64,000 nt of DNA, from assembly GCA_036721855.1 (NCBI GenBank), contig DAIMKF010000006.1, positions 758-64,757 of the forward strand. Reading direction: 5' to 3'. Below, in pieces: positions 1 to 64,000 of the stretch; positions within the stretch are counted from its first letter, which is position 1; each line of letters starts with the position of its first letter. Below the pieces are notes generated by a model. The model made no database searches. It was not told where the DNA came from and worked only from the letters and a program-made list of their open reading frames with translations. This DNA comes from Bacillota bacterium (GTDB taxonomy: Bacteria > Bacillota > DTU065). A program made the translations under genes and the position numbers.

Positions 1-753
1 ATCCAGTTTAAAAAAAGCTTCGCTTGTCCAAGCCCCGAAATCCGGCCAGGCAAAAATACCGTCTGGCATAGGAGAAACTTTTGTTACCCAGGCCAAAATA
101 GTGGTTATAAACATACCGATTAAGATACTGCCTTTGACATTTTTAACCATTAAAACTGCGGTAATAATTAAACCAACCAAAGCCAAGATTGTTGGTGCTG
201 CTGTCAAATCTCCCAAAGCTAAAATAGTCGCATCGTTAGGAGCAATGACACCGGCACTTTTTAAGCCCAAAAAGGCGATAAAAAGACCGATACCTGCACC
301 AATACCGGATTTAAGATTATTGGGAATAGCTTTAACTATAGCTTGTCTTGCACCTGAGGCTGTAAGCAGAATAAAAACTGCGCCGGAGATAAATACCGCG
401 GCTAAAGCTTGAGGGTAAGTATACCCCAAACCCAGGATAACAGAATAAACAAAAAACGCATTTAACCCCATTCCAGGAGCTAGGGCAAAAGGATAGTTGG
501 CCAAGGCTGCCATTAAAAATGTGGCAAATGCTGAAGAAAGAACAGTTGCAATTAAAGCTGCATCAAAGCTGACTGCTCCTGTTTCACTTAATAATGACGG
601 ATTTACCACAATAATGTAGGCCATGGTCATGAAGGTTGTTAAACCAGCAATAATCTCAGTCCTAGCATTTGTACCGTGCTCTCTTAATTTAAATGTTTTT
701 TCTAAGAAGCTCTGCCCATTTGAAACTTGCTTGGTTGTTTTTGAATTTGCCAT
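1..753 (-). CDS. NCS2/AzgA-family purine (adenine/guanine/hypoxanthine) permease, N-terminal part; the 3' end lies beyond the window
   Basis: Not in the ORF track because it runs off the window edge. My reverse-complement translation from the ATG at 753-751 gives MANSKTTKQVSNGQSFLEKTFKLREHGTNARTEIIAGLTTFMTMAYIIVVNPSLL...LAPGMGLNAFF. The FKL.E..T...TE..AG.TTF.TMAYI..VNP signature is typical of PbuG/AzgA permeases. A GGAGGA RBS lies 11 nt upstream. Confidence 0.75.
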   Translation of the reverse strand, partial: MANSKTTKQVSNGQSFLEKTFKLREHGTNARTEIIAGLTTFMTMAYIIVVNPSLLSETGAVSFDAALIATVLSSAFATFLMAALANYPFALAPGMGLNAFFVYSVILGLGYTYPQALAAVFISGAVFILLTASGARQAIVKAIPNNLKSGIGAGIGLFIAFLGLKSAGVIAPNDATILALGDLTAAPTILALVGLIITAVLMVKNVKGSILIGMFITTILAWVTKVSPMPDGIFAWPDFGAWTSEAFFKLD

Positions 754-791
754 TTCAGGTCAAATCCTCCTCAGTTGTATTTGCAACAGAT

Positions 792-861
792 ACGTGCCTT
801 GCTTGTCCTACCCACAAGACAAGGCTGATGCCATCTTCCGCTACCAAACAGAAGAGCACGT
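792..861 (-). promoter_or_regulatory. Candidate structured 5' leader (three-way junction) of the purine permease
   Basis: Minus-strand RNA: ACGUGC-UCUUCUG(uuugguag)CGGAAGA-uggcaucag-CUUGUC(uuguggguag)GACAAG-caag-GCACGU. P1 is 6 bp, P2 is 7 bp with one G-U, P3 is 6 bp. Both loops end in GGUAG. The element starts about 5 nt after the predicted -10 box. Confidence 0.3.
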
Positions 862-865
862 CATT

Positions 866-894
866 ATCTTAGCAAAGATGCCAATTACCGTCAA
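866..894 (-). promoter_or_regulatory. Putative sigma-A-type promoter for the purine permease
   Basis: Minus strand reads TTGACG (889-894), a 17-nt spacer, then TAAGAT (866-871). Confidence 0.35.
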
Positions 895-1019
895 GCTTGC
901 CATATTTTGTGATTTGTCTGTTTTACTAGCTGCACTTATTTAGGTAGACTTTTAGAGCTAAAGGGAAATCCCTAGTTTTAATGAATTAGCTTATTAGAAA
1001 GATAAATGAGGTGATGGTA

Positions 1020-3578
1020 ATGCAAAGTAAACTGATTAAATCATTTTTCTTATTCTTATCTTTGACATCTATTATCCTAGCAACGGACTTGGCAATTTTC
1101 CCTCAACCTAAATTGATGGAAATAGAAAAAACAACCGCTGTTTCTCTCGAAGAGATCTATTTTATTTACACAGCTTCAGTACCTCAGGAACTTAGAATCT
1201 TTCCAGTAAACACTAATGGCAAAGTCGAAGTAAGGGTAAGCATTGAAAGTTCACCCGAGCTAATTGATTTAGGTTTTGAAGCCTATCTCATCGAATTTGG
1301 AGGAAACAAAAATAGAATTACAGCCGCCTCCCCTAGAGGACTATACTATGCCTACCTAAGCTTTAGCCAACTGGTTAGTAGTACATCTAAAGAGATACCT
1401 GAGCTTTTAATAATTGATGCTCCCGATTATCCTCTCCGTGGCATTATTGAAGGTTTTTTTGACACTCCCTGGTCGTTTGAGGCCAGAAAAGATATACTTG
1501 CCTTTTTAGGAACACATAAAATGAATACCTATGTCTATGCTCCCAAAGACGATCCCTACCATCGCGAAAAATGGCGCTTACCTTACCCTGCTGATAAACT
1601 AGCCGAAATGAAAGAATTAGTTCAAACTGCTAAACGCAACTATGTGGATTTTGTCTTTGCCATCTCGCCTGGGGTCTCTATTCAATTTACCTCAGAGGCA
1701 GATTGGGAAGCAATATGTAAAAAAACCGCTGCCATGATCGACATCGGTGTTACTCATTTTGCTTTATTGTTAGATGATATTGACCCAACCTTGCGTTATG
1801 CCTCTGATAAAACTAAATATAGAGGTAACTATGCGCTAGCCCAGGTTGAACTGTGCAACAAATATCAAAGCTATTTAGAAGCTTTAATTCCGGGGCACCG
1901 TTTAATTGTTGTCCCTACCGAATATTACCAAAAAGGTACTTCACCGTATCGTAAAACTTTTGCCGAAAAATTAAATAAAGATATTATTGTCTATTCTACC
2001 GGCTATGGTATTGTAGCTGAAACAATTACTACCAAAGAGGCTGCCGAAATCGCAGCAATCTGGAACCATGATATTGTTTATTGGGATAACTACCCTGTAA
2101 ATGATTATAACCGAACCCGACTGCACTTGGCACCACTGGCCGGAAGAGAAGCCAGACTCCCAAATACTACAGGGTTTACTTTCAATCCGATGAATGAAGC
2201 TGAGCTGTCTAAGCTTCCTCTTTTAACTTGTGCCGACTATACCTGGAACTCAGCTTGTTATGATCCTTTAGCTTCCTGGTTTAAGGCTGCCGCCATCTTA
2301 GGAGGCGAGCACAAAGAACAATACCAAAGATTTGCCGAACAAAACATGGTCTTTTTTAAAAACGGTCCGGCCATCGAATATCCGACTTTGGTAACGCTTT
2401 TTAATAATTTTATTGAGGCCTACACCAAATTGACCGACCTACAAAAAAATAAAACGCCGCTAGACTCTACTGCTTATACTGTTGCCTTGCAAGAGGTAGT
2501 AAACAGAGCTAAACCCCTAAAGCAGGAGTTTATTGATTTAGCATCTTTATATGAGGACTTCTTAAAATATTTCCCTCAAGCTTTTAAGGAAGGATCTTTA
2601 TATCTCAAACGCCTTGAGAACTTCGGTAAAATTGGCCAGTTGTACCTTGAGGCTGTCTTATTGCTTGCTGAAGCAAGTCCCCTATCTAGTCTCAATCCCC
2701 CTGATAGCACTGCTTTGGCTAAGTATGGTATAGGTTTAGATAGCTACCTTAAGGCCACATTGTTTAACCGTTTAGATACTCTTTCTCAGGTTCAAATTAA
2801 CAGTTCATCAATTATTGCACCTATCTTTGACCAGCTCTCAGGGTTAATTACCGGTAATTTTGGCTTTGTAAACTATGCTGTCTCTACCAACATGCCGGTT
2901 TACAAAAACTATATCCCCTCACAAGCAGCTGACAAAGACCACAATTCGTTCTTTTGGAGTTCTAGAGGACAAAGAGCTGGCGATTATCTAATGATCGACC
3001 TTGGTAAAGTAGAAAAGATTAAGGGTTTTAGACTCTTAATGAGTAACAATAATAATGATTACTTTCACCAATGCCGCGTAGAAATTTCCATTGATGGTGA
3101 CTCTTTTGAAGAAGTGGCTTCGATTCAAGGCAAGACGGAGTTCCTTCTTAATTTTACAAAGGAAAAAGAAGCCCGCTACCTTAAAGTAACAGGAGAATCC
3201 GAGCAAGAGTTTTGGGTGATTATCAGAGAATTTGAGCCTTTCTTAGAAAAGCCAAAAGTTGCCGTTGTTTGCGATCACACCTTAGTTGATATCTTCAATA
3301 AAATTGCCCTTGAACCGTTTTTTGTATTCGAAGATGAGCTTATCTTTAAAATAGAACCCGCACAGAAAATTCGCTTGGCCGCTCTCCTTCAAGATCCAAA
3401 AGAGACTATCGCCTGGGAACTCTCCTACTCCTTAGACGGTGAAACTTTCTCTGAACCTATTTGCTCCACAAACTTAATTCAGGTCTTACCCCTTCTTGCA
3501 AAACCTATTAAAGCCATTCGCTTTATTCCCAAAGAGCCGGGGTATTTACGAGGCATTATTATCTTACCTGATGAATAA
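1020..3578 (+). CDS. Secreted GH84 beta-N-acetylglucosaminidase (O-GlcNAcase/NagJ-like) with C-terminal F5/8 type C (discoidin/CBM32-like) domains
   Basis: Signal peptide. DAPDYPLRGIIEGFFDTPWS...YVYAPKDDPYHREKWR and THFALLLDDID (adjacent Asp-Asp catalytic pair) match the GH84 family. FFWSSRGQRAGDYLMIDLGKVEKIKGFRLLM is discoidin-like. The ORF opens at 1011; the ATG at 1020 has the better GAGGTG spacing. Confidence 0.8.
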   Translation: MQSKLIKSFFLFLSLTSIILATDLAIFPQPKLMEIEKTTAVSLEEIYFIYTASVPQELRIFPVNTNGKVEVRVSIESSPELIDLGFEAYLIEFGGNKNRITAASPRGLYYAYLSFSQLVSSTSKEIPELLIIDAPDYPLRGIIEGFFDTPWSFEARKDILAFLGTHKMNTYVYAPKDDPYHREKWRLPYPADKLAEMKELVQTAKRNYVDFVFAISPGVSIQFTSEADWEAICKKTAAMIDIGVTHFALLLDDIDPTLRYASDKTKYRGNYALAQVELCNKYQSYLEALIPGHRLIVVPTEYYQKGTSPYRKTFAEKLNKDIIVYSTGYGIVAETITTKEAAEIAAIWNHDIVYWDNYPVNDYNRTRLHLAPLAGREARLPNTTGFTFNPMNEAELSKLPLLTCADYTWNSACYDPLASWFKAAAILGGEHKEQYQRFAEQNMVFFKNGPAIEYPTLVTLFNNFIEAYTKLTDLQKNKTPLDSTAYTVALQEVVNRAKPLKQEFIDLASLYEDFLKYFPQAFKEGSLYLKRLENFGKIGQLYLEAVLLLAEASPLSSLNPPDSTALAKYGIGLDSYLKATLFNRLDTLSQVQINSSSIIAPIFDQLSGLITGNFGFVNYAVSTNMPVYKNYIPSQAADKDHNSFFWSSRGQRAGDYLMIDLGKVEKIKGFRLLMSNNNNDYFHQCRVEISIDGDSFEEVASIQGKTEFLLNFTKEKEARYLKVTGESEQEFWVIIREFEPFLEKPKVAVVCDHTLVDIFNKIALEPFFVFEDELIFKIEPAQKIRLAALLQDPKETIAWELSYSLDGETFSEPICSTNLIQVLPLLAKPIKAIRFIPKEPGYLRGIIILPDE

Positions 3579-3669
3579 ATCTATTTAGTCGCGAAGCTAA
3601 TTTCCATACTCAAACGATCTGTTTGAAATTAAAAGATTGCTTAAATTGTAAGTGAGAGGTGGTGAAACA

Positions 3670-4020
3670 ATGGAATATACTCCAAGTTTAAGAGAGTTGT
3701 CCCGTTTAAATGAACGAGCCTTACTTCTTTATCACTTGGAATATGAAAAAGCTAAAAAACATTTGGAAACTGCTTACTTCCTTTGCCTTTTTGGTTTTTT
3801 GGGGTTGCATAAGTTTTACCTTGGCTATTCGGTTTGGGGCTTATTATACCTTGTTTTATTCATTGCCGGCCTGTTATTGCGCTCCCTTGGTATAGGCAGT
3901 GTTATTTTAGCTGTTCTAGCAATCTTTTTGATCGCAGATTTTGTCTCCTTACCTAAACAGGTCTCACAGATAAATAATTCTATCTCGGAAAGAATTTTAT
4001 CAGAAATTTATATAGATTGA
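3670..4020 (+). CDS. TM2 domain membrane protein
   Basis: LGLHKFYLGYSVWGLLYL fits the TM2 motif (G.H.FYLG), followed by a second hydrophobic helix. A GAGGTGGTG RBS precedes the ATG at 3670; the ORF opens at 3652. Confidence 0.65.
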   Translation: MEYTPSLRELSRLNERALLLYHLEYEKAKKHLETAYFLCLFGFLGLHKFYLGYSVWGLLYLVLFIAGLLLRSLGIGSVILAVLAIFLIADFVSLPKQVSQINNSISERILSEIYID

Positions 4021-4067
4021 TGAAGTTAATACTTAAGTTAAATTTCTTTCCCCTTAAAAAAATTACA

Positions 4068-4127
4068 AAGGAAAGACTGCGCCAGAATTACCCTGCATGC
4101 TAGTCTTTCCTTTATTGTTATTTTTTT
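4068..4127. terminator. Bidirectional rho-independent terminator between convergent genes
   Basis: AAGGAAAGACT (4068-4078) pairs with AGTCTTTCCTT (4102-4112), an 11-bp stem. A T-run follows on the plus strand, and a T-rich tail (tgtaattttttt) follows on the minus strand. Confidence 0.55.
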
Positions 4128-4207
4128 GTCCCCTGAAGCTATTATGACCTACTTTTATCATAAGAAACTTAACCTTGTCCTTTAGAGGAGATTTATCTCC
4201 ATGTTTA

Positions 4208-4525
4208 TTAAATATCCAAACTACCTTCGCTTTTTTCTTTGTTTTGTATTAACTTAGCCTCCTTAAGCTTTTTACTGAATGGGTCTGTGAAATAATTTTT
4301 CTTAAAACATCGCTTTATTAACTCCAAGACCTTACCTAACATAAAGAAAAGAAGAAAGCTTAAAAATGCTAAGGTGGTTACTGCCAATATTATTTGCCAA
4401 AAAGTCGTTGACTTTAACGCTCCCGGTACTTTTAAGAGAAGTAAAAGGACAATAATACCTATAACCAGATGCAAAATAGCAAGGCTTTTTCCCAGTAGAT
4501 AGATATACTGCAGCAACTTTACCAC
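4208..4525 (-). CDS. Hypothetical small membrane protein (2-3 TM helices)
   Basis: ORF with hydrophobic stretches (ILHLVIGIIVLLLLL, AVTTLAFLSFLLFFML). No family recognised. Confidence 0.4.
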   Translation of the reverse strand: MVKLLQYIYLLGKSLAILHLVIGIIVLLLLLKVPGALKSTTFWQIILAVTTLAFLSFLLFFMLGKVLELIKRCFKKNYFTDPFSKKLKEAKLIQNKEKSEGSLDI

Positions 4526-4583
4526 CCTTTCTTATTCCAATTATTTTACTAGTTACTCATACTTTTACTACTCCTAAGAGACA

Positions 4584-4617
4584 TAAAAAAGAGGGTTGAT
4601 TAATCATCTTCCCTCTT
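4584..4617 (-). terminator. Rho-independent terminator after atpC
   Basis: Minus strand: AAGAGGG aagatgattaatcaa CCCTCTT TTTTAT, about 25 nt past the atpC stop. Confidence 0.65.
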
Positions 4618-4641
4618 GATTATAGCAAAGCTTTTATAAAA

Positions 4642-5054
4642 TTAACCTTCCTGATAATCTACAGTCTTTAAACGCGCTAGTGCTCTTTCCAAAGCAAGTT
4701 TAGCCCTTAAGATATCTACATCGTGATCACTTATAAGTCTTTCTTCCGCTCTTTGTCTGGCTCTTAGTGCCCTTTGGACATCAATCTCAGCGGCAAACTC
4801 CGAAGCATCGGCAAGTACCTGCACATCATTGTTTAAAACATGCAAAAAGCCACCTGTACAGGACAGTTTTTCAAACGTATTGTTGTTTTCCCTGCGTACT
4901 TGTAAGACACCAGGCTTAAGTGAGGTGACCAAAGCAGTATGATTTGCTAAAACTCCGAGTTCTCCTTGAGATCCGGGTGCTATAACCATTTCGACTTCTT
5001 CATCAAAGACCACTTTCTCCGGGGTAACGATCCTTAGTCGAAAAGTATTAGCCA

Positions 5055-5055
<1 letters not shown>
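4642..5055 (-). CDS. atpC: F1 ATP synthase epsilon subunit
   Basis: 137 aa. N-terminal beta-sandwich pattern (LRIVTPEKVVFDEEVEMVIAPGSQGELGVLANH) and C-terminal helical hairpin. Last gene of the atp operon; its start overlaps the atpD stop. Confidence 0.9.
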
Positions 5056-6455
<1,400 letters not shown>

Positions 6456-6472
6456 CTAAACCTCCTTACCGA

Positions 6473-7330
6473 TCAGCGGAGAGCTTCCGCGCCACCTACT
6501 ATCTCAGCTATTTCCTGAGTGATGGCTGCTTGCCTAGCTCGATTATACTGCAAGGTTAAACTATCAATCATCTCTTCTGCATTTTTAGTTGCATTATCCA
6601 TGGCTGTCATTCTAGCTCCTAGTTCACCGGCATGGTTTTCAACTAACCCTCTATAAACCTGACTTATTAGATAACGTGGGATAAGGGTATCTAGTAGTCC
6701 CAAAGCTGAAGGTTCATAGAGATATTCTTCATGTCTAGTGGTTTTATTTTGGTTATTTTCATTTTCAATCTCAGCCGGAAGTATCCTCACAACTCTTGGC
6801 TCTTGAGTTAAGGGGCTGATATAACGGCTATAGACAAGATAGACAGAGTCAAACTCTTTTTTTTGATAACGAGTAATAAGATCAAGCACAATATTTTGAA
6901 CTAGGGCTACATCAGGTTTATCACCCGCTAAATAGCCTTGATTCAGCAAAGGGTAACCCCTAAAAGCTAGATAGTCTCTTCCTTTGCGCCCAATGGGCAA
7001 AAATACTGCTTTTTGATCCTTGCTTTTATCAATAGCCAAGCGCGTAATGTTGGTATTAAACCCCCCACACAATCCCCGATCAGCAGTAATCACTATATAG
7101 CAGGCTTTATCCCCGTGTCTCATTATAAGAAGTGGATGATTGACATTTTCCGAACGAGCCATAATGTTTTGAAAGACACTCTTCATTGTCTGCGAATAAG
7201 GACGTGATTCTTTCACCAATCTTTCAGCACTTTTAAGTTTGGCCGCAGCCACCATCTTCATAGCACGGGTAATTTGTTCGGTGCTTTTAACACTGCGAAT
7301 TCGCCTTTTAATATCACGTACTCCCTGCAC
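6473..7330 (-). CDS. atpG: F1 ATP synthase gamma subunit
   Basis: N-terminal IKRRIRSVKSTEQITRAMKMVAAAKL and C-terminal NRARQAAITQEIAEIVGGAEAL are classic gamma termini. Confidence 0.95.
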   Translation of the reverse strand: MQGVRDIKRRIRSVKSTEQITRAMKMVAAAKLKSAERLVKESRPYSQTMKSVFQNIMARSENVNHPLLIMRHGDKACYIVITADRGLCGGFNTNITRLAIDKSKDQKAVFLPIGRKGRDYLAFRGYPLLNQGYLAGDKPDVALVQNIVLDLITRYQKKEFDSVYLVYSRYISPLTQEPRVVRILPAEIENENNQNKTTRHEEYLYEPSALGLLDTLIPRYLISQVYRGLVENHAGELGARMTAMDNATKNAEEMIDSLTLQYNRARQAAITQEIAEIVGGAEALR

Positions 7331-7341
7331 CTTAATACCCC

Positions 7342-8871
7342 CTATCTGTTAGATGGAATAAATTCTTGGCCAAACTCCTCAAGCGCTTTTTTAAGTGCAT
7401 TTTCGGTTTGCTCGGTTAATTCCTTGGTCTTATTGAGGGAATCATAGATATCTGCATGGAAATTCTCAAGATATTTAAGCATTTCAGTTTCATACCGAGC
7501 AATATCTTTAAGATGCAGATTATCAAGGTAACCGTTATTAGCAGCATAGATGATAGCTACTTGTTTAGCGATAGGCATTGGTTGATATTGATCCTGTTTT
7601 AGTATCTCGATAATCCGGCTTCCTCGTTCTAAAAGAGCCTTGGTGGCCTTATCAAGCTCGGAACCAAATTGCGTAAAAGCCTTTAATTCTTCATACTGTG
7701 AAAGATCCAGTTTCAGACGCCCAGCAACCTTCTTCATAGCTTTAATCTGTGCTTTACCGCCAACTCGAGAAACAGATATACCAACGTTTACAGCCGGACG
7801 GAAACCTGCAAAGAAAAGATCGCTCTCCAAAAAGATCTGCCCGTCGGTAATGGAGATTACATTGGTTGGAATATAGGCTGATACATCACCGGCCTGGGTT
7901 TCAATAATCGGCAAAGCAGTAATAGAACCTCCACCTAAATCTGCTCTTAACTTTGCAGCTCTCTCTAAAAGTCTTGAGTGGAGATAGAAAACATCTCCTG
8001 GGTAAGCTTCACGTCCCGGTGGACGCCTTAGAAGCAATGACATTGCCCGGTAGGCAACAGCATGCTTTGAGAGATCATCATAAATAATAAGCACATGTTT
8101 ACCCTGGTGCATAAAATGCTCCGCCATAGCACAACCCGCATAAGGCGCAATATATTGCAGTGGAGCACTTTCACTAGCTGTAGCTGCTACAACAATGGAA
8201 TATTCCAAGGCATTATGTTCTCTTAGCTTAGCTACTACTGAACTTACAGTTGAAGCTTTCTGGCCAATGGCTACATAAATACAGATTACATCCTGGCCTC
8301 TTTGATTAATAATGGTATCAACTGCAATAGCAGTTTTACCAGTCTGTCTATCACCAATTATAAGTTCTCGTTGCCCACGGCCAATTGGAAACATGGAATC
8401 AATAGATTTTAGACCGGTCTGCAAAGGTTCTGAAACCGGTTCTCTTTCAATAATGCCGGGTGCGTTATGCTCTATAGGCCTAAACTCGTTGCTCTCAACA
8501 GGGCCTTTGCCATCTAGGGGTAAACCAAGTGGATTAACAACACGACCCAAAAGTGCATCTCCCACCGGAACTTCGACCACACGGTTTAATCTGCGTACTG
8601 TAGAACCTTCTCTGATCCCTGTGTCTAAACCAAGCAAAACAGCACCGACATTATCTTCTTCCAGATTTAAAACCATGCCATAAACAGGGCTGCCATCTTG
8701 AGTTAAAAACTCAAGCAGTTCGCCACTCATGGCATTTTGTAAACCCCAGACTCTTGCAATACCATCTCCGACTTGAAGCACTGTGCCTTCGTCAGCTAAG
8801 CTGAGGTCGCCACGAAAGTTTTTTATCCGTTCTTGTATAACTGAAGTTATTTCTTCAGGACGTAAACTCAT
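7342..8871 (-). CDS. atpA: F1 ATP synthase alpha subunit
   Basis: [18 protein letters not shown] Walker A; [23 protein letters not shown]. Confidence 0.97.
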
Positions 8872-9431
8872 TGACTCTCACCTCTGGTTTTACCTTTGGT
8901 CTCTAAAAGTTCCCTTTTCATTTCTCGCAATTGATTAGAGATAGAAGCATCTATAACCTGATGGCCGATTTTTAATTTAACTCCGCCAATCAGTTCAGGT
9001 GTTATTTGAGTACTTAGATCAACAGGCCTTTTGGTTATCTGCTCTAGTCTAGATTGAATTTGCCGTACAAGCTCATTTTGGAGTGGAATAGCTGTTTCAA
9101 CCGTAACAGCCACTCGCCCCCGATATAGATTCGCTTCTCTTTTATAGAGGCTATTAATTTCCTCAAGGTGCTGCCAGCGCTTCTTTTCAATTAAGAGGTT
9201 GAGGAAGTTTTGCATCTCATTAGAAAAATTAGCAAAGGCCTCAGAAATCAGAGCCTGCTTATCGACAGGGCGAATCTTAGGATGAGTTAAATAAGTTTCC
9301 AAAACTTTGTTTTTTTTAAGGTAATCTGCTATTTCGTCAAGTTCTTTTTCAAAGGTGTCCAGCTTGCCGTTTTGAGCTGCAAAAGAAGCAAGTGCCATAG
9401 CATATCTGAGGGCTACCTCATTAGTGTACAT
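8868..9431 (-). CDS. atpH: F1 ATP synthase delta (OSCP) subunit
   Basis: Position between atpF and atpA; [13 protein letters not shown] start; C-terminal [16 protein letters not shown] motif. Confidence 0.85.
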
Positions 9432-9912
9432 CCACTTCTCCCACCTTATCTAAAAACTTTTCCACTAAAGCACGGTTAAGCTCTGCGTCCATGTTCTCGG
9501 TAATAATTTTGGACGCAGCTAGGACTGCTAATTCGGCTACTTGTTTTTTTAAATCTTCCTCAACTTGAAGCTTATTTTGTTTGATTTCCCAATCAGCTTG
9601 AGACTTGAGTTTTCTTGCTTCCTCTTTGGCTTGGGCCAGAATTCGCTCTCTGTTTTCGAAGCTCTGTCTTTCAGCCCTAGTCAAAATAGCTCTGGCTTCA
9701 TCTTCATAACCACGAATCTTCTCTTCATATTCTGTTAGTAGTCTCTCTGCTTCTTTCTTATTAGCCTCAGCTTCACTAAGAGAATCGGCAATATATTTAG
9801 CACGTTTGTTCATATATTCTGAAGCAGGCTTCCAAAAAAGCTTAGCGAGAACAAATACAAGTAAAAGAAAGTTTGCCATCTGTAAAATCCAAACGGAAAA
9901 ATCAAAGTCCAT
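9421..9912 (-). CDS. atpF: Fo ATP synthase b subunit
   Basis: Single N-terminal TM followed by a long charged helix (KRAKYIADSLSEAEANKKEAERL); operon position. Confidence 0.85.
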   Translation of the reverse strand: MDFDFSVWILQMANFLLLVFVLAKLFWKPASEYMNKRAKYIADSLSEAEANKKEAERLLTEYEEKIRGYEDEARAILTRAERQSFENRERILAQAKEEARKLKSQADWEIKQNKLQVEEDLKKQVAELAVLAASKIITENMDAELNRALVEKFLDKVGEVDVH

Positions 9913-9968
9913 TATGCCGTCCTCCTTTACTATTTATGGGGAGGCAAAGCCTCCCCATAGTATCCGCA

Positions 9969-10271
<303 letters not shown>

Positions 10272-10274
10272 TTA

Positions 10275-10955
10275 TTATTCTTTATTAGTAATATAAGCCA
10301 TTGATAACGAAACAAAAATAAGTGTCTGTATAACACCAGCAAAGACATCAAAATAAATATGCAAAGGTTGAGCTAAGAAAAAAAGAGGCCAGATCTTAAC
10401 CAAGGCTGTATAAACAATAGTCATAATAAGATAACCTGATAGCAGGTTGCCAAAAAGACGAAAGGTCAGCGAAAATGGTGCAGCCACCTCACCTATGATA
10501 TTAAGTGGTAGCAAAGGGATAAAAGGCTCGGCAAAGCCCTTTAAATAACTAAGTAAACCACCTCTAAAGGCTGTTTTCTGCACCAGAATAAATGTTAGGA
10601 TAGCTAAAGCTGCTGTTGTATGCAGATCACTTGTCGGTGGTCTAAATCCTACTAACCCGGAAAGATTGGCTACCAACAAAAAAATAACTAAAGTCCCGAA
10701 ATAGGGAATATATTTTTTATTGTGCTCTCCCATGTTGTCAACAACTAAACCTGAGATAAGTTCGTAAACCGCTTCTACCAAGTTTTCTATACCTTCTGGC
10801 GGTTTATTGATAGGTCGGTTTTTAAATAAGCGTCCGGCAAAATAGGCCAGTACCGTTAAAAATAACATGATTCCCCAGGTAACAACAACCATATCTGTTA
10901 TAGTAATAGTATTAAATAGTCTAAACAAGACAGTACCGCCAATACTAACTTGCAC
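10275..10955 (-). CDS. atpB: Fo ATP synthase a subunit
   Basis: Multi-TM protein with the conserved LTFRLFGNLLSG motif (essential Arg). Confidence 0.9.
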   Translation of the reverse strand: MQVSIGGTVLFRLFNTITITDMVVVTWGIMLFLTVLAYFAGRLFKNRPINKPPEGIENLVEAVYELISGLVVDNMGEHNKKYIPYFGTLVIFLLVANLSGLVGFRPPTSDLHTTAALAILTFILVQKTAFRGGLLSYLKGFAEPFIPLLPLNIIGEVAAPFSLTFRLFGNLLSGYLIMTIVYTALVKIWPLFFLAQPLHIYFDVFAGVIQTLIFVSLSMAYITNKE

Positions 10956-10961
10956 TGTGTT

Positions 10962-11342
10962 TCACCTCTTTTCTCCTTGACTCCCAGTAAAAAAAGCTTC
11001 AAAAAGAATAGCTATTCTTACCGAAAAAAAACCTATCATAGCTGCCCAGACATTAATAGCCGTCCAAAACTTAAGCATTATTATGGCGACGGAAATAAAG
11101 ACCATACGTCCAAAATAGCTACCAATAGCCGCTATTTTAGCTCCCTCCGGTTCCATTTGAACCAAACGCTTGGTTGCTAAAGACATTACAATAAAATTCC
11201 CCGCCGTAATAAGATAGCCATATAAAAATCCAAAGCCCCAGCTAGTTTTGCCCATAAAAAAGGAAACAGCTGCAGCCAGCACATCAATTATCAACGCACT
11301 TAACAAAACACGTTTTTCGAAAGCGATTTCTTTTATCTTCAA
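10962..11342 (-). CDS. atpI: ATP synthase protein I (AtpI)
   Basis: Four hydrophobic helices, immediately upstream of atpB. I prefer the TTG at 11342 (GGAGG RBS 7 nt upstream, just after the atpZ stop) over the ORF-track start at 11414. Confidence 0.65.
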   Translation of the reverse strand: MKIKEIAFEKRVLLSALIIDVLAAAVSFFMGKTSWGFGFLYGYLITAGNFIVMSLATKRLVQMEPEGAKIAAIGSYFGRMVFISVAIIMLKFWTAINVWAAMIGFFSVRIAILFEAFFTGSQGEKR

Positions 11343-11346
11343 TGCC

Positions 11347-11562
11347 TTACCTCCGATCCCCAAACCCCTTAATAACCAGAAGATATACATCACGCATACC
11401 ACCGATAAAACCAAGCAACATAAAAAGAAGCGGGACCCAATTAGGCCAGTTAAATTTTTTCGTTAAGAAAATACCTAAAAACATACCACCTAAGATAGGC
11501 ATTAAAAGAGCAAACCCAAGGTAGGCTAAAAACACGAACCCTTTTTGGCCTCTATCTTTCAT
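11347..11562 (-). CDS. AtpZ/AtpR-like small two-TM protein preceding atpI
   Basis: 71 aa with two TM helices (FVFLAYLGFALLMPILGGMFLGIFL, VPLLFMLLGFIGG), first gene of the operon. Resembles the small 'ATPase gene 1' family. Confidence 0.5.
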   Translation of the reverse strand: MKDRGQKGFVFLAYLGFALLMPILGGMFLGIFLTKKFNWPNWVPLLFMLLGFIGGMRDVYLLVIKGFGDRR

Positions 11563-11642
11563 GTTTTTTACCCCCCTCTAAATTAAAAGCGAGTTTGGTA
11601 TATGTTATTTTTAGCTTAACATACTAAAACCTAATCTTCTTT

Positions 11643-11671
11643 AATATACCAAAATAACCAAGCTTTAGCAA
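11643..11671 (-). promoter_or_regulatory. Putative sigma-A-type promoter of the atp operon
   Basis: Minus strand: TTGCTA (11666-11671), 17 nt, TATATT (11643-11648), about 80 nt upstream of atpZ. Confidence 0.35.
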
Positions 11672-11841
11672 TTGCAGCCGAGTAGATAAGTGTTACTAGC
11701 TGGATATTTCCTTAAAATTAGTTCCTTAGGAGAAAGTATTAATTAGGCCTATTTTTACCTGGGCTTTATCCCTAACAATTTTAATGAGTAACTTAATATC
11801 TATTCGCTACTTGTTTTGTGAGTTCCTTTATGTTTTTATCT

Positions 11842-11889
11842 AAAATAAAAAAGCGTGAATAGTGGTGTCTCTATCCACTTATTCACGCT
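11842..11889 (-). terminator. Rho-independent terminator after the OPX gene
   Basis: Triple stop TAA TAA TAA, then AGCGTGAATA..GTGG...CCAC..TATTCACGCT, followed by TTTTTTATTTT on the minus strand. Confidence 0.7.
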
Positions 11890-11897
11890 CTTTATTA

Positions 11898-14800
11898 TTA
11901 AAACCAAGCTCGCAATAGATTGCTCAAAGAACTGAGTATGCTAAGATAAGCTGCCATCTCAGTTGGATCTATCTTCTTGCTTCTTGCAACGTAAATTACA
12001 TCACCTGGATAAACTTCGGGATTTTCACTAGCACGTCCTTCAAAGACCAACTTGCCACTACCGGCAGAGATCTTAGTCTCAGCTAAAGGCTCACCGCCCC
12101 TGTAGATCTTTACGTTACCCAAATCAGTGAACTTTGTCGGTCCTCCGGCCATGGCTATCAAATCAATAAGTTTACTTGTCGGAGTAACACTAAAACTGCC
12201 TGGTTTTTCGACTTCACCTAAAACAGTAATGGGTTGAATCTCTCTGACTAGGATTGTTTCATCTCCAAAGAGAGGATGGTTTCCAAGAGGTGCATAACTT
12301 ACTACCTCTCCACGTTTAATTTCAATCTTATTAAGATCGGCGTTGTTTGTGACACCGCCGGCTAAAGCTATAATGGTTGCTAAGTCATCACCTTGTTTAT
12401 AGCTATACAAGCCAGGCCTTTGAACTTGCCCAAAAACTAGAATCTCCTTCCTAGCTTTGGGAATAAAGATTACTTCTCCCCCATTGAGAGTTAGGTTGCT
12501 TACGTCGGTCGGATCATTAACTGCTTGAGCAATATTAAGATTAGTAAATTGATCCTTTGTACGCAAAGAAATATCATAAGCAGCCTGATCTGTTAGACCA
12601 CCGGCTAAGCCAATAATATCCAACAATTTTTGCCCTTTGGCCATTGTATATAGACCGGGGTGAGTTATTTCACCCATAACTAATACATCTTTCTGCCATT
12701 CGGGAATTTCCAAAATATCGCCACCATAAAGTAGCTCATTATAAGACCAGTCGACCTGTTTTCTGACACCATCTCTAATAATAACAGCATTTTCTAAATC
12801 ACTTCTATCGGTTTGGCCACCGGCCATAGCCAGAGCATCACGTACTGAAAAACCTTCCTGCCAATTGTAACTACCCGGTCTTGCTACCATACCAAGTACC
12901 ACAATCCTCTGGTTGGATGCGCCAATAAATAGAGATTCTCCGCCTGTGAGCTTTTCTCTGGCATTTATTTCGACTTCTCTGGATTGACCATCTGCAATAA
13001 TTGTAACGGTTTTGGCTGCATCAGGCTCTAAGCCACCGGCTAAAGCAATTGCATCGGCAACAGCTAGACCTTTTTTTAACTCATATGAACCTGGTCTAAC
13101 AACTTTGCCCGCAATAATTATTTCTTTTATTTCAGGTATAAAGATCTTGTCACCTAGTTCAATAACTTTGGCCCCTAAATCAGTTAAAGAGCCTTCAAAA
13201 ACTGTATTTTCTCTCTCTAAGCGAATCCTATTTTCATCTGCTTTTGTAGAAAGCCCTCCACAAAGGGCAATCACTTCTAAAAGTGTTTGACCCTCTTTTA
13301 AGGTTAAACTGCTAGGATTACGTACAGCACCTAAAACTATAACCGGGCTTTTTTGTGGTATATAAATTGTTGTACCTGCAGGTATTGTTATATCTTTTTT
13401 GCTATCGGTAAAAATACTTTGCAGGTCAACTCTGTTTTCTCCGACCAAAACAGCTTTGAGATTGGCTGTTTCTTTGGGTCCACCTGCCAAAGCCAAAGCA
13501 CTAAGAATAGTCTGTCCATCTTGATAGTTATAGCTACCGGGTTTTGCTACTTCACCTAAGACTAAAATCATTTCGGCGGAAGTCCCTACAAAGAGGGATT
13601 CTCCACCTAATAACATATCCCGTGAGTTAACTGGGACCTGATAGGTCTGTCCATCTCTAAATAGAGAAACTTTGTTGGCTGCATCACTTAAAAGACCACC
13701 TGCCAAAGCTAAGGCATCTGCAACTGTAAGTCCGGACTTTATCTCATACGAGCCTGGCTTTACAACTCTGCCTGCAACCACAACCTGTTTTTTCTCAAAA
13801 ACAGTAATTGTATCGCCATACTCTACTTCTTTGATGCCAAGTTCTGCTAACGGCCCTTCTAAAGTCTCGCCTTCTCGTTTTAGAGATATTCTTTCAGGAT
13901 CAGCTCTTTCGGTAAGCCCTCCTGAGATAGCAATCATTTCTAGGATTGTCTGACCTTCTTGCGGTATAATACTACCTGGATTTTTTACAAACCCTAAAAC
14001 CAAAACCGGACTCTTCTTGGGTATATAAATTGTTGTACCGACAGTTAGGTTAATATCTTTTTTAGGTTCTGCAAACAACTCAAGTACATCAACTTTTATA
14101 TTGTTGATTAATACATCTTTTAAATTAGCATTGTTTGTAGGTCCACCTGCTAGAGCTAAGGCACCTAAAAGAGTCTGTGCCTGTGAATAGGTATAGTTAC
14201 CTGGCTTTGCTACTTCACCTAATATTAAGATCATATCTTTGGCCATATCTATAAATAAAGATTCTCCGCCTTGAAGCGGGTCTCTGGCCTTGGTAAAAGT
14301 CTCATAACTTATTCCTGAATGAAAAACAGTTACTTTACTAGAAGCATCCGGTAACAGGCCTCCGGCTAAAGCTATGACATCAGCTACACTCATACCGTCT
14401 TTTATCTGGTAGGCACCGGGACGGACAACCTTGCCTGCAATAACTACCTGTTTCTTTTCAGCAACAATAATGACATCGCCAAGTTGAACTTTTTTGTCAT
14501 CTAATTCGCTGAAAGAACTTTCAAAAATAGTACCGTCTCTATTAACGCGGATGTCATTTTCATCGGCATTAACTGTTAAGCCACCAGCTAAAGCTATAAC
14601 ATCTAAAATAGTTAGTTCTTCGGTTTGGATATAAGTACCCGGATTTTTTACCGCACCCAAAACTAAAATAGGTCTTGCCGCTGGAAGATTAATCGTCTCA
14701 CCAGCTGTAAGCTTTTGGTCTAGTTGTGGGTTTTTAAGTATGAAATCTAAATCTATTTGCTTGTCTCCTAGCTGAAGATTTTTTAGATTAGCTGTTGGTA

Positions 14801-15206
14801 ATGGACCTCCAGCCATGGCCAAAGCATCTAAAAGAGTACTTCCTACCTCTAAATTATAAAAACCAGGTTTAGCAACTTGTCCTAAAATTTGCACTCGGAA
14901 AGTACGATATTTAATAATTTGCACTGTAACTAATGGTTCTCTAATATATGGCTCAAATCTATGTGCTATCTCTGTTTCGACCTCAGTTAGAGTCAAGTTG
15001 TTAACATCAAGTTGACCGGCCAAAGGAATAGCTATACGGCCGTCGGGACCTACTATTACTTCTGTTTTAAACTCCGGTCTTTCCCACACGGTGATTAAAA
15101 GATTGTCTCCAGGCCCTAATCTGTATAAATCAGCAGACCAGACACTACCAGTTAGTAATAAAAATAATAACAGAAAGAAACTACACAATTTGAACCTTTT
15201 GTGCAT
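11898..15206 (-). CDS. Outer-membrane polysaccharide export (OPX/Wza-like) protein with about 13 SLBB domains
   Basis: Signal peptide. N-terminal Poly_export-like region (YRLGPGDNLLITVWERPEF...VGPDGRIAIPLAGQLDV). Thirteen recurrences of the SLBB signature V.GxV..PG.Y......T..DA.A.AGG. Confidence 0.8.
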   Translation of the reverse strand: MHKRFKLCSFFLLLFLLLTGSVWSADLYRLGPGDNLLITVWERPEFKTEVIVGPDGRIAIPLAGQLDVNNLTLTEVETEIAHRFEPYIREPLVTVQIIKYRTFRVQILGQVAKPGFYNLEVGSTLLDALAMAGGPLPTANLKNLQLGDKQIDLDFILKNPQLDQKLTAGETINLPAARPILVLGAVKNPGTYIQTEELTILDVIALAGGLTVNADENDIRVNRDGTIFESSFSELDDKKVQLGDVIIVAEKKQVVIAGKVVRPGAYQIKDGMSVADVIALAGGLLPDASSKVTVFHSGISYETFTKARDPLQGGESLFIDMAKDMILILGEVAKPGNYTYSQAQTLLGALALAGGPTNNANLKDVLINNIKVDVLELFAEPKKDINLTVGTTIYIPKKSPVLVLGFVKNPGSIIPQEGQTILEMIAISGGLTERADPERISLKREGETLEGPLAELGIKEVEYGDTITVFEKKQVVVAGRVVKPGSYEIKSGLTVADALALAGGLLSDAANKVSLFRDGQTYQVPVNSRDMLLGGESLFVGTSAEMILVLGEVAKPGSYNYQDGQTILSALALAGGPKETANLKAVLVGENRVDLQSIFTDSKKDITIPAGTTIYIPQKSPVIVLGAVRNPSSLTLKEGQTLLEVIALCGGLSTKADENRIRLERENTVFEGSLTDLGAKVIELGDKIFIPEIKEIIIAGKVVRPGSYELKKGLAVADAIALAGGLEPDAAKTVTIIADGQSREVEINAREKLTGGESLFIGASNQRIVVLGMVARPGSYNWQEGFSVRDALAMAGGQTDRSDLENAVIIRDGVRKQVDWSYNELLYGGDILEIPEWQKDVLVMGEITHPGLYTMAKGQKLLDIIGLAGGLTDQAAYDISLRTKDQFTNLNIAQAVNDPTDVSNLTLNGGEVIFIPKARKEILVFGQVQRPGLYSYKQGDDLATIIALAGGVTNNADLNKIEIKRGEVVSYAPLGNHPLFGDETILVREIQPITVLGEVEKPGSFSVTPTSKLIDLIAMAGGPTKFTDLGNVKIYRGGEPLAETKISAGSGKLVFEGRASENPEVYPGDVIYVARSKKIDPTEMAAYLSILSSLSNLLRAWF
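12694..14682 (-). repeat. Intragenic higher-order tandem repeat, 663-bp (221-aa, three-SLBB) unit
   Basis: ggtatataaattgttgtacc occurs at 13357 and again at 14020, exactly 663 bp apart. The protein units QVVIAGKVVRPGAYQIKDG... and QVVVAGRVVKPGSYEIKSG... align over about 220 aa, with more diverged copies on both sides. Confidence 0.6.
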
Positions 15207-15300
15207 TATTCTACCTCCATGTTTCGAAACTTCCTATCTGCTTCTTTTAGTTTCAACACTTACATATTAATTCCTGCACTGTAATTTATTACATTTAATT

Positions 15301-15328
15301 AGAGCCACTGATTTTTTTCAGCGGCTCT
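15301..15328. other. Stem-loop between the secreted repeat-protein gene and the OPX gene
   Basis: AGAGCCACTGA (15301-15311) pairs with TCAGCGGCTCT (15318-15328), an 11-bp stem with one G-U. The T-rich tail is on the plus strand only, so it may not terminate minus-strand transcripts efficiently. Confidence 0.35.
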
Positions 15329-15345
15329 TTATCTTTTGAACTCAC

Positions 15346-16260
15346 CTAAAAATAAACACCTGTAACCAATATGTCGTATCTTATTTCTAATGAAAGTTTG
15401 GTTCCACTTGGAATAATAAGTTCTTTACCTTTTACAAAAAATCCTGTAGCTAAGCTACCTTGATTGAAAATGACTGCTCCATCCACAGAAGGAGTTGCCA
15501 CAACACCTTGGGTTTTTGAGTTAAATTCTTTGATGGTTCTGTCGGTCATTCCTACTTTAAGATTAGTTTCGTCGATAGCTTCAAGACCAGTAAAAGATAC
15601 CTCGATACTACCACCTTTACCAAGGTTACCCGATGGTGAGACATTAAGAACTGATCCTCGGCCTTGCCGACCGGCAGGAATAACAACTCTGTCATTCACC
15701 TTAACATCCTCAACAACGGTATAGCTTACAACTGCCCCAGCTTTAGTATTTTCAGAATCTAGAATTGTATCTAATTGGATTTTCACTAAAGTCCCGGCTG
15801 GCATTTTTACACTCTCGGTCTTAAAGCTGCCGGAGGGAAAAATGTCCTTGCTGATTGTATTAACTCGCGAAAAAATTGTGCCTCTGTTTAATCCGCCATA
15901 AAATTGCTGTTCAATTTCATTTAATCGCGTGATAACAGAACTGCTAGAAAACTTCTGAAATAATGCCCATTCAATAACATTGAGTCTAAGTGCCACCGAA
16001 CCTTCAGGAAAACTTTCTCCCTTGACATAATTATAAGCGTTAGATAAACGAGGAACAAAAGCATCTTCTTTAATTTCACCGAAAATATCTTGTTCAATAC
16101 GGCTTAATCTAGTAGCAAATGGACCTGTGTCGGATTCACCATATAGTAATTTTTCAATTTCTACAAGAGCTTGCTGGGGAGGTGGCATTTCCACAGCTAA
16201 TGATGTGAAAGGCATGATAAAAAACAATGACATTAATAAGAAAACTGTCAATTTCCTCAT
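15346..16260 (-). CDS. Secreted protein: about six 20-aa repeats (RL..IE...FG) plus a C-terminal beta-rich domain
   Basis: Signal peptide (FIMPFTSLAVE). Repeats include RLSRIEQDIFG, RLNVIEWALFQ, RLNEIEQQFYG and RVNTISKDIF. C-terminal MPAGTLVKIQLDTILDSENTKAGAVVSYTVVEDVKVNDRVVIPAGRQGRGSV resembles the TrbI/VirB10-type pattern by eye. Confidence 0.45.
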   Translation of the reverse strand: MRKLTVFLLMSLFFIMPFTSLAVEMPPPQQALVEIEKLLYGESDTGPFATRLSRIEQDIFGEIKEDAFVPRLSNAYNYVKGESFPEGSVALRLNVIEWALFQKFSSSSVITRLNEIEQQFYGGLNRGTIFSRVNTISKDIFPSGSFKTESVKMPAGTLVKIQLDTILDSENTKAGAVVSYTVVEDVKVNDRVVIPAGRQGRGSVLNVSPSGNLGKGGSIEVSFTGLEAIDETNLKVGMTDRTIKEFNSKTQGVVATPSVDGAVIFNQGSLATGFFVKGKELIIPSGTKLSLEIRYDILVTGVYF

Positions 16261-16275
16261 ATCAAGATCCTCCTT

Positions 16276-17523
16276 TTAAAACTGGATACTAATTTCTGCA
16301 GTAGCTAAGTTTTCATCAGCTGTCTTGCCTGTGCTTTTTTCGGAAGAAGTTACCAAACGATAAGCTAAGTTAATATAAGTACTATTGCTAAAGTCATAAC
16401 CAAGTTTTAAATTGGCAGTATTACTTTCTTTTTCATTTTCTCGATTATAGTATTGATAATCAGCTTCAATACTTGCCTGAAGAATATCAATTTTGATACC
16501 TGCAGTTGCACCTTTTGTTGTAGCAAGTCCTTTTTCATTATCCTTAACTCCACCATAGAGCAAGCCAGCTTTTAATGTTGCCCACTGCCATATAGGAATC
16601 CCTACAACCAAAGAAGTTACCTGTGGCACCTCAATTTTTTCTTTACTAGTTGGAGGTATGGCAAAAGGTGGTTCAGGATTATAGATTTTACTTCCATCTT
16701 CGGTTATATAAGAATATAAAGGGCTATCTAAATAAGTAGCTAGTTCAATTTCGCCTAGTTTTACTGTAAAACCCAATTCAGGAATATTAAACGGTTTACT
16801 GCCAAGCCAGCTTTTTCTGGTGTTATAACTAGCCCCTAATTCGACAGGACCAACCTTCCATGCAGCTTGAAATCTATAAGGCTGTGTTTGTGAGCTAGAC
16901 ACAGCTCCACCTAAAGATACCTGGCCTAACTGAACTTCACCAGCAAGCTCATATTTGCCAAGTTGTGACATGTTTATATAATCCAGTCTAAATCTTGCCC
17001 AGTCAGCTAGCTCTTCAGTATAACTGGCTACAAATGGTTTAATCATTTCTGTGAATGTCTGTGCTAACTCACTATCTGCATTCCATAGACTATATAGTGC
17101 GACTTGGTTTTTTTCTTGATATACAGCAAACTGACCAAAATAAAAACCATAACCAAGATCATTAAGCTCGTTGCGATATTTATAAGTTAACCCCATTAAT
17201 GTTTGAACAGTTTCGGTAGTTAAATTAGGACAACGTGCTGTAATCTCAGGTATTTCATTAATAAGTGCCGGTAGATTAACTACTAGGCGTTCATAGTTGC
17301 CATCAAGATTAAAACCTGTGACTCTTTTCCATGCTCTGCCGACAAGATTTGCCAGTTCATAAGGACTGGTATTTTCGGCTTTTAAAATCGCACTCGCTTC
17401 CTGTGGTTGCAAAAGCCCTGAAACAACTAAGATATTAAGTTCATTTTTCTCGTTTTTGGCTAGAACAAGCCCTGAACATATGGTAGCAATAACCAATATA
17501 AGGGCGGTAAAATTGTTCTTCAT
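16276..17523 (-). CDS. Putative outer-membrane protein: N-terminal soluble domain plus C-terminal beta-barrel
   Basis: Signal peptide. Alternating hydrophobic beta-strand pattern in the C-terminal ~230 aa. Terminal ...AEISIQF matches the aromatic C-terminal OMP signature. Confidence 0.5.
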   Translation of the reverse strand: MKNNFTALILVIATICSGLVLAKNEKNELNILVVSGLLQPQEASAILKAENTSPYELANLVGRAWKRVTGFNLDGNYERLVVNLPALINEIPEITARCPNLTTETVQTLMGLTYKYRNELNDLGYGFYFGQFAVYQEKNQVALYSLWNADSELAQTFTEMIKPFVASYTEELADWARFRLDYINMSQLGKYELAGEVQLGQVSLGGAVSSSQTQPYRFQAAWKVGPVELGASYNTRKSWLGSKPFNIPELGFTVKLGEIELATYLDSPLYSYITEDGSKIYNPEPPFAIPPTSKEKIEVPQVTSLVVGIPIWQWATLKAGLLYGGVKDNEKGLATTKGATAGIKIDILQASIEADYQYYNRENEKESNTANLKLGYDFSNSTYINLAYRLVTSSEKSTGKTADENLATAEISIQF

Positions 17524-17581
17524 AAATATTCCACCCTCTTAAACTTAATAATAAAAAGAATAAGGACATTTAAAATTTCTC

Positions 17582-18016
17582 TTAACAGTCAGGATTTTCC
17601 TTCTTAGGATAATCATTATTCTCTGTGCTTGCTCTGGCTTTTTGAATATATCTTTTCACTAAAACTCTTGCTGCATAGTCATCAATTGGACGTTTGGGGA
17701 AGCGTAACCCATATGGTAAAATAACCTGCCAACCATACCCATTCTCTTCAAAATAGAGTTTTCTTGCTTCCAAGGTTGAAAAACTTTCTGGCATCACTAC
17801 AAACTTGTTTCCCATACCCTTCAATATTTCAATGTACTTTTTAGAAGTTGTACCGTCACCTATAATGACAGTAAGTTCTCTTTTTTTTATAAGATCTTTT
17901 AATTCTTCTTCTAATTCGAGTGCCGGGACAATCTTTTGTAACACTACTTTACCCTGACTATCTGTTAAGGCCAGACCGCATTTATCTTTGCCCGGATCTA
18001 TTCCTAAAAAGTACAT
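17582..18016 (-). CDS. YqgF/RuvX-like RNase H-fold nuclease paralog
   Basis: LGIDPGKDKCGLAL (catalytic Asp region), VIIGDGTTS, ESFSTLEARKLYFE and IDDYAARVLVKRYI parallel the YqgF motifs (DERLST.EA..., .D..AA.IIL..Y). Confidence 0.6.
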   Translation of the reverse strand: MYFLGIDPGKDKCGLALTDSQGKVVLQKIVPALELEEELKDLIKKRELTVIIGDGTTSKKYIEILKGMGNKFVVMPESFSTLEARKLYFEENGYGWQVILPYGLRFPKRPIDDYAARVLVKRYIQKARASTENNDYPKKENPDC

Positions 18017-18104
18017 TTTTAGCCCACCTCGCTTAAGTTTTTATCAAAATGAACTTAAGTATTCATGCCATACTAGGTACCTTTATAATTTGGTTCTTAC
18101 TCGT

Positions 18105-18136
18105 TAAAAAAAGCGGTGGCACTGCCACCGCTTTTC
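18105..18136 (-). terminator. Rho-independent terminator after the SLH protein gene
   Basis: AAGCGGTGGCAGTGCCACCGCTTTTTTTAAC on the minus strand, with a GC-rich 9-bp stem. Confidence 0.7.
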
Positions 18137-18150
18137 TCTCTCAGATGTTA

Positions 18151-19257
18151 TTAAATAACAAAACCAACTATTATACCTGCAATACCTGCCAAAAGACCAA
18201 GAATAGCAATTGTTCTTGTGCTCTTGAGGTCCTTTTCCATTTTAATAATCTTATCGTTTTGTTCATCAAGTTTAGTTTGCATGTCGTTAACACGATTGAT
18301 AGTTACATATTTCTTCTCTAAGTCCTCCTGAACATTAGCTATTTTGGCATTACTTTCTTCAATTTTTGAATCTGTGTAGGTAATAGCTTTTGATTCAGCA
18401 GTTTCGACGTTCTCTAAAAGAGTATTAACCTTTGCATTAACCTCTTCTAAATCTTTATCAGTTTCGACAACATACATATCAAACAAGGTAAATATATTTT
18501 CCGATAGAGCTTTGTTGCTTTCGATTCTTTTCCCTAATAAAGTTGTCTCCTCATCAAACTTAATATCCAAGTTATTTATCTCGCTTGACAGCCTCTGGTC
18601 CATAGCTTTTAACTCGTTACCATTTTCCTCATAAAACAATTCAAACAACACAAATAAGTTTTCCGAAAGTTTCTTATTACTTTCGATTCTTTTACCTAAG
18701 AGAGTTATTTCCTCATCAATCTTAATGTCTGTATCTTCGGCCTTTCTCTCTAAAGCGGCTAATTTCTCAGCATATTCACCAATTATTGCCTTAACTTCAT
18801 CTTCTTTTAAACCTACAAGCTCGTGTACTATATGTTTTTCAATGATTTTTTCAACTGGTTTTTCAATATACTCTTTTTCGACGATTTTAGTTACTTCAAC
18901 CGGTTCTTGAACTACTCTATCTACAATTGTCTTTTCAATTATAGGCTGAACAGGTTGATTAACTGTTACAGGTTGCTGAATTATTCTTTCGACGACGGTT
19001 GCCGGTTGTTGTTCTATTCTATCTAAAACTTTGGCCACTAAAACAGCTACAGCATACCTATTCATTGGTTCGCTACCATGATAATTACCATCTGGCATAC
19101 CTGTTATTAAACCTTCGTCAACAAGCTTTGCTACTGCGTCATAAGCCCAGTGATCTGAAGGAATATCAGGAAATTGAGCAGAGACAACAAAGCTAAAACT
19201 CATAATAGTAATTACAACTACTGCCAGAAATTTAGTGACACGCTTTCTCATATGCAT
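18151..19257 (-). CDS. SLH-domain protein with a long coiled coil and a C-terminal transmembrane anchor
   Basis: Signal peptide. One SLH domain (FPDIPSDHWAYDAVAKLVDEGLITGMPDGNYHGSEPMNRYAVAVLVAKV). About 250 aa of heptad-rich sequence with a duplicated ~55-aa unit (KIDEEITLLGKRIESNKKLSENLF / KFDEETTLLGKRIESNKALSENIF). The protein ends in IAILGLLAGIAGIIVGFVI. Confidence 0.8.
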   Translation of the reverse strand: MHMRKRVTKFLAVVVITIMSFSFVVSAQFPDIPSDHWAYDAVAKLVDEGLITGMPDGNYHGSEPMNRYAVAVLVAKVLDRIEQQPATVVERIIQQPVTVNQPVQPIIEKTIVDRVVQEPVEVTKIVEKEYIEKPVEKIIEKHIVHELVGLKEDEVKAIIGEYAEKLAALERKAEDTDIKIDEEITLLGKRIESNKKLSENLFVLFELFYEENGNELKAMDQRLSSEINNLDIKFDEETTLLGKRIESNKALSENIFTLFDMYVVETDKDLEEVNAKVNTLLENVETAESKAITYTDSKIEESNAKIANVQEDLEKKYVTINRVNDMQTKLDEQNDKIIKMEKDLKSTRTIAILGLLAGIAGIIVGFVI

Positions 19258-19552
19258 TTACCCCCTCCGGTTATGTTAAAAATTTCTAATAACTGAGAAC
19301 ATACATAAAATATCTTAACACTGTTCTCAACCTCGAACCCAAAATGATAATACAACTAGATTATTAGCCACCTAAACTACCTATACAATAGTATTCTTCA
19401 GTTCAAAGGGATTTCCTTCCTTTAATCTTGTTTAAATTAAAGACGAGGTCATTTTTTACAGAAACAACAATTTCTGCCATGTATGAGTCCCTAAATCTAG
19501 GAGAGTTAACTCTCCCAGATTAGATATTGCAATGAGCTGGTGGTTTTCTCAG

Positions 19553-19846
19553 TTAGATTCCTTTATAACCAAGTTTGTTAAGTTCCCAAGATACTTCTTT
19601 AATAATGTGTTTAACATCATGTCTTAGATCGGGATATTCTCCTATAAGTCTACCTAAAATAACTGCAAATTCCATTCGGCTTAAATCTGCAAGTTGTAAA
19701 GCTTTTGTATATGTTGGAACTCTAGGCAAGGTGCTAATAATTCGCAAGACCTGTAAACGATAGTTTTTTTGAATAGGTTGAGCACTCGCAAGAATAGAAC
19801 AGAAAAATAAAATAATTAGTACAGTACCAACGGATTTAAGACGCAT
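19553..19846 (-). CDS. Small secreted hypothetical protein
   Basis: Signal peptide (LIILFFCSILASAQP). LSRMEFAVILGRLI is faintly reminiscent of the C-terminal half of an SLH motif. GGGGGG RBS. Confidence 0.4.
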   Translation of the reverse strand: MRLKSVGTVLIILFFCSILASAQPIQKNYRLQVLRIISTLPRVPTYTKALQLADLSRMEFAVILGRLIGEYPDLRHDVKHIIKEVSWELNKLGYKGI

Positions 19847-19903
19847 ATTCTTCCCCCCTTTTTATAAGAATTTTATAAAAAAGAGTAAGAACCTTCTAGA
19901 GTT

Positions 19904-21127
19904 TTATGGTAACACTTCCACCTCTAGTTCACAGTTAATTGGAATTTCAGTGGTGATAACATCTTTGGCGGCGATGGCCTTGATTTTTAGAGTATTATTC
20001 TGATTAGTTGCTTTATCAATAGCTGATTGAAGAATCTTCACAGGTACATCAACTACTTTACCGTTTTCACCGACAATCATTCCTCTTTTGCGAACTGCAA
20101 TATTAAGATTTGTTAACATATTAGCAATCTCTTCAAAAATTTCTTGGGAGGTTAAATTGCTATTAATAACTGTCTCAGCTAAAAGGTCACCTTTATTAAA
20201 GATCTTTTGTTTGGGAAAGTACTCGAAAAAACAAGCCAATGGTTCACCCAGTACTGTATTGCCCCAAGCTACAATCCTAAAAACACCTTCTTCATTAGTG
20301 CTTGCAAAATTAGCGATATCTTGAATACTATTTAGATCTTCACCAATAATTCTTAGTGCCTTAAAACCCTTTTGTGTACTGCGAGCACCTTTTTCAAAGG
20401 CTAAAGAATCAGTTAACTCAATAGCTGAGAGGATTTGATTATCAATCTCCTGAGCAGTTCCGGATACCACTTTATTGTAAATTATTTCCTCAGTCTGATA
20501 AAGAATATAGCCTCCATATAATCGCACCAATGATTCTTCGGTATATTGTTTAGACTTTGTAGTCTCTTCGATTCTTGCGGTCAGCCTTTGCTCTACTTCT
20601 TTTAAAACATCCACTCTTGATTCGGCAATTTCCAATTCTAATGTCTTTTGGTCTAACGTCTTACTAGCTTCAGATAGCTGTTTTTTTATTGACTCATAGT
20701 CTTTATTCAATTGATTTAATTTAGAATCAGTTTCTTTTAGCTCTTCTATTGCTACAATCCTTTGTGAATCAATATTGGCAAGTTCGTCTTTAGTTTTGGC
20801 AATTAAAGATGATAGCTCTGCTAAATCCTTTTCTTTTATTACTAACTCCTCTTTCTGGTTAGCCAAGGTCGTTTTTAGCTTTTCAAGTCCAAATAAAGCA
20901 GTGCGAACTTCAATTGAAATAGCTGAAAGAAAAGCTACTGTGCCCAGTGTAATTACCATTCCTGTAATAATAGTTATTAAAATAGAGGTGTGCCTTGGTC
21001 TTAACCCAAAGAGAGTAAGCCTCTTTTTACCAACTTTAATACCTAACTTATCGCCTATAAAGGCTATAGTTCCACCAGTGATTGTGAGAACTAATAATAG
21101 AAGCACTCCACTTAGAGATAATCCCAA
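19904..21127 (-). CDS. DUF3084-like membrane coiled-coil protein
   Basis: N-terminus TIAFIGDKLGIKVGKKRLTLFGLRPRHTSILITIITG matches my recollection of the DUF3084 signature, followed by a second TM and a coiled coil. Starts 4 nt after the lptF/G stop. Confidence 0.5.
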   Translation of the reverse strand: MGLSLSGVLLLLVLTITGGTIAFIGDKLGIKVGKKRLTLFGLRPRHTSILITIITGMVITLGTVAFLSAISIEVRTALFGLEKLKTTLANQKEELVIKEKDLAELSSLIAKTKDELANIDSQRIVAIEELKETDSKLNQLNKDYESIKKQLSEASKTLDQKTLELEIAESRVDVLKEVEQRLTARIEETTKSKQYTEESLVRLYGGYILYQTEEIIYNKVVSGTAQEIDNQILSAIELTDSLAFEKGARSTQKGFKALRIIGEDLNSIQDIANFASTNEEGVFRIVAWGNTVLGEPLACFFEYFPKQKIFNKGDLLAETVINSNLTSQEIFEEIANMLTNLNIAVRKRGMIVGENGKVVDVPVKILQSAIDKATNQNNTLKIKAIAAKDVITTEIPINCELEVEVLP

Positions 21128-21130
21128 AAC

Positions 21131-22225
21131 TCATCGCCCCCTTTTTATAGCCAGAAAGAAACTCCAGGTGCCGATAATAATATTCTGAGTCCATGCTGAT
21201 AAACCTGGCGGCAGGTGACCTCCTTCTCCCAGCACTGAAGATAGTGTAAGTAGGAGATAGTAAAGAAAAACAATAGCAATACTTAAGCCAAACCCTCTTG
21301 CCGAACCCGCTCTGGGAGAAGAGACTGCCAGAGCAGCTCCTAATATTGCAAATATCAGACTGGCAAAGGGCACAGATATCTTTTGATGATACTCAATCAG
21401 GAGTTTCCTAACTTTCTCGCCTTGCTTTTGCAGTAAATTAATTTTTCTTTTTATTTCACGAATTCCCATTTGACTGGGACTTTTTTGTATTACCGAAACA
21501 TCTTGAGGTCGATATTTAATTGCTACCGGCTGGATACTTTTTTGAAATGTCATCTCCGTAGTTGATGTTTCATTATGAAAAGTAGTTTTACCCTCTTTAA
21601 GATACCAAGCCTCATCGCTCCAGATCATTTTCTCAGCTTGAGTTGTGCTCTCGGGTTTTCCTTCAAAAAAGGTAAAGTAACTGACATTAGAAAAAGTGTT
21701 TGTATCCGGATCAAACTCGGCTGCATAGATAAGAGTTTTTAGCTTGCCAGCTTCATAATCCTCCAAAAGCACATTGTGTTTTATCTTAGGCAGAGGTTTT
21801 TGGCTTACCATTTGATTGAAAAGCATTTCATAGCGGAGTATGGCTGCCGGTGCTAAAATATCGTTTACAAACAAACCTAATAGTGTTATGCAAAGCCCAA
21901 ATACTAAAATGGGACGTATAGTACGCCAAAAGCCTTGACCGCAAGCTTGAATAGCAATAATCTCGCTGTTTTGAGACAGTTTGCCTAAAGCTAAAAGCAC
22001 ACCCATCAATGTTGCCATAGGAAGTGCATAGACAAGTATCTGAGGGAATTTCATCAAAGCTAAGTCTAAAGCTGTAAAAAAAGATGCGCCAACACTAACA
22101 GCTACTCGAGCCAAATAGACTAAATCAGCAGCTACAAAGATCCCCGCAAACGCTACCACACCAAAAATAAAGGGGAAAATCAGCTCACTTATTATATATC
22201 TATCTAAAATTGAGTAGTGTTTCAT
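21131..22225 (-). CDS. LPS export ABC permease, LptF/LptG (YjgP/YjgQ) family
   Basis: [26 protein letters not shown] start, six-TM layout with a periplasmic beta-jellyroll insert; 4-nt overlap with lptB. Confidence 0.8.
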
Positions 22226-22941
22226 AAAGAAAAGCGCTCCCCTAAGTAGAGGCGTTTGGCATCGGGATCATTGGCGATAGCTGTTGAACTTCCTGAAACT
22301 AAAATGCGGCCTTCATGCATGATATAGGCTCTATCTGTAATCGAAAGCGTCTCTCTTACATTGTGATCAGTTATTAACACCCCTAACTGTTTTTCTCTTA
22401 ACATGGCAATAATCTCTTGAATATCTGCAACTGCTATAGGATCAACACCCGCAAAGGGTTCATCCAAAAGAATAAAAGAAGGATCAGCAGCCAGGGCCCG
22501 TGCTATTTCTGTTCTCCTTCTCTCTCCTCCCGATAAACGAAACCCTTTTGTTTTTCTGACAATTCCAAGTTTAAATTCTTCGATCAATGCATCTGTCCTG
22601 GTTTTTTGTTGTTTGGAATTAAAGCCTCTAGCTTCAAGAATTGCCATAATATTTTCTTCCACACTGAGTTTGCGAAATACCGAGGGTTCTTGAGGTAAAT
22701 ACCCGATACCATTTAAAGCTCTTTTATACATGGAAAGATGAGTAATATCTTTTTTATCTAAGAAGATTCGTCCACTATTAACACTTTCAAGCCCGACAAT
22801 CATATAAAAAGTGGTGGTTTTCCCTGCGCCGTTTGGCCCTAAAAGTCCAACAACTTCTCCACGGTTAACTTCAATGGAAACATCGTTTACTACCTTGCGC
22901 TGACTGTATATTTTCACAAGATCCTCCGCAATAATACTCAA
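22222..22941 (-). CDS. lptB: LPS export ABC transporter ATP-binding protein
   Basis: [49 protein letters not shown] and [12 protein letters not shown] give a close LptB pattern. Confidence 0.85.
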
Positions 22942-24068
22942 GAAACCACCTCCTTTTTGAGAATATCGGCAATTAGAATCGCCATTTTTGTTGATGCACC
23001 GGGACTTCCCATTCTTTCTTTGCCAACTGACCCCCTCTTACGACATTCCAAGGGGTGGAGTGCCAGATAATCGACTGCTTTGGCTACTTGATTATAATCG
23101 GCTTCAACCAAAAAGACAGCCTCACCTAAAAGCTTTTTTTGCTTTTTAGCAAAATAGGGGGTAAATTGAGTTCCCGGTCCAACAAAAGTCACTACAGGTT
23201 TGCCCAGCCCGGCTGCCTGTTCATTGCCGGTTCCGCTAAGACCTATTATTATTTCAGATTGACTGATAATATCACCAAATAAACCTTGGCCTAGGTAAAC
23301 TCTTTTTAAACCTTTTTTAAGTACACATGTAGCAAATGGACTTGTATCTCTCTCCCAATCTATAGTATCTATAAAACTTTCTATATCAAAATCTTGGGTT
23401 AAAGCGGTCAAGTAATGATCACGGATTTTAGTTTTTTCAACAATCTTTAAGATAGCTTTTAAATTTATAGCTGCATCCTGCCTGCTCCCGGGTAGAATAC
23501 CAATGGGATTTGGCAAGTTAAACGCGTTCCCTTTTATGTCTATGGCATCCATCATAAGATTGCCCAGACAATTGGCTTTGACTCTTCTTTTTCTTAGATC
23601 TATTGCTGTAACTTCATCCCTTGGCAATACTACCAGAGCTTTTTTTCTCATAATAGCTACTTCCAGGTGTGAATGAGGCTTTATATAATTGGATTTGGCC
23701 GTAGGAATAAAAACTATCTCTGTCTTTAGATTTTGTGCTACCAGAAAAAGATTGTAAGTATCGCCTACACAAATAGCAAGGCTAATACCTGTTAAATTTC
23801 TCAAAACCTTCTTTTGGTCTGCTATCTGCCTGAAAAGACCGCTTGCTATATCATCCCTGAGATTTTTCCAGCCCAGGTAGGCAAAACCACCACTTGGAAG
23901 CAGTGGTTGAGAATGAATCTTATCAATACCAGCCTGATCATAGGCCAAACCCAAACCCACTAGAGGAAGTGCTAGTATCTCCTGATCGAGATAGTCTTTT
24001 AGTCTTTTAGCCAGCACAGCAGCTAGTGCATCTTCTCCATGTCCGTTACTGATAATTAGCACCGCCAC
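22938..24068 (-). CDS. Lipid-A-disaccharide synthase-related protein (LpxB-like paralog, function unknown)
   Basis: The N-terminal [21 protein letters not shown] motif matches my recollection of the LpxB-related family seen in cyanobacteria and others. Coupled to lptB by a 4-nt overlap. Confidence 0.55.
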
Positions 24069-24127
24069 AGCTTCCCCTCCTAACTAATTCTCTTTATTAA
24101 ACGAATAGACCTTTGGCAATTGTTGGC

Positions 24128-25897
24128 TTATTCATCTTCTTTATTGGCTAGGCCATGATAGAGTCTATAATACAGACCGCCTGCTTGCAGCAATTGTGTG
24201 TGTGTCCCTATCTCGGCAATGTGACCATCTTTTAAGACAATTATTTTGTCTGCCTTTTTAATTGTTGACAGCCTATGGGCTATCACCAAAGAGGTGCGTC
24301 CTTTTTGCAGGCTTTCAAAGGCTTCTTGTACAACTCTTTCGCTTTCAAGATCAAGTGCTGAGGTAGCTTCATCAAGAATTAAGATCCTTGGTTGTCTAAT
24401 AATTGCTCGAGCTAAAGCTATTCTCTGTCTTTGCCCACCGGAAAGGTTTACACCTTCTTCCCCAATTGGGGTAAAGTACCCCAGCGGTAGTTTTTCAATA
24501 AATTCATGGGCGTTGGCTTTTTGGGCAGCCCAAATAACCTCATCTAACGAAACCTTCTCTTTGGAGGCTTCAGCCTTACCATAGGCTATACTATCAAAAA
24601 TAGTGCCCGAAAATAAAAAAGTCTCCTGTGGGACTAAACCAATTTGACGTCTAAGTGATCTCAAGGTTACATGAGTTAAATCTTGGCCATCTATTAAAAC
24701 CTTACCTTCTTGAGGATGATAAAAACGCATGATTAAATTGGCGATGGTAGTTTTACCTGAACCACTTGGTCCAACAATAGCAACTACTTCGCCCGGGCTA
24801 ATAGTAAAAGAAACATCAGACAGAATGATTTCTTTTTCATATGAAAAACTGACATTTCTAAACTCGATTTGGCCTTTTGTAACCTCCAGTTCTTTTTGTT
24901 CTTCAACCTCAGCTTCTTTTTCTTCATCCATCAGTTCAAAGATACGTTCAGATGAAGCGAGTGCTTGTTGATAAACTCCAAAAAGCCTTGACAGTGAAGT
25001 AATGGGACTTACAGACATGCCTAAATAACCTATAAAAGTTACCAGAGTTCCCGCTGTAAGTCGGCCTGCTATTACTTCTTTGCTGCCATACCAAATAACA
25101 GTTAAAATGCCGGTTATACTTATAATTTCTATTACCGGTAGCACTAAAGCCATAACTCCAGCTGCTTTGATGTTCACATTAAAGGCCTGCTGGTTAGTGC
25201 TTTTGAGGTTTTCATATTCTCTTTTTTCAGCACCATAGGCTTTAATAATCCTTATCCCGGCTAATACCTCCTGTAGCAAAGCTGAGATATCTGCCAGCCT
25301 AGCTTGAATCTGTTTGGCTAAAGTTCTAATCTTCTTACCCAGGTAAAAAATAGTAAGACTGATAAGAGGCAGTACTAAAAATGCGACCAGGGCTAAATAC
25401 GGATGCAAGTAAAAAGTAATAACTAATATCCCTATACCTGTCACAATTTGATTGAAAAATTCTCCTAACCCCTGACCTACTGCATTTTGCACCACATTGA
25501 TGTCATTGGTTACACGTGAGATAACCTCACCTCGTCTTGCTTTGTGATGATATTCTAAGGGCAAATATAAAAGACGTTTAAAAAGGTCCTCTCTTAAGTC
25601 CCTTACCACCCCACTGCCTACATAAGAAAGACAGAAGTGTTGCGTATAATTCAAAATACCTCGTAAAACATAAAGACCAATAGCCACAAGAGCTAAACGA
25701 TTTAACTCAACTAAGCCAGTAGCAGTGCCAATATCGCTAAGAACCTGGTCTATTAAGCCCTGTCCCAACAGAATAGGTAAATACAAAGCTGTTAACGCTA
25801 GTGCTATTAAAGACAATGTCCCCACAAACGCATAGCCAAGGTAGGGGCGAAGATAAGCTAAAAGACGCCTAGTCACCTTTTTTTTCTCTTTAGTCAC
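24128..25897 (-). CDS. msbA: Lipid A/LPS flippase-type ABC exporter (MsbA-like)
   Basis: Six-TM exporter domain plus NBD (GPSGSGKTT, LSGGQRQRIALARA, ILILDEATSALD). Sits within the lpx/lpt genes. Confidence 0.75.
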   Translation of the reverse strand: MTKEKKKVTRRLLAYLRPYLGYAFVGTLSLIALALTALYLPILLGQGLIDQVLSDIGTATGLVELNRLALVAIGLYVLRGILNYTQHFCLSYVGSGVVRDLREDLFKRLLYLPLEYHHKARRGEVISRVTNDINVVQNAVGQGLGEFFNQIVTGIGILVITFYLHPYLALVAFLVLPLISLTIFYLGKKIRTLAKQIQARLADISALLQEVLAGIRIIKAYGAEKREYENLKSTNQQAFNVNIKAAGVMALVLPVIEIISITGILTVIWYGSKEVIAGRLTAGTLVTFIGYLGMSVSPITSLSRLFGVYQQALASSERIFELMDEEKEAEVEEQKELEVTKGQIEFRNVSFSYEKEIILSDVSFTISPGEVVAIVGPSGSGKTTIANLIMRFYHPQEGKVLIDGQDLTHVTLRSLRRQIGLVPQETFLFSGTIFDSIAYGKAEASKEKVSLDEVIWAAQKANAHEFIEKLPLGYFTPIGEEGVNLSGGQRQRIALARAIIRQPRILILDEATSALDLESERVVQEAFESLQKGRTSLVIAHRLSTIKKADKIIVLKDGHIAEIGTHTQLLQAGGLYYRLYHGLANKEDE

Positions 25898-27116
25898 GGC
25901 CCCACCTCCTTACCAGAGTTTCGGCGATAATCTCAGCTGCATTGCTTTTAGGATATAATTCTTTGAGCTTTATAGAGATCTCATGGAGTTTTTCTTTATC
26001 CTGATAGATAAAAAGAGCAACCTCGGCTACTTGGTTCAGATCCAAAAATCCTCTCAGTTCAGGCACAACTTCTTGATTGGCAAGCAAATTTGGCAAAGCT
26101 GTAGCAGTTATTGAAGCAGCTTTTTTCCAGATAAACCTCTCTTTAATAAATAAACCCAAGTACGGAATACTGCCAATAAGACCAGCTAATCCTGTCAGTG
26201 GGATCTCCCTGGCGATATTTAACGGTAAAACAACAAGCATTGGTAGCCCATAAAAAGCCATCTCCGCTGTATTAGTACCTGGTATAGTTAAAGCAAAAGC
26301 TGATGTTTCCATTATTTCATACTGCTTATTGTAAAAAAAAGGCACCTTGACTCCTGCAGATGTTTCAAGCATATTCTCGTCAATAATTCTACCGGTTACC
26401 CCTTTAAGTAACGGGTTCTGGTTTTTTAGAGCTTGGTATAGCATTGTCTTTTTAATAAACGGAGAGAGGCTAACCACAAATTCCAGATCGGATTGAGCTT
26501 CTTTCATTTTCTCTGCTACACCTAAAAAGAAAGGTAGTAGGCTCTGAAAATGATGGCGACTCCCGGGAAAAAGTGCTATTTGCCTTGGGTTTTTAGATAG
26601 ATTACCATAAGTTAGGTTTGAAAGCATAAGATCGCCAACTATTTGTATCTTATCGGTCCTGACTCTTTTTTTAACTTCTTCTTTTACTTTTTGATTAGGT
26701 ACAAAAACCAGATCTATGTTTTTATTAGCTCTTTTAGTACTGTAAACTGCTACCGGGTAATTCAAAAGATTTCCAAGCCTTTGCGCATGCATAATGTCTC
26801 CACCTAAAAATAAGACACAGCCTGACTTTTCTTTGGGAATTTTAGTCTGTCCCAAAGCCAGCGACCAGTATCTATCGGGGGGATAGACATGCCTGATTGC
26901 TTCTTGTTGTAATAAAAAAGCTGTTTCTTGCCCCGAGGCAAATGTACAAGGGGTTACAACAACATCAACCTTAACCCCAAGATTGTAGAGGGCCTTAGCA
27001 ACAGGTTTGACCCAGGCGGAAGTTTCTCCGGGACTATTAGTTGTTATCACTACCTGCACCACGGGCCACCTCCAAAACAATTTTTGCGGTATTGGTATAA
27101 GCACCTTGACTCCCAA
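25890..27116 (-). CDS. Second LpxB-like (GT19-related) protein of unknown function
   Basis: VVITTNSPGETSAWVKPVAKAL resembles the LpxB N-terminal GE.SGD region, and FPGSRHH parallels LpxB LPGSR. The real start is probably a GTG near 27060, because the ORF-track start overlaps lpxB by 80 nt. Confidence 0.45.
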   Translation of the reverse strand: MGVKVLIPIPQKLFWRWPVVQVVITTNSPGETSAWVKPVAKALYNLGVKVDVVVTPCTFASGQETAFLLQQEAIRHVYPPDRYWSLALGQTKIPKEKSGCVLFLGGDIMHAQRLGNLLNYPVAVYSTKRANKNIDLVFVPNQKVKEEVKKRVRTDKIQIVGDLMLSNLTYGNLSKNPRQIALFPGSRHHFQSLLPFFLGVAEKMKEAQSDLEFVVSLSPFIKKTMLYQALKNQNPLLKGVTGRIIDENMLETSAGVKVPFFYNKQYEIMETSAFALTIPGTNTAEMAFYGLPMLVVLPLNIAREIPLTGLAGLIGSIPYLGLFIKERFIWKKAASITATALPNLLANQEVVPELRGFLDLNQVAEVALFIYQDKEKLHEISIKLKELYPKSNAAEIIAETLVRRWGRD

Positions 27117-28185
27117 GCTTTGGACGAACTTTCCGTAACTTGGCTTGGATCTGTTTATTAGGTGCTGTATCTACCAAAAGAGGCTCTAGATTAGTTACCA
27201 TATTGGAAACGGTAAATTTGTTATGAATAAGTTCGACAACTACTCTTTCATTTAAAATAATATTGGGCAAAGCATAATATTTTACTTTGACCAGTAGCTT
27301 AGTTAGCAGGGCTGTTAATATAGAAAGCTTATAGACAGATACCATTGGACGTGCTAAAAGCGCAGCCTCTAAGGTTACCGTCCCACAAGTGCAAAGACAG
27401 GCAGTTGCCGCAGCTATAGCCTGATGGGTGTTTTTTTCAATTATTACGACCTCAAAATCCGTATCCTTAGTGATATTTATGACCTTTTCCTTCTCAATTG
27501 AAGCGGCTAAAGCTAGAATAACCTGAAGATTTTGATTGGCTTTTTTTAACTCCTTAGCTGCTTCTAGCATCAATTTTAAATGAGTTTTAATTTCCTGGTT
27601 TCTAGAACCCGGTAAAAGTGCTAAGACCGGTTTATTGGCATCAAGATCTAATTCTCTACACGCTGTTTCGCGAGAGATCTCGGTAGGGATTTCTTCTAAA
27701 AGGGGGTGGCCCACCATCTCTATATTGGCGCCGGCAGCTTGGTAAACAGCCAAATCCATAGGCATGATTGCTGCCACTGCATCTACTGTTTGGGCAACTT
27801 TTTTGGCTCTTTTTTGACCCCAAGCCCATGCTGAGGGAGGAACAAAATAGACACAAGAGATCCCCAAACCATGAGCAATTTTAGCCAAACGCATATTAAA
27901 GCCGGGAAAATCTATTAGCACTAGACAATCTGGGCGTCTTAAAATAAGTATATTTTGAAGACGCTTAAGCCATTTTTTAAAAAAGCCAACCAGCTTTAGC
28001 GCTTCTGTAAAGCCCACCACGCTTAATTGGGTCGGATCAAAGATTACCTCTAGACCTTCACTTTCCATAAGAGGACCTCCAAATCCGTAAAAGACGGTCT
28101 TAGGTAGGCTCTCTTTAATAGCTTTAATAAGACTAGCTCCGTAGTAATCCCCGGAGGCTTCTCCGCAAACTATCATTATCTGCAT
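27037..28185 (-). CDS. lpxB: Lipid-A-disaccharide synthase
   Basis: MQIMIVCGEASGDYYGASLIKAIKE, LLPGSRNQEIK, and GTVTLEAALLARPMVSVYK. The ATG at 28185 has a GGGGG RBS; the ORF opens at 28239. Confidence 0.8.
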   Translation of the reverse strand: MQIMIVCGEASGDYYGASLIKAIKESLPKTVFYGFGGPLMESEGLEVIFDPTQLSVVGFTEALKLVGFFKKWLKRLQNILILRRPDCLVLIDFPGFNMRLAKIAHGLGISCVYFVPPSAWAWGQKRAKKVAQTVDAVAAIMPMDLAVYQAAGANIEMVGHPLLEEIPTEISRETACRELDLDANKPVLALLPGSRNQEIKTHLKLMLEAAKELKKANQNLQVILALAASIEKEKVINITKDTDFEVVIIEKNTHQAIAAATACLCTCGTVTLEAALLARPMVSVYKLSILTALLTKLLVKVKYYALPNIILNERVVVELIHNKFTVSNMVTNLEPLLVDTAPNKQIQAKLRKVRPKLGSQGAYTNTAKIVLEVARGAGSDNN

Positions 28186-28207
28186 TCTTTTACCCCCATA
28201 CCGGACC

Positions 28208-29008
28208 CTACTTTGCAAAGCCATAGATCGCCAAACCATTCTCTTTAGCTAGGCTGAAAGCTTCGTCTTTTTCCAGTAAAAAAGCTTTGCCGGCTTCTAC
28301 AGCTAAGACCCTAATTTTAGCAGCTATAGCCTTTTTAATAGTTTCGGCACCAAGTGCAGGTACATCTACACGCCAATCTTGGTTTGTGCGACTGACTTTA
28401 ATGGCCACAGCACCCTCTTTAGCCAGTTGGCCTCCTCTTAAGATAGTGGCATCCGTTCCATCGATAGCTTCGACTGCAAAAACCGTCTTTTTTTTCACCA
28501 CAACAGTTTGTCCGATATCAGCATCTGCAACTATTTTTGCAATTTCAAAGCCAAAAAAGATATCTTCTAGTTCTTCTTTCGTAGGTTCACCTATAATTGC
28601 ACCTTTTTTGGCTACTTCATCTTCTAGGTACTTTGCTTGAGAAGCAACATGGATACCATTTTTCTCAAAACTTTCAATGAGTGCTTTACAGATAGCATCA
28701 TTTTGGAAATTTGGAATACGGCCAAGAATACTTAGCCAAGTTAAGTCGGGCTTAACCTGCAAAAATTCAATCTTGGAGAATCTCCCGGCCATAACTATTT
28801 CGTTAATGCCTTCGGACTTGATATAGTTTATTAGCTTTTCTAATTCTCCTAAATCAAACACTTTGAACTGGACTTTTTCTAAACTAGGTATTTGTTTTTC
28901 AAAAGAACTCAACATTATAACCGGTTCTAAACCTTTTGCTCTCATGCCCCTGGCAATTAAGGTGGGCATTATACCTCCACCGGCTATTATGCCAGCTTTA
29001 CTCCTCAT
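28208..29008 (-). CDS. lpxI: UDP-2,3-diacylglucosamine hydrolase, LpxI type (DUF1009)
   Basis: AGIIAGGGIMPTLIARG start, VMAGRFSK, and DIGQTVVVKKKTVFAVEAIDGTD. Sits between lpxA and lpxB. No lpxH is present in the window. Confidence 0.7.
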   Translation of the reverse strand: MRSKAGIIAGGGIMPTLIARGMRAKGLEPVIMLSSFEKQIPSLEKVQFKVFDLGELEKLINYIKSEGINEIVMAGRFSKIEFLQVKPDLTWLSILGRIPNFQNDAICKALIESFEKNGIHVASQAKYLEDEVAKKGAIIGEPTKEELEDIFFGFEIAKIVADADIGQTVVVKKKTVFAVEAIDGTDATILRGGQLAKEGAVAIKVSRTNQDWRVDVPALGAETIKKAIAAKIRVLAVEAGKAFLLEKDEAFSLAKENGLAIYGFAK

Positions 29009-29810
29009 TCTCGTCTCCTTCTTCCTTTTGGCGTGCAGAACATATACCTCGTCCTACTTCACGCAAAAACCTAACAAAATGGTCTATTTCGGGATAGCCT
29101 TTTAAGGTTTGTTCAATAGCACTAATCGCTTGAGAGACATTTAAGTCTTGGCGGTAGAGTATTTTATAGGCCTTTTTAATTTCAGCCCTAACCTCCGGAG
29201 TTAGACCACCACGCCTTAGACCAACAAAGTTTACACCAGCTACTTTAGCTGGTGCTCCATCTACCAATAAAAAAGGAGGTACATTTTTGGTAACCTTTGA
29301 GACTCCGCCAATCATTGCCATTGTCCCAATGCGGCAAAACTGGTGGACCCCGGACATGCCTCCGATAACTACTCTATCTTCAACGGTTACATGGCCGGCA
29401 AGACCTGCTCCATGTGAAAGAATTACATTGCTTCCTACCTGACAGTCATGGGCAATATGTGAAAAGGCCATAATTAAAGTATCCTTGCCAATGATTGTAT
29501 AGCCATTACCTGTAGCTGTGCCTCTTTCAATAGAAGCCATCTCTCTTACTTGTGTATTCTCTCCTATTATAACCAGTGTCTTTTCACCTTTGTATTTTAA
29601 ATCCTGTGGTTGCATGCCGATAATAACTCCGCCATTTATGTGGCAATTTTCCCCTATTTGGCTGCCTGAGTGTATAGTGCACCTCTCACCAAGATAAACA
29701 TTATCACCGATTTCAGCCTCAGTTTCTACAATACAAAAAGGACCAATCTCTACATTTATTCCTAACTGTGCTTTGGGATCGACTATAGCTGTAGGATGAA
29801 TCTTAACCAC
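28998..29810 (-). CDS. lpxA: Acyl-ACP--UDP-GlcNAc O-acyltransferase
   Basis: IHPTAIVDPKAQLGINVEIGPFCIV hexapeptide repeats and C-terminal helical domain (LRRGGLTPEVRAEIKKAYKILYR). Confidence 0.9.
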   Translation of the reverse strand: MVKIHPTAIVDPKAQLGINVEIGPFCIVETEAEIGDNVYLGERCTIHSGSQIGENCHINGGVIIGMQPQDLKYKGEKTLVIIGENTQVREMASIERGTATGNGYTIIGKDTLIMAFSHIAHDCQVGSNVILSHGAGLAGHVTVEDRVVIGGMSGVHQFCRIGTMAMIGGVSKVTKNVPPFLLVDGAPAKVAGVNFVGLRRGGLTPEVRAEIKKAYKILYRQDLNVSQAISAIEQTLKGYPEIDHFVRFLREVGRGICSARQKEEGDENEE

Positions 29811-29867
29811 TTCTACTTTGGCCCCCCTCCTAAAAGTAATCAGTTTTCTGAATCTAAGTCAACTGCT

Positions 29868-30287
29868 TTAGCCCAGGGCAAATAGCAACTCTGCTTGGGC
29901 CACAATTTTACCGTCTACTAAAGCATTGCTGTTAACCCTGACAATGTTGCCTTTAGCTTTAATAATGTTCACTTCAACAATAAGTTGATCCCCGGGAACT
30001 ACAGGCTTGCGAAAACGTGCTTTATCAACCCCGGCAAATAAAGGTGTCCCTTCTTTTTCCTCACGGCTTGCCATAAAAGCTATCCCGGTAGACTGAGCCA
30101 TAATTTCTAAGATATAAACACCAGGTAGAAGCGGGTTTTGAGGGTAATGTCCCCTAAATTGGGGTTCGTTTATAGAAACATTTTTCAATGTGACTACTCT
30201 TTTACCAGGTTCAAGCTCTAATACTCTGTCAATTAGAAGCATTGGATAGCGATGTGGTAGTAGAGCCATGATCTCTTTGATGTTCAT
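29868..30287 (-). CDS. fabZ: 3-hydroxyacyl-ACP dehydratase
   Basis: LPHRYPMLLIDRV...INEPQFRGHYPQNPLLPGV is the canonical FabZ hot-dog motif. Confidence 0.92.
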   Translation of the reverse strand: MNIKEIMALLPHRYPMLLIDRVLELEPGKRVVTLKNVSINEPQFRGHYPQNPLLPGVYILEIMAQSTGIAFMASREEKEGTPLFAGVDKARFRKPVVPGDQLIVEVNIIKAKGNIVRVNSNALVDGKIVAQAELLFALG

Positions 30288-31196
30288 TTAATATCCCTTT
30301 CTGTTCTTTTTATTTGACATTTTCATCTGCTCGGCTATTTTTTGGGCTAACAAAGCATTATGTCTATGACCGGTTTTTACGGCTATGATGTGAGCCAAAA
30401 GACGATATTCTCCTATAAGTGCCAGATCTCCATAGAGATCTAAAAGCTTGTGCCTGGCAACTTCGTCTTCAAAGCGTCGTTCATTGGCAAAGCCATTGCT
30501 ATCGATTAAAACAACCATACTTTCATCTCCACCTAAAGCTAATCCTTTTGAGCGCAAATCATTTAGCCGTTCTTTAAAAGCAATGGTTCTGGCCGGAGCT
30601 AATTCAGTGAGAAAATCATCTTTCTTATCTAAGTAATCAAAAAACATATCTGGAATAGGCATCCCTTCAGAGACAAATGTATAAGAAAGTCTCAGCTGAT
30701 TAGCGGGAACAGCAACAATAAAGGCTTGTCCATCATTAATAGTTATCGTCTCTTTAAGCTTAAACACAGGTTTTGCTTCCTGTTTTACCTGACCACCTAA
30801 AATAAGCTTTTTATAAAACTCCAGAGCTGAACCGTCTAAGGCTGGAAGCTCCGGACCATCAAGCTCTATTTTTATATTATCCAGTCCTAGACCCTGACAA
30901 GCAGCCAGAAAATGCTCTACTGTGAGAATTTTGTCCTTCCCAACATTTAAAGCCGTACAAAGAGGGAGCTCTAAACGGTTTTGCCAAAAAACTCTAACTT
31001 CCGGCTGATTCTCTAAATCAGTTCTGATAAATCTCCTTCCGTAATATGCCTCTTCAGGCAGCACTTTCATTGTCACTACCTTACCTGTATGTAACCCTCT
31101 ACCACTAATTATGACAGGTTTTGCCAGTGTTTGCTGCATAGTTTTAGCAAGTAAGACCCAAAGAATTGGAGACTGACTCGCTTCCTCCTTTAACAT
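30288..31196 (-). CDS. lpxC: UDP-3-O-acyl-GlcNAc deacetylase
   Basis: QQTLAKPVIISGRGLHTGKVV, TVEHFLAACQGLGLDN, and HKLLDLYGDLALIG. The family-typical start is M20 (31139); the ORF opens at 31196. Confidence 0.9.
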   Translation of the reverse strand: MLKEEASQSPILWVLLAKTMQQTLAKPVIISGRGLHTGKVVTMKVLPEEAYYGRRFIRTDLENQPEVRVFWQNRLELPLCTALNVGKDKILTVEHFLAACQGLGLDNIKIELDGPELPALDGSALEFYKKLILGGQVKQEAKPVFKLKETITINDGQAFIVAVPANQLRLSYTFVSEGMPIPDMFFDYLDKKDDFLTELAPARTIAFKERLNDLRSKGLALGGDESMVVLIDSNGFANERRFEDEVARHKLLDLYGDLALIGEYRLLAHIIAVKTGHRHNALLAQKIAEQMKMSNKKNRKGY

Positions 31197-31350
31197 ATTA
31201 TTTTTACTAAGTCTTAGTACTTAAGTAACCCTTATAATTATTCGTCTCTATCTTTTAATCTTATTAAAATACATCAACTCTGAGTTGTTGAACCTTTTCT
31301 AAAATTAACTTCTTGTGAGTATTATTCTGCGAAAGTTTAGAGGTTCCTTC

Positions 31351-31384
31351 AGTAAGAAGCAGGTCCAAAGACCTGCTTCTTACT
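31351..31384 (-). other. Perfect 15-bp stem-loop overlapping the ABC ATPase stop codon, no U-tract
   Basis: AGTAAGAAGCAGGTC caaa GACCTGCTTCTTACT. The stop codon TAA (31380-31382) lies inside the stem. Confidence 0.5.
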
Positions 31385-32120
31385 GTGCTAACTTACTTAA
31401 AGCTTCTTTTGTATCCAAGAGTCTTTCTCTGTACATTATACCAAGATAAGAGGCTGGCTGAGCAAATATTTTCTGAGGCGAAGCTTCTTCCACAATTTTG
31501 CCGGATTCCATAAGAACCAGCCGATCTGCCACTTTTAGAGCAAACGGCATCTCATGGGTTACTACCAACATCGTTTTTCTCTGGGCTAAAGAATCCATAA
31601 TTCGCAAAATCTCATGGACATACATAGGATCAAGAGCTGCTGTTGGTTCATCCCAAAAGATAATATCCGGATCTAGAGCCAGAGCTCTGGCAATACCTAC
31701 CCGTTGTTTTTCACCACCGGAGAGCTGTCTGGGATAGCGAAACCTTTTTTCCCAAAGGCCAACTGATTTTATGGCTTTTTCCGCTTGCGAAATATTTCGG
31801 TTGCCTTCCCAAAGGGCTAACAAAACATTTTCCAGTACGGTAAAATGCTCAAGCAACTGAAATTCTTGAAAAACTATACCCATTTTGCGCCTTTTTTTTC
31901 GTAGCATCTTTTCCGAAAGTGCTTGCAAATTGACACCTTCAAACCAGACTTCTCCTGCCTGAGGTTTAATAAGCCCTAGGGCTACTCTTATAAGAGTAGA
32001 TTTGCCACAACCACTCGGACCTGTCAAAACCACGGTTTCTCCTTCGTTGATGGTAAGATTAATATCTGCGAGAATCTTAATTTTATTTCTTTCTAAAAGT
32101 ATATTGTGTAATTCAAGCAT
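31380..32120 (-). CDS. ABC transporter ATP-binding protein (type-I importer-like NBD)
   Basis: GPSGCGKST, LSGGEKQRVGIARAL, IIFWDEPTAALDP and VTHEMPFA. The start ATG overlaps the upstream permease stop (ATGCTTGA). Confidence 0.85.
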   Translation of the reverse strand: MLELHNILLERNKIKILADINLTINEGETVVLTGPSGCGKSTLIRVALGLIKPQAGEVWFEGVNLQALSEKMLRKKRRKMGIVFQEFQLLEHFTVLENVLLALWEGNRNISQAEKAIKSVGLWEKRFRYPRQLSGGEKQRVGIARALALDPDIIFWDEPTAALDPMYVHEILRIMDSLAQRKTMLVVTHEMPFALKVADRLVLMESGKIVEEASPQKIFAQPASYLGIMYRERLLDTKEALSKLAQ

Positions 32121-33963
32121 GCTTAAACCTCCCCTGAGAAAGCAGCTTGCGGCGATTAATCAGCTGCCAAAGACCCGGTCTGCCGTCTGGGACAATAACC
32201 TGTCGGTAAAGTTCTCTCTTAGAAAGGCCCAATGCCTCGCCTGCTTCAATGCTTTTGGCATTAAGAGGCGAAATACGATTGGCCATGGTAATTAAGAGTG
32301 CACTACCTAAACCTCCGGCTACTATATAGATTACTTTAACTAACAGTGTAGTTGAAAAAGGCATGATTAAAGCTACCAGGCTTATTTCGGTTATACCTAG
32401 AATCCAGCCATAAAAAGGAGCCAAGAAGTTTTGTTTCATAAGCAGGTAACTGCCCCATAACGAATGATCAATGGCTATAAAGACCCAAAGAAGAATGACT
32501 GCGGCTGCTAAAGCCGCTAAGGGTACTATACCGCCAACTACTCCTCCAATTTGGCTTTTAATATCCTCTTTTATTTCAGCTGCGGGTTTGCAAACAACCC
32601 CGGGGATTGTAGGAGCTTTTTCGGTAGTTACAACCCTAAGTGCCTTTTGGCGATTTAAGGATTCTATATCACGCCAGCTTTTATATATATCTTCGTCGCT
32701 CCAAGATGGCAAACTTTCCTTGAGTTTTAATAGTGGGTCTGCGGGTAGAGTTTTAATCCATTCAAGAACCTTGTTCGCAAGATCAGCCCGGAAGTTTTCC
32801 GGTAATCTCCCAATTCGATCCCACAAAATCAGTATCTCCAGCTTAGATCTCAAGGCTTCAGGCAACTCTAAGTTTTGTTTTCTTGCCAACTGTTCTAAAT
32901 CTCTAAGAAGTAGTGAAAAGTCTTGGCCTTGCAGAATCTTGGTTGCTAGTTCTTTGGCGCTTACTTTTAAATCGGTAGCATCGGAAACAGGCGTCCAAGA
33001 CTCAAGATCCCGACGTGGACTTTCTAAACGATAAGTTGGTAGTACTTCTTTAAGACGTCCGCTCCCATCAAGCAGATAAGCCTTTTCATTGCCTTTTAAC
33101 TTTAAGGAGTCTCCGCTTACAAGGTATATACCATCTGTAAAAACACGGGCACGAAATTCGGTTTTGGGCTTGGAACCGATTTTAAGAGATTGATTAGATA
33201 AAATAAGATCAGCTCCGACTGGAAGTTTTTTGTCAAAGACTAATCGGGAATTATAACTTTTTAAAAGTCTGACTGCATCACCCATAACTCCTTCTGTGGA
33301 AGCAGCTAAATACCAGTATTCTTTGCCTTCCAAAGCCTTTTCTATTTCTTTTCGGGCTTTGGCAGCTTCTTGATTAGTCTGATCGGTTAACTCCAGTTCC
33401 CAAACATAGTAAGGAGCAGTTAGAGTCCTTAGCTTATTCTGAACGCTTTCCAAATGCCTTCTATCACGAGCAACCACATAAAGCCCTGTAGGCCCTTTGG
33501 CTGCAAAGCGTATTTCAGGCCAGGTATTTACCTGTTTAATTAATTTAGGATATACCTCCTGAGGTATTCCTTGCACTATAATTGCTGTATCCAGTAAAAG
33601 AGCTAATCCGGCATAACCCGGCAGAGGACCGACAAGTTTAGCTACCTCATCTAAAGCACCGTTTTTCAAATCCTGTTCACTAAATCCTATCAAAATGTGT
33701 GTCTTATCACCTAGTGTTTTACCTACACGATAGCGAAAAGCTTCTCGGCCGGAGTATGTTTCTTGTAAACCTTGCAAAAAACCCAGGGTATTTTTCTTTT
33801 CTACCTGGACAACAACTTGGTAATCTTTTCCCCCGACCAAATCATCTAATCCCCTTTGTACATAGAAGGAAAAGCCATGACCAGCGGCAAGAAGTGCAGT
33901 TGTGAGCAAAATAATTTCCAGAAAAATTACTATGGCTAAATCTGTGTGAATTCCACCACGCAT
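32113..33963 (-). CDS. Atypical ABC membrane component: N-terminal TM, ~440-aa periplasmic domain, three TMs and an EAA coupling loop, then termination
   Basis: EAGEALGLSKRELYRQVIVPDGRPG matches the EAA loop (EAA...G.......F..I.LP) of type-I permeases. Only about 20 aa follow it, so the last two core helices are absent. Confidence 0.5.
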   Translation of the reverse strand: MRGGIHTDLAIVIFLEIILLTTALLAAGHGFSFYVQRGLDDLVGGKDYQVVVQVEKKNTLGFLQGLQETYSGREAFRYRVGKTLGDKTHILIGFSEQDLKNGALDEVAKLVGPLPGYAGLALLLDTAIIVQGIPQEVYPKLIKQVNTWPEIRFAAKGPTGLYVVARDRRHLESVQNKLRTLTAPYYVWELELTDQTNQEAAKARKEIEKALEGKEYWYLAASTEGVMGDAVRLLKSYNSRLVFDKKLPVGADLILSNQSLKIGSKPKTEFRARVFTDGIYLVSGDSLKLKGNEKAYLLDGSGRLKEVLPTYRLESPRRDLESWTPVSDATDLKVSAKELATKILQGQDFSLLLRDLEQLARKQNLELPEALRSKLEILILWDRIGRLPENFRADLANKVLEWIKTLPADPLLKLKESLPSWSDEDIYKSWRDIESLNRQKALRVVTTEKAPTIPGVVCKPAAEIKEDIKSQIGGVVGGIVPLAALAAAVILLWVFIAIDHSLWGSYLLMKQNFLAPFYGWILGITEISLVALIMPFSTTLLVKVIYIVAGGLGSALLITMANRISPLNAKSIEAGEALGLSKRELYRQVIVPDGRPGLWQLINRRKLLSQGRFKHA

Positions 33964-34045
33964 GAGTCTCCCTCCTCTCGCCTCAATTATAGCAGAATCA
34001 ACATCTCTGCCCCATTGGTAAGTTCCTGCATTTTAAACAGAAGCT

Positions 34046-34075
34046 AGAAAAAAAGAGGGGCGGTTAGCCCCTCTT
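34046..34075 (-). terminator. Rho-independent terminator after the aminotransferase gene
   Basis: AAGAGGGGC taac cGCCCCTCTT TTTTTC on the minus strand, immediately after the stop. Confidence 0.7.
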
Positions 34076-34077
34076 CT

Positions 34078-35457
34078 CTATTTACGATTAAAAACACCCG
34101 CTAAAATAGAACTTGAACTTTTTACTGCCATTCCTAGAAAACTTTTATTCGTTTCGAAAATTTTATCAAGTGAGTCAACCACATGATCTATTTCCTCTCT
34201 CTTTACCACAAGAGGAGGTTCTAGCCTGACAACATTGGGATTATTTAGGGTATAGGCGGTAATGACACCATATTTATTTTGCAGTTGTCCCGCCACCAAA
34301 GAACCCAAATACTCTTCTGAAGCGCGGGAGAGAGCTCCTCCGCTTATCTTATCGAGCATACCTTTTGGTTGTTCAAATTCCAAGCCAATTAAAAGCCCCC
34401 GGCCGCGAACTTCTTTGATCAGACCATATTTCCCCTTCAAAGTCTGAAGTTTATTTAACAGATAATCTCCCAACTCTAGGGCTCTTCCGATTAGATTGTC
34501 TTTTTGGATAACCTCCAAAGCAGCTATCCCGGCAGCAGCAGCCCAAGTATTGCCGCCAAAGGTTGTGGTGTGTAAAAGACACTTTTCTTTGGTGCCATAG
34601 GCTTTGTTCCAAATCTCTTCGGTGGTAATAAATACCGAGGAAGGCATAATGCCACCACTTAGAGATTTGGCTATACACATTATATCAGGCTTGGCCTCAT
34701 CCCATTCACAGGCAAACATTTTGCCGGTTCTGCCAAGACCGGTCTGAATTTCATCGGCGATAAACAAAGCTCCATAGGCGTGACAAACTTCTTCTACAGC
34801 CTTCAAATAGCCTTTATCCGGAACTATAATTCCACCTTCACCTTGAATAGGTTCAACGATAAAAGCGGCCACATCGCCTTGTTTTAATCGTTCCTCAAGC
34901 GCTTTAATATCGTTGAAGGGAATCTTGTCACAAGCAGGAACCAGGGGTCTGAAAGGCTCCTGGTACTTTTGTCTGCCGGTTAGAGATAAAGCACCCATAG
35001 TCTTGCCATGAAAAGAACCTATTGTTGAAATAATTGCCGGCTTTTGTGTTGCAATACGAGCAACTTTAAGAGCACCTTCCACAGCTTCAGCGCCACTGTT
35101 GCCAAAGAAACAATGTTTCAGATCTCCTGGTGTAATCTCAGCTAAATTATGTGCCAGCACTCCAGCCAAAGCAGGTAGTGAGGCTTGCATGAAATTAGGA
35201 CGGCCTACAACCTTTTTTATTGTCTCAATAACATAAGGGTGATTGTGGCCGGTGTTTAATGAACCATAACCACCTAAAAAATCAAGGTATTCATTGCCGT
35301 CACTATCCCATACTTTTACGCCCTCAGCTTGGACAAAGAGTTTGTCAAAATCAAGCATGCCAAGCAATGAAGCAAAAGCTGTATTGCCATATTCACGATG
35401 GAGATCGATAATGGATTTTCTGTCTAATTTAAGAGCTTCTTCAATTGTAATCAACAA
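34078..35457 (-). CDS. Class-III PLP-dependent aminotransferase (putrescine / diaminobutyrate / acetylornithine aminotransferase-like)
   Basis: YLDFLGGYGSLNTGHNHP, FFGNSGAEAVEGALK, DEIQTGLGRTGKMFA, and the PLP-Lys context IMCIAKSLSGG. Confidence 0.85.
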   Translation of the reverse strand: MLITIEEALKLDRKSIIDLHREYGNTAFASLLGMLDFDKLFVQAEGVKVWDSDGNEYLDFLGGYGSLNTGHNHPYVIETIKKVVGRPNFMQASLPALAGVLAHNLAEITPGDLKHCFFGNSGAEAVEGALKVARIATQKPAIISTIGSFHGKTMGALSLTGRQKYQEPFRPLVPACDKIPFNDIKALEERLKQGDVAAFIVEPIQGEGGIIVPDKGYLKAVEEVCHAYGALFIADEIQTGLGRTGKMFACEWDEAKPDIMCIAKSLSGGIMPSSVFITTEEIWNKAYGTKEKCLLHTTTFGGNTWAAAAGIAALEVIQKDNLIGRALELGDYLLNKLQTLKGKYGLIKEVRGRGLLIGLEFEQPKGMLDKISGGALSRASEEYLGSLVAGQLQNKYGVITAYTLNNPNVVRLEPPLVVKREEIDHVVDSLDKIFETNKSFLGMAVKSSSSILAGVFNRK

Positions 35458-35466
35458 CTATTCCCC

Positions 35467-36099
35467 CTACTTGGTTTTAGTTTTAAACTCTAATTTACCC
35501 TTGACTTTATAAGTACCCTTGTCTATATTCGCTTCTAAATAGCCATCAGGGCTACTTAAGGTGCGATCTTCTTCGAGAAGTTTGATCTTGCCGGATAACT
35601 TAGCCACACCGGTTTTATCACTAAACTCGAGAATATCACCATAGATAGTTTTCTTCTCATCGTTAATGATTATATTGCCTTCGGCTTTGACATCTTTAAC
35701 TTCTGTCCATAGTTCTACCTCGTTGGCATTGATTGTGAGCTCTTTGTCTTCCCTTTTTTGTTTAATACAAACACCGCCTAGGAGCTTAGCATACTTATTA
35801 TCGGTATCAAAGAAGACCTCTTTGGAGGTAATATTCATATTATCATTGGTAATAAAACATTCACCAAAGGCTCTGGCAATTTTTGTCTTGGTATTATAGA
35901 TCAGCTTCTGGGTGACAATTTGAGTTTTCCCCTGGCTAATCACTATCTCTTTGCCAACTACAGTAACCTCATCACCTTCGCCGCCAACCATTTCACCGTC
36001 TTCGCTAACAGTAAACCATAACTCTTCGTCAGAGGCAACAGCTGTACAACAAATAATAAAAGCTAAGACTACCATAAGAAGTGCTAGTTTTTTCTTCAT
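35467..36099 (-). CDS. LptA/OstA_N-like periplasmic beta-jellyroll protein
   Basis: Signal peptide. Repeated strand pairs typical of OstA_N (ITSKEVFFDTDNKYAKLLGGVCI, INANEVELWTEVKDVKAEGNIII, IYGDILEFSDKTGVAKLSGKIKL). Position next to lptC/lptD. Confidence 0.55.
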   Translation of the reverse strand: MKKKLALLMVVLAFIICCTAVASDEELWFTVSEDGEMVGGEGDEVTVVGKEIVISQGKTQIVTQKLIYNTKTKIARAFGECFITNDNMNITSKEVFFDTDNKYAKLLGGVCIKQKREDKELTINANEVELWTEVKDVKAEGNIIINDEKKTIYGDILEFSDKTGVAKLSGKIKLLEEDRTLSSPDGYLEANIDKGTYKVKGKLEFKTKTK

Positions 36100-36136
36100 G
36101 GATTTATGCCGGCCACACCCGGCCTAGCCCCCTTTC

Positions 36137-36772
36137 TTATCTTAATTTAGAACCGACCCGCACTGTTAAAGGTCCTTTTACGCGGTAGCTTTGGGTCTCC
36201 CAGTTAAATTCTAAGCTTGAACCATAGACACTAAGACCATCGTTATCTTTTAATTCCATGTTTTCGCTTGCATAGAGGATCTTTTTACTTACATCACCTG
36301 AAAGCTTGTCGGAAATAAGTGTGTACCTGTCTGTTTTTACAACAGATGTACCTTCTGTTTCAAACTGTTCTTTGGAGATTTCATATATCACCTTAGGAGC
36401 TGCCAATTCGAAATCTTTTCCTACAGCTGTAATCAGTACATTTCCTATAGCTACTAACCTTTCTTTTTTTTCATACCAATTGGCAATATTAGCTGTCAGT
36501 TTGAGCTCTGGTTTTCCTTCACTATAGGTAAGCACTTCTCCTAGTGCCTGAAACTCAAAATGGGTATCATATTCTATCAGTTGTTCAGCTTCCAAAGAAA
36601 AGGTCGGCTTACCATCTTTGCGTTCAACGATCTCAATCATTTCGATCACTTTTTTATACTCGCTGGGCAATGGTTCGCGTGCAGGCTTTTGGGGTGCCTG
36701 CGTACCACAACCCGTTAAAAGCGATAGGGCTGCAATTAATAAAACCAGGTTTTTAGGCACCCTCAAAGTCAA
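36137..36772 (-). CDS. LptC/OstA-like protein with a lipoprotein signal peptide
   Basis: Lipobox LLTGC. Jellyroll-like strands (LKLTANIANWYEKKERLVAIGNVLI, LAAPKVIYEISKEQFETEG). Confidence 0.45.
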   Translation of the reverse strand: MTLRVPKNLVLLIAALSLLTGCGTQAPQKPAREPLPSEYKKVIEMIEIVERKDGKPTFSLEAEQLIEYDTHFEFQALGEVLTYSEGKPELKLTANIANWYEKKERLVAIGNVLITAVGKDFELAAPKVIYEISKEQFETEGTSVVKTDRYTLISDKLSGDVSKKILYASENMELKDNDGLSVYGSSLEFNWETQSYRVKGPLTVRVGSKLR

Positions 36773-36795
36773 ACCTCCCTTCGAATAAAGCTGAC

Positions 36796-39096
36796 TTAAT
36801 TTCCAGAACTAAGAGCTGAGAGCATATCACTGCTAAATTCCAAACCACTGCTACTGGCTTTAACTTTCATCGGTTTATTACCAATAGCTTTAATTCTAAA
36901 CTCTAGCCAAACAGCTTTGTTGATAGAATCATAAGTTAGATCAAGCTCTCTACAATGCAAATCTCTGCCTAAAGTAACTTTTAGAGTAGTATATTTATTG
37001 GTTTGGGGGTTGAATACAGCTTCACCTCGTAAACTATACAAACCATATTTAAATGTACCTTTACCATTTAATTCTTTGAGTTGCCATTTATCTTTATCTT
37101 TGCTGTAGTTAATACGACCTTCTAAGCTCAGGTTTTCCATAGGTTCAACTTTAATGTTTCCCGCAACTTTAATTGCCTCAAAGGGAACTAGATTATAGAC
37201 ATGCTCAATATTAGCCGTAAGTTTACCATAACTAATTCTGTGGGTGTTATCTAAAGTTTTAAAAGTTGCTTTAGTAAGATCATAACCTGTTTTTATTTCG
37301 GTGGTAACAGCATAAAAGGTATTACGAAGACCAAAATCCAAGCTGTGAATGTTAGATAGTTTATCAAAGCTAAACGGTGAATTGCCGAAAACATCGCGTT
37401 TGGTGTAGTCAATGGTAAAATTCCAGTTCCTTGCCGGCTGATAGCCAAGGCCCAAAGCACTGCGCCAGGAAAGAACATAAGGGCTGAAGGTCTTTAGATT
37501 ATAAACAGTACCCTGACCCTCACCAAGAAGATTGAAGTTTAATCTTGTAGTTATTCTATAGGTTTTTCGACCTAAAACACCTCTGAAACTTAGTTTATCG
37601 CTTTCAATTTTTCTTGGCTCTTCTTTATAATGGCCAACAGTAGTCTCAAACAATATAGGCCAAGTTAAAAGGCTTAGGCTACGAGTCCTTAAAACTAATT
37701 CAGGTTGGCGAAATAACCTACTGTAGGTAGTACTAGCAGTTTCTTCCTGACTTTTATCTTCTTGCTGCCACCTAAGGGTGCCTGTGAGATATTTGGCATT
37801 ATAATTCAAGGTACCATCATAACTTAGAACTGTTATCCAAGGTTGGTTGGCTTTTTGATAATTGCTAAAATTAACAGCTAAATTAGCTCTTACGGCATTG
37901 CTAAGCTTTAGAGACTGACTGGTCTCCAATTTAAATTCTTCTTTAACAGTGGCCGGAGTATTCTCATCACTGTAGCTAAATCTAAGATTACCCGAATAAC
38001 TACTGCCACTGAAACTATAATTTAAACTGGTGTTTTTTAATAATTTGGGAGATAGCTCTGTATAATCCTCTTTATAGGCACCTGTTCCTGAGAGTCTAAA
38101 ATTACCTTTGGCGATGTTAAAACTTCCTGAGGTATCAAAAAGCTTAATCTTGTTAAAAAAAGGATTGTAAATAAGGTAATAACGGGCATTGAGATTATTA
38201 TTATCCTTTGAATAAGCATGCTGTATACCTTGACCAATTCCCAATTTTTTTAAGTAATCAATGTTTATCTCCCCTTTGTTGTAAGCATTTAGGGTATAAA
38301 CATAGGCCAGTTTAACAAAAAAGCCCTCTTTAGCTGATGATCCGAACTGAGGAAACTTCCAATAGTTCTTTTTTTCTTTTAAAGAAACCTGCCAATACGG
38401 GAAATAAAACAAGGGTAATTTCCCTTCTTTATAATAGAGGTTGCGCATAATAAGTTTATCATCTTCATAAATCTCGATTATTTTGGCGGCAATATGATAA
38501 TGAGGATTGTCAAGATTACAAGTGGTAATTTGGCCTCCTTCCAGGCGCAGGTAGTTTTTTTCAAAACTCATTGTTTGACCATAAAGGTAGATCTCATCCT
38601 TAAATTTTTCATTCTCAATGTGACCTCTTACCCCTTTGATGGTACCGGTTTTTGTTTTGTAATTATAGATAAGTTCTTCCCCGGTAAATTCTTTTGTACC
38701 TTCTACAACCCTAACTCCCCCTGAAAAATGTACCACATTGTTTTCCAAATCGACTTCAGCAATATTTCCTTTGGCTGTAAAGTCTGAGCCGCGAATGTTG
38801 ACATCACCTTTGATGGTAACTTTTTTTTCATCACCAGATAGTTCATCATCGGCTGATACTAAAATCTCATCCTCAGCAATATTATCAGATTCTTCTTCTT
38901 CTTTTTTATTAGTTTCTAAAACTTCAGTTTCCAGGGCACTTTCTTGATTGGCTTTTTCTTTTAGTTCAACTTCTGATGAGATGGCAGTCTTTCCATTAAG
39001 GGATGATTTGGCATCATCATTAATTAGATCCTCAGCTAACACACTCATGCTAAGGACTATAATAATTCCTAATATAATTATGCTTGTTTTTTTCAA
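36796..39096 (-). CDS. LptD-like LPS-assembly outer-membrane protein
   Basis: Signal peptide and acidic linker. OstA_N region (VTIKGDVNIRGSDFTAKGNIAEVDLENNVVHFSGGVRVVEG...LIYNYKTKTGTIKGV), then about 550 aa of beta-strand-pattern sequence. Confidence 0.65.
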   Translation of the reverse strand: MKKTSIIILGIIIVLSMSVLAEDLINDDAKSSLNGKTAISSEVELKEKANQESALETEVLETNKKEEEESDNIAEDEILVSADDELSGDEKKVTIKGDVNIRGSDFTAKGNIAEVDLENNVVHFSGGVRVVEGTKEFTGEELIYNYKTKTGTIKGVRGHIENEKFKDEIYLYGQTMSFEKNYLRLEGGQITTCNLDNPHYHIAAKIIEIYEDDKLIMRNLYYKEGKLPLFYFPYWQVSLKEKKNYWKFPQFGSSAKEGFFVKLAYVYTLNAYNKGEINIDYLKKLGIGQGIQHAYSKDNNNLNARYYLIYNPFFNKIKLFDTSGSFNIAKGNFRLSGTGAYKEDYTELSPKLLKNTSLNYSFSGSSYSGNLRFSYSDENTPATVKEEFKLETSQSLKLSNAVRANLAVNFSNYQKANQPWITVLSYDGTLNYNAKYLTGTLRWQQEDKSQEETASTTYSRLFRQPELVLRTRSLSLLTWPILFETTVGHYKEEPRKIESDKLSFRGVLGRKTYRITTRLNFNLLGEGQGTVYNLKTFSPYVLSWRSALGLGYQPARNWNFTIDYTKRDVFGNSPFSFDKLSNIHSLDFGLRNTFYAVTTEIKTGYDLTKATFKTLDNTHRISYGKLTANIEHVYNLVPFEAIKVAGNIKVEPMENLSLEGRINYSKDKDKWQLKELNGKGTFKYGLYSLRGEAVFNPQTNKYTTLKVTLGRDLHCRELDLTYDSINKAVWLEFRIKAIGNKPMKVKASSSGLEFSSDMLSALSSGN

Positions 39097-39109
39097 ATCA
39101 ATCCCTCCT

Positions 39110-40192
39110 CTAAACCCGTTCCACTTCCCACAAAAGAATAACCCCTATGATTAAAAATAGGACTGTCGGTAGCCAAGCCCCTAGTATGGGGGTTATGATT
39201 CCTTCTATACCAAGTGTGCGAAAAAGAGCGCTCAATACATAGTACAGTAGTGCAATTCCAATGGCTAACCCCACACCTAAAAAAGTCCCGCCTTTGCCGA
39301 ATTTGATACTCAAAGGTGCGCCTAAAAGTACAAACACTAAACTTACTAAAGGTATAGATACCTTGCGATGGTAATCAACAATCAATTCATTAACATTGGC
39401 ACCTGATCTGCCAAAAATAGCAATCTGCTCGGCTAATTCTTTTCTTGTCATTTCACTGGTACTTTTTTGCACTCCAAAAATTGTTTCTAAATCCTGACCA
39501 ATATTAATAGCTACTTCTTTAAACTTTTTCTCACTGGTAACAAAGCCTGCCTCATCGAATTCCCTACTCATGCCATCTCTCAAAATAAGTGTTTTTTCTT
39601 CGTAACCGGCTTCTTTGGCTGAGATAATCTCCGGCAAGCCAATATAGTTGGTCTGATAAACCAAAACATCTTTCATAACACCATTAGTCCTATCTACATA
39701 ACGCACATAAAAATAGTAATTGCCTGTCCCTCTAAAGAATACATCTTCTTCGATTTGGGGTAAGTTATCTTGAAAGATCACTTTTCTAATAACCTCTTCA
39801 AACTCAGCATTAGCCCTAGGAGCTATGTAATCACCCAATATAAAAGACATAGCACTAATAGCAATTCCCAAGAGAATAAGAGGGGCTGCCAATGAAATAA
39901 AACTGATACCTGCTGTTCTCATAACAGTCATCTCTGAGTCTTTAACTAAACGTCCCAGAGAAATAAAAACTGCCAAAAGAACTGCCACAGGTAAGGTGAG
40001 AATAATAATATCTGGCAACTTAAACCAAATAAGTTTCAGAACTACGGTTAAAGGACTGCGGCGTGAAACCAAATAATCCATCAGCTCAAAAAGAAGATCA
40101 CTCATAAGGATTACTGTCATTCCAGCGATGCCCATTAAAAATGGTGCGGTGAATTCTTTAAGTATATAGCGTTTGAAAATCTTATTGTGCAT
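39110..40192 (-). CDS. LPS export ABC permease, LptF/LptG family (second copy)
   Basis: FKRYILKEFTAPFLMGIAGMTVILM start; same architecture as 21131..22225. The ATG at 40192 is preferred over the GTG at 40204. Confidence 0.8.
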   Translation of the reverse strand: MHNKIFKRYILKEFTAPFLMGIAGMTVILMSDLLFELMDYLVSRRSPLTVVLKLIWFKLPDIIILTLPVAVLLAVFISLGRLVKDSEMTVMRTAGISFISLAAPLILLGIAISAMSFILGDYIAPRANAEFEEVIRKVIFQDNLPQIEEDVFFRGTGNYYFYVRYVDRTNGVMKDVLVYQTNYIGLPEIISAKEAGYEEKTLILRDGMSREFDEAGFVTSEKKFKEVAINIGQDLETIFGVQKSTSEMTRKELAEQIAIFGRSGANVNELIVDYHRKVSIPLVSLVFVLLGAPLSIKFGKGGTFLGVGLAIGIALLYYVLSALFRTLGIEGIITPILGAWLPTVLFLIIGVILLWEVERV

Positions 40193-40213
40193 TGAATCAC
40201 CCACTTTAAGAAT

Positions 40214-40245
40214 TTAAAAATAGGCACCTGAGTCTAGGCGCCTAT
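40214..40245 (-). terminator. Terminator-like hairpin between the small barrel genes and lptF/G
   Basis: ATAGGCGCCT agactc AGGTGCCTAT TTTTAAATTCTT on the minus strand. The hairpin's T-tract ends about 20 nt before the lptF/G ATG at 40192. Confidence 0.5.
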
Positions 40246-40275
40246 CTTAGGCATCCGCCCTCATTTCCTCATCCC

Positions 40276-41097
40276 TTAAAAAACATAATTAAAGCCCGCA
40301 CTGTGACCAATCTTTCCCTCTTTATAAGCAAGACCTAAGTCTAGACTGTAGCGGTTTTTATCTTTAAGACCACTATATGTTACCCCTAAAGAGGGCATAA
40401 ATTGTTTAAATGTTGTATCTAGTCCTAAACCGCCTCGAAAACACCACGAGGTTCTTTTATACTCCAAACCAAAGCTAAAATTGGTCCTTTTGTCTGGACT
40501 AGTAAAAGCATCAAAGCTTATAGCTAAGGGCTGAATAATCCTAAAGGTAAGAGCAAGACGAACTAAAGATGTGTTTGATATCAATGAATTGTTATTGTCC
40601 GACCATGTTAAAATATCTTTTACCACTAGAGCCGTTGTTAGATTTTCAAACCAATCTGCCCCAATAGCTAGATCCATACCATACGAATTGGGGTTAGCCT
40701 TTCTATAGATCAGGTTTATCCCGCCGTAGACAGGACTAGTACAAAAAGCGATGGTGTAATAAAAATGGTTTTGTTTAGCTTCTGGGATGAAAAGCCAAGT
40801 AAGGCCTCCTGCTAATCTAAAATTAGTGAGTCTGGGGTTATATAAATCTGAAAAACCTGGTTCTAAATAACCCATAACGATCCTGTTTGTGCCAAAATAT
40901 TCATAGCCGCCTCCTAAAAGACGCCCTTTTAGCTGACTAAGTGCGGCAGGATTATTTAACACAGCATCAAACCCATAAGCTGTTGCGGCACCTAAATTTT
41001 TCTGACTAAAAAGTTCAGAGGCTAAACTTACTCTAGCCATAGCACAGATTATAAATACTAATGCTAAAGCCAACCATCTTTTTTGCAACCTCTCCAC
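40276..41097 (-). CDS. Putative small outer-membrane beta-barrel protein
   Basis: Signal peptide, alternating strand pattern, C-terminal ...GFNYVF. Confidence 0.45.
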   Translation of the reverse strand: MERLQKRWLALALVFIICAMARVSLASELFSQKNLGAATAYGFDAVLNNPAALSQLKGRLLGGGYEYFGTNRIVMGYLEPGFSDLYNPRLTNFRLAGGLTWLFIPEAKQNHFYYTIAFCTSPVYGGINLIYRKANPNSYGMDLAIGADWFENLTTALVVKDILTWSDNNNSLISNTSLVRLALTFRIIQPLAISFDAFTSPDKRTNFSFGLEYKRTSWCFRGGLGLDTTFKQFMPSLGVTYSGLKDKNRYSLDLGLAYKEGKIGHSAGFNYVF

Positions 41098-41100
41098 CTC

Positions 41101-41727
41101 CTAAAAAGTAGTGGTGAGATAGGCACCGATTGATAGAGTATTGAAGTTTAACAGGCCAATATCTACACCCAAGTTACGGTTAAATTGCAATCTGCTGCCA
41201 ACATTAAAAACTGCAGGTGTATCTTTTAAGTTGCTGTTATCCCTAAATTCACCCATTATTGTAACTACAGGCAAAAGGGTTCCTGCCGGAGATACAGTTA
41301 CCGGGTTTAGGACAAAACTAATGCCACCAAAAAATCCACCGTAACTGCCCGTACCAAAACCAAAATGCCCTTTTAGACCTTTATTGGTCAGATTTTTACT
41401 TGTCACTCCATAAAAAGCAGAGCCTGTTGCTCCTACCGCAAAAGCAGGAAGTTCGGGAGTCTCTTCAATTAAGCGCCATTTGAAAAAGCCAACAAGTGGC
41501 CTGTTTATTGCTCCTGCTATACCAAGTTCAACATTATCAATAAAAGTAGCTTTGAGATTGGCATAAAAACTTCTATAGGTATAGCTGATGCCTAAACCTG
41601 CCAGGCCGGGCCTTGCTGTATCAGTTGTTGGTATAGTCAAAAGTCCTCTTGGACCTAGATAATTATCGGCCTGAGCCAGGAAAACACATAGCAAAAAGAT
41701 TATAAAGCCCAGTAAAAGTCGTTTCAC
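41101..41727 (-). CDS. Putative small outer-membrane beta-barrel protein
   Basis: Signal peptide (CVFLAQADN), Gly/aromatic-rich strands, C-terminal ...YLTTTF. 4-nt overlap with lpxD. Confidence 0.45.
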   Translation of the reverse strand: MKRLLLGFIIFLLCVFLAQADNYLGPRGLLTIPTTDTARPGLAGLGISYTYRSFYANLKATFIDNVELGIAGAINRPLVGFFKWRLIEETPELPAFAVGATGSAFYGVTSKNLTNKGLKGHFGFGTGSYGGFFGGISFVLNPVTVSPAGTLLPVVTIMGEFRDNSNLKDTPAVFNVGSRLQFNRNLGVDIGLLNFNTLSIGAYLTTTF

Positions 41728-42797
41728 TTGTCGTTATTCTCCCCTCGGTCAAGACAACTAGCTATACTATCCAGCTTTTTTGCTATTTCTTTTATTTCTT
41801 TACGTAGCTTAGGGAGTTCTTGGAGACTTGCTTTAATCCGGTAGTCTTTCCTATGATCCGTGGCCGGAATACCGCTTACAATCTGATTGTTATCTAAGTC
41901 TCCGTCAACTAAAGACTTGCTCATAATGCCACAGTCATCGCCAATCCTTTGTTGCCCGGCAAACATAACCTGCCCTCCCACTTTAACTCGTTGGCCCAAA
42001 GCGGTGCTGCCCCCCAGGCCAATCTGTCCTGCTAGTATACTATCTTGACCGATGTAGCAGTTATGTCCGACATGAGTCATATCGCCTAATTTAACTCCGT
42101 TTTCGATCACAGTAGGTCCGGCAGCTCCGGAGGCAATAGAGGTATTAGAAAATATTTCAACATCATCACCGATTATTACTCCACCAATTTGCGGTACCTT
42201 CTGCCAGCCCTTTTCAGTGTAAACAAAGCCAAAACCTTCTACCCCTATTAGAGCTCCGGGATGAATTTGTACTCGATCGCCGATTACAACATTTTCTTTG
42301 ATAACTACTTGTGGGTAAATTACACAGTCTTTGCCAATTTTACTACCGGGTCCCACAAAAACGCCTGGGTAAAGTACTGTATTATCACCGATCTGGGCAT
42401 CATTGGCAACAAAAGCATAATCATAGACAGTGACCTTTTCTCCTAAATGGGCTTGAGGTTCAATTGTGGCCTTGGGACTAATTAGACCATTATAAATCAC
42501 CTTACGTGCAAAAAGTGCCAACACCTCACTGAAAGCTTTTCTGCCATCTAAAACTATAATTCCATTAACTTGTAGATCTTGAAAATACTTTTCTTCGATA
42601 ATATAAGCTGAAGCTTTTTTTAAGGCAGCAATATCTCTGGCTTCTTTGCCCGCCACTAAAGTTATTGCCCCACTGCCTGCCTGAAAAATTGGAGCTACAT
42701 GCGAAATTAATACCGAGGCATCACCAACGATAGTTCCGCCTGTCAGTGCACATATATCCTTTAACAAAACCTCTTTTTGTGGTGGCGATAATCTCAC
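41724..42797 (-). CDS. lpxD: UDP-3-O-acylglucosamine N-acyltransferase
   Basis: N-terminal LKDICALTGGTIVGD, left-handed beta-helix hexapeptides, and the GHNCYIGQDSILAGQIGLGGS region. The GTG at 42797 has an AGGAGGG RBS; the ORF opens at 42815. Confidence 0.88.
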   Translation of the reverse strand: MRLSPPQKEVLLKDICALTGGTIVGDASVLISHVAPIFQAGSGAITLVAGKEARDIAALKKASAYIIEEKYFQDLQVNGIIVLDGRKAFSEVLALFARKVIYNGLISPKATIEPQAHLGEKVTVYDYAFVANDAQIGDNTVLYPGVFVGPGSKIGKDCVIYPQVVIKENVVIGDRVQIHPGALIGVEGFGFVYTEKGWQKVPQIGGVIIGDDVEIFSNTSIASGAAGPTVIENGVKLGDMTHVGHNCYIGQDSILAGQIGLGGSTALGQRVKVGGQVMFAGQQRIGDDCGIMSKSLVDGDLDNNQIVSGIPATDHRKDYRIKASLQELPKLRKEIKEIAKKLDSIASCLDRGENNDK

Positions 42798-42834
42798 CTT
42801 GCTCCCTCCTAGCAAGCTGCTTTATTTACAAACC

Positions 42835-44022
42835 TTATTTTATCTGGTTATTTTCTTGTCTGTTTAACAACAAAAGCAATTCTTCGGTTAAATCCACAGC
42901 ATTATTAGGGATCTTATCGACTAATATCCCCGGGCGACAACCTCTTTTTATGGCTAATACTTTTAGACCTTCGAGGCATTCTTGCTCAATCCTCTTTAGA
43001 AGTTTTTCCTTTTTTGTAAGCAAATTTGCCAATTGATTTTGCTGTTTTTCTTTAAATGCATTTAATAAAAGTAATCTCTGCTTCTGGGCACTACCATGTT
43101 CAATATTCTCCAATGCTCTTGCAAGCTCGCTGCGTCTTTTTTCTGCAGCTTGAACTTCTTTTGTCATTGCCTGTAAATAATAGTTTTCTTTCTCCTTATA
43201 AGTTATTTCGAGCTCTTTTTCTTTTTTAGCTAAACTATTTAGCCTGTTTACAAGCAAATCATCCAGTTCATTTTTTTGCTCTTCTTTTAGTTCAATAAGT
43301 CGCTGCTGCCATTCTTGTTGCTTTTTTTCCAGCTCTTTTTCCGGGTTAGCTTCTCCTTTAGTACCGACTTCGTTTCTGTTAACATCAGTTTGCTTATTCT
43401 TAAAGCCTATGTCGACCCTGATGGAATATCTTGCTTGTATTTCAGTAGAGTTTTGTCTTCTTTCAAGATAGGCTAACTCTTGTAAATACTGTTCTTCTTC
43501 CAAGGCAATTCGCCTTTGATATTTTTCTAAAATCTGCTTTTGGGCTTTTTCCAGTTCATTATGTGCTTCTCTTTGGAGATTTTCCTTTTCCAAAACCATT
43601 TCTTTGCGAATTTGTATGAGCAGATCATCTTTTAATTTAGCTACCGAATTAGTTACTAATTCCAACTGCTTACCCAAAAATTTCTGGGGATTTGCCGAAC
43701 TTGTTTGGCTCTCCCATTCTTGCAAGAGATCATCGTAGGCTGATTGCTCTATTGTTCTTGTAGCGATCTCTCGGGTTAGTTTTTCAACTTCAGGGTAAAG
43801 GGGATGCTTTTTAAGAGCACTGTCTCTAACTGCCACTGCTTGATAGTTTATTGTGTTTTCTTGATAAACAGTCTCTGATTTGGTTGTTTTTTGGGGCTTT
43901 AGAAGACCTGTTTGTTGCTTAAAAAGGTTTAATGAATCTTTGTTACTTATAAATCCCACTATACAACCGCAAATAAAAAGCCCGACTACAAAGTTCCAAC
44001 TCCATTTCCTTTGGCCAGTCAC
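42835..44022 (-). CDS. Membrane-anchored, greatly elongated OmpH/Skp-family paralog
   Basis: N-terminal TM (FVVGLFICGCIVGFI). The body-domain strands (YQAVAVRDSALKKHPLY; KVLAIKRGCRPGILVDKIPNNAVDLTEELLLLLN) parallel those of the adjacent Skp, separated by about 300 aa of E/K/Q-rich coiled coil. Confidence 0.5.
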   Translation of the reverse strand: MTGQRKWSWNFVVGLFICGCIVGFISNKDSLNLFKQQTGLLKPQKTTKSETVYQENTINYQAVAVRDSALKKHPLYPEVEKLTREIATRTIEQSAYDDLLQEWESQTSSANPQKFLGKQLELVTNSVAKLKDDLLIQIRKEMVLEKENLQREAHNELEKAQKQILEKYQRRIALEEEQYLQELAYLERRQNSTEIQARYSIRVDIGFKNKQTDVNRNEVGTKGEANPEKELEKKQQEWQQRLIELKEEQKNELDDLLVNRLNSLAKKEKELEITYKEKENYYLQAMTKEVQAAEKRRSELARALENIEHGSAQKQRLLLLNAFKEKQQNQLANLLTKKEKLLKRIEQECLEGLKVLAIKRGCRPGILVDKIPNNAVDLTEELLLLLNRQENNQIK

Positions 44023-44047
44023 AGACAGTCCTCCTTTCTGTTTGGTT

Positions 44048-44080
44048 AAGAAAAAGAGGATGGACCGGGCCCATCCTCTT
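44048..44080 (-). terminator. Rho-independent terminator after skp
   Basis: AAGAGGATGG gcccggt CCATCCTCTT TTTCTT on the minus strand. Confidence 0.7.
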
Positions 44081-44085
44081 TGGTC

Positions 44086-44559
44086 TTACTTAATCTTGGC
44101 ACCAGCCTGTATTACTGCCTCGGTTATATCAAAAGCAGGATTACCATAATAAACAACGCCAGCATCAATTACCGAACTTAGCCCTTTCTCCTGGGCCACT
44201 TTGCTGATTGTGGAAAGAAGCTGGTTTTGAGCATTTTGAAGTTTCTCATCGAGTTTCAGTTCAACAATGCGATCATTAAGATCTTGTTGATATTTCAAAA
44301 AGACTTCTTGCTTAGCATCGTCTTTCATGTTTTTTGTTTCCTTATCAAACTTATCCTGCATTTTTTGTGTTTCAACATCAATAGTTTTTTGGATATCAAC
44401 AATCGGCTTAAACTCTGAAGAAAGTCTCATAATATCAACATAACCAATCGGACCATTAGCGTTTTTATCAATAGCACCACCGATAAAAACAACTGAAAGT
44501 AATGCAACAACTGCAATAGCTGCAATGATAACTAAACGCCAATTTTTAATCTGTTTCAT
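44086..44559 (-). CDS. skp: Periplasmic chaperone Skp/OmpH
   Basis: Signal/anchor sequence, IGYVDIMRLSSEF, a helical arm, and C-terminal KVAQEKGLSSVIDAGVVYYGNPAFDITEAVI. Lies downstream of bamA. Confidence 0.75.
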   Translation of the reverse strand: MKQIKNWRLVIIAAIAVVALLSVVFIGGAIDKNANGPIGYVDIMRLSSEFKPIVDIQKTIDVETQKMQDKFDKETKNMKDDAKQEVFLKYQQDLNDRIVELKLDEKLQNAQNQLLSTISKVAQEKGLSSVIDAGVVYYGNPAFDITEAVIQAGAKIK

Positions 44560-44576
44560 TTCTGATCACCTTTCTT

Positions 44577-46265
44577 TTAAAATGCCTGGCCTAAACTAAA
44601 GTAAAATTGGGACTTCCACTTTCCCTCTTCTTTGGTAAATCCGTAGTCGAGACGGATTGGGCCAATTGGTGTATTTATACGAATGCCAGGACCAAAACCT
44701 GTTTTAAAATTCGCCATATCAAAACCATTGTCCCATATTTGACCGGCATCTGCAAATAACACTAATTGAATCTGATCGGAAATAAGATAGCGATACTCAA
44801 GATTGCTTACAAGACGACGCTTACCGTCAAGTACACCAAACCTATAACCCCGAACGGTATCTGAGCCACCTAAATAATATTTCATATTCTCGGGTAATCT
44901 TTCATCGGGGGTAGTAACGACTCCACATTGAATATGTCCTGCTAAAACATGATTGCCAGCTTTATCAAGTTTAACGTATTTGGCCATATCAAAATCGTAC
45001 TTTTGGTAAGAATAGTTTCCACCCAATACCCTGCCCCCAAACTCTGTGAGCAATCTAATCCTTTGACCCTTACTTGGATAGAGGTAGTGGTTGGCATTGT
45101 CATAACTAAGTATAAACCCTAAACTACGTGTTTTCCAGTCAGTTAAGGTGTTTGTTGCTGACACTTTTTCCAAATTGTTATCTAAGGTGCCATTAACTGA
45201 TAAACGTAGATATTCTCCCAAAGGACGGCCAACTGATAAAGTAATTCCTTTGCGATCATCTTCTACATAGCTTCCATCGGCATTATCAATCTTTTGCTTA
45301 ATATAGTTAAGATCGACACCCAAAGAAGTTAAGCTCGAGCCTAAAAAAGGCTCGTAAAAACTTAAGCCAAGCATCCGCTTTTGTTTACCCAACTCGATCT
45401 TTGAGGATAACTTCTGACCATAACCAAAGAAATTGTCTTCTTGATATTGTAAATAACCGACAATACCATCAACAGAACTGTAGCCAAGGCCACCTAGGAT
45501 CTGACCTGATTTTCTTTCTTTGACATCGATAACCATAGTCTGTTCCATAGGTTTGTCGGTAGGCTCAAAGGAAATGTTCACTGAATCAAAGTAACCGGTA
45601 TTATAAAGTTTGCCATAAAGCTTTTCTAATTCGCCCTTTTTAGGAACATCACCTTTTTTAAGGGTTACATATCTTTTCACTACATTCTCTTTAGTCTTTT
45701 CCAACCCGGTAACTTTAACACCAGCGAGCTTAATTGTCACAAAGCTAATTTGAAATACATTGTTTTCATCTACAAAAGCATCGGCTGGTTCGATGTAGAT
45801 GCCGTAATCATTAGCTATACTTTCAATAAGTGCTTGTATCGTCTCTGAAGTTATTCTATTAATATTTAAAATCTCACCTACAGGTATATTTAACCTCTTG
45901 GCAATTTCGCTTGTAGGCACATCATCGACATCTAGCTTAATATTAACACCTTTAATAACCGGATTTTCTTCGAGTTTAAAATTGACTCTGATACCACCTA
46001 AATAAAACTTAGGTTCTACTTCCACAAAACTGAAAAAACCCATCTCGGTTATGGCCTTCATATCTTCCATCAACTTATTGTCATCGAGAGGTTCTCCAAT
46101 TTTTGTCGCTTTAATTACTTCTAAAATAGTAGCAGAGTCTATCTCCTGATTGCCAGAAACAGTTATCGAAGTAACAATAGCCTCCTCAGCGCTTCCAAAA
46201 CAAGATAAAGAAACAAAGAGGATGATTGCAATAAATATGCTAACAGAATTTTTCCTCCGAGTCAT
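44577..46265 (-). CDS. bamA: Outer-membrane protein assembly factor BamA (POTRA + Omp85 barrel)
   Basis: POTRA-like repeats (ITVSGNQEIDSATILEVI; IKGVNIKLD), an Omp85 barrel with YYLGGSDTVRGY, and C-terminal ...FYFSLGQAF. The ATG at 46265 has a GGGGG RBS. Confidence 0.85.
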   Translation of the reverse strand: MTRRKNSVSIFIAIILFVSLSCFGSAEEAIVTSITVSGNQEIDSATILEVIKATKIGEPLDDNKLMEDMKAITEMGFFSFVEVEPKFYLGGIRVNFKLEENPVIKGVNIKLDVDDVPTSEIAKRLNIPVGEILNINRITSETIQALIESIANDYGIYIEPADAFVDENNVFQISFVTIKLAGVKVTGLEKTKENVVKRYVTLKKGDVPKKGELEKLYGKLYNTGYFDSVNISFEPTDKPMEQTMVIDVKERKSGQILGGLGYSSVDGIVGYLQYQEDNFFGYGQKLSSKIELGKQKRMLGLSFYEPFLGSSLTSLGVDLNYIKQKIDNADGSYVEDDRKGITLSVGRPLGEYLRLSVNGTLDNNLEKVSATNTLTDWKTRSLGFILSYDNANHYLYPSKGQRIRLLTEFGGRVLGGNYSYQKYDFDMAKYVKLDKAGNHVLAGHIQCGVVTTPDERLPENMKYYLGGSDTVRGYRFGVLDGKRRLVSNLEYRYLISDQIQLVLFADAGQIWDNGFDMANFKTGFGPGIRINTPIGPIRLDYGFTKEEGKWKSQFYFSLGQAF

Positions 46266-46429
46266 TAACCTGCCCCCTAACAACATAGATCTCATACAGT
46301 TCTTAGCTTTAATTCTCGACCAGAATTATTATTCCTTCCCTTTAGACTCTATCACTTTGTGGGGTTACCTCCAACTAAGTATATTTGTCTTATTTTTTTA
46401 CCTAGCTGGTATTTCTTAGGAGATTAAAC

Positions 46430-46460
46430 TTTTGAGTCGAAGAAAACCTTCGACCCAAAA
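46430..46460 (-). terminator. Terminator-like hairpin after tamB
   Basis: TTTTGGGTCGAAG gtttt CTTCGACTCAAAA on the minus strand, a 13-bp stem including flanking A/U pairs. The downstream tail is weak (GTTTAAT). Confidence 0.4.
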
Positions 46461-46463
46461 GCA

Positions 46464-49400
46464 TTAAAAATTGATACCAAACTCAATACCTATACGGAAT
46501 TCACCTTTATCATCCAATGAGGCGGTAAGCTTGGTTTGGGGCTTAATCCTATACTCAAGTTTCATCATCTCTTTGGCTTTGATCTCTAAAGTTCTGGAAT
46601 AGGTAAAATAGAGGTTTTCAAAAAGATATTTCCCTGCTTTGAATTTCATGGTTCTTTCCATAATGTTTGGCTCAAGTTTAAATTCGTCGAGCTTAAATGT
46701 TTCCTTCATAACATTTTCCACATCACCTAAAACAGTTGCTTCGATTTGGTTGGTGACAATTCTTAAGAGTTCCTCTGTTAAAGCTTGTTGAATATTACCT
46801 CCGGCAAAATTACTAAAGCGATGTAGAGTTAACTTGCGAATAATTTCGGTCTCGCTCATAGGTGGATCTGAGATGAGTGTTGTCCTGAGATCTCCTAGAG
46901 TTCCATTTACCTGAACTCTAATATCGGCACTTGGAAGTCTGGTTAAAGCCTCAGCAGATATTAGTGGTAAAACCCCTCGGTAACGCTGGAAGATCAGCTG
47001 TGCTTTGGTTATTTCAAAAACATTATCAAGATAATTAATATTACCCTCTGTAGCCTCAACTCTGCCATCTAAGCCTAGGTTATTTAAGGGTCCTGTAATT
47101 TGCACAGAACCTGTACCCTTAGCATTTAAACCTAGCCCTTTAACACGAAACTCACCTCTATGATCGACATTTAAATCGAGTGTAATCGGTAGCTTAACAT
47201 AAGATTGTGCTGACTTTTCTTCAAAAGCTGCTAGATTTACATCGGTATCTTCCATTTCAATTTGGCCACTTATTAGCGGTGCCTTTAGAGTTCCGGCTAT
47301 ACGACCTTTGCCTGTAATAACTGTTTTTACCAGTTCTGTTTTATATGGTATTTTTGTAACGGCATAAGTTATGGAAAGATCAGGATTGAGGTGTTCTAAA
47401 TAAATTACACCTCCTATTTTAGCGCTTCCCTGACCTACTTTGGCACTGACATTGTTTATCTCAGCCTTATTACCTAAAAAGATAACCTCTCCTGTTAAAT
47501 CATCAATAGATTCCAGATAAGAAGTATAGCTCAGCGAAGCATCTGTAAGGATAATCGAGCCATTGAATTGTGGTTTCTGCCAGTCGCCCGAGACATCGAC
47601 ATTCACTTTTAGCTGCCCTCTATTAAAAGCAATGCCTCTAAAGAGTCCATTTAATGAACTCAAGTTGCTCTTGGGAGAGCGAACAGACAACTTTAAGGGT
47701 AGTTTTTTACCACTTGGTTTATTTAAAAATTTTTCTATGATCTCTGGTTCATCCGGCCAAGGAATCGTTCCTGTTACACTCAGTTCGTTACCTTCTAAAC
47801 TGGCTCTAAATTCAGTAATTCTAATTCCCTGATTATCAATGGCAAAAGAACCCAAAAGCCCCTTAAGTTGAAGTTGTTCGTAGTTTAGATTACTGGCTTC
47901 TAATTCCAATTTACCTTTGAAATTTTCAAGACTGCCAGTAAGATTAGCCTTGAAGTTAACTATACCATCTAAATTCTGGCTAAAATTAAGTGCTGGCTTA
48001 ATATTTCTAAGATCAACATTTCTTCCCTGCATAGTCCAGTTCAGATTACCATTTTTATTGTAGTTTCCGGCTAAAAGAATATTTGACCCATTGACGGCTA
48101 AATTAGCCTCACTAACCTGCAAGACACCACCTTCATATCTAATTTTAGCGGCGAAGGTTGGCTGAATATCAGCAAGCATCCATGTTGCTTTGGTTAAATC
48201 TAAATTCAGATGTGGGTCATCTATGGACCCAGATATTTGTGCGGTAAAATTAGCCCAGATATTCTCGGGGAGTTTGTAGCCGGCAAAAGATGCTATTTTT
48301 TGCACATCTGCTCTAAGGGCAGTCAGCTCACCGTTGATTTCCTTTGTTTTGAGATCATACTTACCTTTGGTAGAGAACAACCCTTGACCCCATCTAATCT
48401 CCGAATTACTTATTAATAAGCACTGATTAGCTAAACTAAACAACCCGGCAATACCATCGATACGCTGCCCTAAAACGATGGCATCCTCAACAACAATTTC
48501 CCCTCTGATATTAGGATCTTTTATTGTACCTGTTATCCTGCCGCTGTAGCTAGCTAAACCATCTGCAAGATACTTTTTATAGTCATCAGGGTAAGGTAGA
48601 GTTTTTAGGGGAATTTTTTTCAGATTAAGTTGCAGATCCATTTGGCCTAAGGTATCAACACTGCCAAACACGGAAAAACTCCCACGATTAAATTCTCCTT
48701 TGCCTCGGGTTATTAATAAAAGGCCTTGATTATAGGTGAGAGAAGCAGCTATATTTTTAGTTTCCAAACCAAAGATATTAACCGGACCTTTGCTCAGATC
48801 TAATTTAATCAAGGGATCATCTAATGTACCTTCCAAGGATAGATCAGCACAAATAGAACCTGTTGCCCAATCTAAATACCCCAGAGGTTCTAAGATTTCA
48901 CCGATATCCTGGTCACGAATAGATAGAGCTAACTTCCCGGAAATCTTATCCTTTAGCTTAATAAATCCATGTATGCCGTGAGTTGAACCACTTAGACTTG
49001 AAAGATTTAAATTGATGAGATTGATTACTTCTGCCTTAGGATCACCATTTAAATTCCCGGAAAGCCTCTTAAATTTGATGTCTTTATAAGCTGGATGTAG
49101 CCAATCTATACTTCCACTTGCTAAAGGATTTGTAATAGAACCGTTAATCCTTAAAACTAAATCGATGCGGCCGCCTAGATCTTTTAGTTGAGGAACTAAA
49201 GCAACAAAAGCATTCGGTTCAAAAGAACTGATGTTTAAATCAAGGTTAAGTTGTTCGGTTTCATTTAGTGGCAGTATCCCTGAGAGAAAAATTTTGGCTG
49301 GATCTATTTCAGCCTGTAGCCCCTCTAATCCGACTTTACCATCGCGAAGATAAAAACCACCTTTGAGATTAGTTGCCTTAATATTTTCATAAACCAGTTT

Positions 49401-51452
49401 TGGTGTCTCTACATTACCAATTATTTCAGCCTTAGCTAAATTCCAATCTGATACCCTGGCTAAAAGTGATAAGTTAAGTTTGCCGTTTAGTTGGCTGGGA
49501 TCCAGGGGCATTTTCTCTTTTAAAGGAGGTATGGCAGTTAATACAGCCCCGGGATCTAAACCTGCAACATTAACCTCTAGGAAACTTTCACGATGAAGCT
49601 TCTCTTGAGGAAATAGAAGCTTTTGCAGATTATCCGGTAAGGTTAAAGCACCCTTGGCAGCTACATTGGCTCCCATAAACCCAGCTAAAAGATGCTCTAT
49701 TTCTACTACACCATTGGCCATTCTTCCGGATAAAACAAGGCCTTCATGATTATAACCCTCACAAGAACCGGGTGAGGCCTCAAGAGAATAAACGGCAAAA
49801 GGTTGATCATAAAATCCACCGATATTGGTATTTAGATTGATAGTTCCGGTAGCTTTAAAGCCAGAATGCTTTTTACTAATTGTTGCCAGAGCCAGTTTAT
49901 CTACCTTTAACGCTAGATTAAGGTAGGGCTTGGCCAGTACATCTTCAATATTACCAGAGATATTAAAAAAACCGGTTTCCGCTTTACCTGTAACCGAAGT
50001 TATCTCCACATTACCATCTTTATAACTTACCAACCCACCCACATCAGTTAATGGAAAAGCCAAATCAGGATGATTGATAGTTCCGCCATTGATATTTAGA
50101 TCACCACTGATAGATAGCTGAGAAAGGTAACCGGAAACAATAATCCTACCCTTAAAAAGGCCTTGAAGAGAAATATCTTCCAGCCAGTCAAAGTTCTTGC
50201 TATATTTCTCTGGATAACTATTTGAGTGGGGAGAAACCATGTTGTTATAAACAGCATAATAACGGTCATAGAGATCTGCTTTTAAATAACCTTCAGCTAA
50301 ATTTAACTCGCCTCTTTCCAAATCAACCTCTGCAAACAACCGCGGATCAGACCAACCTCCTGCTGTATACCCTTTGGTTATAAACTTGGAATTATCTATT
50401 TGACCTGCCCCACTCCAACTCTCCAGACCTTGATCACTATATTTTACCGTGCCGGATAGATCTTGGACCGGTAAAGGTACCAAATAAGATCTAAAATCCA
50501 CGCCCTTTAGATTAGCTTCCCCTTGAAACTCCAGATAGCCGTTTTTATATACCAGATTAGTTTTGGCATCGACTCGGCCGTTATAAAAATCCAAGCCTAA
50601 ATTAGGTGCTATCCAGTAGTTAAATTCAGTAGGATCTAAATTATAGGTGTCAACTTTTCCTGTCCATTCAGCAGTTTTTAAATCCACAATAATTTTCCCG
50701 TCGACTTGATAAAAACCAGTCTGACTTTTATTTTTAGGTAACCACTCATAAGGCCATTTGGCAATATCCCAACCTGTAATAGGTAGCGAGGCTTCGCCTT
50801 GAAAAGAAATATCAGCTTTGTTATCGCCTATAATCACTGCTTTAGCATTAATTGTTTTGCCCAGATAGATCTGGTTTATATCCATATAAGGCATCCCTTT
50901 AAATGATACCCTGCCTTGTCTTACATAAAGAGGTATGCCTTCGGGTATTGATGTAGTTTGATAATTTTCATTTGAACGCATAAGATCGAAAAAATTCCAC
51001 GCGTTTGAATCTTTGTAATACTCCAGGTTAACAACCGGCTGATATAGAGTAATACTTTCAAGGCCTTTTAAATAATTGCCTTGACAAAATAACAGCTTTA
51101 TAAGGCTATAGTCGATAGTTACTTTCTCAACCTTGAAAAAAGGTTGGTTGTTCTTTTTAAGTTTCTCATCTATCCCAGACTGTTTTGACGGACCTATCAC
51201 TAAATCATGTACCACTAAGCGATGTAAAAAATCCGGAGCTAGTGAACCTATTTCAACATCTCTAGATAAATTATTCTCCAAGATTTTAGTTATTTGGGTC
51301 TTTATATTAGCAGTTATTGATTTTTGATTGAGAACCAATATTACTCCTAAATTAACCAACAATAATAAAGCTAAGATGATGCCAAGGGTGATAAACACGG
51401 CCCTGGCAACAGGATGAGTAATAACTCTGTTTGTCTTTTTTTGTACCGACAT
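46464..51452 (-). CDS. tamB: TamB/AsmA-like translocation-and-assembly-module protein (DUF490 C-terminus)
   Basis: 1662 aa. N-terminal signal-anchor, very long repetitive beta-rich sequence, C-terminus ...KLEYRIKPQTKLTASLDDKGEFRIGIEFGINF. Immediately upstream of bamA. Confidence 0.75.
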   Translation of the reverse strand: MSVQKKTNRVITHPVARAVFITLGIILALLLLVNLGVILVLNQKSITANIKTQITKILENNLSRDVEIGSLAPDFLHRLVVHDLVIGPSKQSGIDEKLKKNNQPFFKVEKVTIDYSLIKLLFCQGNYLKGLESITLYQPVVNLEYYKDSNAWNFFDLMRSNENYQTTSIPEGIPLYVRQGRVSFKGMPYMDINQIYLGKTINAKAVIIGDNKADISFQGEASLPITGWDIAKWPYEWLPKNKSQTGFYQVDGKIIVDLKTAEWTGKVDTYNLDPTEFNYWIAPNLGLDFYNGRVDAKTNLVYKNGYLEFQGEANLKGVDFRSYLVPLPVQDLSGTVKYSDQGLESWSGAGQIDNSKFITKGYTAGGWSDPRLFAEVDLERGELNLAEGYLKADLYDRYYAVYNNMVSPHSNSYPEKYSKNFDWLEDISLQGLFKGRIIVSGYLSQLSISGDLNINGGTINHPDLAFPLTDVGGLVSYKDGNVEITSVTGKAETGFFNISGNIEDVLAKPYLNLALKVDKLALATISKKHSGFKATGTINLNTNIGGFYDQPFAVYSLEASPGSCEGYNHEGLVLSGRMANGVVEIEHLLAGFMGANVAAKGALTLPDNLQKLLFPQEKLHRESFLEVNVAGLDPGAVLTAIPPLKEKMPLDPSQLNGKLNLSLLARVSDWNLAKAEIIGNVETPKLVYENIKATNLKGGFYLRDGKVGLEGLQAEIDPAKIFLSGILPLNETEQLNLDLNISSFEPNAFVALVPQLKDLGGRIDLVLRINGSITNPLASGSIDWLHPAYKDIKFKRLSGNLNGDPKAEVINLINLNLSSLSGSTHGIHGFIKLKDKISGKLALSIRDQDIGEILEPLGYLDWATGSICADLSLEGTLDDPLIKLDLSKGPVNIFGLETKNIAASLTYNQGLLLITRGKGEFNRGSFSVFGSVDTLGQMDLQLNLKKIPLKTLPYPDDYKKYLADGLASYSGRITGTIKDPNIRGEIVVEDAIVLGQRIDGIAGLFSLANQCLLISNSEIRWGQGLFSTKGKYDLKTKEINGELTALRADVQKIASFAGYKLPENIWANFTAQISGSIDDPHLNLDLTKATWMLADIQPTFAAKIRYEGGVLQVSEANLAVNGSNILLAGNYNKNGNLNWTMQGRNVDLRNIKPALNFSQNLDGIVNFKANLTGSLENFKGKLELEASNLNYEQLQLKGLLGSFAIDNQGIRITEFRASLEGNELSVTGTIPWPDEPEIIEKFLNKPSGKKLPLKLSVRSPKSNLSSLNGLFRGIAFNRGQLKVNVDVSGDWQKPQFNGSIILTDASLSYTSYLESIDDLTGEVIFLGNKAEINNVSAKVGQGSAKIGGVIYLEHLNPDLSITYAVTKIPYKTELVKTVITGKGRIAGTLKAPLISGQIEMEDTDVNLAAFEEKSAQSYVKLPITLDLNVDHRGEFRVKGLGLNAKGTGSVQITGPLNNLGLDGRVEATEGNINYLDNVFEITKAQLIFQRYRGVLPLISAEALTRLPSADIRVQVNGTLGDLRTTLISDPPMSETEIIRKLTLHRFSNFAGGNIQQALTEELLRIVTNQIEATVLGDVENVMKETFKLDEFKLEPNIMERTMKFKAGKYLFENLYFTYSRTLEIKAKEMMKLEYRIKPQTKLTASLDDKGEFRIGIEFGINF

Positions 51453-51510
51453 CCACTCCCGGCAAGGCCGGTTTTCACCTCCCTAAAAAAATTCAAAGTT
51501 TATAAAATAC

Positions 51511-53187
51511 CTAAAGCAAACTATTTTCTAATATTTCTAAGTCAAAAGTTATTTCCCCCTCCATAACATAGTCGGTTGCTAGCCGATTCTGTACCGGTAA
51601 GGGAATATCATTTGCATCATCATTTTCATATAAACCCTCATCAAACGGCGGGTAGAACTCTACTACAAGTTCATTATTCTTCTCACGGTTTAGAAAATCT
51701 TTAAGAACCTTTTCCCAGTCCTTTGCTTCTTGAGAAATCGGTGTGCTTTTGCGTTCTTCGGAGTGTAATTCAAGTTTTTCGCTTACAGAAACAGAGTCTG
51801 ATTCATAAGAAGAAATTGATATGCCCGGGCGTACAACAACATGAACCATGCCGGGTGTAATATCCTTAGGGATAGGTAGAACCATCTTAACTGTCTCTGT
51901 TTCACCTCTAAAGGGTCGCAACTGAATTTTAACTTCAAGATCTTGGCCCGGGTTAACTTGATTGGCCTCCGGGTTGGCACTGGTAATAACTGCTGTGTTT
52001 CTAGTTTCAGTGAATTCAGCTAAAACTGTGATCTCATTCGGTTCGACTTTGTAATAGTCGTTAAATAATATTAAATCCAGTATCTCTGCTATTTCACTTA
52101 AACTAAGTGCGGCTATATCCGCATAACTATAGAAATAGTTTTCCCTTTCCAGAGTATAAGGTAGGCCTTGGCCTTTAATAGTAAATTTAATCTTTGAACT
52201 ACCGGCCCCTACTCTATCTATACCTCTGTCAAAACCTTCTAAGACTGTACTAACTGCCAGTTTATCAAAAAGCATATTGTCAGGAATAACAAAAGCTTTG
52301 GTTTCAAGAGCTTGATCTAAATCTTTTTCCTTCACAACTACTTTTACCGGTACCATCAGAGGACTTTTACCTAAGCTCCCCAAGATACCTGCTCCTCTAT
52401 CTTCGCTGATAAGACCGATTTTTTCGCTAAAACTAGCTAACTTAAAGCTTGTAGACTGACCTTGAATTACTGCGTGGATAAAGCTGGTGCTAGCCAGATA
52501 AGCTGTTTTGCCTCTTTTTAACAGAGGATGACCGAAAGCTAGAAATCTTCCGTCCGGATAGATAGTAGTTACGGTGCCAAAACCACCTACAGTAACATCA
52601 CCGGTTACCAGTAAAACACCCAAAGCGGATCCTGGTTCTATCTGCAAATTTGCACTGTCTTTAAGACCGGCACTGCTTTTGGCTATTTTAAACCCTAGCT
52701 GTTTTTCTAAAAACAATCTGCCTCGATCACCAAAACCACCGGCAACTAGGGGGGTAGACAATGATCTTAGTGTTGTATTGGTGGGAAAATGTTCAAGCGG
52801 AAAATCACTTGCAGGCAGAGCGAGTAGCTTTTCCATTTCACTAATCGGTGTTACAAGACCCAAGATATGTCCATAATCATTAAAGCCATAACTGATAGCC
52901 CCTAAAAGCTTGCCCTCTATATAAACAGGACTGCCACTCATGCCTTCAACGACTCCGCCTAATTCCAGTGCTTTGCCACCGACCTTAATTAAAATAAAAT
53001 CGCCAACAGTTCCTTCACCGGGAATAATACTCACTATCTCTACCGGAAACTCTTCTACCTTTGTACCTGAAAACACAGTTTTACCAATACCTTTTAGTCC
53101 GGGCACAACTTCATTGAAAGGAAAATTTGCAGCCCCGAGAGTTACTGACAATATAACAATTAAAATTAGTGCTATCCTTCTTTTCAT
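51511..53187 (-). CDS. Peptidase S55 (SpoIVB-type) domain protein
   Basis: Signal/anchor sequence. GVVEGMSGSPVYIEGKLLGAISYGF closely parallels the SpoIVB catalytic-Ser region. GTVTTIYPDGRFLAFGHPL provides the His region. Confidence 0.7.
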   Translation of the reverse strand: MKRRIALILIVILSVTLGAANFPFNEVVPGLKGIGKTVFSGTKVEEFPVEIVSIIPGEGTVGDFILIKVGGKALELGGVVEGMSGSPVYIEGKLLGAISYGFNDYGHILGLVTPISEMEKLLALPASDFPLEHFPTNTTLRSLSTPLVAGGFGDRGRLFLEKQLGFKIAKSSAGLKDSANLQIEPGSALGVLLVTGDVTVGGFGTVTTIYPDGRFLAFGHPLLKRGKTAYLASTSFIHAVIQGQSTSFKLASFSEKIGLISEDRGAGILGSLGKSPLMVPVKVVVKEKDLDQALETKAFVIPDNMLFDKLAVSTVLEGFDRGIDRVGAGSSKIKFTIKGQGLPYTLERENYFYSYADIAALSLSEIAEILDLILFNDYYKVEPNEITVLAEFTETRNTAVITSANPEANQVNPGQDLEVKIQLRPFRGETETVKMVLPIPKDITPGMVHVVVRPGISISSYESDSVSVSEKLELHSEERKSTPISQEAKDWEKVLKDFLNREKNNELVVEFYPPFDEGLYENDDANDIPLPVQNRLATDYVMEGEITFDLEILENSLL

Positions 53188-53508
53188 CTAAAACACCTCT
53201 GTCTTAGGTATAAATCCCTAGTTAGTGATTTCCTTCATATTTTTTCTCTTGCAGTAGTAATAAGATTCCTTGTTTGCTAATACTAGCTCTCTAAAGATAC
53301 CTTTTTCTGTTACATTTGTCTACTTCTTTGCACGAGAATAGCATTCCTTCCTTTTATTGCCTTTGCTCTAAAAGCTTTATTTTACCTTTTCCGATAATAA
53401 CTGGATAATTAAATTATTATTTCTAAAACCATCGCCTTGGTTCATCTGGCTTAGATAGTAACTCTAGTTACAGTTGAGCCTTTTTTAAGGTAATAATGTG
53501 TTTTTTTG

Positions 53509-53538
53509 ATTATACTAGGAGTCTTAGACAATTACCAA
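53509..53538 (-). promoter_or_regulatory. Putative sigma-A-type promoter in the long ORF-free gap
   Basis: Minus strand: TTGGTA (53533-53538), 18 nt, TATAAT (53509-53514). It would give a ~320-nt leader before the S55 gene. Confidence 0.25.
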
Positions 53539-53901
53539 TGGTATTAATTAGGACGATAATATTACTGTTACCCTCTTTTTATTAACTATATAGCTTCAAT
53601 CAAAGGTACCATCGGTAAGAATCTGTCATTGGCTTTTATTCTTCCCTTAAATTGAACTATACCTATTCGAAGCAAACACTTACTTCTATTGCTTTGCCTA
53701 CCATATTTTGCCAAAGAAGACATTGCTTATCTGTAGGAGGTTAAACTTCCCCTATTGTGCTTTATTTATAAAACAGGTTGCAGAAAAAACCTCTCAAATA
53801 TTAATATTTTTAGACAATAACCTCTACCAAAGGATACGCCGACTGGCTTTTTTATTTTTAAACTAATTTTAGTTTACCCGAATTATCGGTTATTTAGGCT
53901 A

Positions 53902-53938
53902 TAAAAAATAAAGACCCCAGTTATTTACTGGAGTCTTT
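53902..53938 (-). terminator. Rho-independent terminator ending the flagellar ring/rod operon
   Basis: AAAGACTCCAG taaataa CTGGGGTCTTT ATTTTTTAT on the minus strand. The flgJ-like stop codon lies in the loop. Confidence 0.7.
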
Positions 53939-54244
53939 ATAGATTAACTGGGCAGACAGCTGTCTAAATAAAGCATCTGCTATCCCAAGGCCTTTACCCA
54001 TTGAAATCTCTTTTGCCATCTCCTCTAAATACATATCCTCCCAAATCCTTTGGGCTTGGCTTTTAGGAAACAAACCTTCACTTGGAACTGTTTTCCACAT
54101 GGTCTTTAACATTTGTTCGGCAAAGATTGCTTCGAATTCTTGACAGGTTCTTTTCAATTGTGCTATTTTGTACTCTTTCTCCGGTCTAAGACTTTTTCCG
54201 GTATCATTGACAAAAAGTAATGGCCTTGTTGTCGGAATAAGCAT
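53921..54244 (-). CDS. flgJ: Flagellar rod-binding protein (FlgJ N-terminal domain only)
   Basis: FEAIFAEQMLKTMWKT and MAKEISMGKGLGIADALFRQL fit the rod-binding domain pattern. No muramidase domain is attached. Confidence 0.7.
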   Translation of the reverse strand: MLIPTTRPLLFVNDTGKSLRPEKEYKIAQLKRTCQEFEAIFAEQMLKTMWKTVPSEGLFPKSQAQRIWEDMYLEEMAKEISMGKGLGIADALFRQLSAQLIYKDSSK

Positions 54245-54254
54245 TTTTCTCCTC

Positions 54255-55376
54255 CTACATTATCTCCAAAACACCATGGAGTGCTCCTGCTTCTTTCATG
54301 CCCTGCAAGATGGAAATAATATCTCGAGGTGTGGCACCTATAGCGTTTAGAGCATCTACTAATTCACCTACCGAAGTGTTTGGTTTTAGTTCAAAAAAGT
54401 TAGCCAACTCTTCTTTGGTTTCCAACTTAGTCTGTTCAATTACAACGGTTTGTCCTTCGCTCCAAGGTACTGGTTGTGAAACTTGCTTTTCTGAAGCAAT
54501 CTCAACTTTCAAACCACCTTGAGCAATTGCCACGGCACTGATTTTAACTCCTGAGCCAAAAACAACAGTACCTGTTCTTTCGTTAATAACAATTTTAGCC
54601 ACCGAATCAGGTACTACCCGTAGATTTTCAATCCTGGAAATGAGGGCTACGGGGTCTGTTTTTTGATCCTCATTAAGTAAAACTTCTACTGTTCCTGAAT
54701 CCTTAGCACAAGCGACTTCGCCAAGCTCCTGGTTAATAACATAGGCAATTCTGTTGGCTGTAGTGAAATCTTTGCTATGCAGGCTAAATGTAATCTTATC
54801 GCCAAAATCATAATCCATATCTATCGATTGCTCCACTATAGCTCCATTGGGGATACGTGCAGTTACAGTGGCATTTTTGGTGGAGATACTGCCTCCACTT
54901 TCAGCCGCATAGCCTCCGGTAGAAATAGCTCCTTGGGCTAGGGCATAGACTTCATCTCCTGCGATAAGTTGGGTTAGAGTCAGATAACCTCCCTGAAGGT
55001 TTTTGGCATCTCCAATAGAGGCCACTAATACATCAGTCTTGTCTCCTTCTCTAGCAAATGCCGGTAAGATTGCATTGACTGTAACCACAGCTATATTGCG
55101 ACTTTTTAAATCGCTTGAATTTACATGAAGCCCAAGCTTAGTTAGGGTGTTTGCCATTATTGTTGAACTCACAACTGCTTTTGAGTCTCCTGTTCCATTT
55201 AAACCTACAACAATACCAATCCCTGTTAAAACATTTGGGCGTACACCTACAATAGAGACTAACTCTTTGATCCTTATCTCGGGATTATAAACAACCGGAA
55301 TAAATTCAACTTCATTGGCTATTAAATTGCTTGCAATCATTAGGAACAACAATAAGACTAGGGCTGTCTTTTTCAA
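54255..55376 (-). CDS. flgI: Flagellar P-ring protein
   Basis: RIKELVSIVGVRPNVLTGIGIVVGLNGTGD, NIAVVTVNAILPAFAREGDKTDVLVASIGDAKNLQGG, and C-terminal LQGMKEAGALHGVLEIM. Confidence 0.92.
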   Translation of the reverse strand: MKKTALVLLLFLMIASNLIANEVEFIPVVYNPEIRIKELVSIVGVRPNVLTGIGIVVGLNGTGDSKAVVSSTIMANTLTKLGLHVNSSDLKSRNIAVVTVNAILPAFAREGDKTDVLVASIGDAKNLQGGYLTLTQLIAGDEVYALAQGAISTGGYAAESGGSISTKNATVTARIPNGAIVEQSIDMDYDFGDKITFSLHSKDFTTANRIAYVINQELGEVACAKDSGTVEVLLNEDQKTDPVALISRIENLRVVPDSVAKIVINERTGTVVFGSGVKISAVAIAQGGLKVEIASEKQVSQPVPWSEGQTVVIEQTKLETKEELANFFELKPNTSVGELVDALNAIGATPRDIISILQGMKEAGALHGVLEIM

Positions 55377-55388
55377 GGTCTAAACCTC

Positions 55389-55970
55389 CTAAAACAGCCA
55401 CTCTAAAAGCCTTGTCAAAAGGCCCGGAGTGGTTTTGTTGTTAATGGCACCATTGCCCGACAAATGGATCTCAGCATCGGCAAGAAAAGTTGAAAGTATA
55501 GTGTTATTAACCGTTATATCAGCTTCTCTGATAAATCCTGTCAGAACAATTTCCTGCTCTTCGCCATCAATTTTAATTTTGCGTTTGCCTTCGATTTTCA
55601 AAATATTATTGTCAAGAACGTCAACTACTTTGGCTGTAATGCTAGTCTGAAAGCGGTTATCTTTTGATGTTGAACCGGAAGCACTGTGTTCTAATTCTCC
55701 TGCCGCACTTATAAGCGGAATAAAGTTTAGCAGACCTCCTCCCGGAGCTACCGAAACTGAACCGTCTTTTGAGCCGCTGCTGGAAGCTTTTTGACTAGCC
55801 TCCGTCTTTTCAATAACAATTACGGTAATTAAATCACCGAGTTTGTGTTGACGAGAGTTTTGAAAAAACTCATATTTATTAGTTTTCCATAAAGAAGCTG
55901 CTTTTGCCGTGGAAATGAAAGTTACTAACAATAAGACTAAAACTAAGACTTTTTTGATTCTAATAGACAT
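55389..55970 (-). CDS. flgH: Flagellar L-ring protein (no lipobox cysteine)
   Basis: SLWK...HKLGDLITVIVIEKTEASQ and ITAKVVDVLDNNILKIEG...VLTGFIREADI match the FlgH pattern. The signal peptide ends ...STAKAAS and has no Cys. Confidence 0.85.
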   Translation of the reverse strand: MSIRIKKVLVLVLLLVTFISTAKAASLWKTNKYEFFQNSRQHKLGDLITVIVIEKTEASQKASSSGSKDGSVSVAPGGGLLNFIPLISAAGELEHSASGSTSKDNRFQTSITAKVVDVLDNNILKIEGKRKIKIDGEEQEIVLTGFIREADITVNNTILSTFLADAEIHLSGNGAINNKTTPGLLTRLLEWLF

Positions 55971-56014
55971 AACTTCTCTACCCCCTTTAGGTAGCTAATC
56001 TTAGTTAGAATCGG

Positions 56015-57043
56015 TTAGTAAGGTATCATCAATAAGGTTCCGTCTTCTTGAACAAACCCCACTAGTTCTTTGCCACTGGTAAGATTAACTGACCTGGCTT
56101 TTTGGCCAACAATTGCATCTTCTAAAAGCTCTACTAACACTTCTAAATAGAGAGAACCTTTTTGATAGCTTAGTTTAGTGGTCTGGCCTTTGTATTTTAT
56201 GGGACGCAGTTCAACCTGGTTTTGCATCAGATAATCGCCATTGCGAATTAAATTTTTTGCTTGGTAGGCGCTTAGCTCTTCGGAGGTTGCCAAAAGATTA
56301 TACGGGTTTTTGGAAAACTTCACCAGTTCTTTTTTAATATTTTCTTCATCTAGTTGTTCTTTAGGCCTGTAATCTCTTTTGGCAACAAAAACCGGTCCTT
56401 CGTATTCGATAAAAACCATTATCATAATGCGTTTTTTTTGTCCGTTAGCAAGTAAAGCATCGACTGGAACAGCTATTTTACCATAGTTAAGGTTATTTAA
56501 AAAAGCTAGATCAACTAAAACTGCACTTGTTGTCTCCGGCCAGGGTATTTCTTCTGGTCTTTTTTCCAAAATGATCTCAAAGATAAATTCCTTTGGTACA
56601 AGCTCGGTTAAACGGAAACTTAATTGCTTTTCTACCTCTGCCCAAAGACTTTTATAATCAAGAGTAAAAGTCTGGAGGCTTTCTTTGTCCTCTTTGTTTT
56701 CAACTGTTTGAAAACGATAAACGTCAACTTTATTTGGTCCTACTAAATTTTCAGCCTCCAAAAAGTAACCGTTTTTTCTAAATAACGAAATCACAAAACT
56801 TTTGTAAATTGAACGTTTGATATTCAAACTCGGCGACTGCCAAACGATAATCTCTGCCCAGGGAGATTCAACCGTAGCCTCCAAAATTAAATCTTTGAGG
56901 TAAATTTGCTCTGTATAAACTTCGGCTTTTTCTTTCAAGGTTAAACCAAATACTGGAAAAGCTAATGTTATCATCAGCAAATACAGGCAAATTGGACGGG
57001 GTCTAAGCCCCGTCCAAACTTCATTTTTCAGAATACGAGGCAT
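56015..57043 (-). CDS. flgA: Flagellar P-ring assembly chaperone FlgA-like (extended N-terminus)
   Basis: C-terminal SAF/FlgA pattern: AKNLIRNGDYLMQNQVELRPIKYKGQTTKLSYQKGSLYLEVLVELLEDAIVGQKARSVNLTSGKELVGFV. Position between flgG and flgH. Confidence 0.65.
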   Translation of the reverse strand: MPRILKNEVWTGLRPRPICLYLLMITLAFPVFGLTLKEKAEVYTEQIYLKDLILEATVESPWAEIIVWQSPSLNIKRSIYKSFVISLFRKNGYFLEAENLVGPNKVDVYRFQTVENKEDKESLQTFTLDYKSLWAEVEKQLSFRLTELVPKEFIFEIILEKRPEEIPWPETTSAVLVDLAFLNNLNYGKIAVPVDALLANGQKKRIMIMVFIEYEGPVFVAKRDYRPKEQLDEENIKKELVKFSKNPYNLLATSEELSAYQAKNLIRNGDYLMQNQVELRPIKYKGQTTKLSYQKGSLYLEVLVELLEDAIVGQKARSVNLTSGKELVGFVQEDGTLLMIPY

Positions 57044-57046
57044 GGC

Positions 57047-57835
57047 TTAGCGACGTAGATTGTTAGCTGTTTGTAGCATCTCATCAGCTGCTTGAATCGC
57101 TTTTGAGTTAACCTCATAAGCTCTTTGAGCCACAATCATACTAACCATTTCCTCAACTACTTGTACATTAGACATTTCCAGATAGCCATGAGCCAAGGTT
57201 CCAAAACCCTCTAGCCCGGGCGTGCCAATAATTGCTTCGCCTGAAGCTGCGGTGGCCTTGAAAAGATTGCGTCCTAAACTTTTAAGACCGGCAGCGTTTA
57301 CAAACCTTACCAGTTCAATTTGGCCAATGCTTTGCGGGTTATCTTCACCCTTGATTCTAATTGAGACATTGCCATCGGTACTGATGGAGATGTCAGTAGC
57401 ATCGTCAGGTATAATCAGCTCGGGGGCTAAGGGAAAGCCGTCTGAGTTAACCACTCTACCTTCGCCATCGCGTTTAAAAGCACCGTCACGGGTAAAGGCC
57501 ACTGATCCATCGGGCATTAAAACCTGGAAAAAACCTTCGCCTTCAATATTAATATCTAACGGACCATCTGTAGGCTTAAACTCGCCTTGAGTGAATATTT
57601 TTTGAGTAGAAACCGGTCTTACACCATGGCCAATCTGAATCCCGGTCGGTACTTGTGCTCCCTGGATGACAGGTGTGCCGGCCGAACGTATGGTTTGATA
57701 AAGCAGATCCTGAAAATCAACCCTACTCTTCTTATAACCGGTTGTATTTACATTAGCTAAGTTGTTAGCAATGTTGTCAATATTAGTTTGTTGTGCCAAC
57801 ATTCCTGAGCCTGCTGTCCACAAAGAACGCATCAT
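57047..57835 (-). CDS. flgG: Flagellar distal rod protein
   Basis: MRSLWTAGSGMLAQQTNIDNIANNLANVNTTGYK and C-terminal LEMSNVQVVEEMVSMIVAQRAYE. Confidence 0.9.
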   Translation of the reverse strand: MMRSLWTAGSGMLAQQTNIDNIANNLANVNTTGYKKSRVDFQDLLYQTIRSAGTPVIQGAQVPTGIQIGHGVRPVSTQKIFTQGEFKPTDGPLDINIEGEGFFQVLMPDGSVAFTRDGAFKRDGEGRVVNSDGFPLAPELIIPDDATDISISTDGNVSIRIKGEDNPQSIGQIELVRFVNAAGLKSLGRNLFKATAASGEAIIGTPGLEGFGTLAHGYLEMSNVQVVEEMVSMIVAQRAYEVNSKAIQAADEMLQTANNLRR

Positions 57836-57866
57836 GACACATCATTCCTTCTTTGAAATATTTACC

Positions 57867-58610
57867 TTAAATGTTAGCCATCTCATTAATTAACTTCCCT
57901 AGAGTTTCGTTTTGGGCTTGAATCACTTTTTGCTCGGATTCATAAGTTCTCATCAGATTGATCATTGCCACCATCTCTTCAATAATGTTAACATTTGATC
58001 GCTCTAATGCGCCTTGAATAACTTCCGGTTTTGTATCTAAAACCTCTCCCGGTTCCGTCACTATAAATCTGCTGTTTCCCTCTTTAAGAAGAGCAGATGG
58101 AGTGTAGTTAACTAAAAGAAGCTTGTCCACAAATATGCTGCCTTGAAAAATACTGCCGTCTGCCAAGACTTTGAGCGTTTCACCGTTAGGATCGATCTTG
58201 ATAAAACCATTTTCACCTAACAATAAATCCCCATTCATATTAGTCAGATATCCTTCTTTGTCCAAACGAAAGTTGCCTTGGCGAGTAATTCTTCTGCCTA
58301 CCAGAGTCTCAAGAACAAAAAATCCATCCCCTTCTAAGGCTAGATCTAAAGCACTGTTTGTGGTTTCAATCATGCCGGGGGTCATTTTAATCGGAATATC
58401 ACAAACACCTGCACCTAGATTTGTCTGCCCAATGGCTTTACTTTGACCTTTGTACAGACATCTCATAAGTACTTCAGGGAAGGTCTGTCCTATAACCAAA
58501 TCCTTTTTATAACCTATAGTATTCGCATTGGCCAAGTTATTGCTTATTACCTGGTGTCTGATTTCATCTGTTAACATTCCCGAGGCTGATATATATAAAC
58601 CTCTTAGCAA
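57867..58610 (-). CDS. flgF: Flagellar proximal rod protein (FlgF/FlhO-like)
   Basis: MLRGLYISASGMLTDE...ISNNLANANTIGYK and C-terminal LERSNVNIIEEMVAMINLMRTYE. TTG start with a GGGGAGGTGGAG RBS. Confidence 0.8.
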   Translation of the reverse strand: MLRGLYISASGMLTDEIRHQVISNNLANANTIGYKKDLVIGQTFPEVLMRCLYKGQSKAIGQTNLGAGVCDIPIKMTPGMIETTNSALDLALEGDGFFVLETLVGRRITRQGNFRLDKEGYLTNMNGDLLLGENGFIKIDPNGETLKVLADGSIFQGSIFVDKLLLVNYTPSALLKEGNSRFIVTEPGEVLDTKPEVIQGALERSNVNIIEEMVAMINLMRTYESEQKVIQAQNETLGKLINEMANI

Positions 58611-58749
58611 ATCTCCACCTCCCCTGTGGTTTTAAAATAGTAGCCGTTTTCTATCTATTTTTTCTGATATAGCTTGTTTTTTAAAGTTTTTCCACATAAG
58701 CCGTTTTATTCCTGCTTATTTCCTGAATAATAGGCATAAAGAACTATGT

Positions 58750-59016
58750 TTATCTGTAGCTTTGTCTGCGTTTATTAATATACTTTTTTTTAGTGGCTTC
58801 GCCTCCGCGAATATGGCGTTCGGCTTTATTATGCGCTAATACCTGTGAAACTTCTAGATACAACGATTTATTAATCTTTTCTAAACGTTCGGTCACATCT
58901 TTGTGAACTGTTGATTTGCTAACATGAAAAACCTCAGCTGCTTGCCTGACTGTCTCACCTGTCTCCAAAAGATAAGACGCAATATCTAAGACTCTTGTTC
59001 TTATGTAGTCTTTCAT
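58750..59016 (-). CDS. spoIIID: Sporulation transcriptional regulator SpoIIID
   Basis: MKDYIRTRVLDIASYLLETGETVRQAAEVFHVSKSTVHKDVTERL...HIRGGEATKKKY is near-colinear with Bacillus SpoIIID (..FGVSKSTVHKDLTERL...RHLRGGEATK.KY). Confidence 0.92.
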   Translation of the reverse strand: MKDYIRTRVLDIASYLLETGETVRQAAEVFHVSKSTVHKDVTERLEKINKSLYLEVSQVLAHNKAERHIRGGEATKKKYINKRRQSYR

Positions 59017-59046
59017 TAATAAAACCCCCTGCCCTTCAATTAGTAA

Positions 59047-59074
59047 TCTATATGAAGAGCAGTGGGCTAATATG
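59047..59074 (-). promoter_or_regulatory. Candidate sigma-E-type (mother-cell) promoter upstream of spoIIID
   Basis: Minus strand: GCATATT (the CATATT part spans 59069-59074), 14 nt, CATATAGA (59047-59054). The recalled sigma-E consensus is kmATATT ~14 nt CATACAhT. Confidence 0.35.
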
Positions 59075-59593
59075 CTATGGCTGTTTGTTAACTCTTGTTA
59101 ACGGATCGACCAAGGTTCCATAATAGGTTAAGCTCCAGTTAAGCTCATGACTGTAGGTATTTCCGATTACTTCACCTTGCTGAATCGTGCCTTCAAAATA
59201 ATCGGCTCTTGCCGGCCAGATTTGGCTTTGGTAACCTCCGCCATGATCAATAATAATTTTTTCTCCTACAGCGGTAATAGTTCCTGTATCAGGTGCGAGG
59301 ATCTCTTTTCCCTCTTCAAGCTTGTAAATCACAGCCGGAGAATAACGCCAAGTTTTTGTTTTTTCCAACTCCTGCCAACCAAATAAAGTTTGTGGGTTGT
59401 CTGTCACCGGGTCTATATAGCCCTTTGAGTTAACCTCTTTTATAGAAGGTGCTTCGGTAGGCTCCTCAAAAGGAGTGACCGGTCTGTTAAGACTTAGTCC
59501 TAGAGCAATCAGAAGAATTAAAGTTATGATAAATCCGCCGCGTTCCCACATCAGTTCTAACTGTTTTTTGATCTTTAGCAACAAAAAGACCAC
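59075..59593 (-). CDS. SpoIIQ-like membrane protein with a degenerate LytM/M23 domain
   Basis: N-terminal TM. LytM-fold pattern EILAPDTGTITAVGEKIIIDHGGGYQSQI...GTIQQGEVIGNT...LNWSLTYYGTLVDP, with the H...D and H.H metal ligands replaced. Immediately upstream of spoIIID, as I recall for clostridial spoIIQ. Confidence 0.45.
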   Translation of the reverse strand: MVFLLLKIKKQLELMWERGGFIITLILLIALGLSLNRPVTPFEEPTEAPSIKEVNSKGYIDPVTDNPQTLFGWQELEKTKTWRYSPAVIYKLEEGKEILAPDTGTITAVGEKIIIDHGGGYQSQIWPARADYFEGTIQQGEVIGNTYSHELNWSLTYYGTLVDPLTRVNKQP

Positions 59594-59631
59594 CTCCGGG
59601 CATAGTTTGCCCAGATGATGGTCTTTTTAAC

Positions 59632-60786
59632 TTATTCTACAATGTAGTCTTGAGGTTTTTCCAAACCTTGAAAATAAAATAACAGTGCTGCTTTAATTCT
59701 CTCACTGGCTTTACCGTCGCCGTATGGATTTGGTGCTTCTTTCATTAATTGATAGGCCGAAGGATTGTTAAGTAAAGCCTGGGTTTGAGAGATGATGTTT
59801 TTTCTGTTTGTACCTACTAATTTCAAAGTTCCTGTTCTAAGCCCTTCGGGACGCTCAGTGACCTCTCGCAAAACAAGTACCGGTACACCTAAAGCCGGGG
59901 CTTCTTCTTGTAGACCACCTGAATCTGTTAAAAGAAGGTGGGATCTAGCCATTAGATTAACCCATTCCTTGTATGCCGGTGGATTAATTAAATGAATACG
60001 CTTATTACCGGCTAAAATTCTTTGAGCCGTCTCTTTGACTTTTGGATTGGGATGGACGGAATAGACTAGTTCCACGTTTTCGTTTGTATTTACTATATCC
60101 AGCATGGCCCGGAAAATATCCTCCAGTGGTTTTCCTAGGTTTTCTCGGCGATGAGCTTCGCCTAAGATAATTTGCTTGGAAAAATCTAGCTTTTGTAGAA
60201 TCGGTTCGGTAAAAAGATAGTTTTTGTCTACTTGGGGTAAAAGAGCGTCGATGACGGTGTTGCCTGTAATAAAAACACACTCCGGTTTGACACCTTCTGA
60301 AAGCAAATTACCTTTTGCTCTAGCTGTCGGCGAAAAATGCAGATCAGCCATTGTTCCTGTTAGCCTGCGATTGATCTCTTCCGGAAAGGGCTCGGCTTTA
60401 TTAAAAGTTCTTAGACCAGCTTCAACATGTCCTATGGCTACCTGGTTATAAAAGGCAGTTAGTGAGGCGGCAAAAGTAGTAGTTGTATCGCCATGCACTA
60501 AAACAATATCTGGTTTTTCAGCGGCGAAAATAGTGTTTAAGCCTTCTAAAACTCTGGTGGTAATACCGGCTAGGCTCTGTCCTTTTTTCATGATATTTAA
60601 ATCATATTCCGGAGTTATCTCAAAAAGCTCAAGTACCTGGTCAAGCATATCTCGGTGTTGGGCTGTAACGGCTACTTTGACTTCAAAACTCGGATCATTT
60701 TTTAGTACCTTTACCAACGGAGCCATCTTGATCGCTTCCGGTCTGGTCCCAAAAACAAGCATCGCTTTGATCTTTTTTGTCGGCAA
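59632..60786 (-). CDS. wecB: UDP-N-acetylglucosamine 2-epimerase (non-hydrolysing)
   Basis: VFGTRPEAIKMAPLV, HGDTTTTFAASLTAFYNQVAIGHVEAGLRT, and LLLTDSGGLQEEAPALGVPVLVLRE. The TTG at 60786 has an AGGGGG RBS; the ORF opens at 60828. Confidence 0.88.
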   Translation of the reverse strand: MPTKKIKAMLVFGTRPEAIKMAPLVKVLKNDPSFEVKVAVTAQHRDMLDQVLELFEITPEYDLNIMKKGQSLAGITTRVLEGLNTIFAAEKPDIVLVHGDTTTTFAASLTAFYNQVAIGHVEAGLRTFNKAEPFPEEINRRLTGTMADLHFSPTARAKGNLLSEGVKPECVFITGNTVIDALLPQVDKNYLFTEPILQKLDFSKQIILGEAHRRENLGKPLEDIFRAMLDIVNTNENVELVYSVHPNPKVKETAQRILAGNKRIHLINPPAYKEWVNLMARSHLLLTDSGGLQEEAPALGVPVLVLREVTERPEGLRTGTLKLVGTNRKNIISQTQALLNNPSAYQLMKEAPNPYGDGKASERIKAALLFYFQGLEKPQDYIVE

Positions 60787-61804
60787 CTTGAAGCACCCCC
60801 TGTTTTGCAGCTTTGACTGTGACCACAACCAACACTGCTAATGTATAGATAAAGCCAACCTCCGGGCCAACACTAAATAATAAAACAGAACCTATGGCAA
60901 AAAGCAGATCAACAAGATACAAAAGCAGAACTGTTTTTCTTTGCCCGAAGCCTAAATGGAGCACACGGTGATGTAGATGGTCGCCATCGGCCTGATAAAC
61001 CGGCTGTCCCTGTTTTACTCTTCTAAAGATAGCAAACACCGTATCTAAAAGAGGCAGCCCCAAAGATAAAAGTGGTACGGCCAAAGTAACTGTTGCGGCG
61101 CCTTTTAGAGAGCCTTCAATAGCCAATGCACCTGTGATAAAACCTAGAAACAAAGCCCCGGAATCACCCATAAAGATACGTGCGGGGTAAAAATTATATG
61201 GTAAAAATCCTAAACAAGCACCTAAAACTGCACAGTTTAGAACCAATATAAACCAATCTAGTTTAAAACCGGTTAAAAGGATACAGGTCAACGAAGTTAT
61301 AGCAACTGTCCCGGCTGCAAGTCCATCAAGTCCATCAATGAGATTAACCATGTTAGTTATTCCCAATAACCACAAGATGGAAAGAGGTACACTTAAAAAA
61401 CCTAAAGAGACACTGCCGCCGGAAGGATTGGTTAAAAACTCAATTTTGGGACCTGTTACAACATATAGTGCTGTTACAAAAACCTGTCCCCAGAATTTTG
61501 TTTTTGGCGACAGAGCAAAAATATCGTCGATAACACCTAGCAAAAGCATGAGAAATGAAGCGAGATAAAGGGCGGTTAGATGGCGGAAGTTGGCCACGGG
61601 CCAACTTAAGTGGCTGGCAAATATAAAACCTGCAAAGATGGCCAGACCTCCTAAAGTAGGGACCGGTTCGTTGTTTACCCGGCGAGGCAAAGGCTTATCC
61701 TCAAAACCGGCTTTATGACTTATTAACCTAACCAGCGGTGTTAGGGTAAAAGTTGCTAAAAAAGCTATACCTAGAGCTTTCAGTCCTTGCCACATAAACC
61801 CCAC
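60695..61804 (-). CDS. Glycosyltransferase family 4 polyprenyl-phosphate HexNAc-1-P transferase (WecA/TagO-like)
   Basis: Multi-TM protein with VIDDIFALSP, NMVNLIDGLDGLAAG and IFMGDSGALFLGF, the MraY/WecA signatures. Confidence 0.85.
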   Translation of the reverse strand: MGFMWQGLKALGIAFLATFTLTPLVRLISHKAGFEDKPLPRRVNNEPVPTLGGLAIFAGFIFASHLSWPVANFRHLTALYLASFLMLLLGVIDDIFALSPKTKFWGQVFVTALYVVTGPKIEFLTNPSGGSVSLGFLSVPLSILWLLGITNMVNLIDGLDGLAAGTVAITSLTCILLTGFKLDWFILVLNCAVLGACLGFLPYNFYPARIFMGDSGALFLGFITGALAIEGSLKGAATVTLAVPLLSLGLPLLDTVFAIFRRVKQGQPVYQADGDHLHHRVLHLGFGQRKTVLLLYLVDLLFAIGSVLLFSVGPEVGFIYTLAVLVVVTVKAAKQGVLQVADKKDQSDACFWDQTGSDQDGSVGKGTKK

Positions 61805-61806
61805 CT

Positions 61807-62250
61807 CTACTCTAAGATATTGATTTTAACCCCTGCTTCATTTAATACTGAAAGTGCCAATTCATCTGGGTATAAACCCTTAAAAAATATCTCTTCTACA
61901 CCTGCGTTGATAAGCATTTTGGCACAAAGAACACATGGCCTTGTAGTGCAATATAGCACCGATCCTTTGGTTGATACCCCATGGAGTGCTGCCTGAATAA
62001 TAGCATTTTGTTCGGCGTGAACAGCACGACAAAGCTCCTGGCGTTGCCCCGAAGGAATACCTAGTTGTTCTCTAAGGCAGCCTGCATCAAGGCAGTGGCT
62101 TACCCCACTTGGGGCTCCATTATATCCTGTGCTTAGAATGCGTTTATCCCTAACAAGAACCGCTCCTACCTGTCGACGCAGGCAGGTGGAGCGGCTAGCT
62201 ACCAAGGTAGCAATTTTCATAAAATATTCATCCCAAGATGGCCTTTGCAT
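61807..62250 (-). CDS. Deoxycytidylate (dCMP) deaminase, ComEB-like
   Basis: [28 protein letters not shown], zinc motifs HAEQNAI and [14 protein letters not shown]. Confidence 0.88.
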
Positions 62251-62261
62251 AAAAGTACCTC

Positions 62262-63843
<1,582 letters not shown>

Positions 63844-63876
63844 AACTTATCCCTCCAAGCTTTCTCTTTTTATAGT

Positions 63877-64000
63877 CTAATTTCCTGCCAAAATTATCTG
63901 TCCACCACTTGCTCTTTTTAATCGATCATTAATAGCTACTGCTAAGCCTCCTCCGGAAATGGTCTCGGCAAAAATTACTTCAACCTCTGTACTGTCAAAA
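63877..64000 (-). CDS. C-terminal end of an L-threonylcarbamoyladenylate synthase (Sua5/YwlC-like); the 5' part lies beyond the window
   Basis: My translation gives ...FDSTEVEVIFAETISGGGLAVAINDRLKRASGGQIILAGN*. The G.G.A...RL.RA. ending resembles the Sua5 C-terminal domain. Its position upstream of ywlE/rpiB matches my recollection of Bacillus synteny. Confidence 0.45.
   Translation of the reverse strand, partial: FDSTEVEVIFAETISGGGLAVAINDRLKRASGGQIILAGN

Follow-up and report, generated by a model that had tools for sequence, protein, structure and literature searches.

A Wza-family polysaccharide export protein with 13 SLBB domains in an uncultured diderm Bacillota, and co-variation of SLBB number with outer-membrane tether length among its relatives

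Introduction

The best sequence and fold match of the outer-membrane polysaccharide export (OPX) protein described here is Wza of E. coli K30 (PDB 2J58; Wza-Wzc, 9R60/9R64), a Class-1 lipoprotein that comprises a Poly_export domain, two SLBB beta-grasp domains and an amphipathic C-terminal helix matching Wza_C, and that pairs with a Wzc-type co-polymerase and a BY-kinase. About 78% of Class 1 OPX proteins are lipidated, a common but not strictly defining trait. A 2022 survey (Saidi et al.; PMC9603273) tabulated OPX proteins with 1-14 SLBB domains, giving the same kind of architecture as Poly_export-SLBB(1-14)-Wza_C for Class 1 and as Poly_export-SLBB(1-7) for Class 3; the long forms are listed there without an analysis of how their repeats arose or which hosts carry them. 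Across 92 OPX/periplasm pairs from Gram-negatives, OPX length was unlinked to periplasm thickness (PMC9603273).

Class-3 OPX proteins function with an adjoining barrel (PMC9603273; PMC12819527). Those of Myxococcus xanthus, WzaX/S/B, are lipoproteins with one SLBB domain and a hydrophobic/aromatic C-terminus towards the outer membrane, and their genes adjoin those of WzpX/S/B, PgaA-like 18-strand barrels of the outer membrane (PMC12819527). Tethers that hold the outer membrane include V. parvula OmpM1 (PMC10628300), in which an SLH domain is joined to a helical stalk of about 50 residues, and Thermotoga Omp-alpha, which ends in a TM helix. In E. coli, the periplasm becomes wider when Lpp is lengthened, and a sensor that spans the envelope then works only if it is made longer too (PMC5736177).

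Here we describe an OPX protein with 13 SLBB domains and compare it with its relatives. The multi-SLBB architecture itself is not new, as up to 14 SLBB domains are already found in the 2022 survey; what is new is that the number of SLBB domains and the length of the stalk of an outer-membrane tether vary together.

Results and Discussion

Identity and Architecture of the OPX Protein

The window, a 64,000-nucleotide stretch of a metagenome-assembled genome of an uncultured diderm Bacillota (GCA_036721855.1), contains an outer-membrane/LPS cluster in which the only OPX gene of the genome is found (11898-15206; this gene, its domains and the neighboring genes given with coordinates below lie on the minus strand). 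The gene encodes a protein of 1102 aa (P0001) and is followed, 20 nt past the stop codon, by a terminator-like hairpin and T-run (11855-11878). The first-pass annotation, made by eye, had called it a Wza-like exporter with 13 SLBB domains and no lipobox, and each part of that description is borne out. Poly_export (the PES domain, PF02563) is matched at aa 27-97 (14916-15128; E=1.4e-22, 80 bits against a cut-off of 28), and SLBB (PF10531; E=3e-138, 450 bits) matches 13 separate stretches, as does PF22461, so that domain searches recover 13 of the 13 units counted by eye rather than far fewer. NCBIfam matches are to EpsE / pepcterm_export, residues 27-212 match the Wza chains in the PDB (E about 1e-18), and the best Foldseek matches of the AF2 model are Wza and Wza-Wzc structures. 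In the AF2 monomer each unit is a beta-grasp (pLDDT 81), and the model as a whole is without confident inter-domain packing (pTM 0.31).

The N-terminus is a predicted Sec signal peptide (aa 1-24, 15135-15206), ending ...GSVWS/AD and modelled by AF2 as a helix at residues 2-23. There is no lipobox: the only N-terminal cysteine, Cys8, precedes the hydrophobic core, and orthologues do not conserve it. P0001 has a plain signal peptide where Wza is a lipoprotein. The Class-2 (KpsD-like) module Caps_synth_GfcC (PF06251) is not among the Pfam matches at E<=0.01, and GfcC appears in the Foldseek search as a weak fold match only, to single beta-grasp units. The protein has PF02563 followed by at least one PF10531 on a secreted chain, the arrangement of the OPX family, and the Pfam, NCBIfam, PDB Wza and Foldseek matches together support its assignment to the Wza family. 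By Pfam alone P0001 would be a Class 3 protein with 13 SLBB domains, which is beyond the range tabulated for that class (PMC9603273).

A Three-SLBB Block Duplicated Twice

Self-comparison places the starts of the 13 units at aa 105, 180, 254, 326, 401, 475, 547, 622, 696, 768, 841, 922 and 993. Units 1-9 consist of three ungapped triplets of 221 aa (663 bp), each with the unit types A, B and C in that order: copy 1 (aa 105-325, 14232-14894), copy 2 (aa 326-546, 13569-14231) and copy 3 (aa 547-767, 12906-13568). Units 10-13 (aa 768-1075, 11982-12905) are of types D, E, F and G. The triplets are 50-57% identical in amino acids and 56-63% identical in ungapped nucleotide alignment; like units share 44-61% identity versus about 30% for unlike units, and a tree of the units resolves seven supported types. 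Judged from these comparisons, units 1-9 derive from two rounds of tandem duplication of the three-SLBB block, long ago.

The repeats had been noticed in the first-pass annotation, and the observation as a whole is confirmed. The 20-mer GGTATATAAATTGTTGTACC occurs exactly twice, at 13357-13376 (copy 3) and 14020-14039 (copy 2), 663 nt apart, where shuffled sequences are expected to contain none; the antisense ORFs at 13012 and 13672 are both present and mirror each other. The higher-order duplication that these features had suggested is upheld by the unit identities, the unit tree and the architectures of the orthologues. The 221-aa super-repeat and its end-to-end alignment stand, with the copy number corrected from two to three. 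The four C-terminal units, unlike what the mention of more diverged copies on each side would imply, are not copies of the triplet: they are 33-36% identical to it, the level of any pair of SLBB units, and form four separate types of their own.

In a draft genome of 79 contigs (88.5% complete), a tandem repeat that was collapsed or inflated during metagenome assembly could in principle account for the unit count, but this reading can be virtually dismissed. Copies so far diverged in amino acids and nucleotides indicate an old duplication and are too different to be confused in assembly; a single 20-mer is the only exact word that they share, and Tandem Repeats Finder reported no repeats in 11000-16000 because the copies have diverged too far. 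Moreover, the identical 1102-aa protein is on record from 12 contigs, and the 13-unit layout recurs, at 83% identity, in another species of the genus. As the duplication is ancient, variation in the count between strains is not expected.

SLBB Number among Relatives

A comparison of domain counts in orthologues, proposed in the first-pass annotation, reveals that the number varies from 6 to 13 within one family at one locus. Syntenic orthologues have 13, 11, 10, 8 or 6 units, arranged as ABC-ABC-ABC-DEFG, ABC-AABC-DEFG, ABC-ABC-DEFG, A-ABC-DEFG and A-AB-EFG; they differ by clean indels of whole SLBB units that in every case leave the first unit and the last three intact, and the E, F and G units are present in one copy each in all orthologues. 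Across relatives in general the count runs from 2 to 23, the upper end being found in the Limnochordia. The relatives in culture include Geochorda subterranea, which has 9 SLBB domains, and Limnochorda pilosa. Thirteen SLBB domains are not exceptional within this clade, and the relatives with 16-23 surpass both class ranges of the survey (PMC9603273).

Pathway Partners and Neighboring Genes

The first-pass annotation had also suggested a search for a co-polymerase partner, which turned one up in the same genome. A cognate co-polymerase with a Wzz domain (PCP-2; 474 aa, two TM segments), the only Wzz-domain protein of the genome, is encoded on another contig (C13), and the gene after it encodes a BY-kinase of 248 aa whose tail is rich in Tyr. 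In relatives these genes lie directly downstream of the OPX gene: gene calls place the Wzz/GNVR co-polymerase directly 3' of OPX in 12/12 loci, and in 11/12 the order OPX-Wzz/GNVR-kinase-CpsB phosphatase is contiguous, while the remaining locus has the co-polymerase alone, without an adjoining BY-kinase. An ORF listing gives the same four-gene order in a further genome (G091). Unlike in the Wza system, the co-polymerase and kinase of this genome are split and unlinked to OPX. As to the flippase, polymerase and initiating phosphoglycosyl transferase of a Wzx/Wzy-dependent pathway, two Polysacc_synt and two Wzy_C genes are present, none linked to the OPX gene; no glycosyltransferase cluster linked to it was found, and Bac_transf was not found in the 88.5% complete genome.

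Directly upstream of OPX lies p30x, encoding a conserved secreted protein of 304 aa (15346-16260), which is syntenic in the family and in the Limnochordia. On Pfam its family has only a weak TrbI match, in 3/9 members, and PDB sequence searches with the protein and with a 9-member profile gave nothing usable. The next gene upstream encodes a candidate outer-membrane beta-barrel of 415 aa (16276-17523; Porin_4, E=2.4e-6) that ends in ...ISIQF and has homologues at the same position in relatives; it is missing beside OPX in four of them. A PDB sequence search with the barrel gave no usable match, and its AF2 model is poor (pLDDT 46). We considered whether it might be the split-off barrel of an OmpM, which is unsupported: it shows no similarity to an OmpM-type tether and resembles the separate barrel that adjoins p30x in loci that also carry OmpM. 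Four genes upstream of OPX is a tether consisting of an SLH domain (Pfam), a rod and a C-terminal TM helix (18151-19257). It shares the SLH domain and helical stalk with OmpM1 and the terminal TM helix with Omp-alpha, but the stalks of this group, at 146-673 residues, are far longer than that of OmpM1. The tether is the apparent length partner of the OPX protein and not in itself the finding. OmpM proteins from six loci have a barrel part that becomes slightly longer as the number of SLBB domains rises.

SLBB Number Co-varies with Tether Stalk Length

In the family of P0001 the SLBB number and rod length in residues are paired as 6/146, 8/160, 10/171, 11/199, 13/264 and 13/268, and the pairs from Limnochordia-type loci range between 7/194 and 23/673; a further relative (G014) combines 2 SLBB domains with a stalk of about 135 aa. 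Independent contrasts, based on a single-protein tree, give r=0.90 (p=5e-11) over 29 loci and r=0.71 (p=4.5e-6) over 33 loci including the outlier G140, which has 9 SLBB domains and a rod of about 545 aa with a near-identical internal duplication. In the larger set the sign agrees in 17/18 informative contrasts and the slope is 19.2 aa per SLBB. About 19 stalk residues correspond to roughly 28 Å, about one Wza ring; the raw slope within the Limnochordia clade is nearer 30 aa per SLBB, or about 45 Å per unit if the stalk is fully extended. Stalk boundaries were placed by motifs and by manual reading. Two other estimates of the barrel start were dropped, an HMM-based one as unstable and one from G/F/W/Y density because it erred by as much as about 120 residues where the answer was known.

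Several components of the same loci serve as controls, and none tracks SLBB count: DUF3084, likewise a coiled-coil protein of the envelope and encoded in the same operon (r=-0.01), the neighboring barrel and p30x. The length of the co-polymerase, taken from complete genes and database gene calls only, is steady at 470-515 aa while SLBB number runs from 8 to 23. Since SLBB number follows the length of the tether rod, channel length seems to be fitted to periplasm width. The principle resembles that of Lpp and RcsF in E. coli, in which a tether fixes the width of the envelope and a trans-envelope component must match (PMC5736177), although that was an engineered experiment on a signalling lipoprotein and the present case is one of natural variation in an export channel by whole folded domains.

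A Proposed Modular Conduit and Its Alternatives

The best explanation, to which we assign a probability of about two in three, is that P0001 is the OPX protein of a Wzc-type capsule/exopolysaccharide pathway in an uncultured diderm Bacillota, with its SLBB stack matched to the tether. The ring stacking, octamer stoichiometry and ring height of E. coli Wza, on which the conduit proposal is based, were reportedly established by Dong et al. in 2006. By analogy, we infer that P0001 may form an octamer with stacked rings and a pore in the outer membrane. Protomers would assemble into a ring-shaped oligomer, as in Wza, with one ring per domain; a stack of 13 SLBB rings and the Poly_export ring would then give a conduit roughly 40 nm long, reaching from the outer membrane to the crown of a co-polymerase of constant size near the cell wall. 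Gain or loss of SLBB domains would adapt this conduit to the wall-to-outer-membrane distance set by the tether. In more general form, and we incline to it with some caution, the SLBB array may be an evolvable modular ruler in diderm Bacillota (this class, the Limnochordia and neighbors): tandem duplication and deletion would add or remove whole beta-grasp rings, keeping the conduit in register with the coiled-coil stalk at about 19 residues (roughly 28 Å) per ring, alongside an inner-membrane co-polymerase of unchanging size. The co-variation lends indirect support to a long periplasmic conduit. Weighing against the best explanation are the low pTM of the monomer, the relatives G140 and G014, the steeper raw slope of the Limnochordia clade, the survey result on Gram-negatives (PMC9603273) and the failure to find a glycosyltransferase cluster or Bac_transf gene linked to OPX.

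The extra SLBB domains could instead form a flexible chain of beta-grasp modules that bind sugar or wall, for instance to hold polymer or to thread a thick wall, with the tether correlation arising from shared ancestry or from a common expansion of repeat-rich envelope genes. The lack of confident inter-domain packing in the AF2 monomer (pTM 0.31) would suit such a chain, both the name and the literature mark SLBB domains as ligand-binding modules (PMC9603273), G140 demonstrates that a tether can double with the SLBB count unchanged, and the slight growth of the OmpM barrel part is as a common expansion would have it. We nevertheless consider this improbable: the correlation survives independent contrasts with nearly all informative contrasts of one sign, DUF3084 shows none of it, the slope fits the height of one ring, and indels that take whole units and spare the first and the last three fit a stack with fixed ends.

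How the polymer would pass the outer membrane may depend on the C-terminal tail. Residues 1081-1102 (TEMAAYLSILSSLSNLLRAWF; 11901-11966) form a predicted amphipathic helix, as had been suggested from the sequence: AF2 models a helix at 1081-1101, the hydrophobic moment is 0.39, and one face is predicted to carry Ser, Asn and Thr. No other stretch in the orthologue alignment of the family is as conserved as the tail, which has invariant residues, and among the first ~60 homologues listed nearly all keep a tail of 23-30 aa. These helices may either line a helical pore like that of Wza or hold the stack in place beneath a barrel. In the latter case the OPX protein would have no pore of its own; its helix would be an in-plane, monotopic anchor (compare the Phe-Phe tail of the Class-3 protein WzaB), and polymer would cross through a partner beta-barrel, most probably the 415-aa protein two genes upstream, perhaps with the 304-aa protein. 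Such an arrangement is possible, though on balance we doubt it. The isolated tail does not match Wza_C (PF18412) even at E<=10, and the helix is about 21 residues long versus about 35 in E. coli Wza (PMC9603273). The order barrel-p30x-OPX is conserved between this class and the Limnochordia, the barrel is separate from the OmpM-type tether in loci that have both, and Class-3 proteins offer a precedent for an adjoining barrel. Adjacency is weak evidence, however, in an outer-membrane cluster that is syntenic throughout, and in four relatives the OPX cassette is sited elsewhere, with neither barrel nor p30x adjoining. The OPX proteins of Myxococcus likewise have a barrel gene close by and a hydrophobic/aromatic C-terminus towards the outer membrane. 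The barrel here, with about 230 aa of strands and a weak Porin_4 match, differs from their PgaA-like 18-strand barrels and does not adjoin OPX in every relative; its length does not track SLBB count, and its model is too poor for comparison with PgaA or Wzp. An amphipathic, family-invariant tail with a Ser/Asn/Thr face is what would be expected of a pore-lining helix.

Implications for Envelope Geometry

How polysaccharide traverses a periplasm whose width varies is a question that the Wza/Wzc field has yet to settle, and the only broad survey has OPX length unrelated to periplasm thickness (PMC9603273). The clade described here, with one fixed locus, a constant co-polymerase, OPX proteins of 2 to 23 SLBB domains and a tether varying alongside, is a testable case for a channel whose length is tuned to the geometry of the envelope, with domain-level tandem duplication as the tuning mechanism. 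If SLBB arrays are indeed rulers, SLBB count and stalk length would give the wall-to-outer-membrane distance from sequence alone, from about 20 nm up to possibly 70-100 nm, so that the width of the envelope could be predicted for diderm Firmicutes that have not been cultured. These lineages would then be a natural experiment in which envelope-spanning machines co-evolve with the width of the periplasm.

Architecture of the OPX protein

The OPX gene (11898..15206, minus strand) is an open reading frame of 1102 residues, as the first-pass annotation had called it. Pfam places one Poly_export domain at residues 27-97 and, identically with both of its SLBB models, 13 separate SLBB stretches, which matches the 13 earlier counted by eye and is not far fewer. 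The units start at residues 105, 180, 254, 326, 401, 475, 547, 622, 696, 768, 841, 922 and 993. Pairwise comparison resolves units 1-9 into three 221-aa blocks, each made of three units and aligning without gaps, with mutual identities of 50-57% (amino acids) and 56-63% (nucleotides); units in like positions are 44-61% identical, versus about 30% for unlike units. A three-SLBB super-repeat with diverged copies on each side had been proposed: the three blocks bear out the super-repeat, but the last four units resemble the triplet only at the level of any SLBB-SLBB pair and add no extra copy. The 20-mer reported as duplicated is present at exactly two sites separated by 663 nt, against 0 occurrences expected by chance. 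Tandem Repeats Finder reported no repeat in this region and the copies are diverged, indicating that the duplication is old and not the assembler's product; judged on sequence, the repeat copies could not have stemmed from an assembler. The same 1102-aa sequence is on record from 12 contigs, and the 13-unit layout recurs in a congeneric species (OPX protein 83% identical). Two antisense ORFs of 92 and 93 aa (13012-13290 and 13672-13953, plus strand), described earlier as mirror images, are both present, 660 nt apart, and arise as a side effect of the repetition on the sense strand.

The assignment as a Wza-like exporter is upheld by the Poly_export domain, by PDB Wza sequences, which align to residues 27-212 only, and by Foldseek, whose top matches to the OPX model are Wza and Wza-Wzc complexes, followed by the poly-ubiquitin chains expected for a protein made of tandem beta-grasps. 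Among NCBIfam models, the best matches are the EpsE exopolysaccharide exporters and the exporter of the PEP-CTERM system. In the AF2 monomer model (39-sequence alignment) all units fold as beta-grasps (mean pLDDT 81); the pTM is 0.31, so that relative domain placement is not informative. The last 21 residues are helical and amphipathic (hydrophobic moment 0.39, Ser/Asn/Thr face), in agreement with the C-terminal helix suggested from sequence. This tail is the most conserved stretch in the family alignment, a tail of 23-30 residues is retained by nearly all of the first ~60 homologues listed, and Pfam Wza_C gives no match to it. The original observation is accordingly confirmed, and its interpretation supported.

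Genomic context and export pathway partners

The draft genome comprises 2.06 Mb in 79 contigs and is 88.5% complete. Those of its relatives that have names are all MAGs of uncultured 'Bacillota/Clostridia bacterium' (SL1-B34.1, DTU065, UBA4881, AS05jafATM_29), and its class, as compared here, consists of six species in four genera only. The atp operon lies downstream of the OPX gene on the same strand; a terminator-like hairpin lies 3' of the OPX stop codon, and atpI is preceded by a promoter-like site. Upstream, also on the same strand, are genes for a 304-aa secreted protein (p30x; 15346-16260, minus strand), a 415-aa barrel candidate (16276-17523, minus strand), RuvX, an SLH-domain protein, DUF3084 and LptF/G, and beyond them LptB, MsbA, LpxB, LpxI, LpxA, FabZ, LpxC and LptC. 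Diderm Firmicutes are known to carry this outer-membrane/LPS cluster. Three of nine members of the p30x family have a weak TrbI-like match. In the relative G014, whose OPX has just 2 SLBB units, p30x and OPX are separated at locus L095 (G014:C75) by an inserted 554-aa gene (ORF 3852-5513, minus strand).

The OPX gene is the only Poly_export gene in the draft. The suggested search for a PCP partner found one Wzz-domain protein, on contig C13 of the same genome, with 474 aa, two TM segments and a coiled-coil-rich periplasmic domain of ~380 aa. Directly after its gene is that of a 248-aa BY-kinase with a terminal tyrosine cluster (tail YGSYYSHYYYYYTHSDD), the pair forming a Wzc-like co-polymerase and kinase (C13:6847-8977, minus strand, outside the window) that stands apart from any OPX or glycosyltransferase gene. 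Gene calls in relatives show contiguous OPX, Wzz/GNVR co-polymerase, kinase and CpsB-type phosphatase genes at 11 of 12 loci, and OPX followed by the co-polymerase only at the twelfth; an ORF listing of a further relative (G091) gives the full cassette. This order is the Firmicute version of the Wza-Wzc-Wzb cassette, which is split in the window's family. Searches of the 88.5%-complete draft found two Wzx-like genes and two Wzy_C genes, but no initiating transferase of the Bac_transf family (PF02397).

Repeat history across the family

The family's five other species share this locus gene for gene, in the same order, and OPX is the only gene whose length changes markedly. The comparison of orthologues proposed in the first-pass annotation gives a variable count: an HMM built from the window's 13 units finds 13, 13, 11, 10, 8 and 6 SLBB units per protein, the lowest count being backed by Pfam. 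Best-match typing and a maximum-likelihood tree divide the 61 units into seven supported types, A-G. The window and its congener have the architecture ABC-ABC-ABC-DEFG, and the other family members ABC-AABC-DEFG, ABC-ABC-DEFG, A-ABC-DEFG and A-AB-EFG. Indels start and stop at unit boundaries; all variation sits in the middle of the array, whose first unit and final three units do not change. The unit tree makes the window's units 1-3 orthologues of units 1-3 in genus g2, placing at least one triplet duplication before the split of those genera. Database homologues of the same layout have 6-19 units, and one Limnochordia genome has 23. At two Limnochordia loci, L075 (G141:C1) and L056 (G122:C116), the OPX frame is broken into two overlapping frames of 5+3 and 6+3 units, which suggests a frameshift, a pseudogene or a sequencing error.

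Co-variation of SLBB number with tether length

The synteny comparison revealed that the SLH protein encoded four genes upstream of OPX (18151-19257, minus strand), a putative outer-membrane tether, also varies in length. Its family versions comprise an SLH domain, a rod and a C-terminal TM helix, and they differ in length only within the rod, taken as the stretch between the end of the SLH domain and the TM helix. In the window's genus the tether contains an internal duplication of ~50 aa (DIKIDEEITLLGKRIESNKKLSENLF... / DIKFDEETTLLGKRIESNKALSENIF...); absent from the family's other genera, it makes up most of the extra rod length. SLBB counts and rod residues pair as 6/146, 8/160, 10/171, 11/199, 13/264 and 13/268 (Spearman's rho 0.99; exact permutation p 0.008 with one species per genus-level point).

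Limnochordia-type loci have an OmpM-like tether (SLH, stalk, barrel). Throughout, stalk ends were placed by conserved motifs and by eye; two automatic measures were discarded as too noisy. Stalks measure 194 residues with 7 SLBB units (one locus), 208-214 with 8 (two loci), 189-213 with 9 (nine loci), 212 with 10, 302 with 11 (one locus each), 266-329 with 12 (six loci), and 319 with 13, 302 with 14 and 673 with 23 (one locus each). There are exceptions to the length relation: in G014, 2 units accompany a stalk of ~135 residues, and the one clear outlier is G140, with 9 units and a rod of ~545 residues. Its Omp-alpha-type tether of ~640 aa (locus L051, G140:C4, ORF 8564-10543, minus strand) carries two near-identical ~100-aa segments, which are a recent duplication or an assembly problem.

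Long and short forms interleave on the p30x tree, implying that length switches are repeated events. Felsenstein contrasts on this single-protein tree gave r=0.90 for 29 loci (p=5e-11, slope 20.2 aa per SLBB) and r=0.89 (p=2.5e-8, slope 17.8) without the 23-unit case and the window's family. Adding G014, Geochorda, G063 and the outlier G140 (33 loci) gave r=0.71 (p=4.5e-6, slope 19.2), or r=0.89 (p=1e-11, slope 19.1) when G140 was left out; of the 18 contrasts in the 33-locus set in which the count shifts by one unit or more, 17 agree in sign. The raw slope of the Limnochordia clade is nearer 30 residues per unit. As controls, DUF3084, which is likewise a coiled-coil envelope protein and is encoded in the same operon (r=-0.01), p30x (r=-0.16) and the neighbouring barrel (r=0.33, p=0.08) did not follow the SLBB count, nor did complete co-polymerases, which are 470-515 aa long throughout counts of 8-23 (gene calls and G091).

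A proposed length-matched channel

The most likely arrangement, we propose, is that the OPX protein would form a Wza-like ring oligomer with one ring per domain. The stack would start at the outer membrane and reach down to the co-polymerase crown close to the wall, and duplication or loss of whole rings would set its length to the distance imposed by the SLH tether. Nineteen residues of alpha-helix measure ~28 Å; Wza is said to measure roughly 100 Å for three periplasmic rings (Dong and colleagues, 2006). By this analogy, the ~19 stalk residues per SLBB unit would be nearly as long as a single Wza ring is high. For the window, 14 rings would reach ~420 Å against at most ~400 Å for the 264-residue rod, and in the 6-unit species seven rings would reach ~210 Å against ~220 Å for 146 residues. 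An engineered precedent for such length matching comes from E. coli: a longer Lpp makes the periplasm wider, and RcsF signalling then fails unless RcsF is extended too (PMC5736177).

At the outer membrane, the polymer may cross through a helical pore formed by the 21-residue OPX tails or, in the manner of Class-3 systems, through a partner barrel. The barrel candidate and p30x lie directly upstream of OPX at all outer-membrane-cluster loci examined, which range from this class to Limnochordia; neither is found beside OPX in relatives whose cassette sits elsewhere.

Saidi et al. (2022) divide OPX proteins into three classes, Class 1 being Poly_export-SLBB(1-14)-Wza_C and Class 3 Poly_export-SLBB(1-7), and report no correlation of OPX length with periplasm thickness in 92 pairs (PMC9603273). 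Arrays of many SLBB domains have thus been recorded but not analysed, and the bare multi-SLBB architecture is already tabulated; our literature search found no paper naming SLBB together with Limnochordia. The window's OPX protein is a variant within a known kind, and what is new is its length matching with the tether, which is undescribed as far as the literature searched shows, and testable.

Follow-up and report, generated by a model that had tools for sequence, protein, structure and literature searches.

According to published descriptions (Witwinowski et al.; Sexton et al.), proteins of the Ompα type, consisting of an SLH domain, a coiled coil and a C-terminal transmembrane (TM) helix, are anchored in the outer membrane (OM) and have an adjoining β-barrel gene. 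Outside the Thermotogae, the only reports of this split Ompα/Ompβ form come from two neighbouring phyla, the Bipolaricaulota and Fraserbacteria. The gene studied here, called the tether gene below, lies on the minus strand of a 64-kb window (the whole stretch of DNA analysed, 64,000 nucleotides) from a member of the Bacillota, class DTU065. A preliminary description of this DNA overlooked Thermotogae Ompα, which already has the same succession of domains; what is known is thus the architecture, and what is new is the lineage (DTU065) and the apparent origin. Our preferred reading, to which we assign a probability of about 0.55, is that the tether is an Ompα-type link between peptidoglycan and the OM, which evolved from the long-stalk OmpM of the Firmicutes_G.

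Layout and conservation of the tether protein

The tether gene (18151..19257, minus strand) is a 368-aa ORF comprising a signal peptide, an SLH domain, a linker, a rod and a C-terminal helix. As read from the sequence, the signal peptide (residues 1-27, …FVVSA/QFPD; 19177..19257, minus strand) is type-I-like and cleavable, as had been proposed: the hydrophobic window and h-region cover residues 7-27 and are followed by VSA/Q, and inspection of the sequence revealed no lipobox at the end of the h-region. The homologues begin at the equivalent of Met3, which may be the true start. A Shine-Dalgarno sequence (GGAGGGGG; 19261..19268, minus strand) is found at the 3' end of an upstream intergenic region of ~295 bp, a stretch kept at 283-337 bp in homologous loci, and an Rfam scan of the flanks of the tether gene including this region gave nothing above the gathering thresholds. 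The next gene downstream is just 134 bp away, and this interval includes an intrinsic terminator (18106..18131, minus strand), located ~20 nt 3' of the stop codon and made up of an 8-bp GC stem with a 3-nt loop (GCGGTGGC-agt-GCCACCGC) and T7. Both this strong terminator of its own and the position of the tether between the lpx/lpt genes and the giant Wza/SLBB exporter gene agree with the preliminary description.

The whole architecture is kept in eight homologues with 42-80% identity to the tether, and the ORF is therefore not a chance ORF; an exact copy is present on 17 metagenome or MAG contigs. When the tether was searched with phmmer against 1.8 billion representatives, only four matches were below 1e-30 and all others were to the SLH alone, and the family is limited to uncultured Bacillota of the class DTU065, the sister of the Limnochordia. 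Down to 42% overall identity, and in at least five species-level genomes, the SLH domain, the linker, the juxtamembrane segment and the helix are all retained. The strong Shine-Dalgarno sequence, the dedicated terminator and this tight conservation of segments argue for an abundant functional protein.

The SLH domain (residues 28-82; 19012..19176, minus strand) is the only one in the protein: Pfam PF00395 detected one SLH at residues 29-67 (E=1.1e-9, 38.5 bits with a cut-off of 20.8), and a local SLH HMM matched the tether with E=5e-31 and found no significant SLH in any other ORF of the 64-kb window, while the tether is also the only SLH protein in 8/8 clade loci. In a PDB profile search the SLH matched SlpA (7zgx, 1e-16) and V. 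parvula OmpM (8bys/8bym, 1e-15 to 4e-13). It had been called one canonical SLH domain, which is right for its number and its fold signature but not for the T-R-Y-E ligand motif, which is replaced by N-R-Y-A. Throughout the tether family this motif reads N-R-Y-A/S, whereas T-R-Y-E or a one-residue variant is present in nearly all other proteins (76 SLH segments compared). The SLH-only similarity to Halanaerobium and Limnochordia OmpM is about equal and does not separate the closest OmpM lineage; of the 78 best SLH loci, each clade genome contributes one, and several Halanaerobium and Selenomonas genomes contribute two. Among the annotated genes of the 64-kb window we saw no CsaB (pyruvyl transferase). 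Genes for BamA, TamB, Skp, Lpt and Lpx lie in the same window, and the organism therefore has an OM to tether; flagellar L/P rings are encoded there as well. Since the genome encodes an OM, the SLH domain of the tether faces the periplasm.

The linker (residues 83-146, …IIEKTIVDRVVQEPVEVTKIVEKEYIEKPVEKIIEKHIVHE; 18820..19011, minus strand) is conserved, non-helical and rich in P/V/E/K/Q, and is predicted to be coil and almost invariant within the tether family. It is followed by a helical rod (residues 147-348; 18214..18819, minus strand), a segmented coiled coil which would measure ~30 nm if straight. An AF2 monomer model of the tether has DSSP helices at 152-211 and 216-367, and was used for its secondary structure alone because of its pLDDT of 48. 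Of the ~250-aa heptad-rich coiled coil in the preliminary description, about 200 helical residues are left once the 64-aa non-helical linker, which had been counted in, is taken off, and the heptads are present in segments (146-180, 209-243, 258-299 and 321-348) without a global register. Among family members the rod is 98 to 206 aa long, and a PDB profile search gave weak matches to trimeric coiled coils. An internal duplication of ~55 aa had been pointed out and is indeed there, as a tandem repeat of 54 aa (residues 177-230 and 231-284; 18406..18729, minus strand; self-alignment score 145-166), and the homologues P0004 and P0005 have a separate 46-aa duplication.

Synteny with OmpM loci

Upstream of the tether are the genes for a 97-aa secreted protein (19553..19846) and for a DUF3084 protein (COG4372; 19904..21127; Pfam E=6.7e-27), the latter being the upstream marker of the OM cluster. 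Downstream follow a YqgF/RuvX-like gene (COG0816; 17582..18016; Pfam RuvX E=6e-6, with 27.1 bits under the 29.2-bit cut-off), the gene for a 415-aa putative OM β-barrel (barrel415; 16276..17523) and that for a 304-aa signal-peptide protein ending in …VTGVYF, a conserved OMP-like neighbour (omp304; 15346..16260), all of these genes being on the minus strand. DUF3084 (COG4372) has been described as a marker of the OM cluster, and COG0816 as specific to the OM cluster of diderm Firmicutes (Antunes 2016). The loci of the DTU065 clade have the order DUF3084, 97-aa protein, tether, YqgF-like, barrel415 and omp304, and those of the Limnochordia and other Firmicutes_G the order DUF3084, OmpM (618-912 aa), YqgF-like, ~495-aa barrel and omp304, with omp304 homologues following OmpM in Limnochordia, Halanaerobium and Anaerovibrio loci. 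The tether consequently holds the slot between DUF3084 and the YqgF-like gene that is occupied by a one-piece OmpM in the sister class Limnochordia, which indicates, at the level of gene order, that it descends from the long-stalk OmpM of the Firmicutes_G.

A second line of evidence comes from the linker, where the motif [IV][IV]E[KRQT]x[IV] is shared with 27/29 Firmicutes_G OmpM stalks versus 0/24 proteins from Halanaerobiales, Negativicutes and Thermosipho, although a tether HMM without the SLH gave weak scores (16.5 bits at best) and statistically the likeness of the linkers is weak. With hhalign, no homology was detectable between the tether rod and OmpM stalks, and the conserved juxtamembrane segment had no correspondence to the OmpM stalk-barrel junction (<=1.2%). 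The OmpM slot, together with the SLH domain and the lineage-specific linker motif in common with Firmicutes_G OmpMs, gives good support to the earlier description of the protein as OmpM-like but lacking the barrel.

The barrel protein, barrel415, is encoded two genes downstream of the tether, separated from it by the YqgF-like gene and the terminator, and is kept in all clade genomes. It has a signal peptide, conserved residues 25-130 as its N-terminal periplasmic region, a vestigial SLH helix with a stalk motif, a borderline Pfam Porin_4 match (28.0 bits, cut-off 27) and the end …AEISIQF, with …SIQF as C-terminal β-signal. Its relationship to OmpM is apparent only via positional orthologues in the Limnochordia: hhalign aligned it to short-stalk SLH-like barrels from the same genomic position (98.6%, E=6e-16, 347 columns), whereas the profile of the barrel family had no match in the PDB, hhalign against generic OmpM groups did not bring the relationship out, pairwise BLASTP of barrel415 and the 97-aa ORF against OmpM proteins gave none either, and a database search with barrel415 returned the same clade only, with no SLH-bearing relatives. 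An AF2 model of barrel415 was unusable (pLDDT 37). As judged from the Limnochordia alignment, barrel415 and the short-stalk OmpM paralogue are orthologues, and barrel415 has lost the first half of its SLH. The two OmpM paralogues are marked by complementary losses, one being without its barrel (the tether) and the other without a full SLH (barrel415). The 97-aa protein, also kept in all clade genomes, contains a segment resembling SLH helix 2, with an 'ELxKLGY' motif (hhalign against SLH 70% over 18 columns), and is possibly a reduced SLH paralogue; against Limnochordia ORFs in the same slot hhalign gave just 32%. Because the gene order points to an origin from a Firmicutes_G OmpM, the split tether is probably convergent with Ompα/Ompβ and arose separately in the Bacillota.

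Placement of the C-terminal helix

The protein ends, as the preliminary description had it, in a single hydrophobic helix at the very C-terminus (IAILGLLAGIAGIIVGFVI, residues 350-368; 18154..18210, minus strand), which has the Gly-zipper pattern GxxxGxxGxxxG and a Kyte-Doolittle mean of 2.81, is almost invariant in the tether family and is followed by 0-1 residues, with basic residues on its N-terminal side. With the SLH removed, the tail matched the Thermosipho Ompα tail in hhalign (91.6%, E=8e-7), as opposed to 2% for the tail without the TM helix. Shuffle z-scores for the tether versus Thermosipho Ompα were 3.3-7.7 (control coiled coil 1.4), and there was no detectable homology between the tether rod and the Ompα rod (hhalign 3.4%). 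The same pair of tether and barrel was found in two Thermosipho loci, one of which is collinear with the target tether (E=2e-23). Orthology, the Ompα precedent and the tail-to-tail profile similarity favour a location of the helix in the OM, for which we consider the odds slightly better than even.

Were the tether of the Ompα type, three chains would trimerise via the rod, as OmpM and SlpA do, and because of this trimerisation three SLH domains would be combined in one wall-binding head. This head would bind peptidoglycan or a wall polymer, with a specificity that is possibly altered, given the change from T-R-Y-E to N-R-Y-A/S. The spacing between wall and OM would be set by the rod, whose length in the family is 15-30 nm, and the twofold variation in rod length among close relatives, brought about by independent duplications, would amount to a natural experiment on periplasm spacing. 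The C-terminal helices would anchor in or at the OM, probably together with barrel415, and the two proteins would rebuild non-covalently the role that OmpM fulfils with one chain, like Ompα/Ompβ in the Thermotogae. The DTU065 locus would then represent an Ompα/Ompβ-like end state inside the Firmicutes, the one-piece ancestor of which can still be recognised in the sister class Limnochordia, where it has the same genomic position, and would provide a datable, stepwise example of a barrel-anchored tether turning helix-anchored. It also sharpens the question of by what route, if any, an α-helical anchor gets to the OM of a bacterium.

The preliminary description had instead proposed a strut from peptidoglycan to the inner membrane, where a stop-transfer helix would fix the rod to the cytoplasmic membrane, with the SLH gripping peptidoglycan from below. 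In this reading the OmpM orthologue would have been re-targeted from the OM to the inner membrane. We find this placement possible but doubtful; with the OM precedent of Ompα it is not the best-supported one, and what stands is that the hydrophobicity of the tail predicts a Sec stop-transfer. The Hessa-scale sum is -2.9 kcal/mol for the tether tail and -2.0 to -3.5 kcal/mol for the tails of the family, which is typical of true inner-membrane helices, compared with -0.1 to -1.2 kcal/mol for 15 Thermosipho Ompα tails. Because its tail is ~2 kcal/mol more hydrophobic than the latter (n=15), the strut is a serious rival, and because the tail is so strongly hydrophobic, E. coli rules predict a Sec stop-transfer into the inner membrane, the N-terminal signal peptide implying that Sec handles the protein. 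We also know of no pathway that delivers an α-helical anchor to the OM of Firmicutes and no machinery for inserting a helix there, which favours the strut too. On the other hand, with 0-1 residues after the helix and the basic residues on the periplasmic side, there is no positive-inside signature; the ancestral polarity of OmpM puts the C-terminus at the OM; the same architecture in the Thermotogae was reported from the OM fraction; and a strut would leave both OmpM paralogues of the locus without an OM-to-wall link, yet the OM machinery is intact. A precedent for the strut is SlaB (8qox), with a trimeric coiled-coil stalk plus, at the C-terminus, a TM helix in the cytoplasmic membrane, but its weak match to the tether family profile (E=4.8e-5) was not reproduced with the single tether sequence and probably reflects composition.

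We regard it as a tentative scenario that the main OmpM of the lineage was re-targeted from the OM to the inner membrane as a strut while its paralogue lost the SLH. If this were true, the class DTU065 would keep an LPS OM without an SLH-based wall link in the OM cluster, and would show, in living form, an intermediate step of the proposed route to monodermy on which loss of the OM goes with loss of the OmpM tether. In a variant compatible with sporulation biology, the helix would enter the outer spore membrane, which derives from the mother cell and later becomes the OM.

It is very improbable that the C-terminal helix serves as a sorting signal for a sortase, exosortase or rhombosortase and is cleaved, with the mature rod linked covalently to wall or lipid: a hydrophobic helix with at most one Lys after it has a superficial likeness to such signals, but the helix is preceded by no LPXTG, PEP or GlyGly motif and followed by no basic cluster, no NCBIfam sorting-signal model matches at E<=0.01, and the most conserved element is the helix itself, not an upstream motif. 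Equally remote is a decaying OmpM remnant or an S-layer-type surface protein without a tethering role, for which the missing barrel, the altered T-R-Y-E ligand motif and the free drift of rod length and sequence can be cited, and against which speak the retention of the four segments to 42% identity in at least five species-level genomes, the strong Shine-Dalgarno sequence and terminator, the single SLH per chain (the OmpM/Ompα pattern, unlike triple-SLH S-layer proteins) and an SLH that faces the periplasm in a genome encoding an OM.

Comparison with described systems

Monoderm S-layer proteins have three tandem SLH domains per chain and no OM, whereas the tether has a single SLH and OM genes in its window. 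Braun's lipoprotein Lpp of the Gracilicutes, a lipid-anchored helical trimer of 58 aa which is covalently bound to peptidoglycan and whose length sets the distance between OM and peptidoglycan, is a functional analogy only, without an SLH and without any sequence relationship to the tether. Sulfolobus acidocaldarius SlaB resembles the tether in having a trimeric coiled-coil stalk with a TM helix at its C-terminal end, but is archaeal, sits in the sole (cytoplasmic) membrane and has β-sandwich domains instead of an SLH.

The members of the OmpM/SlpA superfamily (V. parvula OmpM1, D. radiodurans SlpA and Limnochordia OmpM) have, like the tether, a single SLH in each chain with a helical stalk after it, provide the top PDB matches of the tether SLH and share its slot between DUF3084 and COG0816. 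They differ by their defining C-terminal β-barrel, where the tether has a single helix, and by the T-R-Y-E motif, which is altered in the tether.

With regard to Ompα (OmpA1, T. maritima TM0477, with TM0476 as its partner Ompβ), the differences are that it belongs to another phylum than the Bacillota class DTU065, lacks the conserved P/V/E/K linker of the tether, has T-R-Y-E instead of N-R-Y-A/S and has a rod of ~45-50 nm as opposed to 15-30 nm in the tether family. The tether gene is parted from the barrel gene by a YqgF-like gene and a terminator, whereas the Ompα and Ompβ genes adjoin. In common with the tether, Ompα has a signal peptide, one N-terminal SLH, a long helical rod and, in the place where OmpM has its barrel, a hydrophobic Gly-rich helix at the C-terminus; the sizes are similar (337-397 aa for Ompα, 249-368 aa for the tether family), and both have a barrel gene nearby on the same strand.

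Architecture and conservation of the proposed tether

The tether gene (18151..19257, reverse strand) encodes a 368-aa protein with a single SLH domain (residues 29-67; Pfam, E=1.1e-9), and a Kyte-Doolittle scan gave two hydrophobic stretches, an N-terminal signal-like segment (residues 7-27, ending VSA|Q) and the extreme C-terminus, IAILGLLAGIAGIIVGFVI (Kyte-Doolittle mean 2.81). The Shine-Dalgarno sequence GGAGGGGG before the start codon closes an intergenic region of ~295 bp, and a terminator (8-bp GC stem, 3-nt loop, T7 run) lies ~20 nt past the stop codon. The preliminary description was accurate on the SLH domain, signal-like segment, C-terminal helix, internal duplication and terminator; its ~250-aa coiled coil was reduced to a helical part of ~200 residues with heptad register in segments only, because residues 83-146 are a non-helical, P/V/E/K/Q-rich linker which is nearly invariant in the family. 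The duplication is a 54-aa tandem repeat (residues 177-230 and 231-284; window 18406-18729, reverse strand). The rod is dominated by a hydrophobic periodicity of 3.6 residues, of which 54 residues make exactly 15 turns.

A word-indexed search identified eight homologues that share this architecture, are 249-355 aa long and carry only the name 'SLH domain-containing protein [Bacillota bacterium]', and an exhaustive phmmer search of 1.8 billion representatives gave four proteins below 1e-30, the remaining matches being to the SLH alone. Among GTDB genomes, those of five uncultured Bacillota carry the family, 'Clostridia bacterium DTU065' and UBA4881 being two of them; DTU065 is the sister class of the Limnochordia within GTDB Firmicutes_G (PMC11456536). 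Four parts are near-invariant: the SLH domain, the linker, the ~30 residues that precede the membrane, and the hydrophobic helix itself. The rod varies in sequence and, at 98-206 aa (about 15-30 nm), in length, having been lengthened at least twice by independent tandem duplications in different branches (54 aa here, 46 aa in homologues P0004 and P0005). A variable rod between near-invariant ends is the pattern expected of a spacer.

At the SLH ligand motif (residues 64-67; window 19057-19068, reverse strand) every family member has N-R-Y-A/S for T-R-Y-E, a combination absent from the other proteins when 76 SLH segments were compared; nearly all other SLH domains had T-R-Y-E, and that of the Limnochordia locus L034 had D-R-Y-T. 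Because of this motif, the wall ligand of the tether may have changed or relaxed. By analogy with OmpM/SlpA (PMC10628300), the tether is probably a trimer with one SLH per chain, its binding head being built from all three SLH domains.

Gene order and probable derivation from OmpM

The window is a diderm-Firmicute outer-membrane cluster, with genes for FlgA/H/I, TamB, BamA, Skp, LpxD, LpxA, LpxI, LpxB, MsbA, LptB/C/F/G and an LptD-like protein, followed by DUF3084 (19904..21127, reverse strand), a 97-aa ORF, the tether, a YqgF/RuvX-like gene (17582..18016, reverse strand), a Porin_4-like protein of 415 aa with the C-terminus …AEISIQF, an OMP-like protein of 304 aa (15346..16260, reverse strand), a giant Wza/SLBB exporter and ATP synthase genes. 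The order from DUF3084 to the 304-aa protein is kept in every homologous locus, and of the 130 ORFs in the window none but the tether encodes a significant SLH, which also holds for all eight related loci. The exporter (11898-15206, reverse strand; 1102 aa, Poly_export domain, about 13 SLBB repeats) has orthologues of 735-888 aa in related genomes, so repeat number differs between close relatives. Four reverse-strand ORFs of the cluster lack a Pfam/NCBIfam match: one of 395 aa between Skp and LpxD (42835-44022), one of 616 aa upstream of LptB (32113-33963), and two small ones with signal peptides (40276-41097 and 41101-41727; 273 and 208 aa), which end in F and resemble small outer-membrane β-barrels. 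A SpoIVB-peptidase-like gene between the flagellar ring genes and TamB (51511-53187, reverse strand; PF05580, E=1.7e-10) hints that the diderm DTU065 lineage may sporulate.

When HMMs from the tether's neighbours were run over all fetched loci, Limnochordia and other Firmicutes_G MAGs displayed the order DUF3084 – (small SLH-like ORF) – OmpM – YqgF-like – ~495-aa barrel – 304-aa homologue, with a one-piece OmpM of 618-912 aa. Since these loci hold OmpM between DUF3084 and the YqgF-like gene, the tether sits at the OmpM position, and its earlier description as an OmpM-like tether without the barrel was apt. Looser versions of this neighbourhood occur in Halanaerobium and Armatimonadota. Two of the conserved unknowns that Antunes et al. 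assigned to the outer-membrane cluster are COG4372/DUF3084 and COG0816 (YqgF-like), and the cluster also contains the OmpM genes (PMC5007114). Among loci L016-L079, DUF3084 … YqgF-like – OmpM … 304-aa homologue extends outside the Firmicutes, to Armatimonadota and 'Ca. Fervidifonticultor' MAGs, which suggests an ancient functional module tying both unknowns to OmpM.

The tether and the Firmicutes_G OmpM stalks have a motif-rich module in common (e.g. 'PIVEKTIVEQPIEKVVERQPIE…' in locus L044), which an SLH-less HMM scored weakly (best 16.5 bits); its motif [IV][IV]E[KRQT]x[IV] was present in 27/29 Firmicutes_G, 0/10 Halanaerobiales, 0/12 Negativicutes and 0/2 Thermosipho proteins. With regard to the 415-aa barrel (16276-17523, reverse strand), its family aligned with the ~495-aa Limnochordia proteins over 347 columns (98.6% probability, E=6e-16), starting at what is left of SLH helix 2 and passing via the stalk motif 'L..EF..EL.vLGY' to the terminal 'ATAEfSIrF'. 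The barrel is their orthologue; it has lost the first half of the SLH and kept a periplasmic N-terminal region of ~100 aa that is highly conserved. The ~495-aa proteins, short-stalk and OmpM-like, follow the YqgF-like gene (L016:6763-8250, L068:6800-8284, L078:12607-14100, L037:12990-14303, L044:10000-11481, L079:12993-14504) and keep an SLH-like start, 'DHWxY…NRYE', which is under the Pfam threshold and has N-R-Y/F-E/D for T-R-Y-E. They represent a second OmpM-like copy in Limnochordia-type genomes.

These sequences are most economically explained if two OmpM proteins, one with a long and one with a short stalk, were encoded on either side of the YqgF-like gene in the ancestor of Firmicutes_G. 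In class DTU065 the long-stalk OmpM would have lost its barrel, now ending in a helix, and the short-stalk OmpM the first half of its SLH, a complementary degeneration resulting in a split system convergent with Ompα/Ompβ. The secreted 97-aa protein (19553-19846, reverse strand), conserved at 41-76% identity, contains 'DLSRMEFAVILGRL', which resembles SLH helix 2, and ends with 'SWELxKLGY', similar to the stalk motif of OmpM, and its slot in Limnochordia is occupied by SLH-like proteins of 264-360 aa. This protein may represent a third paralogue of OmpM, drastically reduced and still under selection, the hhalign statistics being weak (70% over 18 columns with SLH, 32% with the Limnochordia ORFs).

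The membrane that holds the helix

We consider the outer membrane the better candidate for the C-terminal helix, with a probability of about 0.55. It is favoured by the ancestral polarity of OmpM, by the complementary losses of barrel (tether) and SLH (partner), by analogy with Ompα and its similar tail, and by the lack of a positive-inside signature at the helix, which in the tether family is followed by 0-1 residues and has basic residues on its periplasmic side. The preliminary description had placed the helix in the inner membrane, making the tether a peptidoglycan-to-inner-membrane strut mirroring OmpM, and we know of no pathway taking such a helix to the outer membrane. The hydrophobicity of the tail also fits a strut: a simple Hessa-scale sum (values of Hessa et al. 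2005) was -2.0 to -3.5 kcal/mol for the tether family versus -0.1 to -1.2 for 15 Thermosipho Ompα orthologues, and under E. coli rules SecYEG would be expected to stop the family's tails. Set against the points favouring an outer-membrane tether, the strut is a minority reading, less likely but a serious rival. A cleaved sorting signal is unlikely, as the tether has neither a motif nor an NCBIfam model match, and a decaying relic is unlikely because the tether is conserved and has expression signals.

Comparison with Ompα and one-piece OmpM

The preliminary description had overlooked a precedent, Ompα. The Ompα/OmpA1 protein of Thermotoga maritima combines an SLH at the N-terminus with a coiled coil of ~316 aa and a C-terminus that is hydrophobic; it occurs in the toga fraction and is encoded next to the porin gene ompB (PMC3387000; PMC10160955). 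For Thermotogae, Bipolaricaulota and Fraserbacteria, Witwinowski et al. reported an OmpM-like system that is 'split into two adjacent proteins', and for diderm Firmicutes one-piece OmpM (also PMC13018214). When the C-termini of 78 SLH loci from GTDB were classified, a helical hydrophobic tail was found only in the tether family and two Thermosipho Ompα, each with a barrel gene after it; the remaining complete proteins were all OmpM-type barrels. The tether and Thermosipho Ompα align collinearly (E=2e-23), but homology beyond the SLH is unproven, because the SLH gives most of the score, the rod without it has no profile similarity (probability 3.4%), and the match between the C-terminal 72 residues and the Ompα tail (91.6% probability, E=8e-7) is gone once the helix is left out.

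Five metagenomic SLH proteins without assigned taxonomy (P0187, P0188, P0192, P0208 and P0211; ~230-520 aa) also end in hydrophobic helices (Hessa-scale sums +0.6 to -2.3), and the literature may understate how widely the architecture occurs. A further barrel-less SLH rod is encoded in a Limnochordia MAG (L034:9983-12649; 888 aa, signal peptide, SLH with D-R-Y-T), next to ExbB-, ExbD- and TonB-like genes; its coiled coil is repetitive and ~750 aa long, its C-terminal tail is weakly hydrophobic, and its lineage has one-piece OmpM too.

The SLH-rod-helix architecture is thus already known from Ompα, and the tether is of a known kind, the Ompα-type split tether, which in the literature found on OmpM/Ompα-type systems was not described for Firmicutes. 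Here, the locus suggests, it arose independently from OmpM, and in the sister class Limnochordia the same position still shows the one-piece ancestor.

Follow-up and report, generated by a model that had tools for sequence, protein, structure and literature searches.

Type-I ABC permeases such as MetI, ModB and MalFG contain two helices behind the EAA loop, which contribute to the translocation pathway. In the polar-amino-acid-type (PAAT) importer lineage, N-terminal fusions of extracytoplasmic domains to permeases are also known. Both in PAAT importers with fused SBDs, such as lactococcal GlnPQ, and in MalF with its P2 loop, an extracytoplasmic domain is located just before the first core helix. 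The type-VII systems MacB, FtsEX, LolCDE and YbbAP, which belong to an envelope biogenesis context, have four TMs per protomer and no obvious transmembrane pore, and TM1 is separated from TM2 by a large periplasmic domain with beta-alpha-beta (ferredoxin/Porter-like) modules outside the membrane; their coupling takes place between TM2 and TM3. A further envelope ABC machine, LptB2FG-C, works at the outer leaflet of the inner membrane and passes its cargo to a periplasmic domain.

In this study, we analyzed an intact, uncharacterised pair of an ABC ATPase and its membrane partner, encoded in a 64,000-nt stretch of DNA from a Bacillota bacterium, here called the window. The window carries the conserved envelope locus described for diderm Firmicutes (PMC5007114). 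Like MetNI, the pair has a single gene each for TMD and ATPase, and TM2-TM4 of its membrane subunit, together with the EAA loop, align with the first three core helices and the EAA loop of MetI and of the PAAT permeases HisQM, ArtQM, GltJK and GlnP. In contrast to these type-I permeases, the subunit lacks the two post-EAA helices and instead has an additional N-terminal TM and an extracytoplasmic domain of ~440 aa; also, no solute-binding-protein gene was seen among the genes called in the operon at the loci examined, and the pair is embedded in a lipid A/Lpt cluster. With lactococcal GlnPQ it shares a GlnQ-like ATPase and, as with MalF, the position of the extracytoplasmic domain, but this domain matched no periplasmic-binding-protein fold among the 50 best Foldseek matches listed, and the permease core is incomplete. 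The type-VII systems match the pair in number of TMs, position and modules of the periplasmic domain, envelope context and lack of an obvious pore. However, they show no detectable sequence or profile homology to the membrane subunit, whose coupling element is of the EAA type and follows TM4; the ATPase is from the importer lineage, and in the model of the pair's subunit, TM1 is the sole helix prolonged into a stalk. LptB2FG-C is encoded in the same cluster, but has TMDs of another fold family (PF03739).

Gene pair and locus

The gene for the membrane subunit (616 aa; 32113..33963) and the ABC ATPase gene (246 aa; 31380..32120; Pfam ABC_tran, 1.3e-37) are both located on the minus strand. As stated in the initial annotation, the permease stop codon overlaps the ATPase start: the two genes share 8 nt (ATGCTTGA; 32113..32120, minus strand), so that ...AAG CAT GCT TGA overlaps with ATG CTT GAA. 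In addition, a ribosome-binding site for the ATPase gene (AGGGGAGG) was read within the upstream permease gene. Overlap and internal site support translational coupling of the two genes. Upstream of the 616-aa gene, an extended -10-like element matching the consensus (TGcTATAAT; 33986..33994, minus strand) is followed by a putative ribosome-binding site (GAGGAGGGAG; ~33968-33977, minus strand). At the ATPase stop codon, a hairpin without T run (AGAAGCAGGTC-TTTG-GACCTGCTTCT; 31355..31381, minus strand) may cause attenuation of transcription or RNA stabilisation ahead of lpxC (30288..31196), which is located 183 nt past the ATPase gene.

The placement of the pair between the terminator of the lpt genes and lpxC was confirmed with two corrections. 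First, a class-III aminotransferase gene (34078..35457) intervenes between the LptA-like gene and this terminator. Second, the intrinsic terminator itself (GAAGAGGGGC-TAAC-GCCCCTCTT followed by seven T) is located at ~34046-34075 on the minus strand, where it closes an upstream lpt-aminotransferase unit. According to the window annotation, further envelope genes encode TamB, BamA, Skp, Lpx and Lpt proteins, MsbA, FlgH/I and DUF3084. Since genes for LptB (22222..22941) and for two LptF/G proteins (21131..22225 and 39110..40204) are present in the window as well, the pair is no replacement for those. Two ORFs of 273 aa and 208 aa at 40276-41727 gave no firm Pfam match. The main text and gene table of Antunes et al. 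2016 (PMC5007114) do not contain the pair.

The ATPase has an intact Walker A, Q-loop, LSGGE signature, Walker B including the catalytic Glu, and H-loop. Its best NCBIfam match is GlnQ (200 bits). In a blastp search against E. coli, GlnQ was again best (42% identity, 178 bits), followed by GltL (165 bits), ArtP (154), MetN (152) and HisP (150), and the importer ATPases ranked above LolD (127) and FtsE (126). Identity to GlnQ, GltL, ArtP and HisP is 40-43%. By these matches, the ATPase is of the importer (GlnQ-like) lineage and not of the LolD/FtsE lineage.

EAA loop and C-terminal end of the membrane subunit

TM2-TM4 (residues ~472-562; 32278..32550, minus strand) were found by hhalign and Pfam to be homologous to the first three type-I core helices; an invariant D499 (LDH motif) lies where TM2 reaches the cytoplasm. 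The third core helix is followed by the EAA coupling loop (residues ~563-597, RISPLNAKSIEAGEALGLSKRELYRQVIVPDGRPG; 32173..32277, minus strand), with an EAA-like motif (type-I pattern EAA-x3-G-x9-I-x-LP) at positions 573-597 of 616. This motif is kept in 111/111 relatives examined. BPD_transp_1 is the sole Pfam family matched by the membrane subunit, but the match remains sub-threshold, at E 0.0066 with the full-length protein and E 0.0026 with its C-terminal segment (16.6-17.9 bits vs a PF00528 gathering cut-off of 26.4). It spans profile positions 36-108 of 184 and was obtained at E<0.01 in just 2 of 19 other family members. Profile-profile comparisons were clearer. Against the MetI/His/Art/Glt/Gln permeases, hhalign gave Prob 94.6 over 146 aligned columns, and a second comparison with canonical type-I permeases of E. 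coli gave Prob 91.5 and E 8.6e-7. Residues 563-614 were placed on MetI 111-161 of 217, and an HMM of the family C-terminus aligned TMs and EAA loop to HisM (18.5 bits), HisQ, ArtQ, GltK and MetI. Against FtsX/LolC/LolE/MacB, Prob reached only 16.7 and 7.4, and neither the FtsX (PF02687) nor the MacB_PCD Pfam domain matched the membrane subunit. The motif therefore goes beyond chance, given the profile-profile E of 8.6e-7 and its conservation in all 111 relatives. By these comparisons, the EAA stretch is a genuine homologue of the BPD_transp_1 coupling loop, as had been proposed, although a remote one.

The 616-aa protein stops 19 residues past the RPG motif, where canonical permeases start their last two helices. 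In place of TM4-TM5 of the canonical permeases, it has a short basic C-terminal tail (LWQLINRRKLLSQGRFKHA) followed by the stop codon (32113..32172, minus strand). The basic tail is consistent with a cytoplasmic EAA loop. For a survey of this end, 114 family representatives of 600-900 aa were available, which can be matched over the N-terminal ~200 residues and over positions 455-608; a profile search with a 90-sequence alignment gave six close orthologues only. All close orthologues have 616 aa and an identical end. Among 111 relatives, the tail after the EAA loop, counted from [RK]PG, has 9-67 residues (median 13) with the conserved basic motif LNRRxxxF[KR], and no hydrophobic segment was found past the EAA loop in any of them. 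Between permease and ATPase genes, the gap is mostly <30 nt (80+ loci), and no fragment gene was found there in the loci examined; at one locus with a gap of 600 nt, the gap contains a non-membrane junk ORF. Absence of the two helices is thus characteristic of the family and not a truncation.

The short C-terminus, taken by itself, would also be expected of a pseudogene, a recently truncated gene or a misassembly. The same end in orthologues and in 111 relatives from independent assemblies, the conserved tail motif and the coupling of the stop codon to the ATPase start speak against this, and we regard this reading, which the family-wide conserved end refutes, as having practically no chance. 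The early view that no recent truncation had occurred is thus well founded; the close orthologues share the end, and no relative had further helices or a neighboring fragment encoding them.

Topology and extracytoplasmic domain

Hydropathy of the 616-aa protein places TM segments at residues ~8-30, 472-497, 513-535 and 540-562. An AlphaFold monomer model based on the 90-sequence alignment (pLDDT 88.9, pTM 0.66) has helices at 4-43, 468-509, 515-533 and 540-559 and short helices at 569-577 and 582-593; an earlier model from 7 close sequences (pLDDT 60) was left out of the analysis. Hydropathy and model agree with the topology given in the initial annotation, i.e., one N-terminal TM, a large extracytoplasmic domain, three TMs and an EAA loop. 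TM1 (residues ~8-30; 33874..33942, minus strand) is predicted to be an N-terminal membrane anchor, whose helix runs on to residue 43 outside the membrane. The TM2-TM3 loop comprises only ~15 residues (498-513), continues the TM2 helix in the model and carries the invariant D499.

The extracytoplasmic domain (residues ~31-471, ~440 aa; 32551..33873, minus strand) was delimited by the secondary structure of the model. Two beta-alpha-beta-beta-alpha-beta modules are predicted at 50-122 and 127-191, a mixed and beta-rich part at 197-314, and a seven-helix bundle at 316-437, followed by three strands (441-466) running into TM2. The N-terminal ~200 residues of the protein are conserved family-wide, and the central part is variable in length. 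Foldseek gave credible matches of the model only locally, to tandem ACT domains (prob 0.8-0.99), and no global match for the whole model. The model shows the extracytoplasmic part as ferredoxin/ACT-like modules plus a helical bundle. Neither a substrate-binding-protein fold nor MacB, LolC or FtsX was found among the 50 best Foldseek matches listed, which are similar to the model in a generic ferredoxin/ACT-like way only. RND pumps appeared with E~2e-3, but with prob <=0.23 and TM ~0.1 this fold match was rejected as not meaningful.

On the sequence level, the domain had been described as having no recognisable motif, and Pfam searches with the separate periplasmic segments likewise gave no match. 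By hhalign, no similarity of module 1 to module 2 was found, and comparison of the N-terminal domain with type-VII or type-I proteins gave nothing (Prob 0.2 vs type-VII periplasmic domains). A Porter/Sabre domain of the MacB_PCD kind was thus not recognised by Pfam, hhalign or among the 50 Foldseek matches listed. A PDB sequence search with the profile of the close orthologues resulted in one chance match only. With the family profile, coiled-coil noise at the central helical region was obtained and, as the sole match of the membrane subunit to a solved structure other than noise, ArtQ at E 0.16.

Distribution and gene neighborhood

The genome survey was seeded by a 19-sequence subset with the single pattern MREIV[IV]Px[GA]R and is therefore biased to Negativicutes-like subfamilies. 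No locus has more than a single TMD gene and a single ATPase gene; of the 80 loci obtained, 77 have the ATPase gene directly downstream of the permease gene and 59 have lpxC immediately after the ATPase gene. Nine further contig loci are also located in an LPS/envelope context. The order with lpxC occurs in Limnochordales and four more divergent lineages as well, and in three of the latter the end of the ATPase gene overlaps with lpxC; a different lineage has the pair between lptC-lptA and lpxB-like/lptB. Thus, the pair was present in an LPS/outer-membrane cluster in each sampled lineage (Negativicutes, Limnochordales, several MAG lineages), usually just upstream of lpxC and joined to the lpxC-fabZ-lpxA operon. 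In the diderm lineages sampled, the pair is co-located with genes of the conserved envelope locus. At the loci examined, none of the genes called next to the pair encodes a solute-binding protein, although one encoded elsewhere is conceivable, and the fused extracytoplasmic domain had no SBP_bac Pfam match.

In Negativicutes, another paralogue is encoded away from the LPS cluster, and hence the family is not confined to lipid A work. This paralogue sometimes lacks its own ATPase gene (L057, L059) and sometimes lies beside an RND efflux operon; with just 4 loci, the RND linkage was rejected as a general trait. NCBIfam searches with the window protein and 19 members gave nothing meaningful, and no family name could be assigned from Pfam, from NCBIfam, from comparison with PDB sequences and folds, or from the literature searched. 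A description of the pair was not found in the literature searched.

Proposed function and alternative explanations

On balance, we favor the reading that the pair is an intact, dedicated envelope ABC machine, in which half of a type-I TMD serves mechanotransmission or extraction without forming a pore. Most likely, two 616-aa subunits would sit on a GlnQ-like ATPase dimer as a 2:2 complex. The pair would descend from a polar-amino-acid-type (type-I) importer, whose membrane subunit retained core helices one to three along with the EAA coupling helices docking into the ATPase, lost the last two helices, and gained the N-terminal anchor and the ~440-aa domain. ATP-driven opening and closing of the ATPase dimer would be transmitted via the coupling helices and TM1-TM4 to the outward-facing domain, and as the motion would be passed there, the site of work would be the periplasmic side or the inner membrane's outer leaflet. 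There, the domain might extract or hand on an amphipathic envelope molecule, or drive or sense a partner, and nothing would be passed through a pore. A front-half permease with a large outward domain thus probably serves force transmission or lipid extraction and not nutrient import. Because the pair is almost always part of the lpxC-fabZ-lpxA operon, its task is most likely in lipid A/LPS or outer-membrane assembly. Gene integrity, topology, the homology of the TM2-4/EAA region and of the ATPase, the C-terminal end throughout the family and the synteny are shown by the analyses above. We infer that the complex has 2:2 stoichiometry, that it forms no pore and that it is linked to LPS function, the latter from synteny, which indicates association rather than function; mechanotransmission or extraction is the best-fitting conclusion from the missing helices and the overall topology.

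Several other explanations were weighed against this one. The pair could be a real transmembrane transporter, in which eight helices of the dimer form the pathway, TM1 stands in for a lost helix and the extracytoplasmic domain is a tethered substrate-binding or receptor domain comparable to that of lactococcal GlnPQ. TMD remnant and ATPase are indeed both of the polar-amino-acid importer lineage, for which extracytoplasmic fusions are known, and an 8-helix dimer pore is compatible with the monomer model. The absence of an SBP_bac Pfam match and of a binding-protein fold among the 50 best Foldseek matches listed does not fit, however; the post-EAA helices, which contribute to the pathway in MetI/ModB/MalFG, are absent in 111/111 relatives, and the LPS-cluster synteny is free of nutrient-metabolism genes, so that we consider such a transporter rather unlikely. 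Supply of the missing helices or of a second TMD in trans, by a membrane protein encoded elsewhere, would be conceivable in view of the paralogues without adjacent ATPase gene (L057, L059), as components can therefore be shared between loci, and several small membrane or unknown proteins are encoded in the LPS cluster, e.g., by the ORFs at 40276-41727. Yet no conserved small two-helix ORF lies beside the pair in 80+ loci, the gaps are mostly <30 nt with a non-membrane junk ORF in the 600-nt gap, and the LNRRxxxF[KR] tail resembles a finished C-terminus, which makes this proposal distinctly improbable.

The comparison with FtsEX, LolCDE and MacB made in the initial annotation holds for topology and not for homology (hhalign Prob 7-17, no FtsX or MacB_PCD match). 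A divergent type-VII (MacB/FtsX/LolCDE) protein with a convergent EAA-like motif would explain the identical topology and the ferredoxin-like beta-alpha-beta modules, and a weak local resemblance of A-R-I-S-P-V to the MacB C-terminal A-R-L-D-P-V was seen. The hhalign values of 16.7 and 7.4 vs 94.6 and 91.5 for type-I proteins, the lack of FtsX/MacB_PCD matches, the Prob of 0.2 for the N-terminal domain, the TM2-TM3 loop of ~15 residues and an ATPase nearer to GlnQ than to LolD, FtsE or MacB leave very little room for it. On profile scores, fold matches and domain matches, membership in type VII and the importer with fused SBD were thus rejected or down-weighted.

Tentatively, the preferred reading of a dedicated envelope machine can be extended to an unrecognised ABC class, in which half a type-I domain was independently turned into a four-helix MacB-like mechanotransmitter or extractor and became a core ancestral LPS/outer-membrane component in diderm Firmicutes; we see this extension as possible, yet with doubt prevailing. 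Possible roles would then be extraction of outer-membrane lipoproteins or lipids where Lol is lacking, or coupling of the periplasmic state of LPS to the step of LpxC, with which the pair would be co-transcribed.

How diderm Firmicutes assemble their outer membrane informs reconstructions of the gain and loss of this membrane in bacteria, and several steps of the assembly have no known machinery (PMC5007114). As a conserved, intact and unnamed pair almost always joined to the committed step in the synthesis of lipid A, the genes analyzed here are a genetically testable candidate for such an orphan envelope step. If the favored reading is true, they would encode the first type-I importer scaffold without translocation helices but with coupling helices, and would represent an independent route to the design with four helices and a large periplasmic domain known from MacB/FtsX/LolCDE. 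This would bear on the re-use of ABC motors for extra-membrane work.

The gene pair in the envelope locus

The open reading frames, transmembrane (TM) segments, EAA motif and gene overlap reported in the initial annotation were all recovered at their annotated positions. The membrane subunit (616 aa) is encoded at 32113..33963 and the ABC ATPase (246 aa) at 31380..32120, both on the minus strand. The ATPase start codon overlaps the stop codon of the preceding gene (…AAG CAT GCT TGA / ATG CTT GAA), and the ribosome-binding site of the ATPase gene, AGGGGAGG, is located within this upstream gene. By hydropathy, the membrane subunit has TM segments at residues ~8-30, 472-497, 513-535 and 540-562; the EAA motif SIEAGEALGLSKRELYRQVIVPDGRPG (residues 571-597) follows the fourth segment, and the protein ends with a basic tail at residue 616.

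The pair had been placed between the lpt terminator and lpxC. The terminator (GAAGAGGGGC-TAAC-GCCCCTCTT followed by seven T; ~34046-34075, minus strand) is real, with the refinement that a class-III aminotransferase gene (34078..35457, minus strand; Pfam Aminotran_3, 2.5e-106) separates the LptA/LptC-like genes from the pair. This gene, resembling putrescine, PigE and acetylornithine aminotransferases, ends the lptC/lptA transcription unit; it is kept at this position only in the lineage of the window (loci L001-L004) and is absent there in other lineages. Upstream of the membrane subunit gene, a TGcTATAAT element and a strong ribosome-binding site were found, while a hairpin without T run is present at the ATPase stop codon, with lpxC 183 nt further on.

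Antunes et al. (PMC5007114) described a conserved envelope locus of diderm Firmicutes, and the window represents this locus. It encodes FlgI/FlgH/FlgA and rod genes, a SpoIVB-like peptidase, TamB, BamA and Skp, then LpxD, LptF/G, an LptD-like protein, two LptC/LptA-like proteins, the aminotransferase and the pair, followed by LpxC, FabZ, LpxA, LpxI, LpxB, an LpxB-like protein and MsbA, and finally LptB, a second LptF/G, DUF3084, SLH/porin proteins and a Wza-like SLBB protein. The pair is not among the LPS, Lpt or "new OM-related" genes of that study, the other literature searched did not mention it, and in databases the family is named no more specifically than "hypothetical protein" or "ABC transporter permease".

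Distribution of the pair

Cluster members are labelled as "Firmicutes/Bacillota bacterium" MAGs, and gene order around the pair is unchanged in close orthologues. Among 80 loci from GTDB genomes, the order TMD-ATPase-lpxC-fabZ-lpxA-…-lpxB-msbA (TMD, membrane subunit) was found in 59, with Pelosinus, Sporomusa, Anaerospora, Dendrosporobacter, Lucifera, Propionispora, Massilibacillus, one Veillonellaceae MAG and many Bacillota MAGs as hosts. The 21 exceptions comprise 14 second-paralogue loci (for 12 of these, the 80 loci also include the LPS-linked copy of the same genome), two more paralogue loci without adjacent ATPase gene (L057, L059), four truncated contigs (L037 stops before any ATPase gene) and one locus in which lpxB and lptB follow instead. 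The same pair-lpxC arrangement is present in five further divergent family representatives (P0103 of Limnochordales, as well as P0054, P0087, P0024 and P0136), in three of which the ATPase gene overlaps lpxC; in one further lineage, the pair is flanked by lptC-lptA and lpxB-like-lptB.

The second paralogue, outside the LPS cluster, occurs in Pelosinus, Sporomusa and Anaerospora (L005-L016, L051, L056, L057, L059), in four loci downstream of a TetR-MFP-RND efflux operon. Since L057 and L059 have no adjacent ATPase gene, the paralogue there may rely on the ATPase encoded with the LPS-linked copy. The Bacillota-type order TMD-ATPase-lpxC-fabZ-lpxA was also seen in two MAGs labelled "Patescibacteria group" and "Bacteroidota" (L064, L070); mis-binning is likely, because one study produced both these and Bacillota MAGs with near-identical context.

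Further genes of the envelope loci

In a lineage of "Clostridia/Bacillota bacterium" MAGs (L093 4221-7499, L094 4153-7467), an LptF/G permease and an LptD-like protein (LptD_N + DUF3769) form one ORF of 1092-1104 aa, which implies a single polypeptide combining an inner-membrane ABC permease with an outer-membrane-type LPS translocon part. The window counterparts are separate and adjacent (LptF/G 39110..40204, LptD-like 36796..39096; 13 nt apart). Of the tandem LpxB-like genes (25890-27116 and 27037-28239, minus strand), one is a clear LpxB and the other a weak paralogue of 408 aa; this weak paralogue is retained at related loci and, in the P0059/P0141 lineage (L093, L094), comes immediately after the ABC pair. 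Two adjacent genes (35467-36099 and 36137-36772, minus strand) encode proteins of ~210 aa each, both scoring as LptC/OstA-like; judging from its lipoprotein-like N-terminus (LLTGCG), the second may be an LptC/LptA relative with a lipid anchor. At the edge of the locus, 11898-15206 (minus strand) encodes an unusually long polysaccharide-export type protein of 1102 aa with a Poly_export (Wza-like) N-terminus and 12-13 SLBB domains. The gene of the SpoIVB-like S55 peptidase (51511-53187, minus strand) adjoins tamB-bamA in the window and also in the Limnochordales locus L096, thus a sporulation protease gene has been retained in the outer-membrane cluster. Conserved genes without firm family are a 273-aa ORF (40276-41097), a 376-aa ORF between msbA and lptB (22938-24068) and a 208-aa ORF (41101-41727; all minus strand), the last with a faint YjbH-like match that is clear in Sporomusa (L039 5114-5746). 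In L099 (10912-11997, 13404-14375) and L100 (9174-10157), extra sugar-modifying genes are inserted in the lpxC-fabZ-lpxA block just after the pair, namely a DegT-type aminotransferase and a GFO/IDH/MocA oxidoreductase, like the GnnA/GnnB route to GlcN3N-lipid A, and a nucleotidyltransferase.

Relationship to type I and type VII ABC systems

In Pfam, the only family found for the membrane subunit was BPD_transp_1, below threshold both for the whole protein (E 0.0066) and for residues 440-616 (E 0.0026; profile positions 36-108 of 184). Among 19 distant relatives, two also matched BPD_transp_1 and none matched FtsX or MacB_PCD. For comparison, E. coli proteins from NC_000913 were used, i.e. MetI, GlnP, HisQ, HisM, ArtQ, ArtM, GltJ and GltK for type I (n=8) and FtsX, LolC, LolE and MacB for type VII (n=4). 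An HMM of the family C-terminal region scored HisM with 18.5, HisQ with 16.1 and MetI with 14.5 bits and also aligned ArtQ and GltK, the last TM helix and motif corresponding to the third core helix and EAA loop of these permeases. With hhalign, this region matched the type I alignment (Prob 94.6, E 6.5e-8, 146 columns), with TM2, TM3, TM4 and the EAA motif on MetI helices 1-3 and EAA loop, whereas the type VII alignment reached Prob 16.7. Full-alignment profiles gave Prob 91.5 (E 8.6e-7; residues 563-614 on MetI 111-161 of 217) versus 7.4 for type VII. The EAA stretch is therefore homologous to the type I coupling loop, as initially proposed. In the alignment, the protein ends where the fourth helix of MetI starts.

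All catalytic motifs were found in the ATPase (GPSGCGKS, VFQ, LSGGE, IIFWDEP, THE). Its nearest E. coli relatives are of importer type, with GlnQ (42% identity, 178 bits) followed by GltL (165), ArtP (154), MetN (152) and HisP (150), and lower scores for LolD (127), FtsE (126), the MacB ATPase domain (120) and LptB of the window (107 bits); the NCBIfam order agrees. Together with the type I likeness of the membrane subunit, this ranking indicates that both subunits derive from the polar-amino-acid importer lineage.

The short C-terminus

In six orthologue clusters (63-90% identity), all proteins have 616 aa except for one alternative start, with the common tail SIEAGEALGLS..ELYRQVIVP.GRPGLWQ..N..KLLS..RF..A. 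An exhaustive HMMER search over 1.84 billion representatives yielded 114 relatives, mostly of 570-900 aa, of which 85 are full-length and the others shorter, probably fragmentary sequences. They align with the query at residues ~1-200 and again at ~455-608, and all end after SPV...E..AG.ALGL....IMREIVIP.GRPGLL..LNRR...F. In 111 members, the tail past [RK]PG is 9-67 residues long (median 13), and none contains a hydrophobic window there. The ATPase gene directly follows in 77 of the 80 loci, mostly within 30 nt, and the ORF inside the sole 600-nt gap is non-membrane junk. The two missing helices were thus found neither in frame nor in a neighbouring fragment, and a recent truncation, already doubted in the initial annotation, does not apply. 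In the profile searches, the EAA stretch also behaves as a coupling loop, so neither of the two refuting outcomes named in the initial annotation was found. The short C-terminus is the design of the half-permease family.

The extracytoplasmic domain

An AlphaFold monomer model built on a 90-sequence alignment was confident (pLDDT 88.9, pTM 0.66). In this model, TM1 runs on as a helix to residue 43 and is followed by two beta-alpha-beta-beta-alpha-beta modules (residues 50-122, 127-191), a mixed, beta-rich part (197-314), a seven-helix bundle (316-437) of lower confidence and varying length across the family, and three strands (441-466) that connect to TM2, a long helix (468-509). After TM3 and TM4 come the coupling helices, a short pair (569-577, 582-593), and a further pair of short helices in the tail. 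Foldseek against PDB found no global match; credible local matches were tandem ACT domains of aspartate kinases with ferredoxin-like fold (prob 0.8-0.99, ~146 columns), and no solute-binding protein, MacB, LolC, FtsX or MetI was among the best 50 matches listed. Pfam, NCBIfam and PDB sequence searches with the domain gave no specific match, central-region matches being only coiled-coil noise.

Proposed function

The pair combines an intact, importer-type ATPase with a membrane partner. Of a type I permease, this partner has the coupling helices and three core helices but not the last two, and its outward-facing domain is conserved. Pairing of both genes is obligatory, and in diderm Firmicutes they are placed near-invariably within lipid A/Lpt operons. 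The subunits would assemble as a 2:2 complex, as in MetNI. In MetI, ModB and MalFG, helices past the EAA loop help to line and gate the pathway, which is why the complex would presumably have no alternating-access pore. ATP would power a movement of the coupling helices, relayed via TM1-TM4 to the extracytoplasmic domain. This domain might in turn either extract an amphipathic molecule of the envelope or pass it on, or else serve to drive or sense a partner in the periplasm. We give this reading as mechanotransmitter or extractor somewhat better than even chances, and place a task in lipid A/LPS or outer-membrane assembly below that.

A reduced yet real transporter with tethered receptor domain would fit the ancestry of the ATPase and is unlikely given the missing core helices. 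Completion of the half-permease in trans by another membrane protein would supply these helices; with the ATPase gene as the usual direct neighbour, we rate it lower still. MacB, FtsEX and LolCDE share the operating logic proposed here, but the homology tests indicate an independent origin, and the pair differs from type VII systems in homology, ATPase lineage and, probably, coupling-helix position; a divergent type VII member is highly improbable. A pseudogene or artefact, to which the early stop might point, has a negligible probability in view of the family-wide end.

The pair descends from type I permeases but is without their five-helix core and below the Pfam threshold; unlike type I importers, it also has no binding-protein gene among the called genes beside it. 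We therefore class it as an ABC system with a "half type I" transmembrane domain that strictly belongs to neither type I nor type VII. The structural claims of the initial annotation hold, and its suggested mechanism appears plausible. The family is without name, unusual in architecture and consistently joined to lpxC, and outer-membrane biogenesis in its host group has gaps; the pair is therefore directly testable by genetics and structure prediction.

Follow-up and report, generated by a model that had tools for sequence, protein, structure and literature searches.

The closest described system is the periplasmic chaperone Skp (also OmpH or HlpA), with the E. coli structures 1SG2 and 1U2M. 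The Skp protomer consists of three strands and an arm of two helices (PMC7577714). For Negativicutes and Halanaerobiales, 'three copies of Skp' were described in the outer-membrane cluster (Antunes 2016, PMC5007114), and in Veillonella parvula this block corresponds to vpar_0528-30 (PMC5491611). Vpar_0529 is annotated as 'uncharacterized' with one predicted transmembrane helix, and its intensity in the proteomics data was about 10-19 times below that of the flanking Skps (PMC5491611 supplement). In the literature searched, the gene appears merely as one of the 'three Skp copies' or as uncharacterised, and no account of its architecture was found; the long copy was already counted among the three. 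Beside Skp, PpiD and YfgM are known as inner-membrane-anchored periplasmic chaperones at the Sec translocon of E. coli (PMC2956729).

The long anchored Skp-like protein that is reported here shares several properties with Skp. Its gene likewise lies after bamA and before lpxD, and the protein shows the split body (one N-terminal strand; two C-terminal strands and a final helix) around an antiparallel arm, as predicted from structure models, the motif A...G...D-(I/L)-T in the C-terminal body and a proline about 11 residues past the first strand. In contrast to Skp, the helices of the arm comprise 124-133 instead of roughly 35-45 residues, an uncleaved anchor and a disordered tether take the place of the cleavable signal peptide, the tip carries a conserved motif, and the sequence is too diverged for the OmpH model PF03938.

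With the middle Skp copy of Negativicutes and Halanaerobiales, the protein has in common the slot between a short Skp and lpxD and the membrane anchor. The positional equivalents in other families are full-length homologs; Vpar_0529 is likened to the protein by position and annotation. Differences to the middle copies are a tip loop of 28-30 aa instead of the 19 aa found in most others, and a weaker OmpH signal. PpiD and YfgM resemble the protein in their single N-terminal anchor and in a chaperone domain that would face the periplasm, where it may be placed to meet proteins emerging from Sec; their folds (parvulin/SurA-like and TPR) are unrelated, and the analogy is functional only. Unlike the OmpM-type SLH coiled-coil tether, the long protein contains neither an SLH domain (Pfam) nor a porin barrel (AF2).

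Gene neighbourhood, distribution and membrane anchor

The window, i.e. the whole stretch of 64,000 nucleotides that was analysed, carries the gene at 42835-44022 (Table 1). The first-pass annotation had read this frame as a 395-aa protein beginning with a transmembrane helix, which was confirmed from the sequence and from an AF2 helix at residues 9-26. The neighbouring 157-aa protein, which had been named as the canonical Skp, is a bona fide Skp with 51.8 bits on PF03938, the gathering score of which is 32.4 bits. The long gene sits between skp and lpxD, within the bamA-lpxD interval. The order bamA-skp-X-lpxD is kept in 6/6 genomes of the family, and the orthologs in the same slot of the five further genomes show 31-71% identity. 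DTU065 is one genome of this family and represents the class DTU065, the sister of Limnochordia.

Table 1. Features of the locus, with residue numbers of the 395-aa protein where given.
Feature	Position	Strand	Description	Basis
lpxD	41724..42815	-	immediately downstream of the long gene	Hexapep and LpxD domains
Long anchored Skp-like gene	42835..44022	-	395 aa; GTG start; TAA stop 42835-42837	ORF and translation
C-terminal body half	42838..42945	-	strands 363-368 and 375-377, helix 379-393 (predicted)	invariant A357, D377, T379
Descending arm, residues 227-359	42946..43344	-	helices 227-305/308 and 312-359; kink ~306-311 (predicted)	
Tip region, residues 200-226	43345..43425	-	directly after the family-invariant Y199-S-I-x-V-D-x-G206	
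Ascending arm, residues 76-199	43426..43797	-	helices 76-104 and 112-199/208; kink 105-111 (predicted)	
N-terminal body half	43798..43848	-	strand 61-65 (AVAVR), short helix, HP motif (H73, P74)	AF2; hhalign
Low-confidence linker, residues 27-58	43849..43944	-	joins anchor to body	pLDDT <50 at 34-56
Predicted N-terminal membrane anchor, residues 9-26 (WNFVVGLFICGCIVGFIS)	43945..43998	-		AF2 helix 9-26 and conservation
Ribosome-binding site AAAGGAGG	44030..44037	-	GGAGG, 7 nt ahead of GTG	sequence reading
Terminator-like hairpin and U-tract	44045..44081	-	between skp stop and long gene; 11-13 bp G+C-rich stem	
Canonical skp	44086..44559	-	157 aa	PF03938 51.8 bits, E=1.3e-13
bamA	44577..46295	-	572 aa; Omp85 barrel and POTRA	PF01103 184.5 bits; PF07244 64.6 bits

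The protein had been regarded as a lineage-specific giant paralog of Skp; instead, it belongs to an orthologous group with a member next to skp in each sampled genome that has Skp. Skp scored above the Pfam cut-off in 14 of 41 sampled genomes, and the long homolog was detected in exactly the same 14. With an HMM of the subfamily, one long protein per Skp-bearing genome was found (14/41), and matches were obtained in 36 of the 201 genomes of the phylum sample. Because the long copy adjoins skp in every two-membraned Firmicute sampled, it is considered a conserved part of the outer-membrane assembly cluster. The same slot is occupied in other families (skp1-X-skp3-lpxD) by an anchored protein of 311-613 aa, and since 14/14 Skp-bearing genomes carry the long copy, the long gene is equated with the middle gene of the published three-Skp block. 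The family studied here differs in that the third Skp, a short lipoprotein, is missing and lpxD follows directly after the long gene, while one canonical Skp is kept.

A GGAGG-type site precedes the equivalent start in every ortholog of the family. The stem of the hairpin downstream of skp was found at 44053-44081; the hairpin is conserved in five genomes of the family with compensatory changes, and the fold energies of the region range from -23 to -39 kcal/mol. As judged from sequence, this hairpin and its U-tract probably hold the expression of the long gene well under the level of skp.

The anchor helix is hydrophobic and preceded by R5/K6, and its residues F11, L15, F16, G19 and G23 are invariant across the family. 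Neither a canonical lipobox nor an AxA cleavage site was found in the hydrophobic run 9-26. An obligatory lipoprotein anchor at Cys20 was considered and rejected; one or two orthologs have no Cys, and the hydrophobic residues run on past this position. Because this mid-helix Cys is missing from an ortholog, the segment is regarded as a membrane anchor with no obligatory lipobox. A comparable anchor was counted in at least 22 of the 28 long homologs, and a true lipobox in 2 of them. The prediction is one N-terminal membrane helix whose N-terminus lies inside, and the remainder of the protein is therefore placed on the periplasmic side.

Relationship to Skp

An OmpH body domain, split between the two ends of the protein, was expected to be detectable with PF03938. 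No significant match was obtained, either for the long protein and seven close relatives (0/8) or for artificial N+C splices (13.8 bits at best, E=0.07), and a Pfam/NCBIfam scan of the 395-aa protein gave no domain of any kind at E<=10; the seven relatives, too, had no PF03938 or NCBIfam match within this limit. A phmmer search of 1.84 billion representative proteins yielded only six matches, all of the same family, and word-indexed searches for relatives added next to nothing. Among PDB sequences nothing was found with the family HMM, and the subfamily HMM reached E. coli Skp only at E about 0.7-0.8, amid apolipoprotein noise. When both AF2 models were compared to the PDB with Foldseek, nothing was found at E<=0.001 and Skp was absent from the best 50 matches listed; all of these 50 were long hairpins of helices of a generic kind, as in Tc toxins, SMC arms and ClyA-type toxins. 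This outcome says little on the head of the protein, because the arms dominate the comparison. Another part of the genome gave a weak six-frame match to PF03938, which was dismissed as noise because it falls within a flagellar operon.

The missing matches in Pfam and NCBIfam, as well as in sequence and fold comparisons to Skp in the PDB, would be in agreement with an anchored coiled coil that is unrelated to Skp and whose terminal motifs are alike through convergence or composition bias; coiled-coil profiles easily draw spurious matches, e.g. to apolipoproteins. However, the profile-profile comparisons (hhalign) argue against this explanation. The family profile alone gave a marginal match to Skp (probability 25.6, P=7.4e-4). 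It aligned with the long anchored proteins of other families over 308 columns (57-395; probability 97.6, P=4.7e-12), and these in turn matched Skp with a probability of 95.6 (P=1.1e-8). A merged long profile with the 395-aa protein as master showed two non-overlapping matches to Skp in the correct order (C-terminal P=1.7e-7; N-terminal P=4.4e-7, membrane helix included).

After omission of the membrane helix, the C-terminal piece of the long family still matched mature Skp with a probability of 96.7 (P=4e-10; reversed control 0.23). The match of the N-terminal piece was modest, both to mature Skp (P=2.5e-4, probability 43) and to the N-terminal piece of Skp (P=1.3e-5, probability 80), where it maps to the start of the mature protein; its controls gave 0.25 when reversed and 0.08 against the C-terminal piece of Skp. 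In addition, the plain HMM of the long family picked up the short Skps encoded next door (E=1e-10 to 1e-6). The C-terminal end clearly, and the N-terminal end more modestly, fall on the corresponding ends of Skp and keep their order while reversed controls fail, and the matching columns are body motifs outside the coiled coil (A...G...D-x-T). Furthermore, three positional equivalents from the same genomic slot in other families score 20-31 bits on PF03938 as intermediates, AF2 predicts a three-strand head, and in the sample the long gene always co-occurs with skp and adjoins it. An origin unrelated to Skp is hence highly improbable.

Taken at the level of profile-profile comparison, and only there, the resemblance to Skp lies above chance. 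The earlier claim that the termini mirror the two halves of the Skp body holds in so far as both stretches exist, the C-terminal end and, more modestly, the N-terminal end are matched by profile-profile comparison and three strands are predicted; the fold search did not return Skp. An OmpH-fold protein can drift past the reach of the Pfam model, as the product of 42835-44022 illustrates.

Predicted architecture of the long protein

Two AF2 monomer runs, based on 7 and 16 sequences (pLDDT 79 and 81, pTM 0.59), gave the same succession of elements: strand 61-65, helices 76-104, 112-199/208, 227-305/308 and 312-359/360, strands 363-368 and 375-377, and helix 379-393. No more than three strands occur in the models, the first near the N-terminus and the other two near the C-terminus. 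The predicted topology of the protomer, in which a strand leads into a long, kinked hairpin of helices that is followed by two strands and a helix, is Skp-like; strand pairing and arm geometry were derived from DSSP strings.

Among the soluble parts of the protein, conservation in the family is highest in AVAVRD...HPLY at the N-terminal and in LKVLAIKRG...VDLTEELL at the C-terminal end. H73, P74, D377 and T379 are near-invariant over 16 sequences of the long subfamily, and D377 and T379, which match the D-I-T motif of Skp, are also near-invariant across the long homologs. All signatures of the long subfamily are present, namely the HP pair that follows the first strand, the motif of alternating hydrophobic residues with which the ascending arm ends, and the D-x-T of the C-terminal body.

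Between the body halves about 300 aa of coiled coil had been claimed, against roughly 90 aa in Skp. This agrees well with the helical region of about 284 aa (residues 76-359), compared to ~70-90 aa in the local Skp. The predicted arms of about 124 and 133 residues are roughly three to four times as long as usual in Skp, and in 27 homologs the length of the descending arm co-varies with that of the ascending arm (r=0.74). The ascending arm mostly reached a pLDDT of 85-96, whereas the tip loop was poorly predicted (pLDDT <50 at 201-224 in run 1 and at 210-224 in run 2). Other lineages show an h-N-L-x-L-K-L motif at the aligned tip position. A tandem Skp-Skp fusion, in which YSIxVDxG would form the first strand of the second copy, appeared only as a non-significant alternative in hhalign (probability 9.9, P=0.003) and is disfavoured, because the helix lengths pair better as a single long hairpin.

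The arms contain ~35-40% charged residues and are acidic to neutral, with a composition like any charged coiled coil and no different from that of the canonical Skp next door; arm charge and hydrophobicity gave no separation of a chaperone role from a rod role. Such a charge content is typical of a rigid rod, and the protein might be a structural element of Skp ancestry that has lost client binding and sets or senses the periplasmic spacing or organises the envelope, like Lpp or the OmpM stalk. The divergence from Skp, so extreme that it is invisible to the Pfam model, the constant arm length and the loss of the third Skp with retention of one canonical copy would fit such a rod. Nevertheless, this role is very unlikely: the trimerisation motifs of the Skp body are the best-conserved part, the arms share the composition of the local Skp, a peptidoglycan-binding or SLH domain is absent according to Pfam, and the gene is strictly linked to bamA and skp, not to tether genes.

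Proposed function and meaning

The protein is probably (rough probability 0.6) a highly diverged 'long Skp' subfamily member of the Skp/OmpH family and, as predicted, an inner-membrane-tethered putative holdase for outer-membrane proteins. According to the models, a disordered tether of about 30 aa would link the membrane helix to a Skp-type body of one N-terminal strand, two C-terminal strands and the final helix. A kinked antiparallel hairpin of 124 + 133 residues would extend between the body halves, with the family-invariant YSIxVDxG at its tip. By analogy to Skp, a trimer would probably form via a nine-stranded barrel and look like a jellyfish on an inner-membrane tether; its arms would measure up to ~18 nm if the segments are collinear. 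The protein would probably act as a low-copy holdase that binds nascent outer-membrane proteins as they come out of the Sec translocon and hands them over to soluble Skp and BamA.

Counted from the HP motif, the tip motif lies 128-131 aa away in 19 of 28 long homologs from distant families, whereas the residues before HP (anchor and linker) vary from 44 to 258 in the 28 homologs. This constancy of the arm against the variation of the tether looks like a distance constraint and would suit a trans-periplasmic bridge, an idea already raised in the first-pass annotation. In this reading the anchored trimer would span from the inner to the outer membrane, its conserved tip would dock to the BamA POTRA domains, a SonA-like barrel or TamB, and outer-membrane proteins would move in or along a fixed conduit instead of diffusing. 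Within the family the tip motif does not vary, and its type is conserved across lineages; synteny with bamA and tamB is tight, and tether, body and arms taken together might come close to the width of the periplasm, as estimated from AF2. Moreover, the Lpt and Mla systems of diderm Firmicutes generally form bridges (PMC10665443). On the other hand, three splayed 18-nm arms would need to thread the peptidoglycan mesh, and the tip loop is of low confidence in AF2; we regard a bridge as unlikely.

A wider generalisation is considered quite unlikely. According to it, a trimer of Skp fold, anchored in the inner membrane, would occur in every diderm Firmicute and perhaps in further Terrabacteria; its ~18-nm arms, conserved in length, would serve as a ruler of the periplasm, and its conserved tip would dock to BamA, SonA or TamB, so that a physical trans-envelope delivery station for outer-membrane proteins results. 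To our knowledge, diderm Firmicutes have no BamB-E lipoproteins. If the delivery station existed, it would be the protein counterpart of the Lpt and Mla bridges, and the model of a diffusible chaperone would be replaced in lineages without BamB-E.

With regard to the preferred reading as a tethered holdase, the long-armed Skp is a candidate link from the Sec translocon to BamA, because it adjoins bamA in every Skp-bearing genome sampled. V. parvula is genetically tractable and has the gene in the same position, and the hypothesis is therefore directly testable.

Locus and direct family tests

The window, from a diderm Firmicute, holds the cluster for outer-membrane biogenesis, in which every gene lies on the minus strand. 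The 395-aa open reading frame with an N-terminal membrane helix, which was proposed in the first-pass annotation, is indeed present between skp and lpxD, and both terminal motifs quoted there were found in the protein (hereafter the target). Arg/Lys stand just ahead of the hydrophobic helix. Within the target's own family, the helix residues F11, L15, F16, G19 and G23 are invariant, as is the tip motif Y199-S-I-x-V-D-x-G206, which ends the ascending arm. At its start, the neighbouring canonical Skp has a hydrophobic segment of 22 residues (LVIIAAIAVVALLSVVFIGGAI), and its one candidate cleavage site (GGA|I) is weak; judged from its sequence, it may also remain attached to the membrane.

Features of the cluster (positions in the window) and elements of the target predicted by AlphaFold2 (residues)
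Feature	Position	Strand	Remarks
tamB	46464-51452	-	
bamA	44577-46295	-	Omp85 184.5 bits; POTRA domains
Canonical skp	44086-44559	-	PF03938 51.8 bits
Hairpin and U-tract	44045-44081	-	G+C-rich, 11-13 bp stem; between skp stop and target gene
Target gene	42835-44022	-	395 aa; GTG start 7 nt downstream of AAAGGAGG
lpxD	41724-42815	-	
Two small barrel-like genes		-	same cluster
lptF/G and lptD-like gene		-	same cluster
Membrane helix	9-26		both runs
Disordered tether	about 34/38-56		
Strand	61-65		short helix next
Helices	76-104 and 112-199/208		
Loop	to 226		low confidence
Helices	227-305/308 and 312-360		
Strands	363-368 and 375-377		
Helix	379-393		

The alignment with the OmpH profile (PF03938), by which the split body was to be confirmed, failed. 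Pfam and NCBIfam scans of the target gave no matches even at E ≤ 10, none of seven close relatives matched OmpH, and artificial constructs of the spliced N-terminal strand region and C-terminal region reached 13.8 bits at most. A phmmer search against 1.84 billion representative proteins yielded six proteins in all. When 41 related genomes were searched in six frames, the target was recovered only in the six genomes of its own family, all with the gene order bamA-skp-target-lpxD. These are uncultured Bacillota MAGs (e.g. DTU065, UBA4881); DTU065 represents a class sister to Limnochordia within Firmicutes_G (PMC11456536). The OmpH signal of the target is eroded past detection.

Homology to Skp and distribution of the long subfamily

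When the same 41 genomes were searched with PF03938 in six frames, an open frame of ~290-470 aa was seen directly 3' of skp in other families of the phylum. It usually precedes another short skp, itself followed by lpxD; part of these frames gave weak OmpH matches. Eight such loci were retrieved for comparison. Each of their long proteins opens with a membrane anchor, and they share a motif resembling h-h-D-x-x-x-h-x-x-H-P-x-(Y/W)-x-E and the C-terminal ending G...D-(I/L/V)-T-x-x-(V/L). Three matched PF03938 over the C-terminal part (20-31 bits).

In profile-profile comparisons, the target's family aligned end to end with these long proteins (308 columns, probability 97.6, P=4.7e-12), and the long proteins matched 19 short Skps over the C-terminal 55 columns (probability 95.6, P=1.1e-8); the target's family alone matched Skp in the same columns (P=7.4e-4). 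A merged profile of 16 sequences with the target as master gave two non-overlapping, collinear matches to Skp, C part onto C part (P=1.7e-7) and, membrane helix included, N part onto N part (P=4.4e-7). After removal of the membrane helix, P was 4e-10 for the C piece (320-395), and 2.5e-4 against mature Skp and 1.3e-5 against the Skp N piece for the N piece (52-110); controls gave 0.23-0.25 (reversed Skp) and 0.08-0.17 (wrong half). Additionally, a plain HMM built from the long subfamily matched the neighbouring short Skps (E=1e-10 to 1e-6). Owing to these P values, controls and HMM matches, homology to Skp is considered solid for the C-terminus and moderately supported, at the right place, for the N-terminus. 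Non-homology to Skp is regarded as very improbable.

Of the 41 genomes, 14 have a Skp that exceeds the Pfam cut-off, and precisely these 14, no others, carry a long homolog; the subfamily profile matched 36 of 201 genomes in a sample of the phylum. In the two-membraned members, the long protein therefore constantly accompanies skp and bamA. The earlier interpretation is supported in part: by sequence comparison, the target belongs, as a diverged member, to a widespread but uncharacterised subfamily of anchored Skps with long arms, and such proteins are not confined to the window. Antunes et al. (2016) counted three Skp copies in the outer-membrane cluster of Negativicutes and Halanaerobiales (PMC5007114). 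A candidate counterpart block lies in Veillonella parvula, where Poppleton et al. (2017) named it vpar_0528-30 (PMC5491611). Their supplement lists Vpar_0529 as 'Uncharacterized protein', without a COG and with one predicted TMH; it was detected by proteomics (intensity ~6.7e7 versus 6.8e8 for Vpar_0528 and 1.25e9 for the lipoprotein Skp Vpar_0530); from its position and annotation, it would be the ortholog of the target. No description of the long arms or the anchor was found in the literature searched.

Peculiarities of the target's family

The target's genome encodes just one canonical Skp, and further weak PF03938 matches in it were discarded as noise. Among these, a 20-bit six-frame match at locus L066 (1878-2459, G000:C1), a 193-aa anchored coiled-coil protein between FliJ-like and FliK-like genes of a flagellar operon, was judged coiled-coil noise. 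A short lipoprotein-type third Skp precedes lpxD in most other lineages (e.g. L043, L044, L045, L047) and is absent in all six family genomes (window 41724-44559; L002-L006), which possess only the canonical skp and the long copy. Several other lineages carry a probable SonA-like POTRA barrel between bamA and skp (PMC13018214), whereas in the window skp directly follows bamA. At four loci (L044 4593-5852, L045 904-2196, L046 1052-2341, L048 848-2140) this place is occupied by a 420-431-aa ORF, by position and size probably the SonA-type POTRA barrel known from Acetonema.

The strong hairpin with U-tract 3' of skp occurs in five family genomes (window; L002, L004, L005, L006) with compensatory stem changes, which suggests that read-through to the long gene and lpxD is weakened. 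The hairpin probably serves as an attenuating terminator, by which skp would be expressed well above both genes. This seems to agree with the lower abundance of Vpar_0529 in Veillonella.

Predicted architecture and possible function

AlphaFold2 runs with the 7-sequence family alignment (pLDDT 79.1, pTM 0.59) and the 16-sequence merged alignment (pLDDT 81.3, pTM 0.59) agreed on the elements of the target. A Skp protomer consists of three strands, which jointly form a nine-stranded barrel, and one two-helix coiled-coil arm (PMC7577714). The predicted topology of the target is identical, but its arms comprise ~124 and ~133 residues and would measure ~18 nm, provided that both helix segments are collinear. 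The proposed split Skp-like body around very long arms is supported by the profile matches at both ends and the predicted topology. A Foldseek search of the models against the PDB gave no significant match; the matches listed were all generic long helical hairpins, Skp not among them, which has little bearing on the small head, yet is no positive evidence either.

Across 28 long homologs, the residues ahead of the HP motif (H73-P74, after the first strand), i.e. anchor and tether, vary from 44 to 258, and 128-131 residues separate this motif from the one ending the ascending arm in 19 of them (range 95-131). The two arms vary in length together (r=0.74, n=27, for lineages that are phylogenetically non-independent), which is consistent with an antiparallel hairpin. 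H73, P74, D377 and T379 are near-invariant in the subfamily; the tip loop has 28-30 residues in the target's family versus 19 in most other homologs. At least 22 of the 28 carry a plain membrane helix and two a canonical lipobox; anchoring as such is kept, the chemistry of the anchor is not. Four homologs of 496-613 aa (L052, L058, L059, L062) have 166-258 residues, largely Pro/Ala/Gly/Ser-rich low complexity, ahead of the HP motif and arms of usual length. Another (L046 2983-3849, G022:C83), of just 289 aa, ends short of the C-terminal body, and its match to the subfamily HMM reads across a single TAA; this copy may have been truncated or be degenerating.

The constant arm length and the conserved tip favour a bridge, with the tip docked on BamA, SonA or TamB and the arm serving as a ruler, but this stronger reading is considered unlikely. 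A purely structural role as a rod is quite improbable. The target combines an anchor, a very long hairpin, a conserved tip and strict linkage with skp and bamA with a Skp-type split head, as judged from profiles and predicted topology. It probably trimerises via this head and acts as a low-copy holdase tethered to the inner membrane, which would take nascent outer-membrane proteins at Sec and deliver them to BamA and soluble Skp; in E. coli, PpiD and YfgM (PMC2956729) would be functional analogues. [quoted passage not shown]
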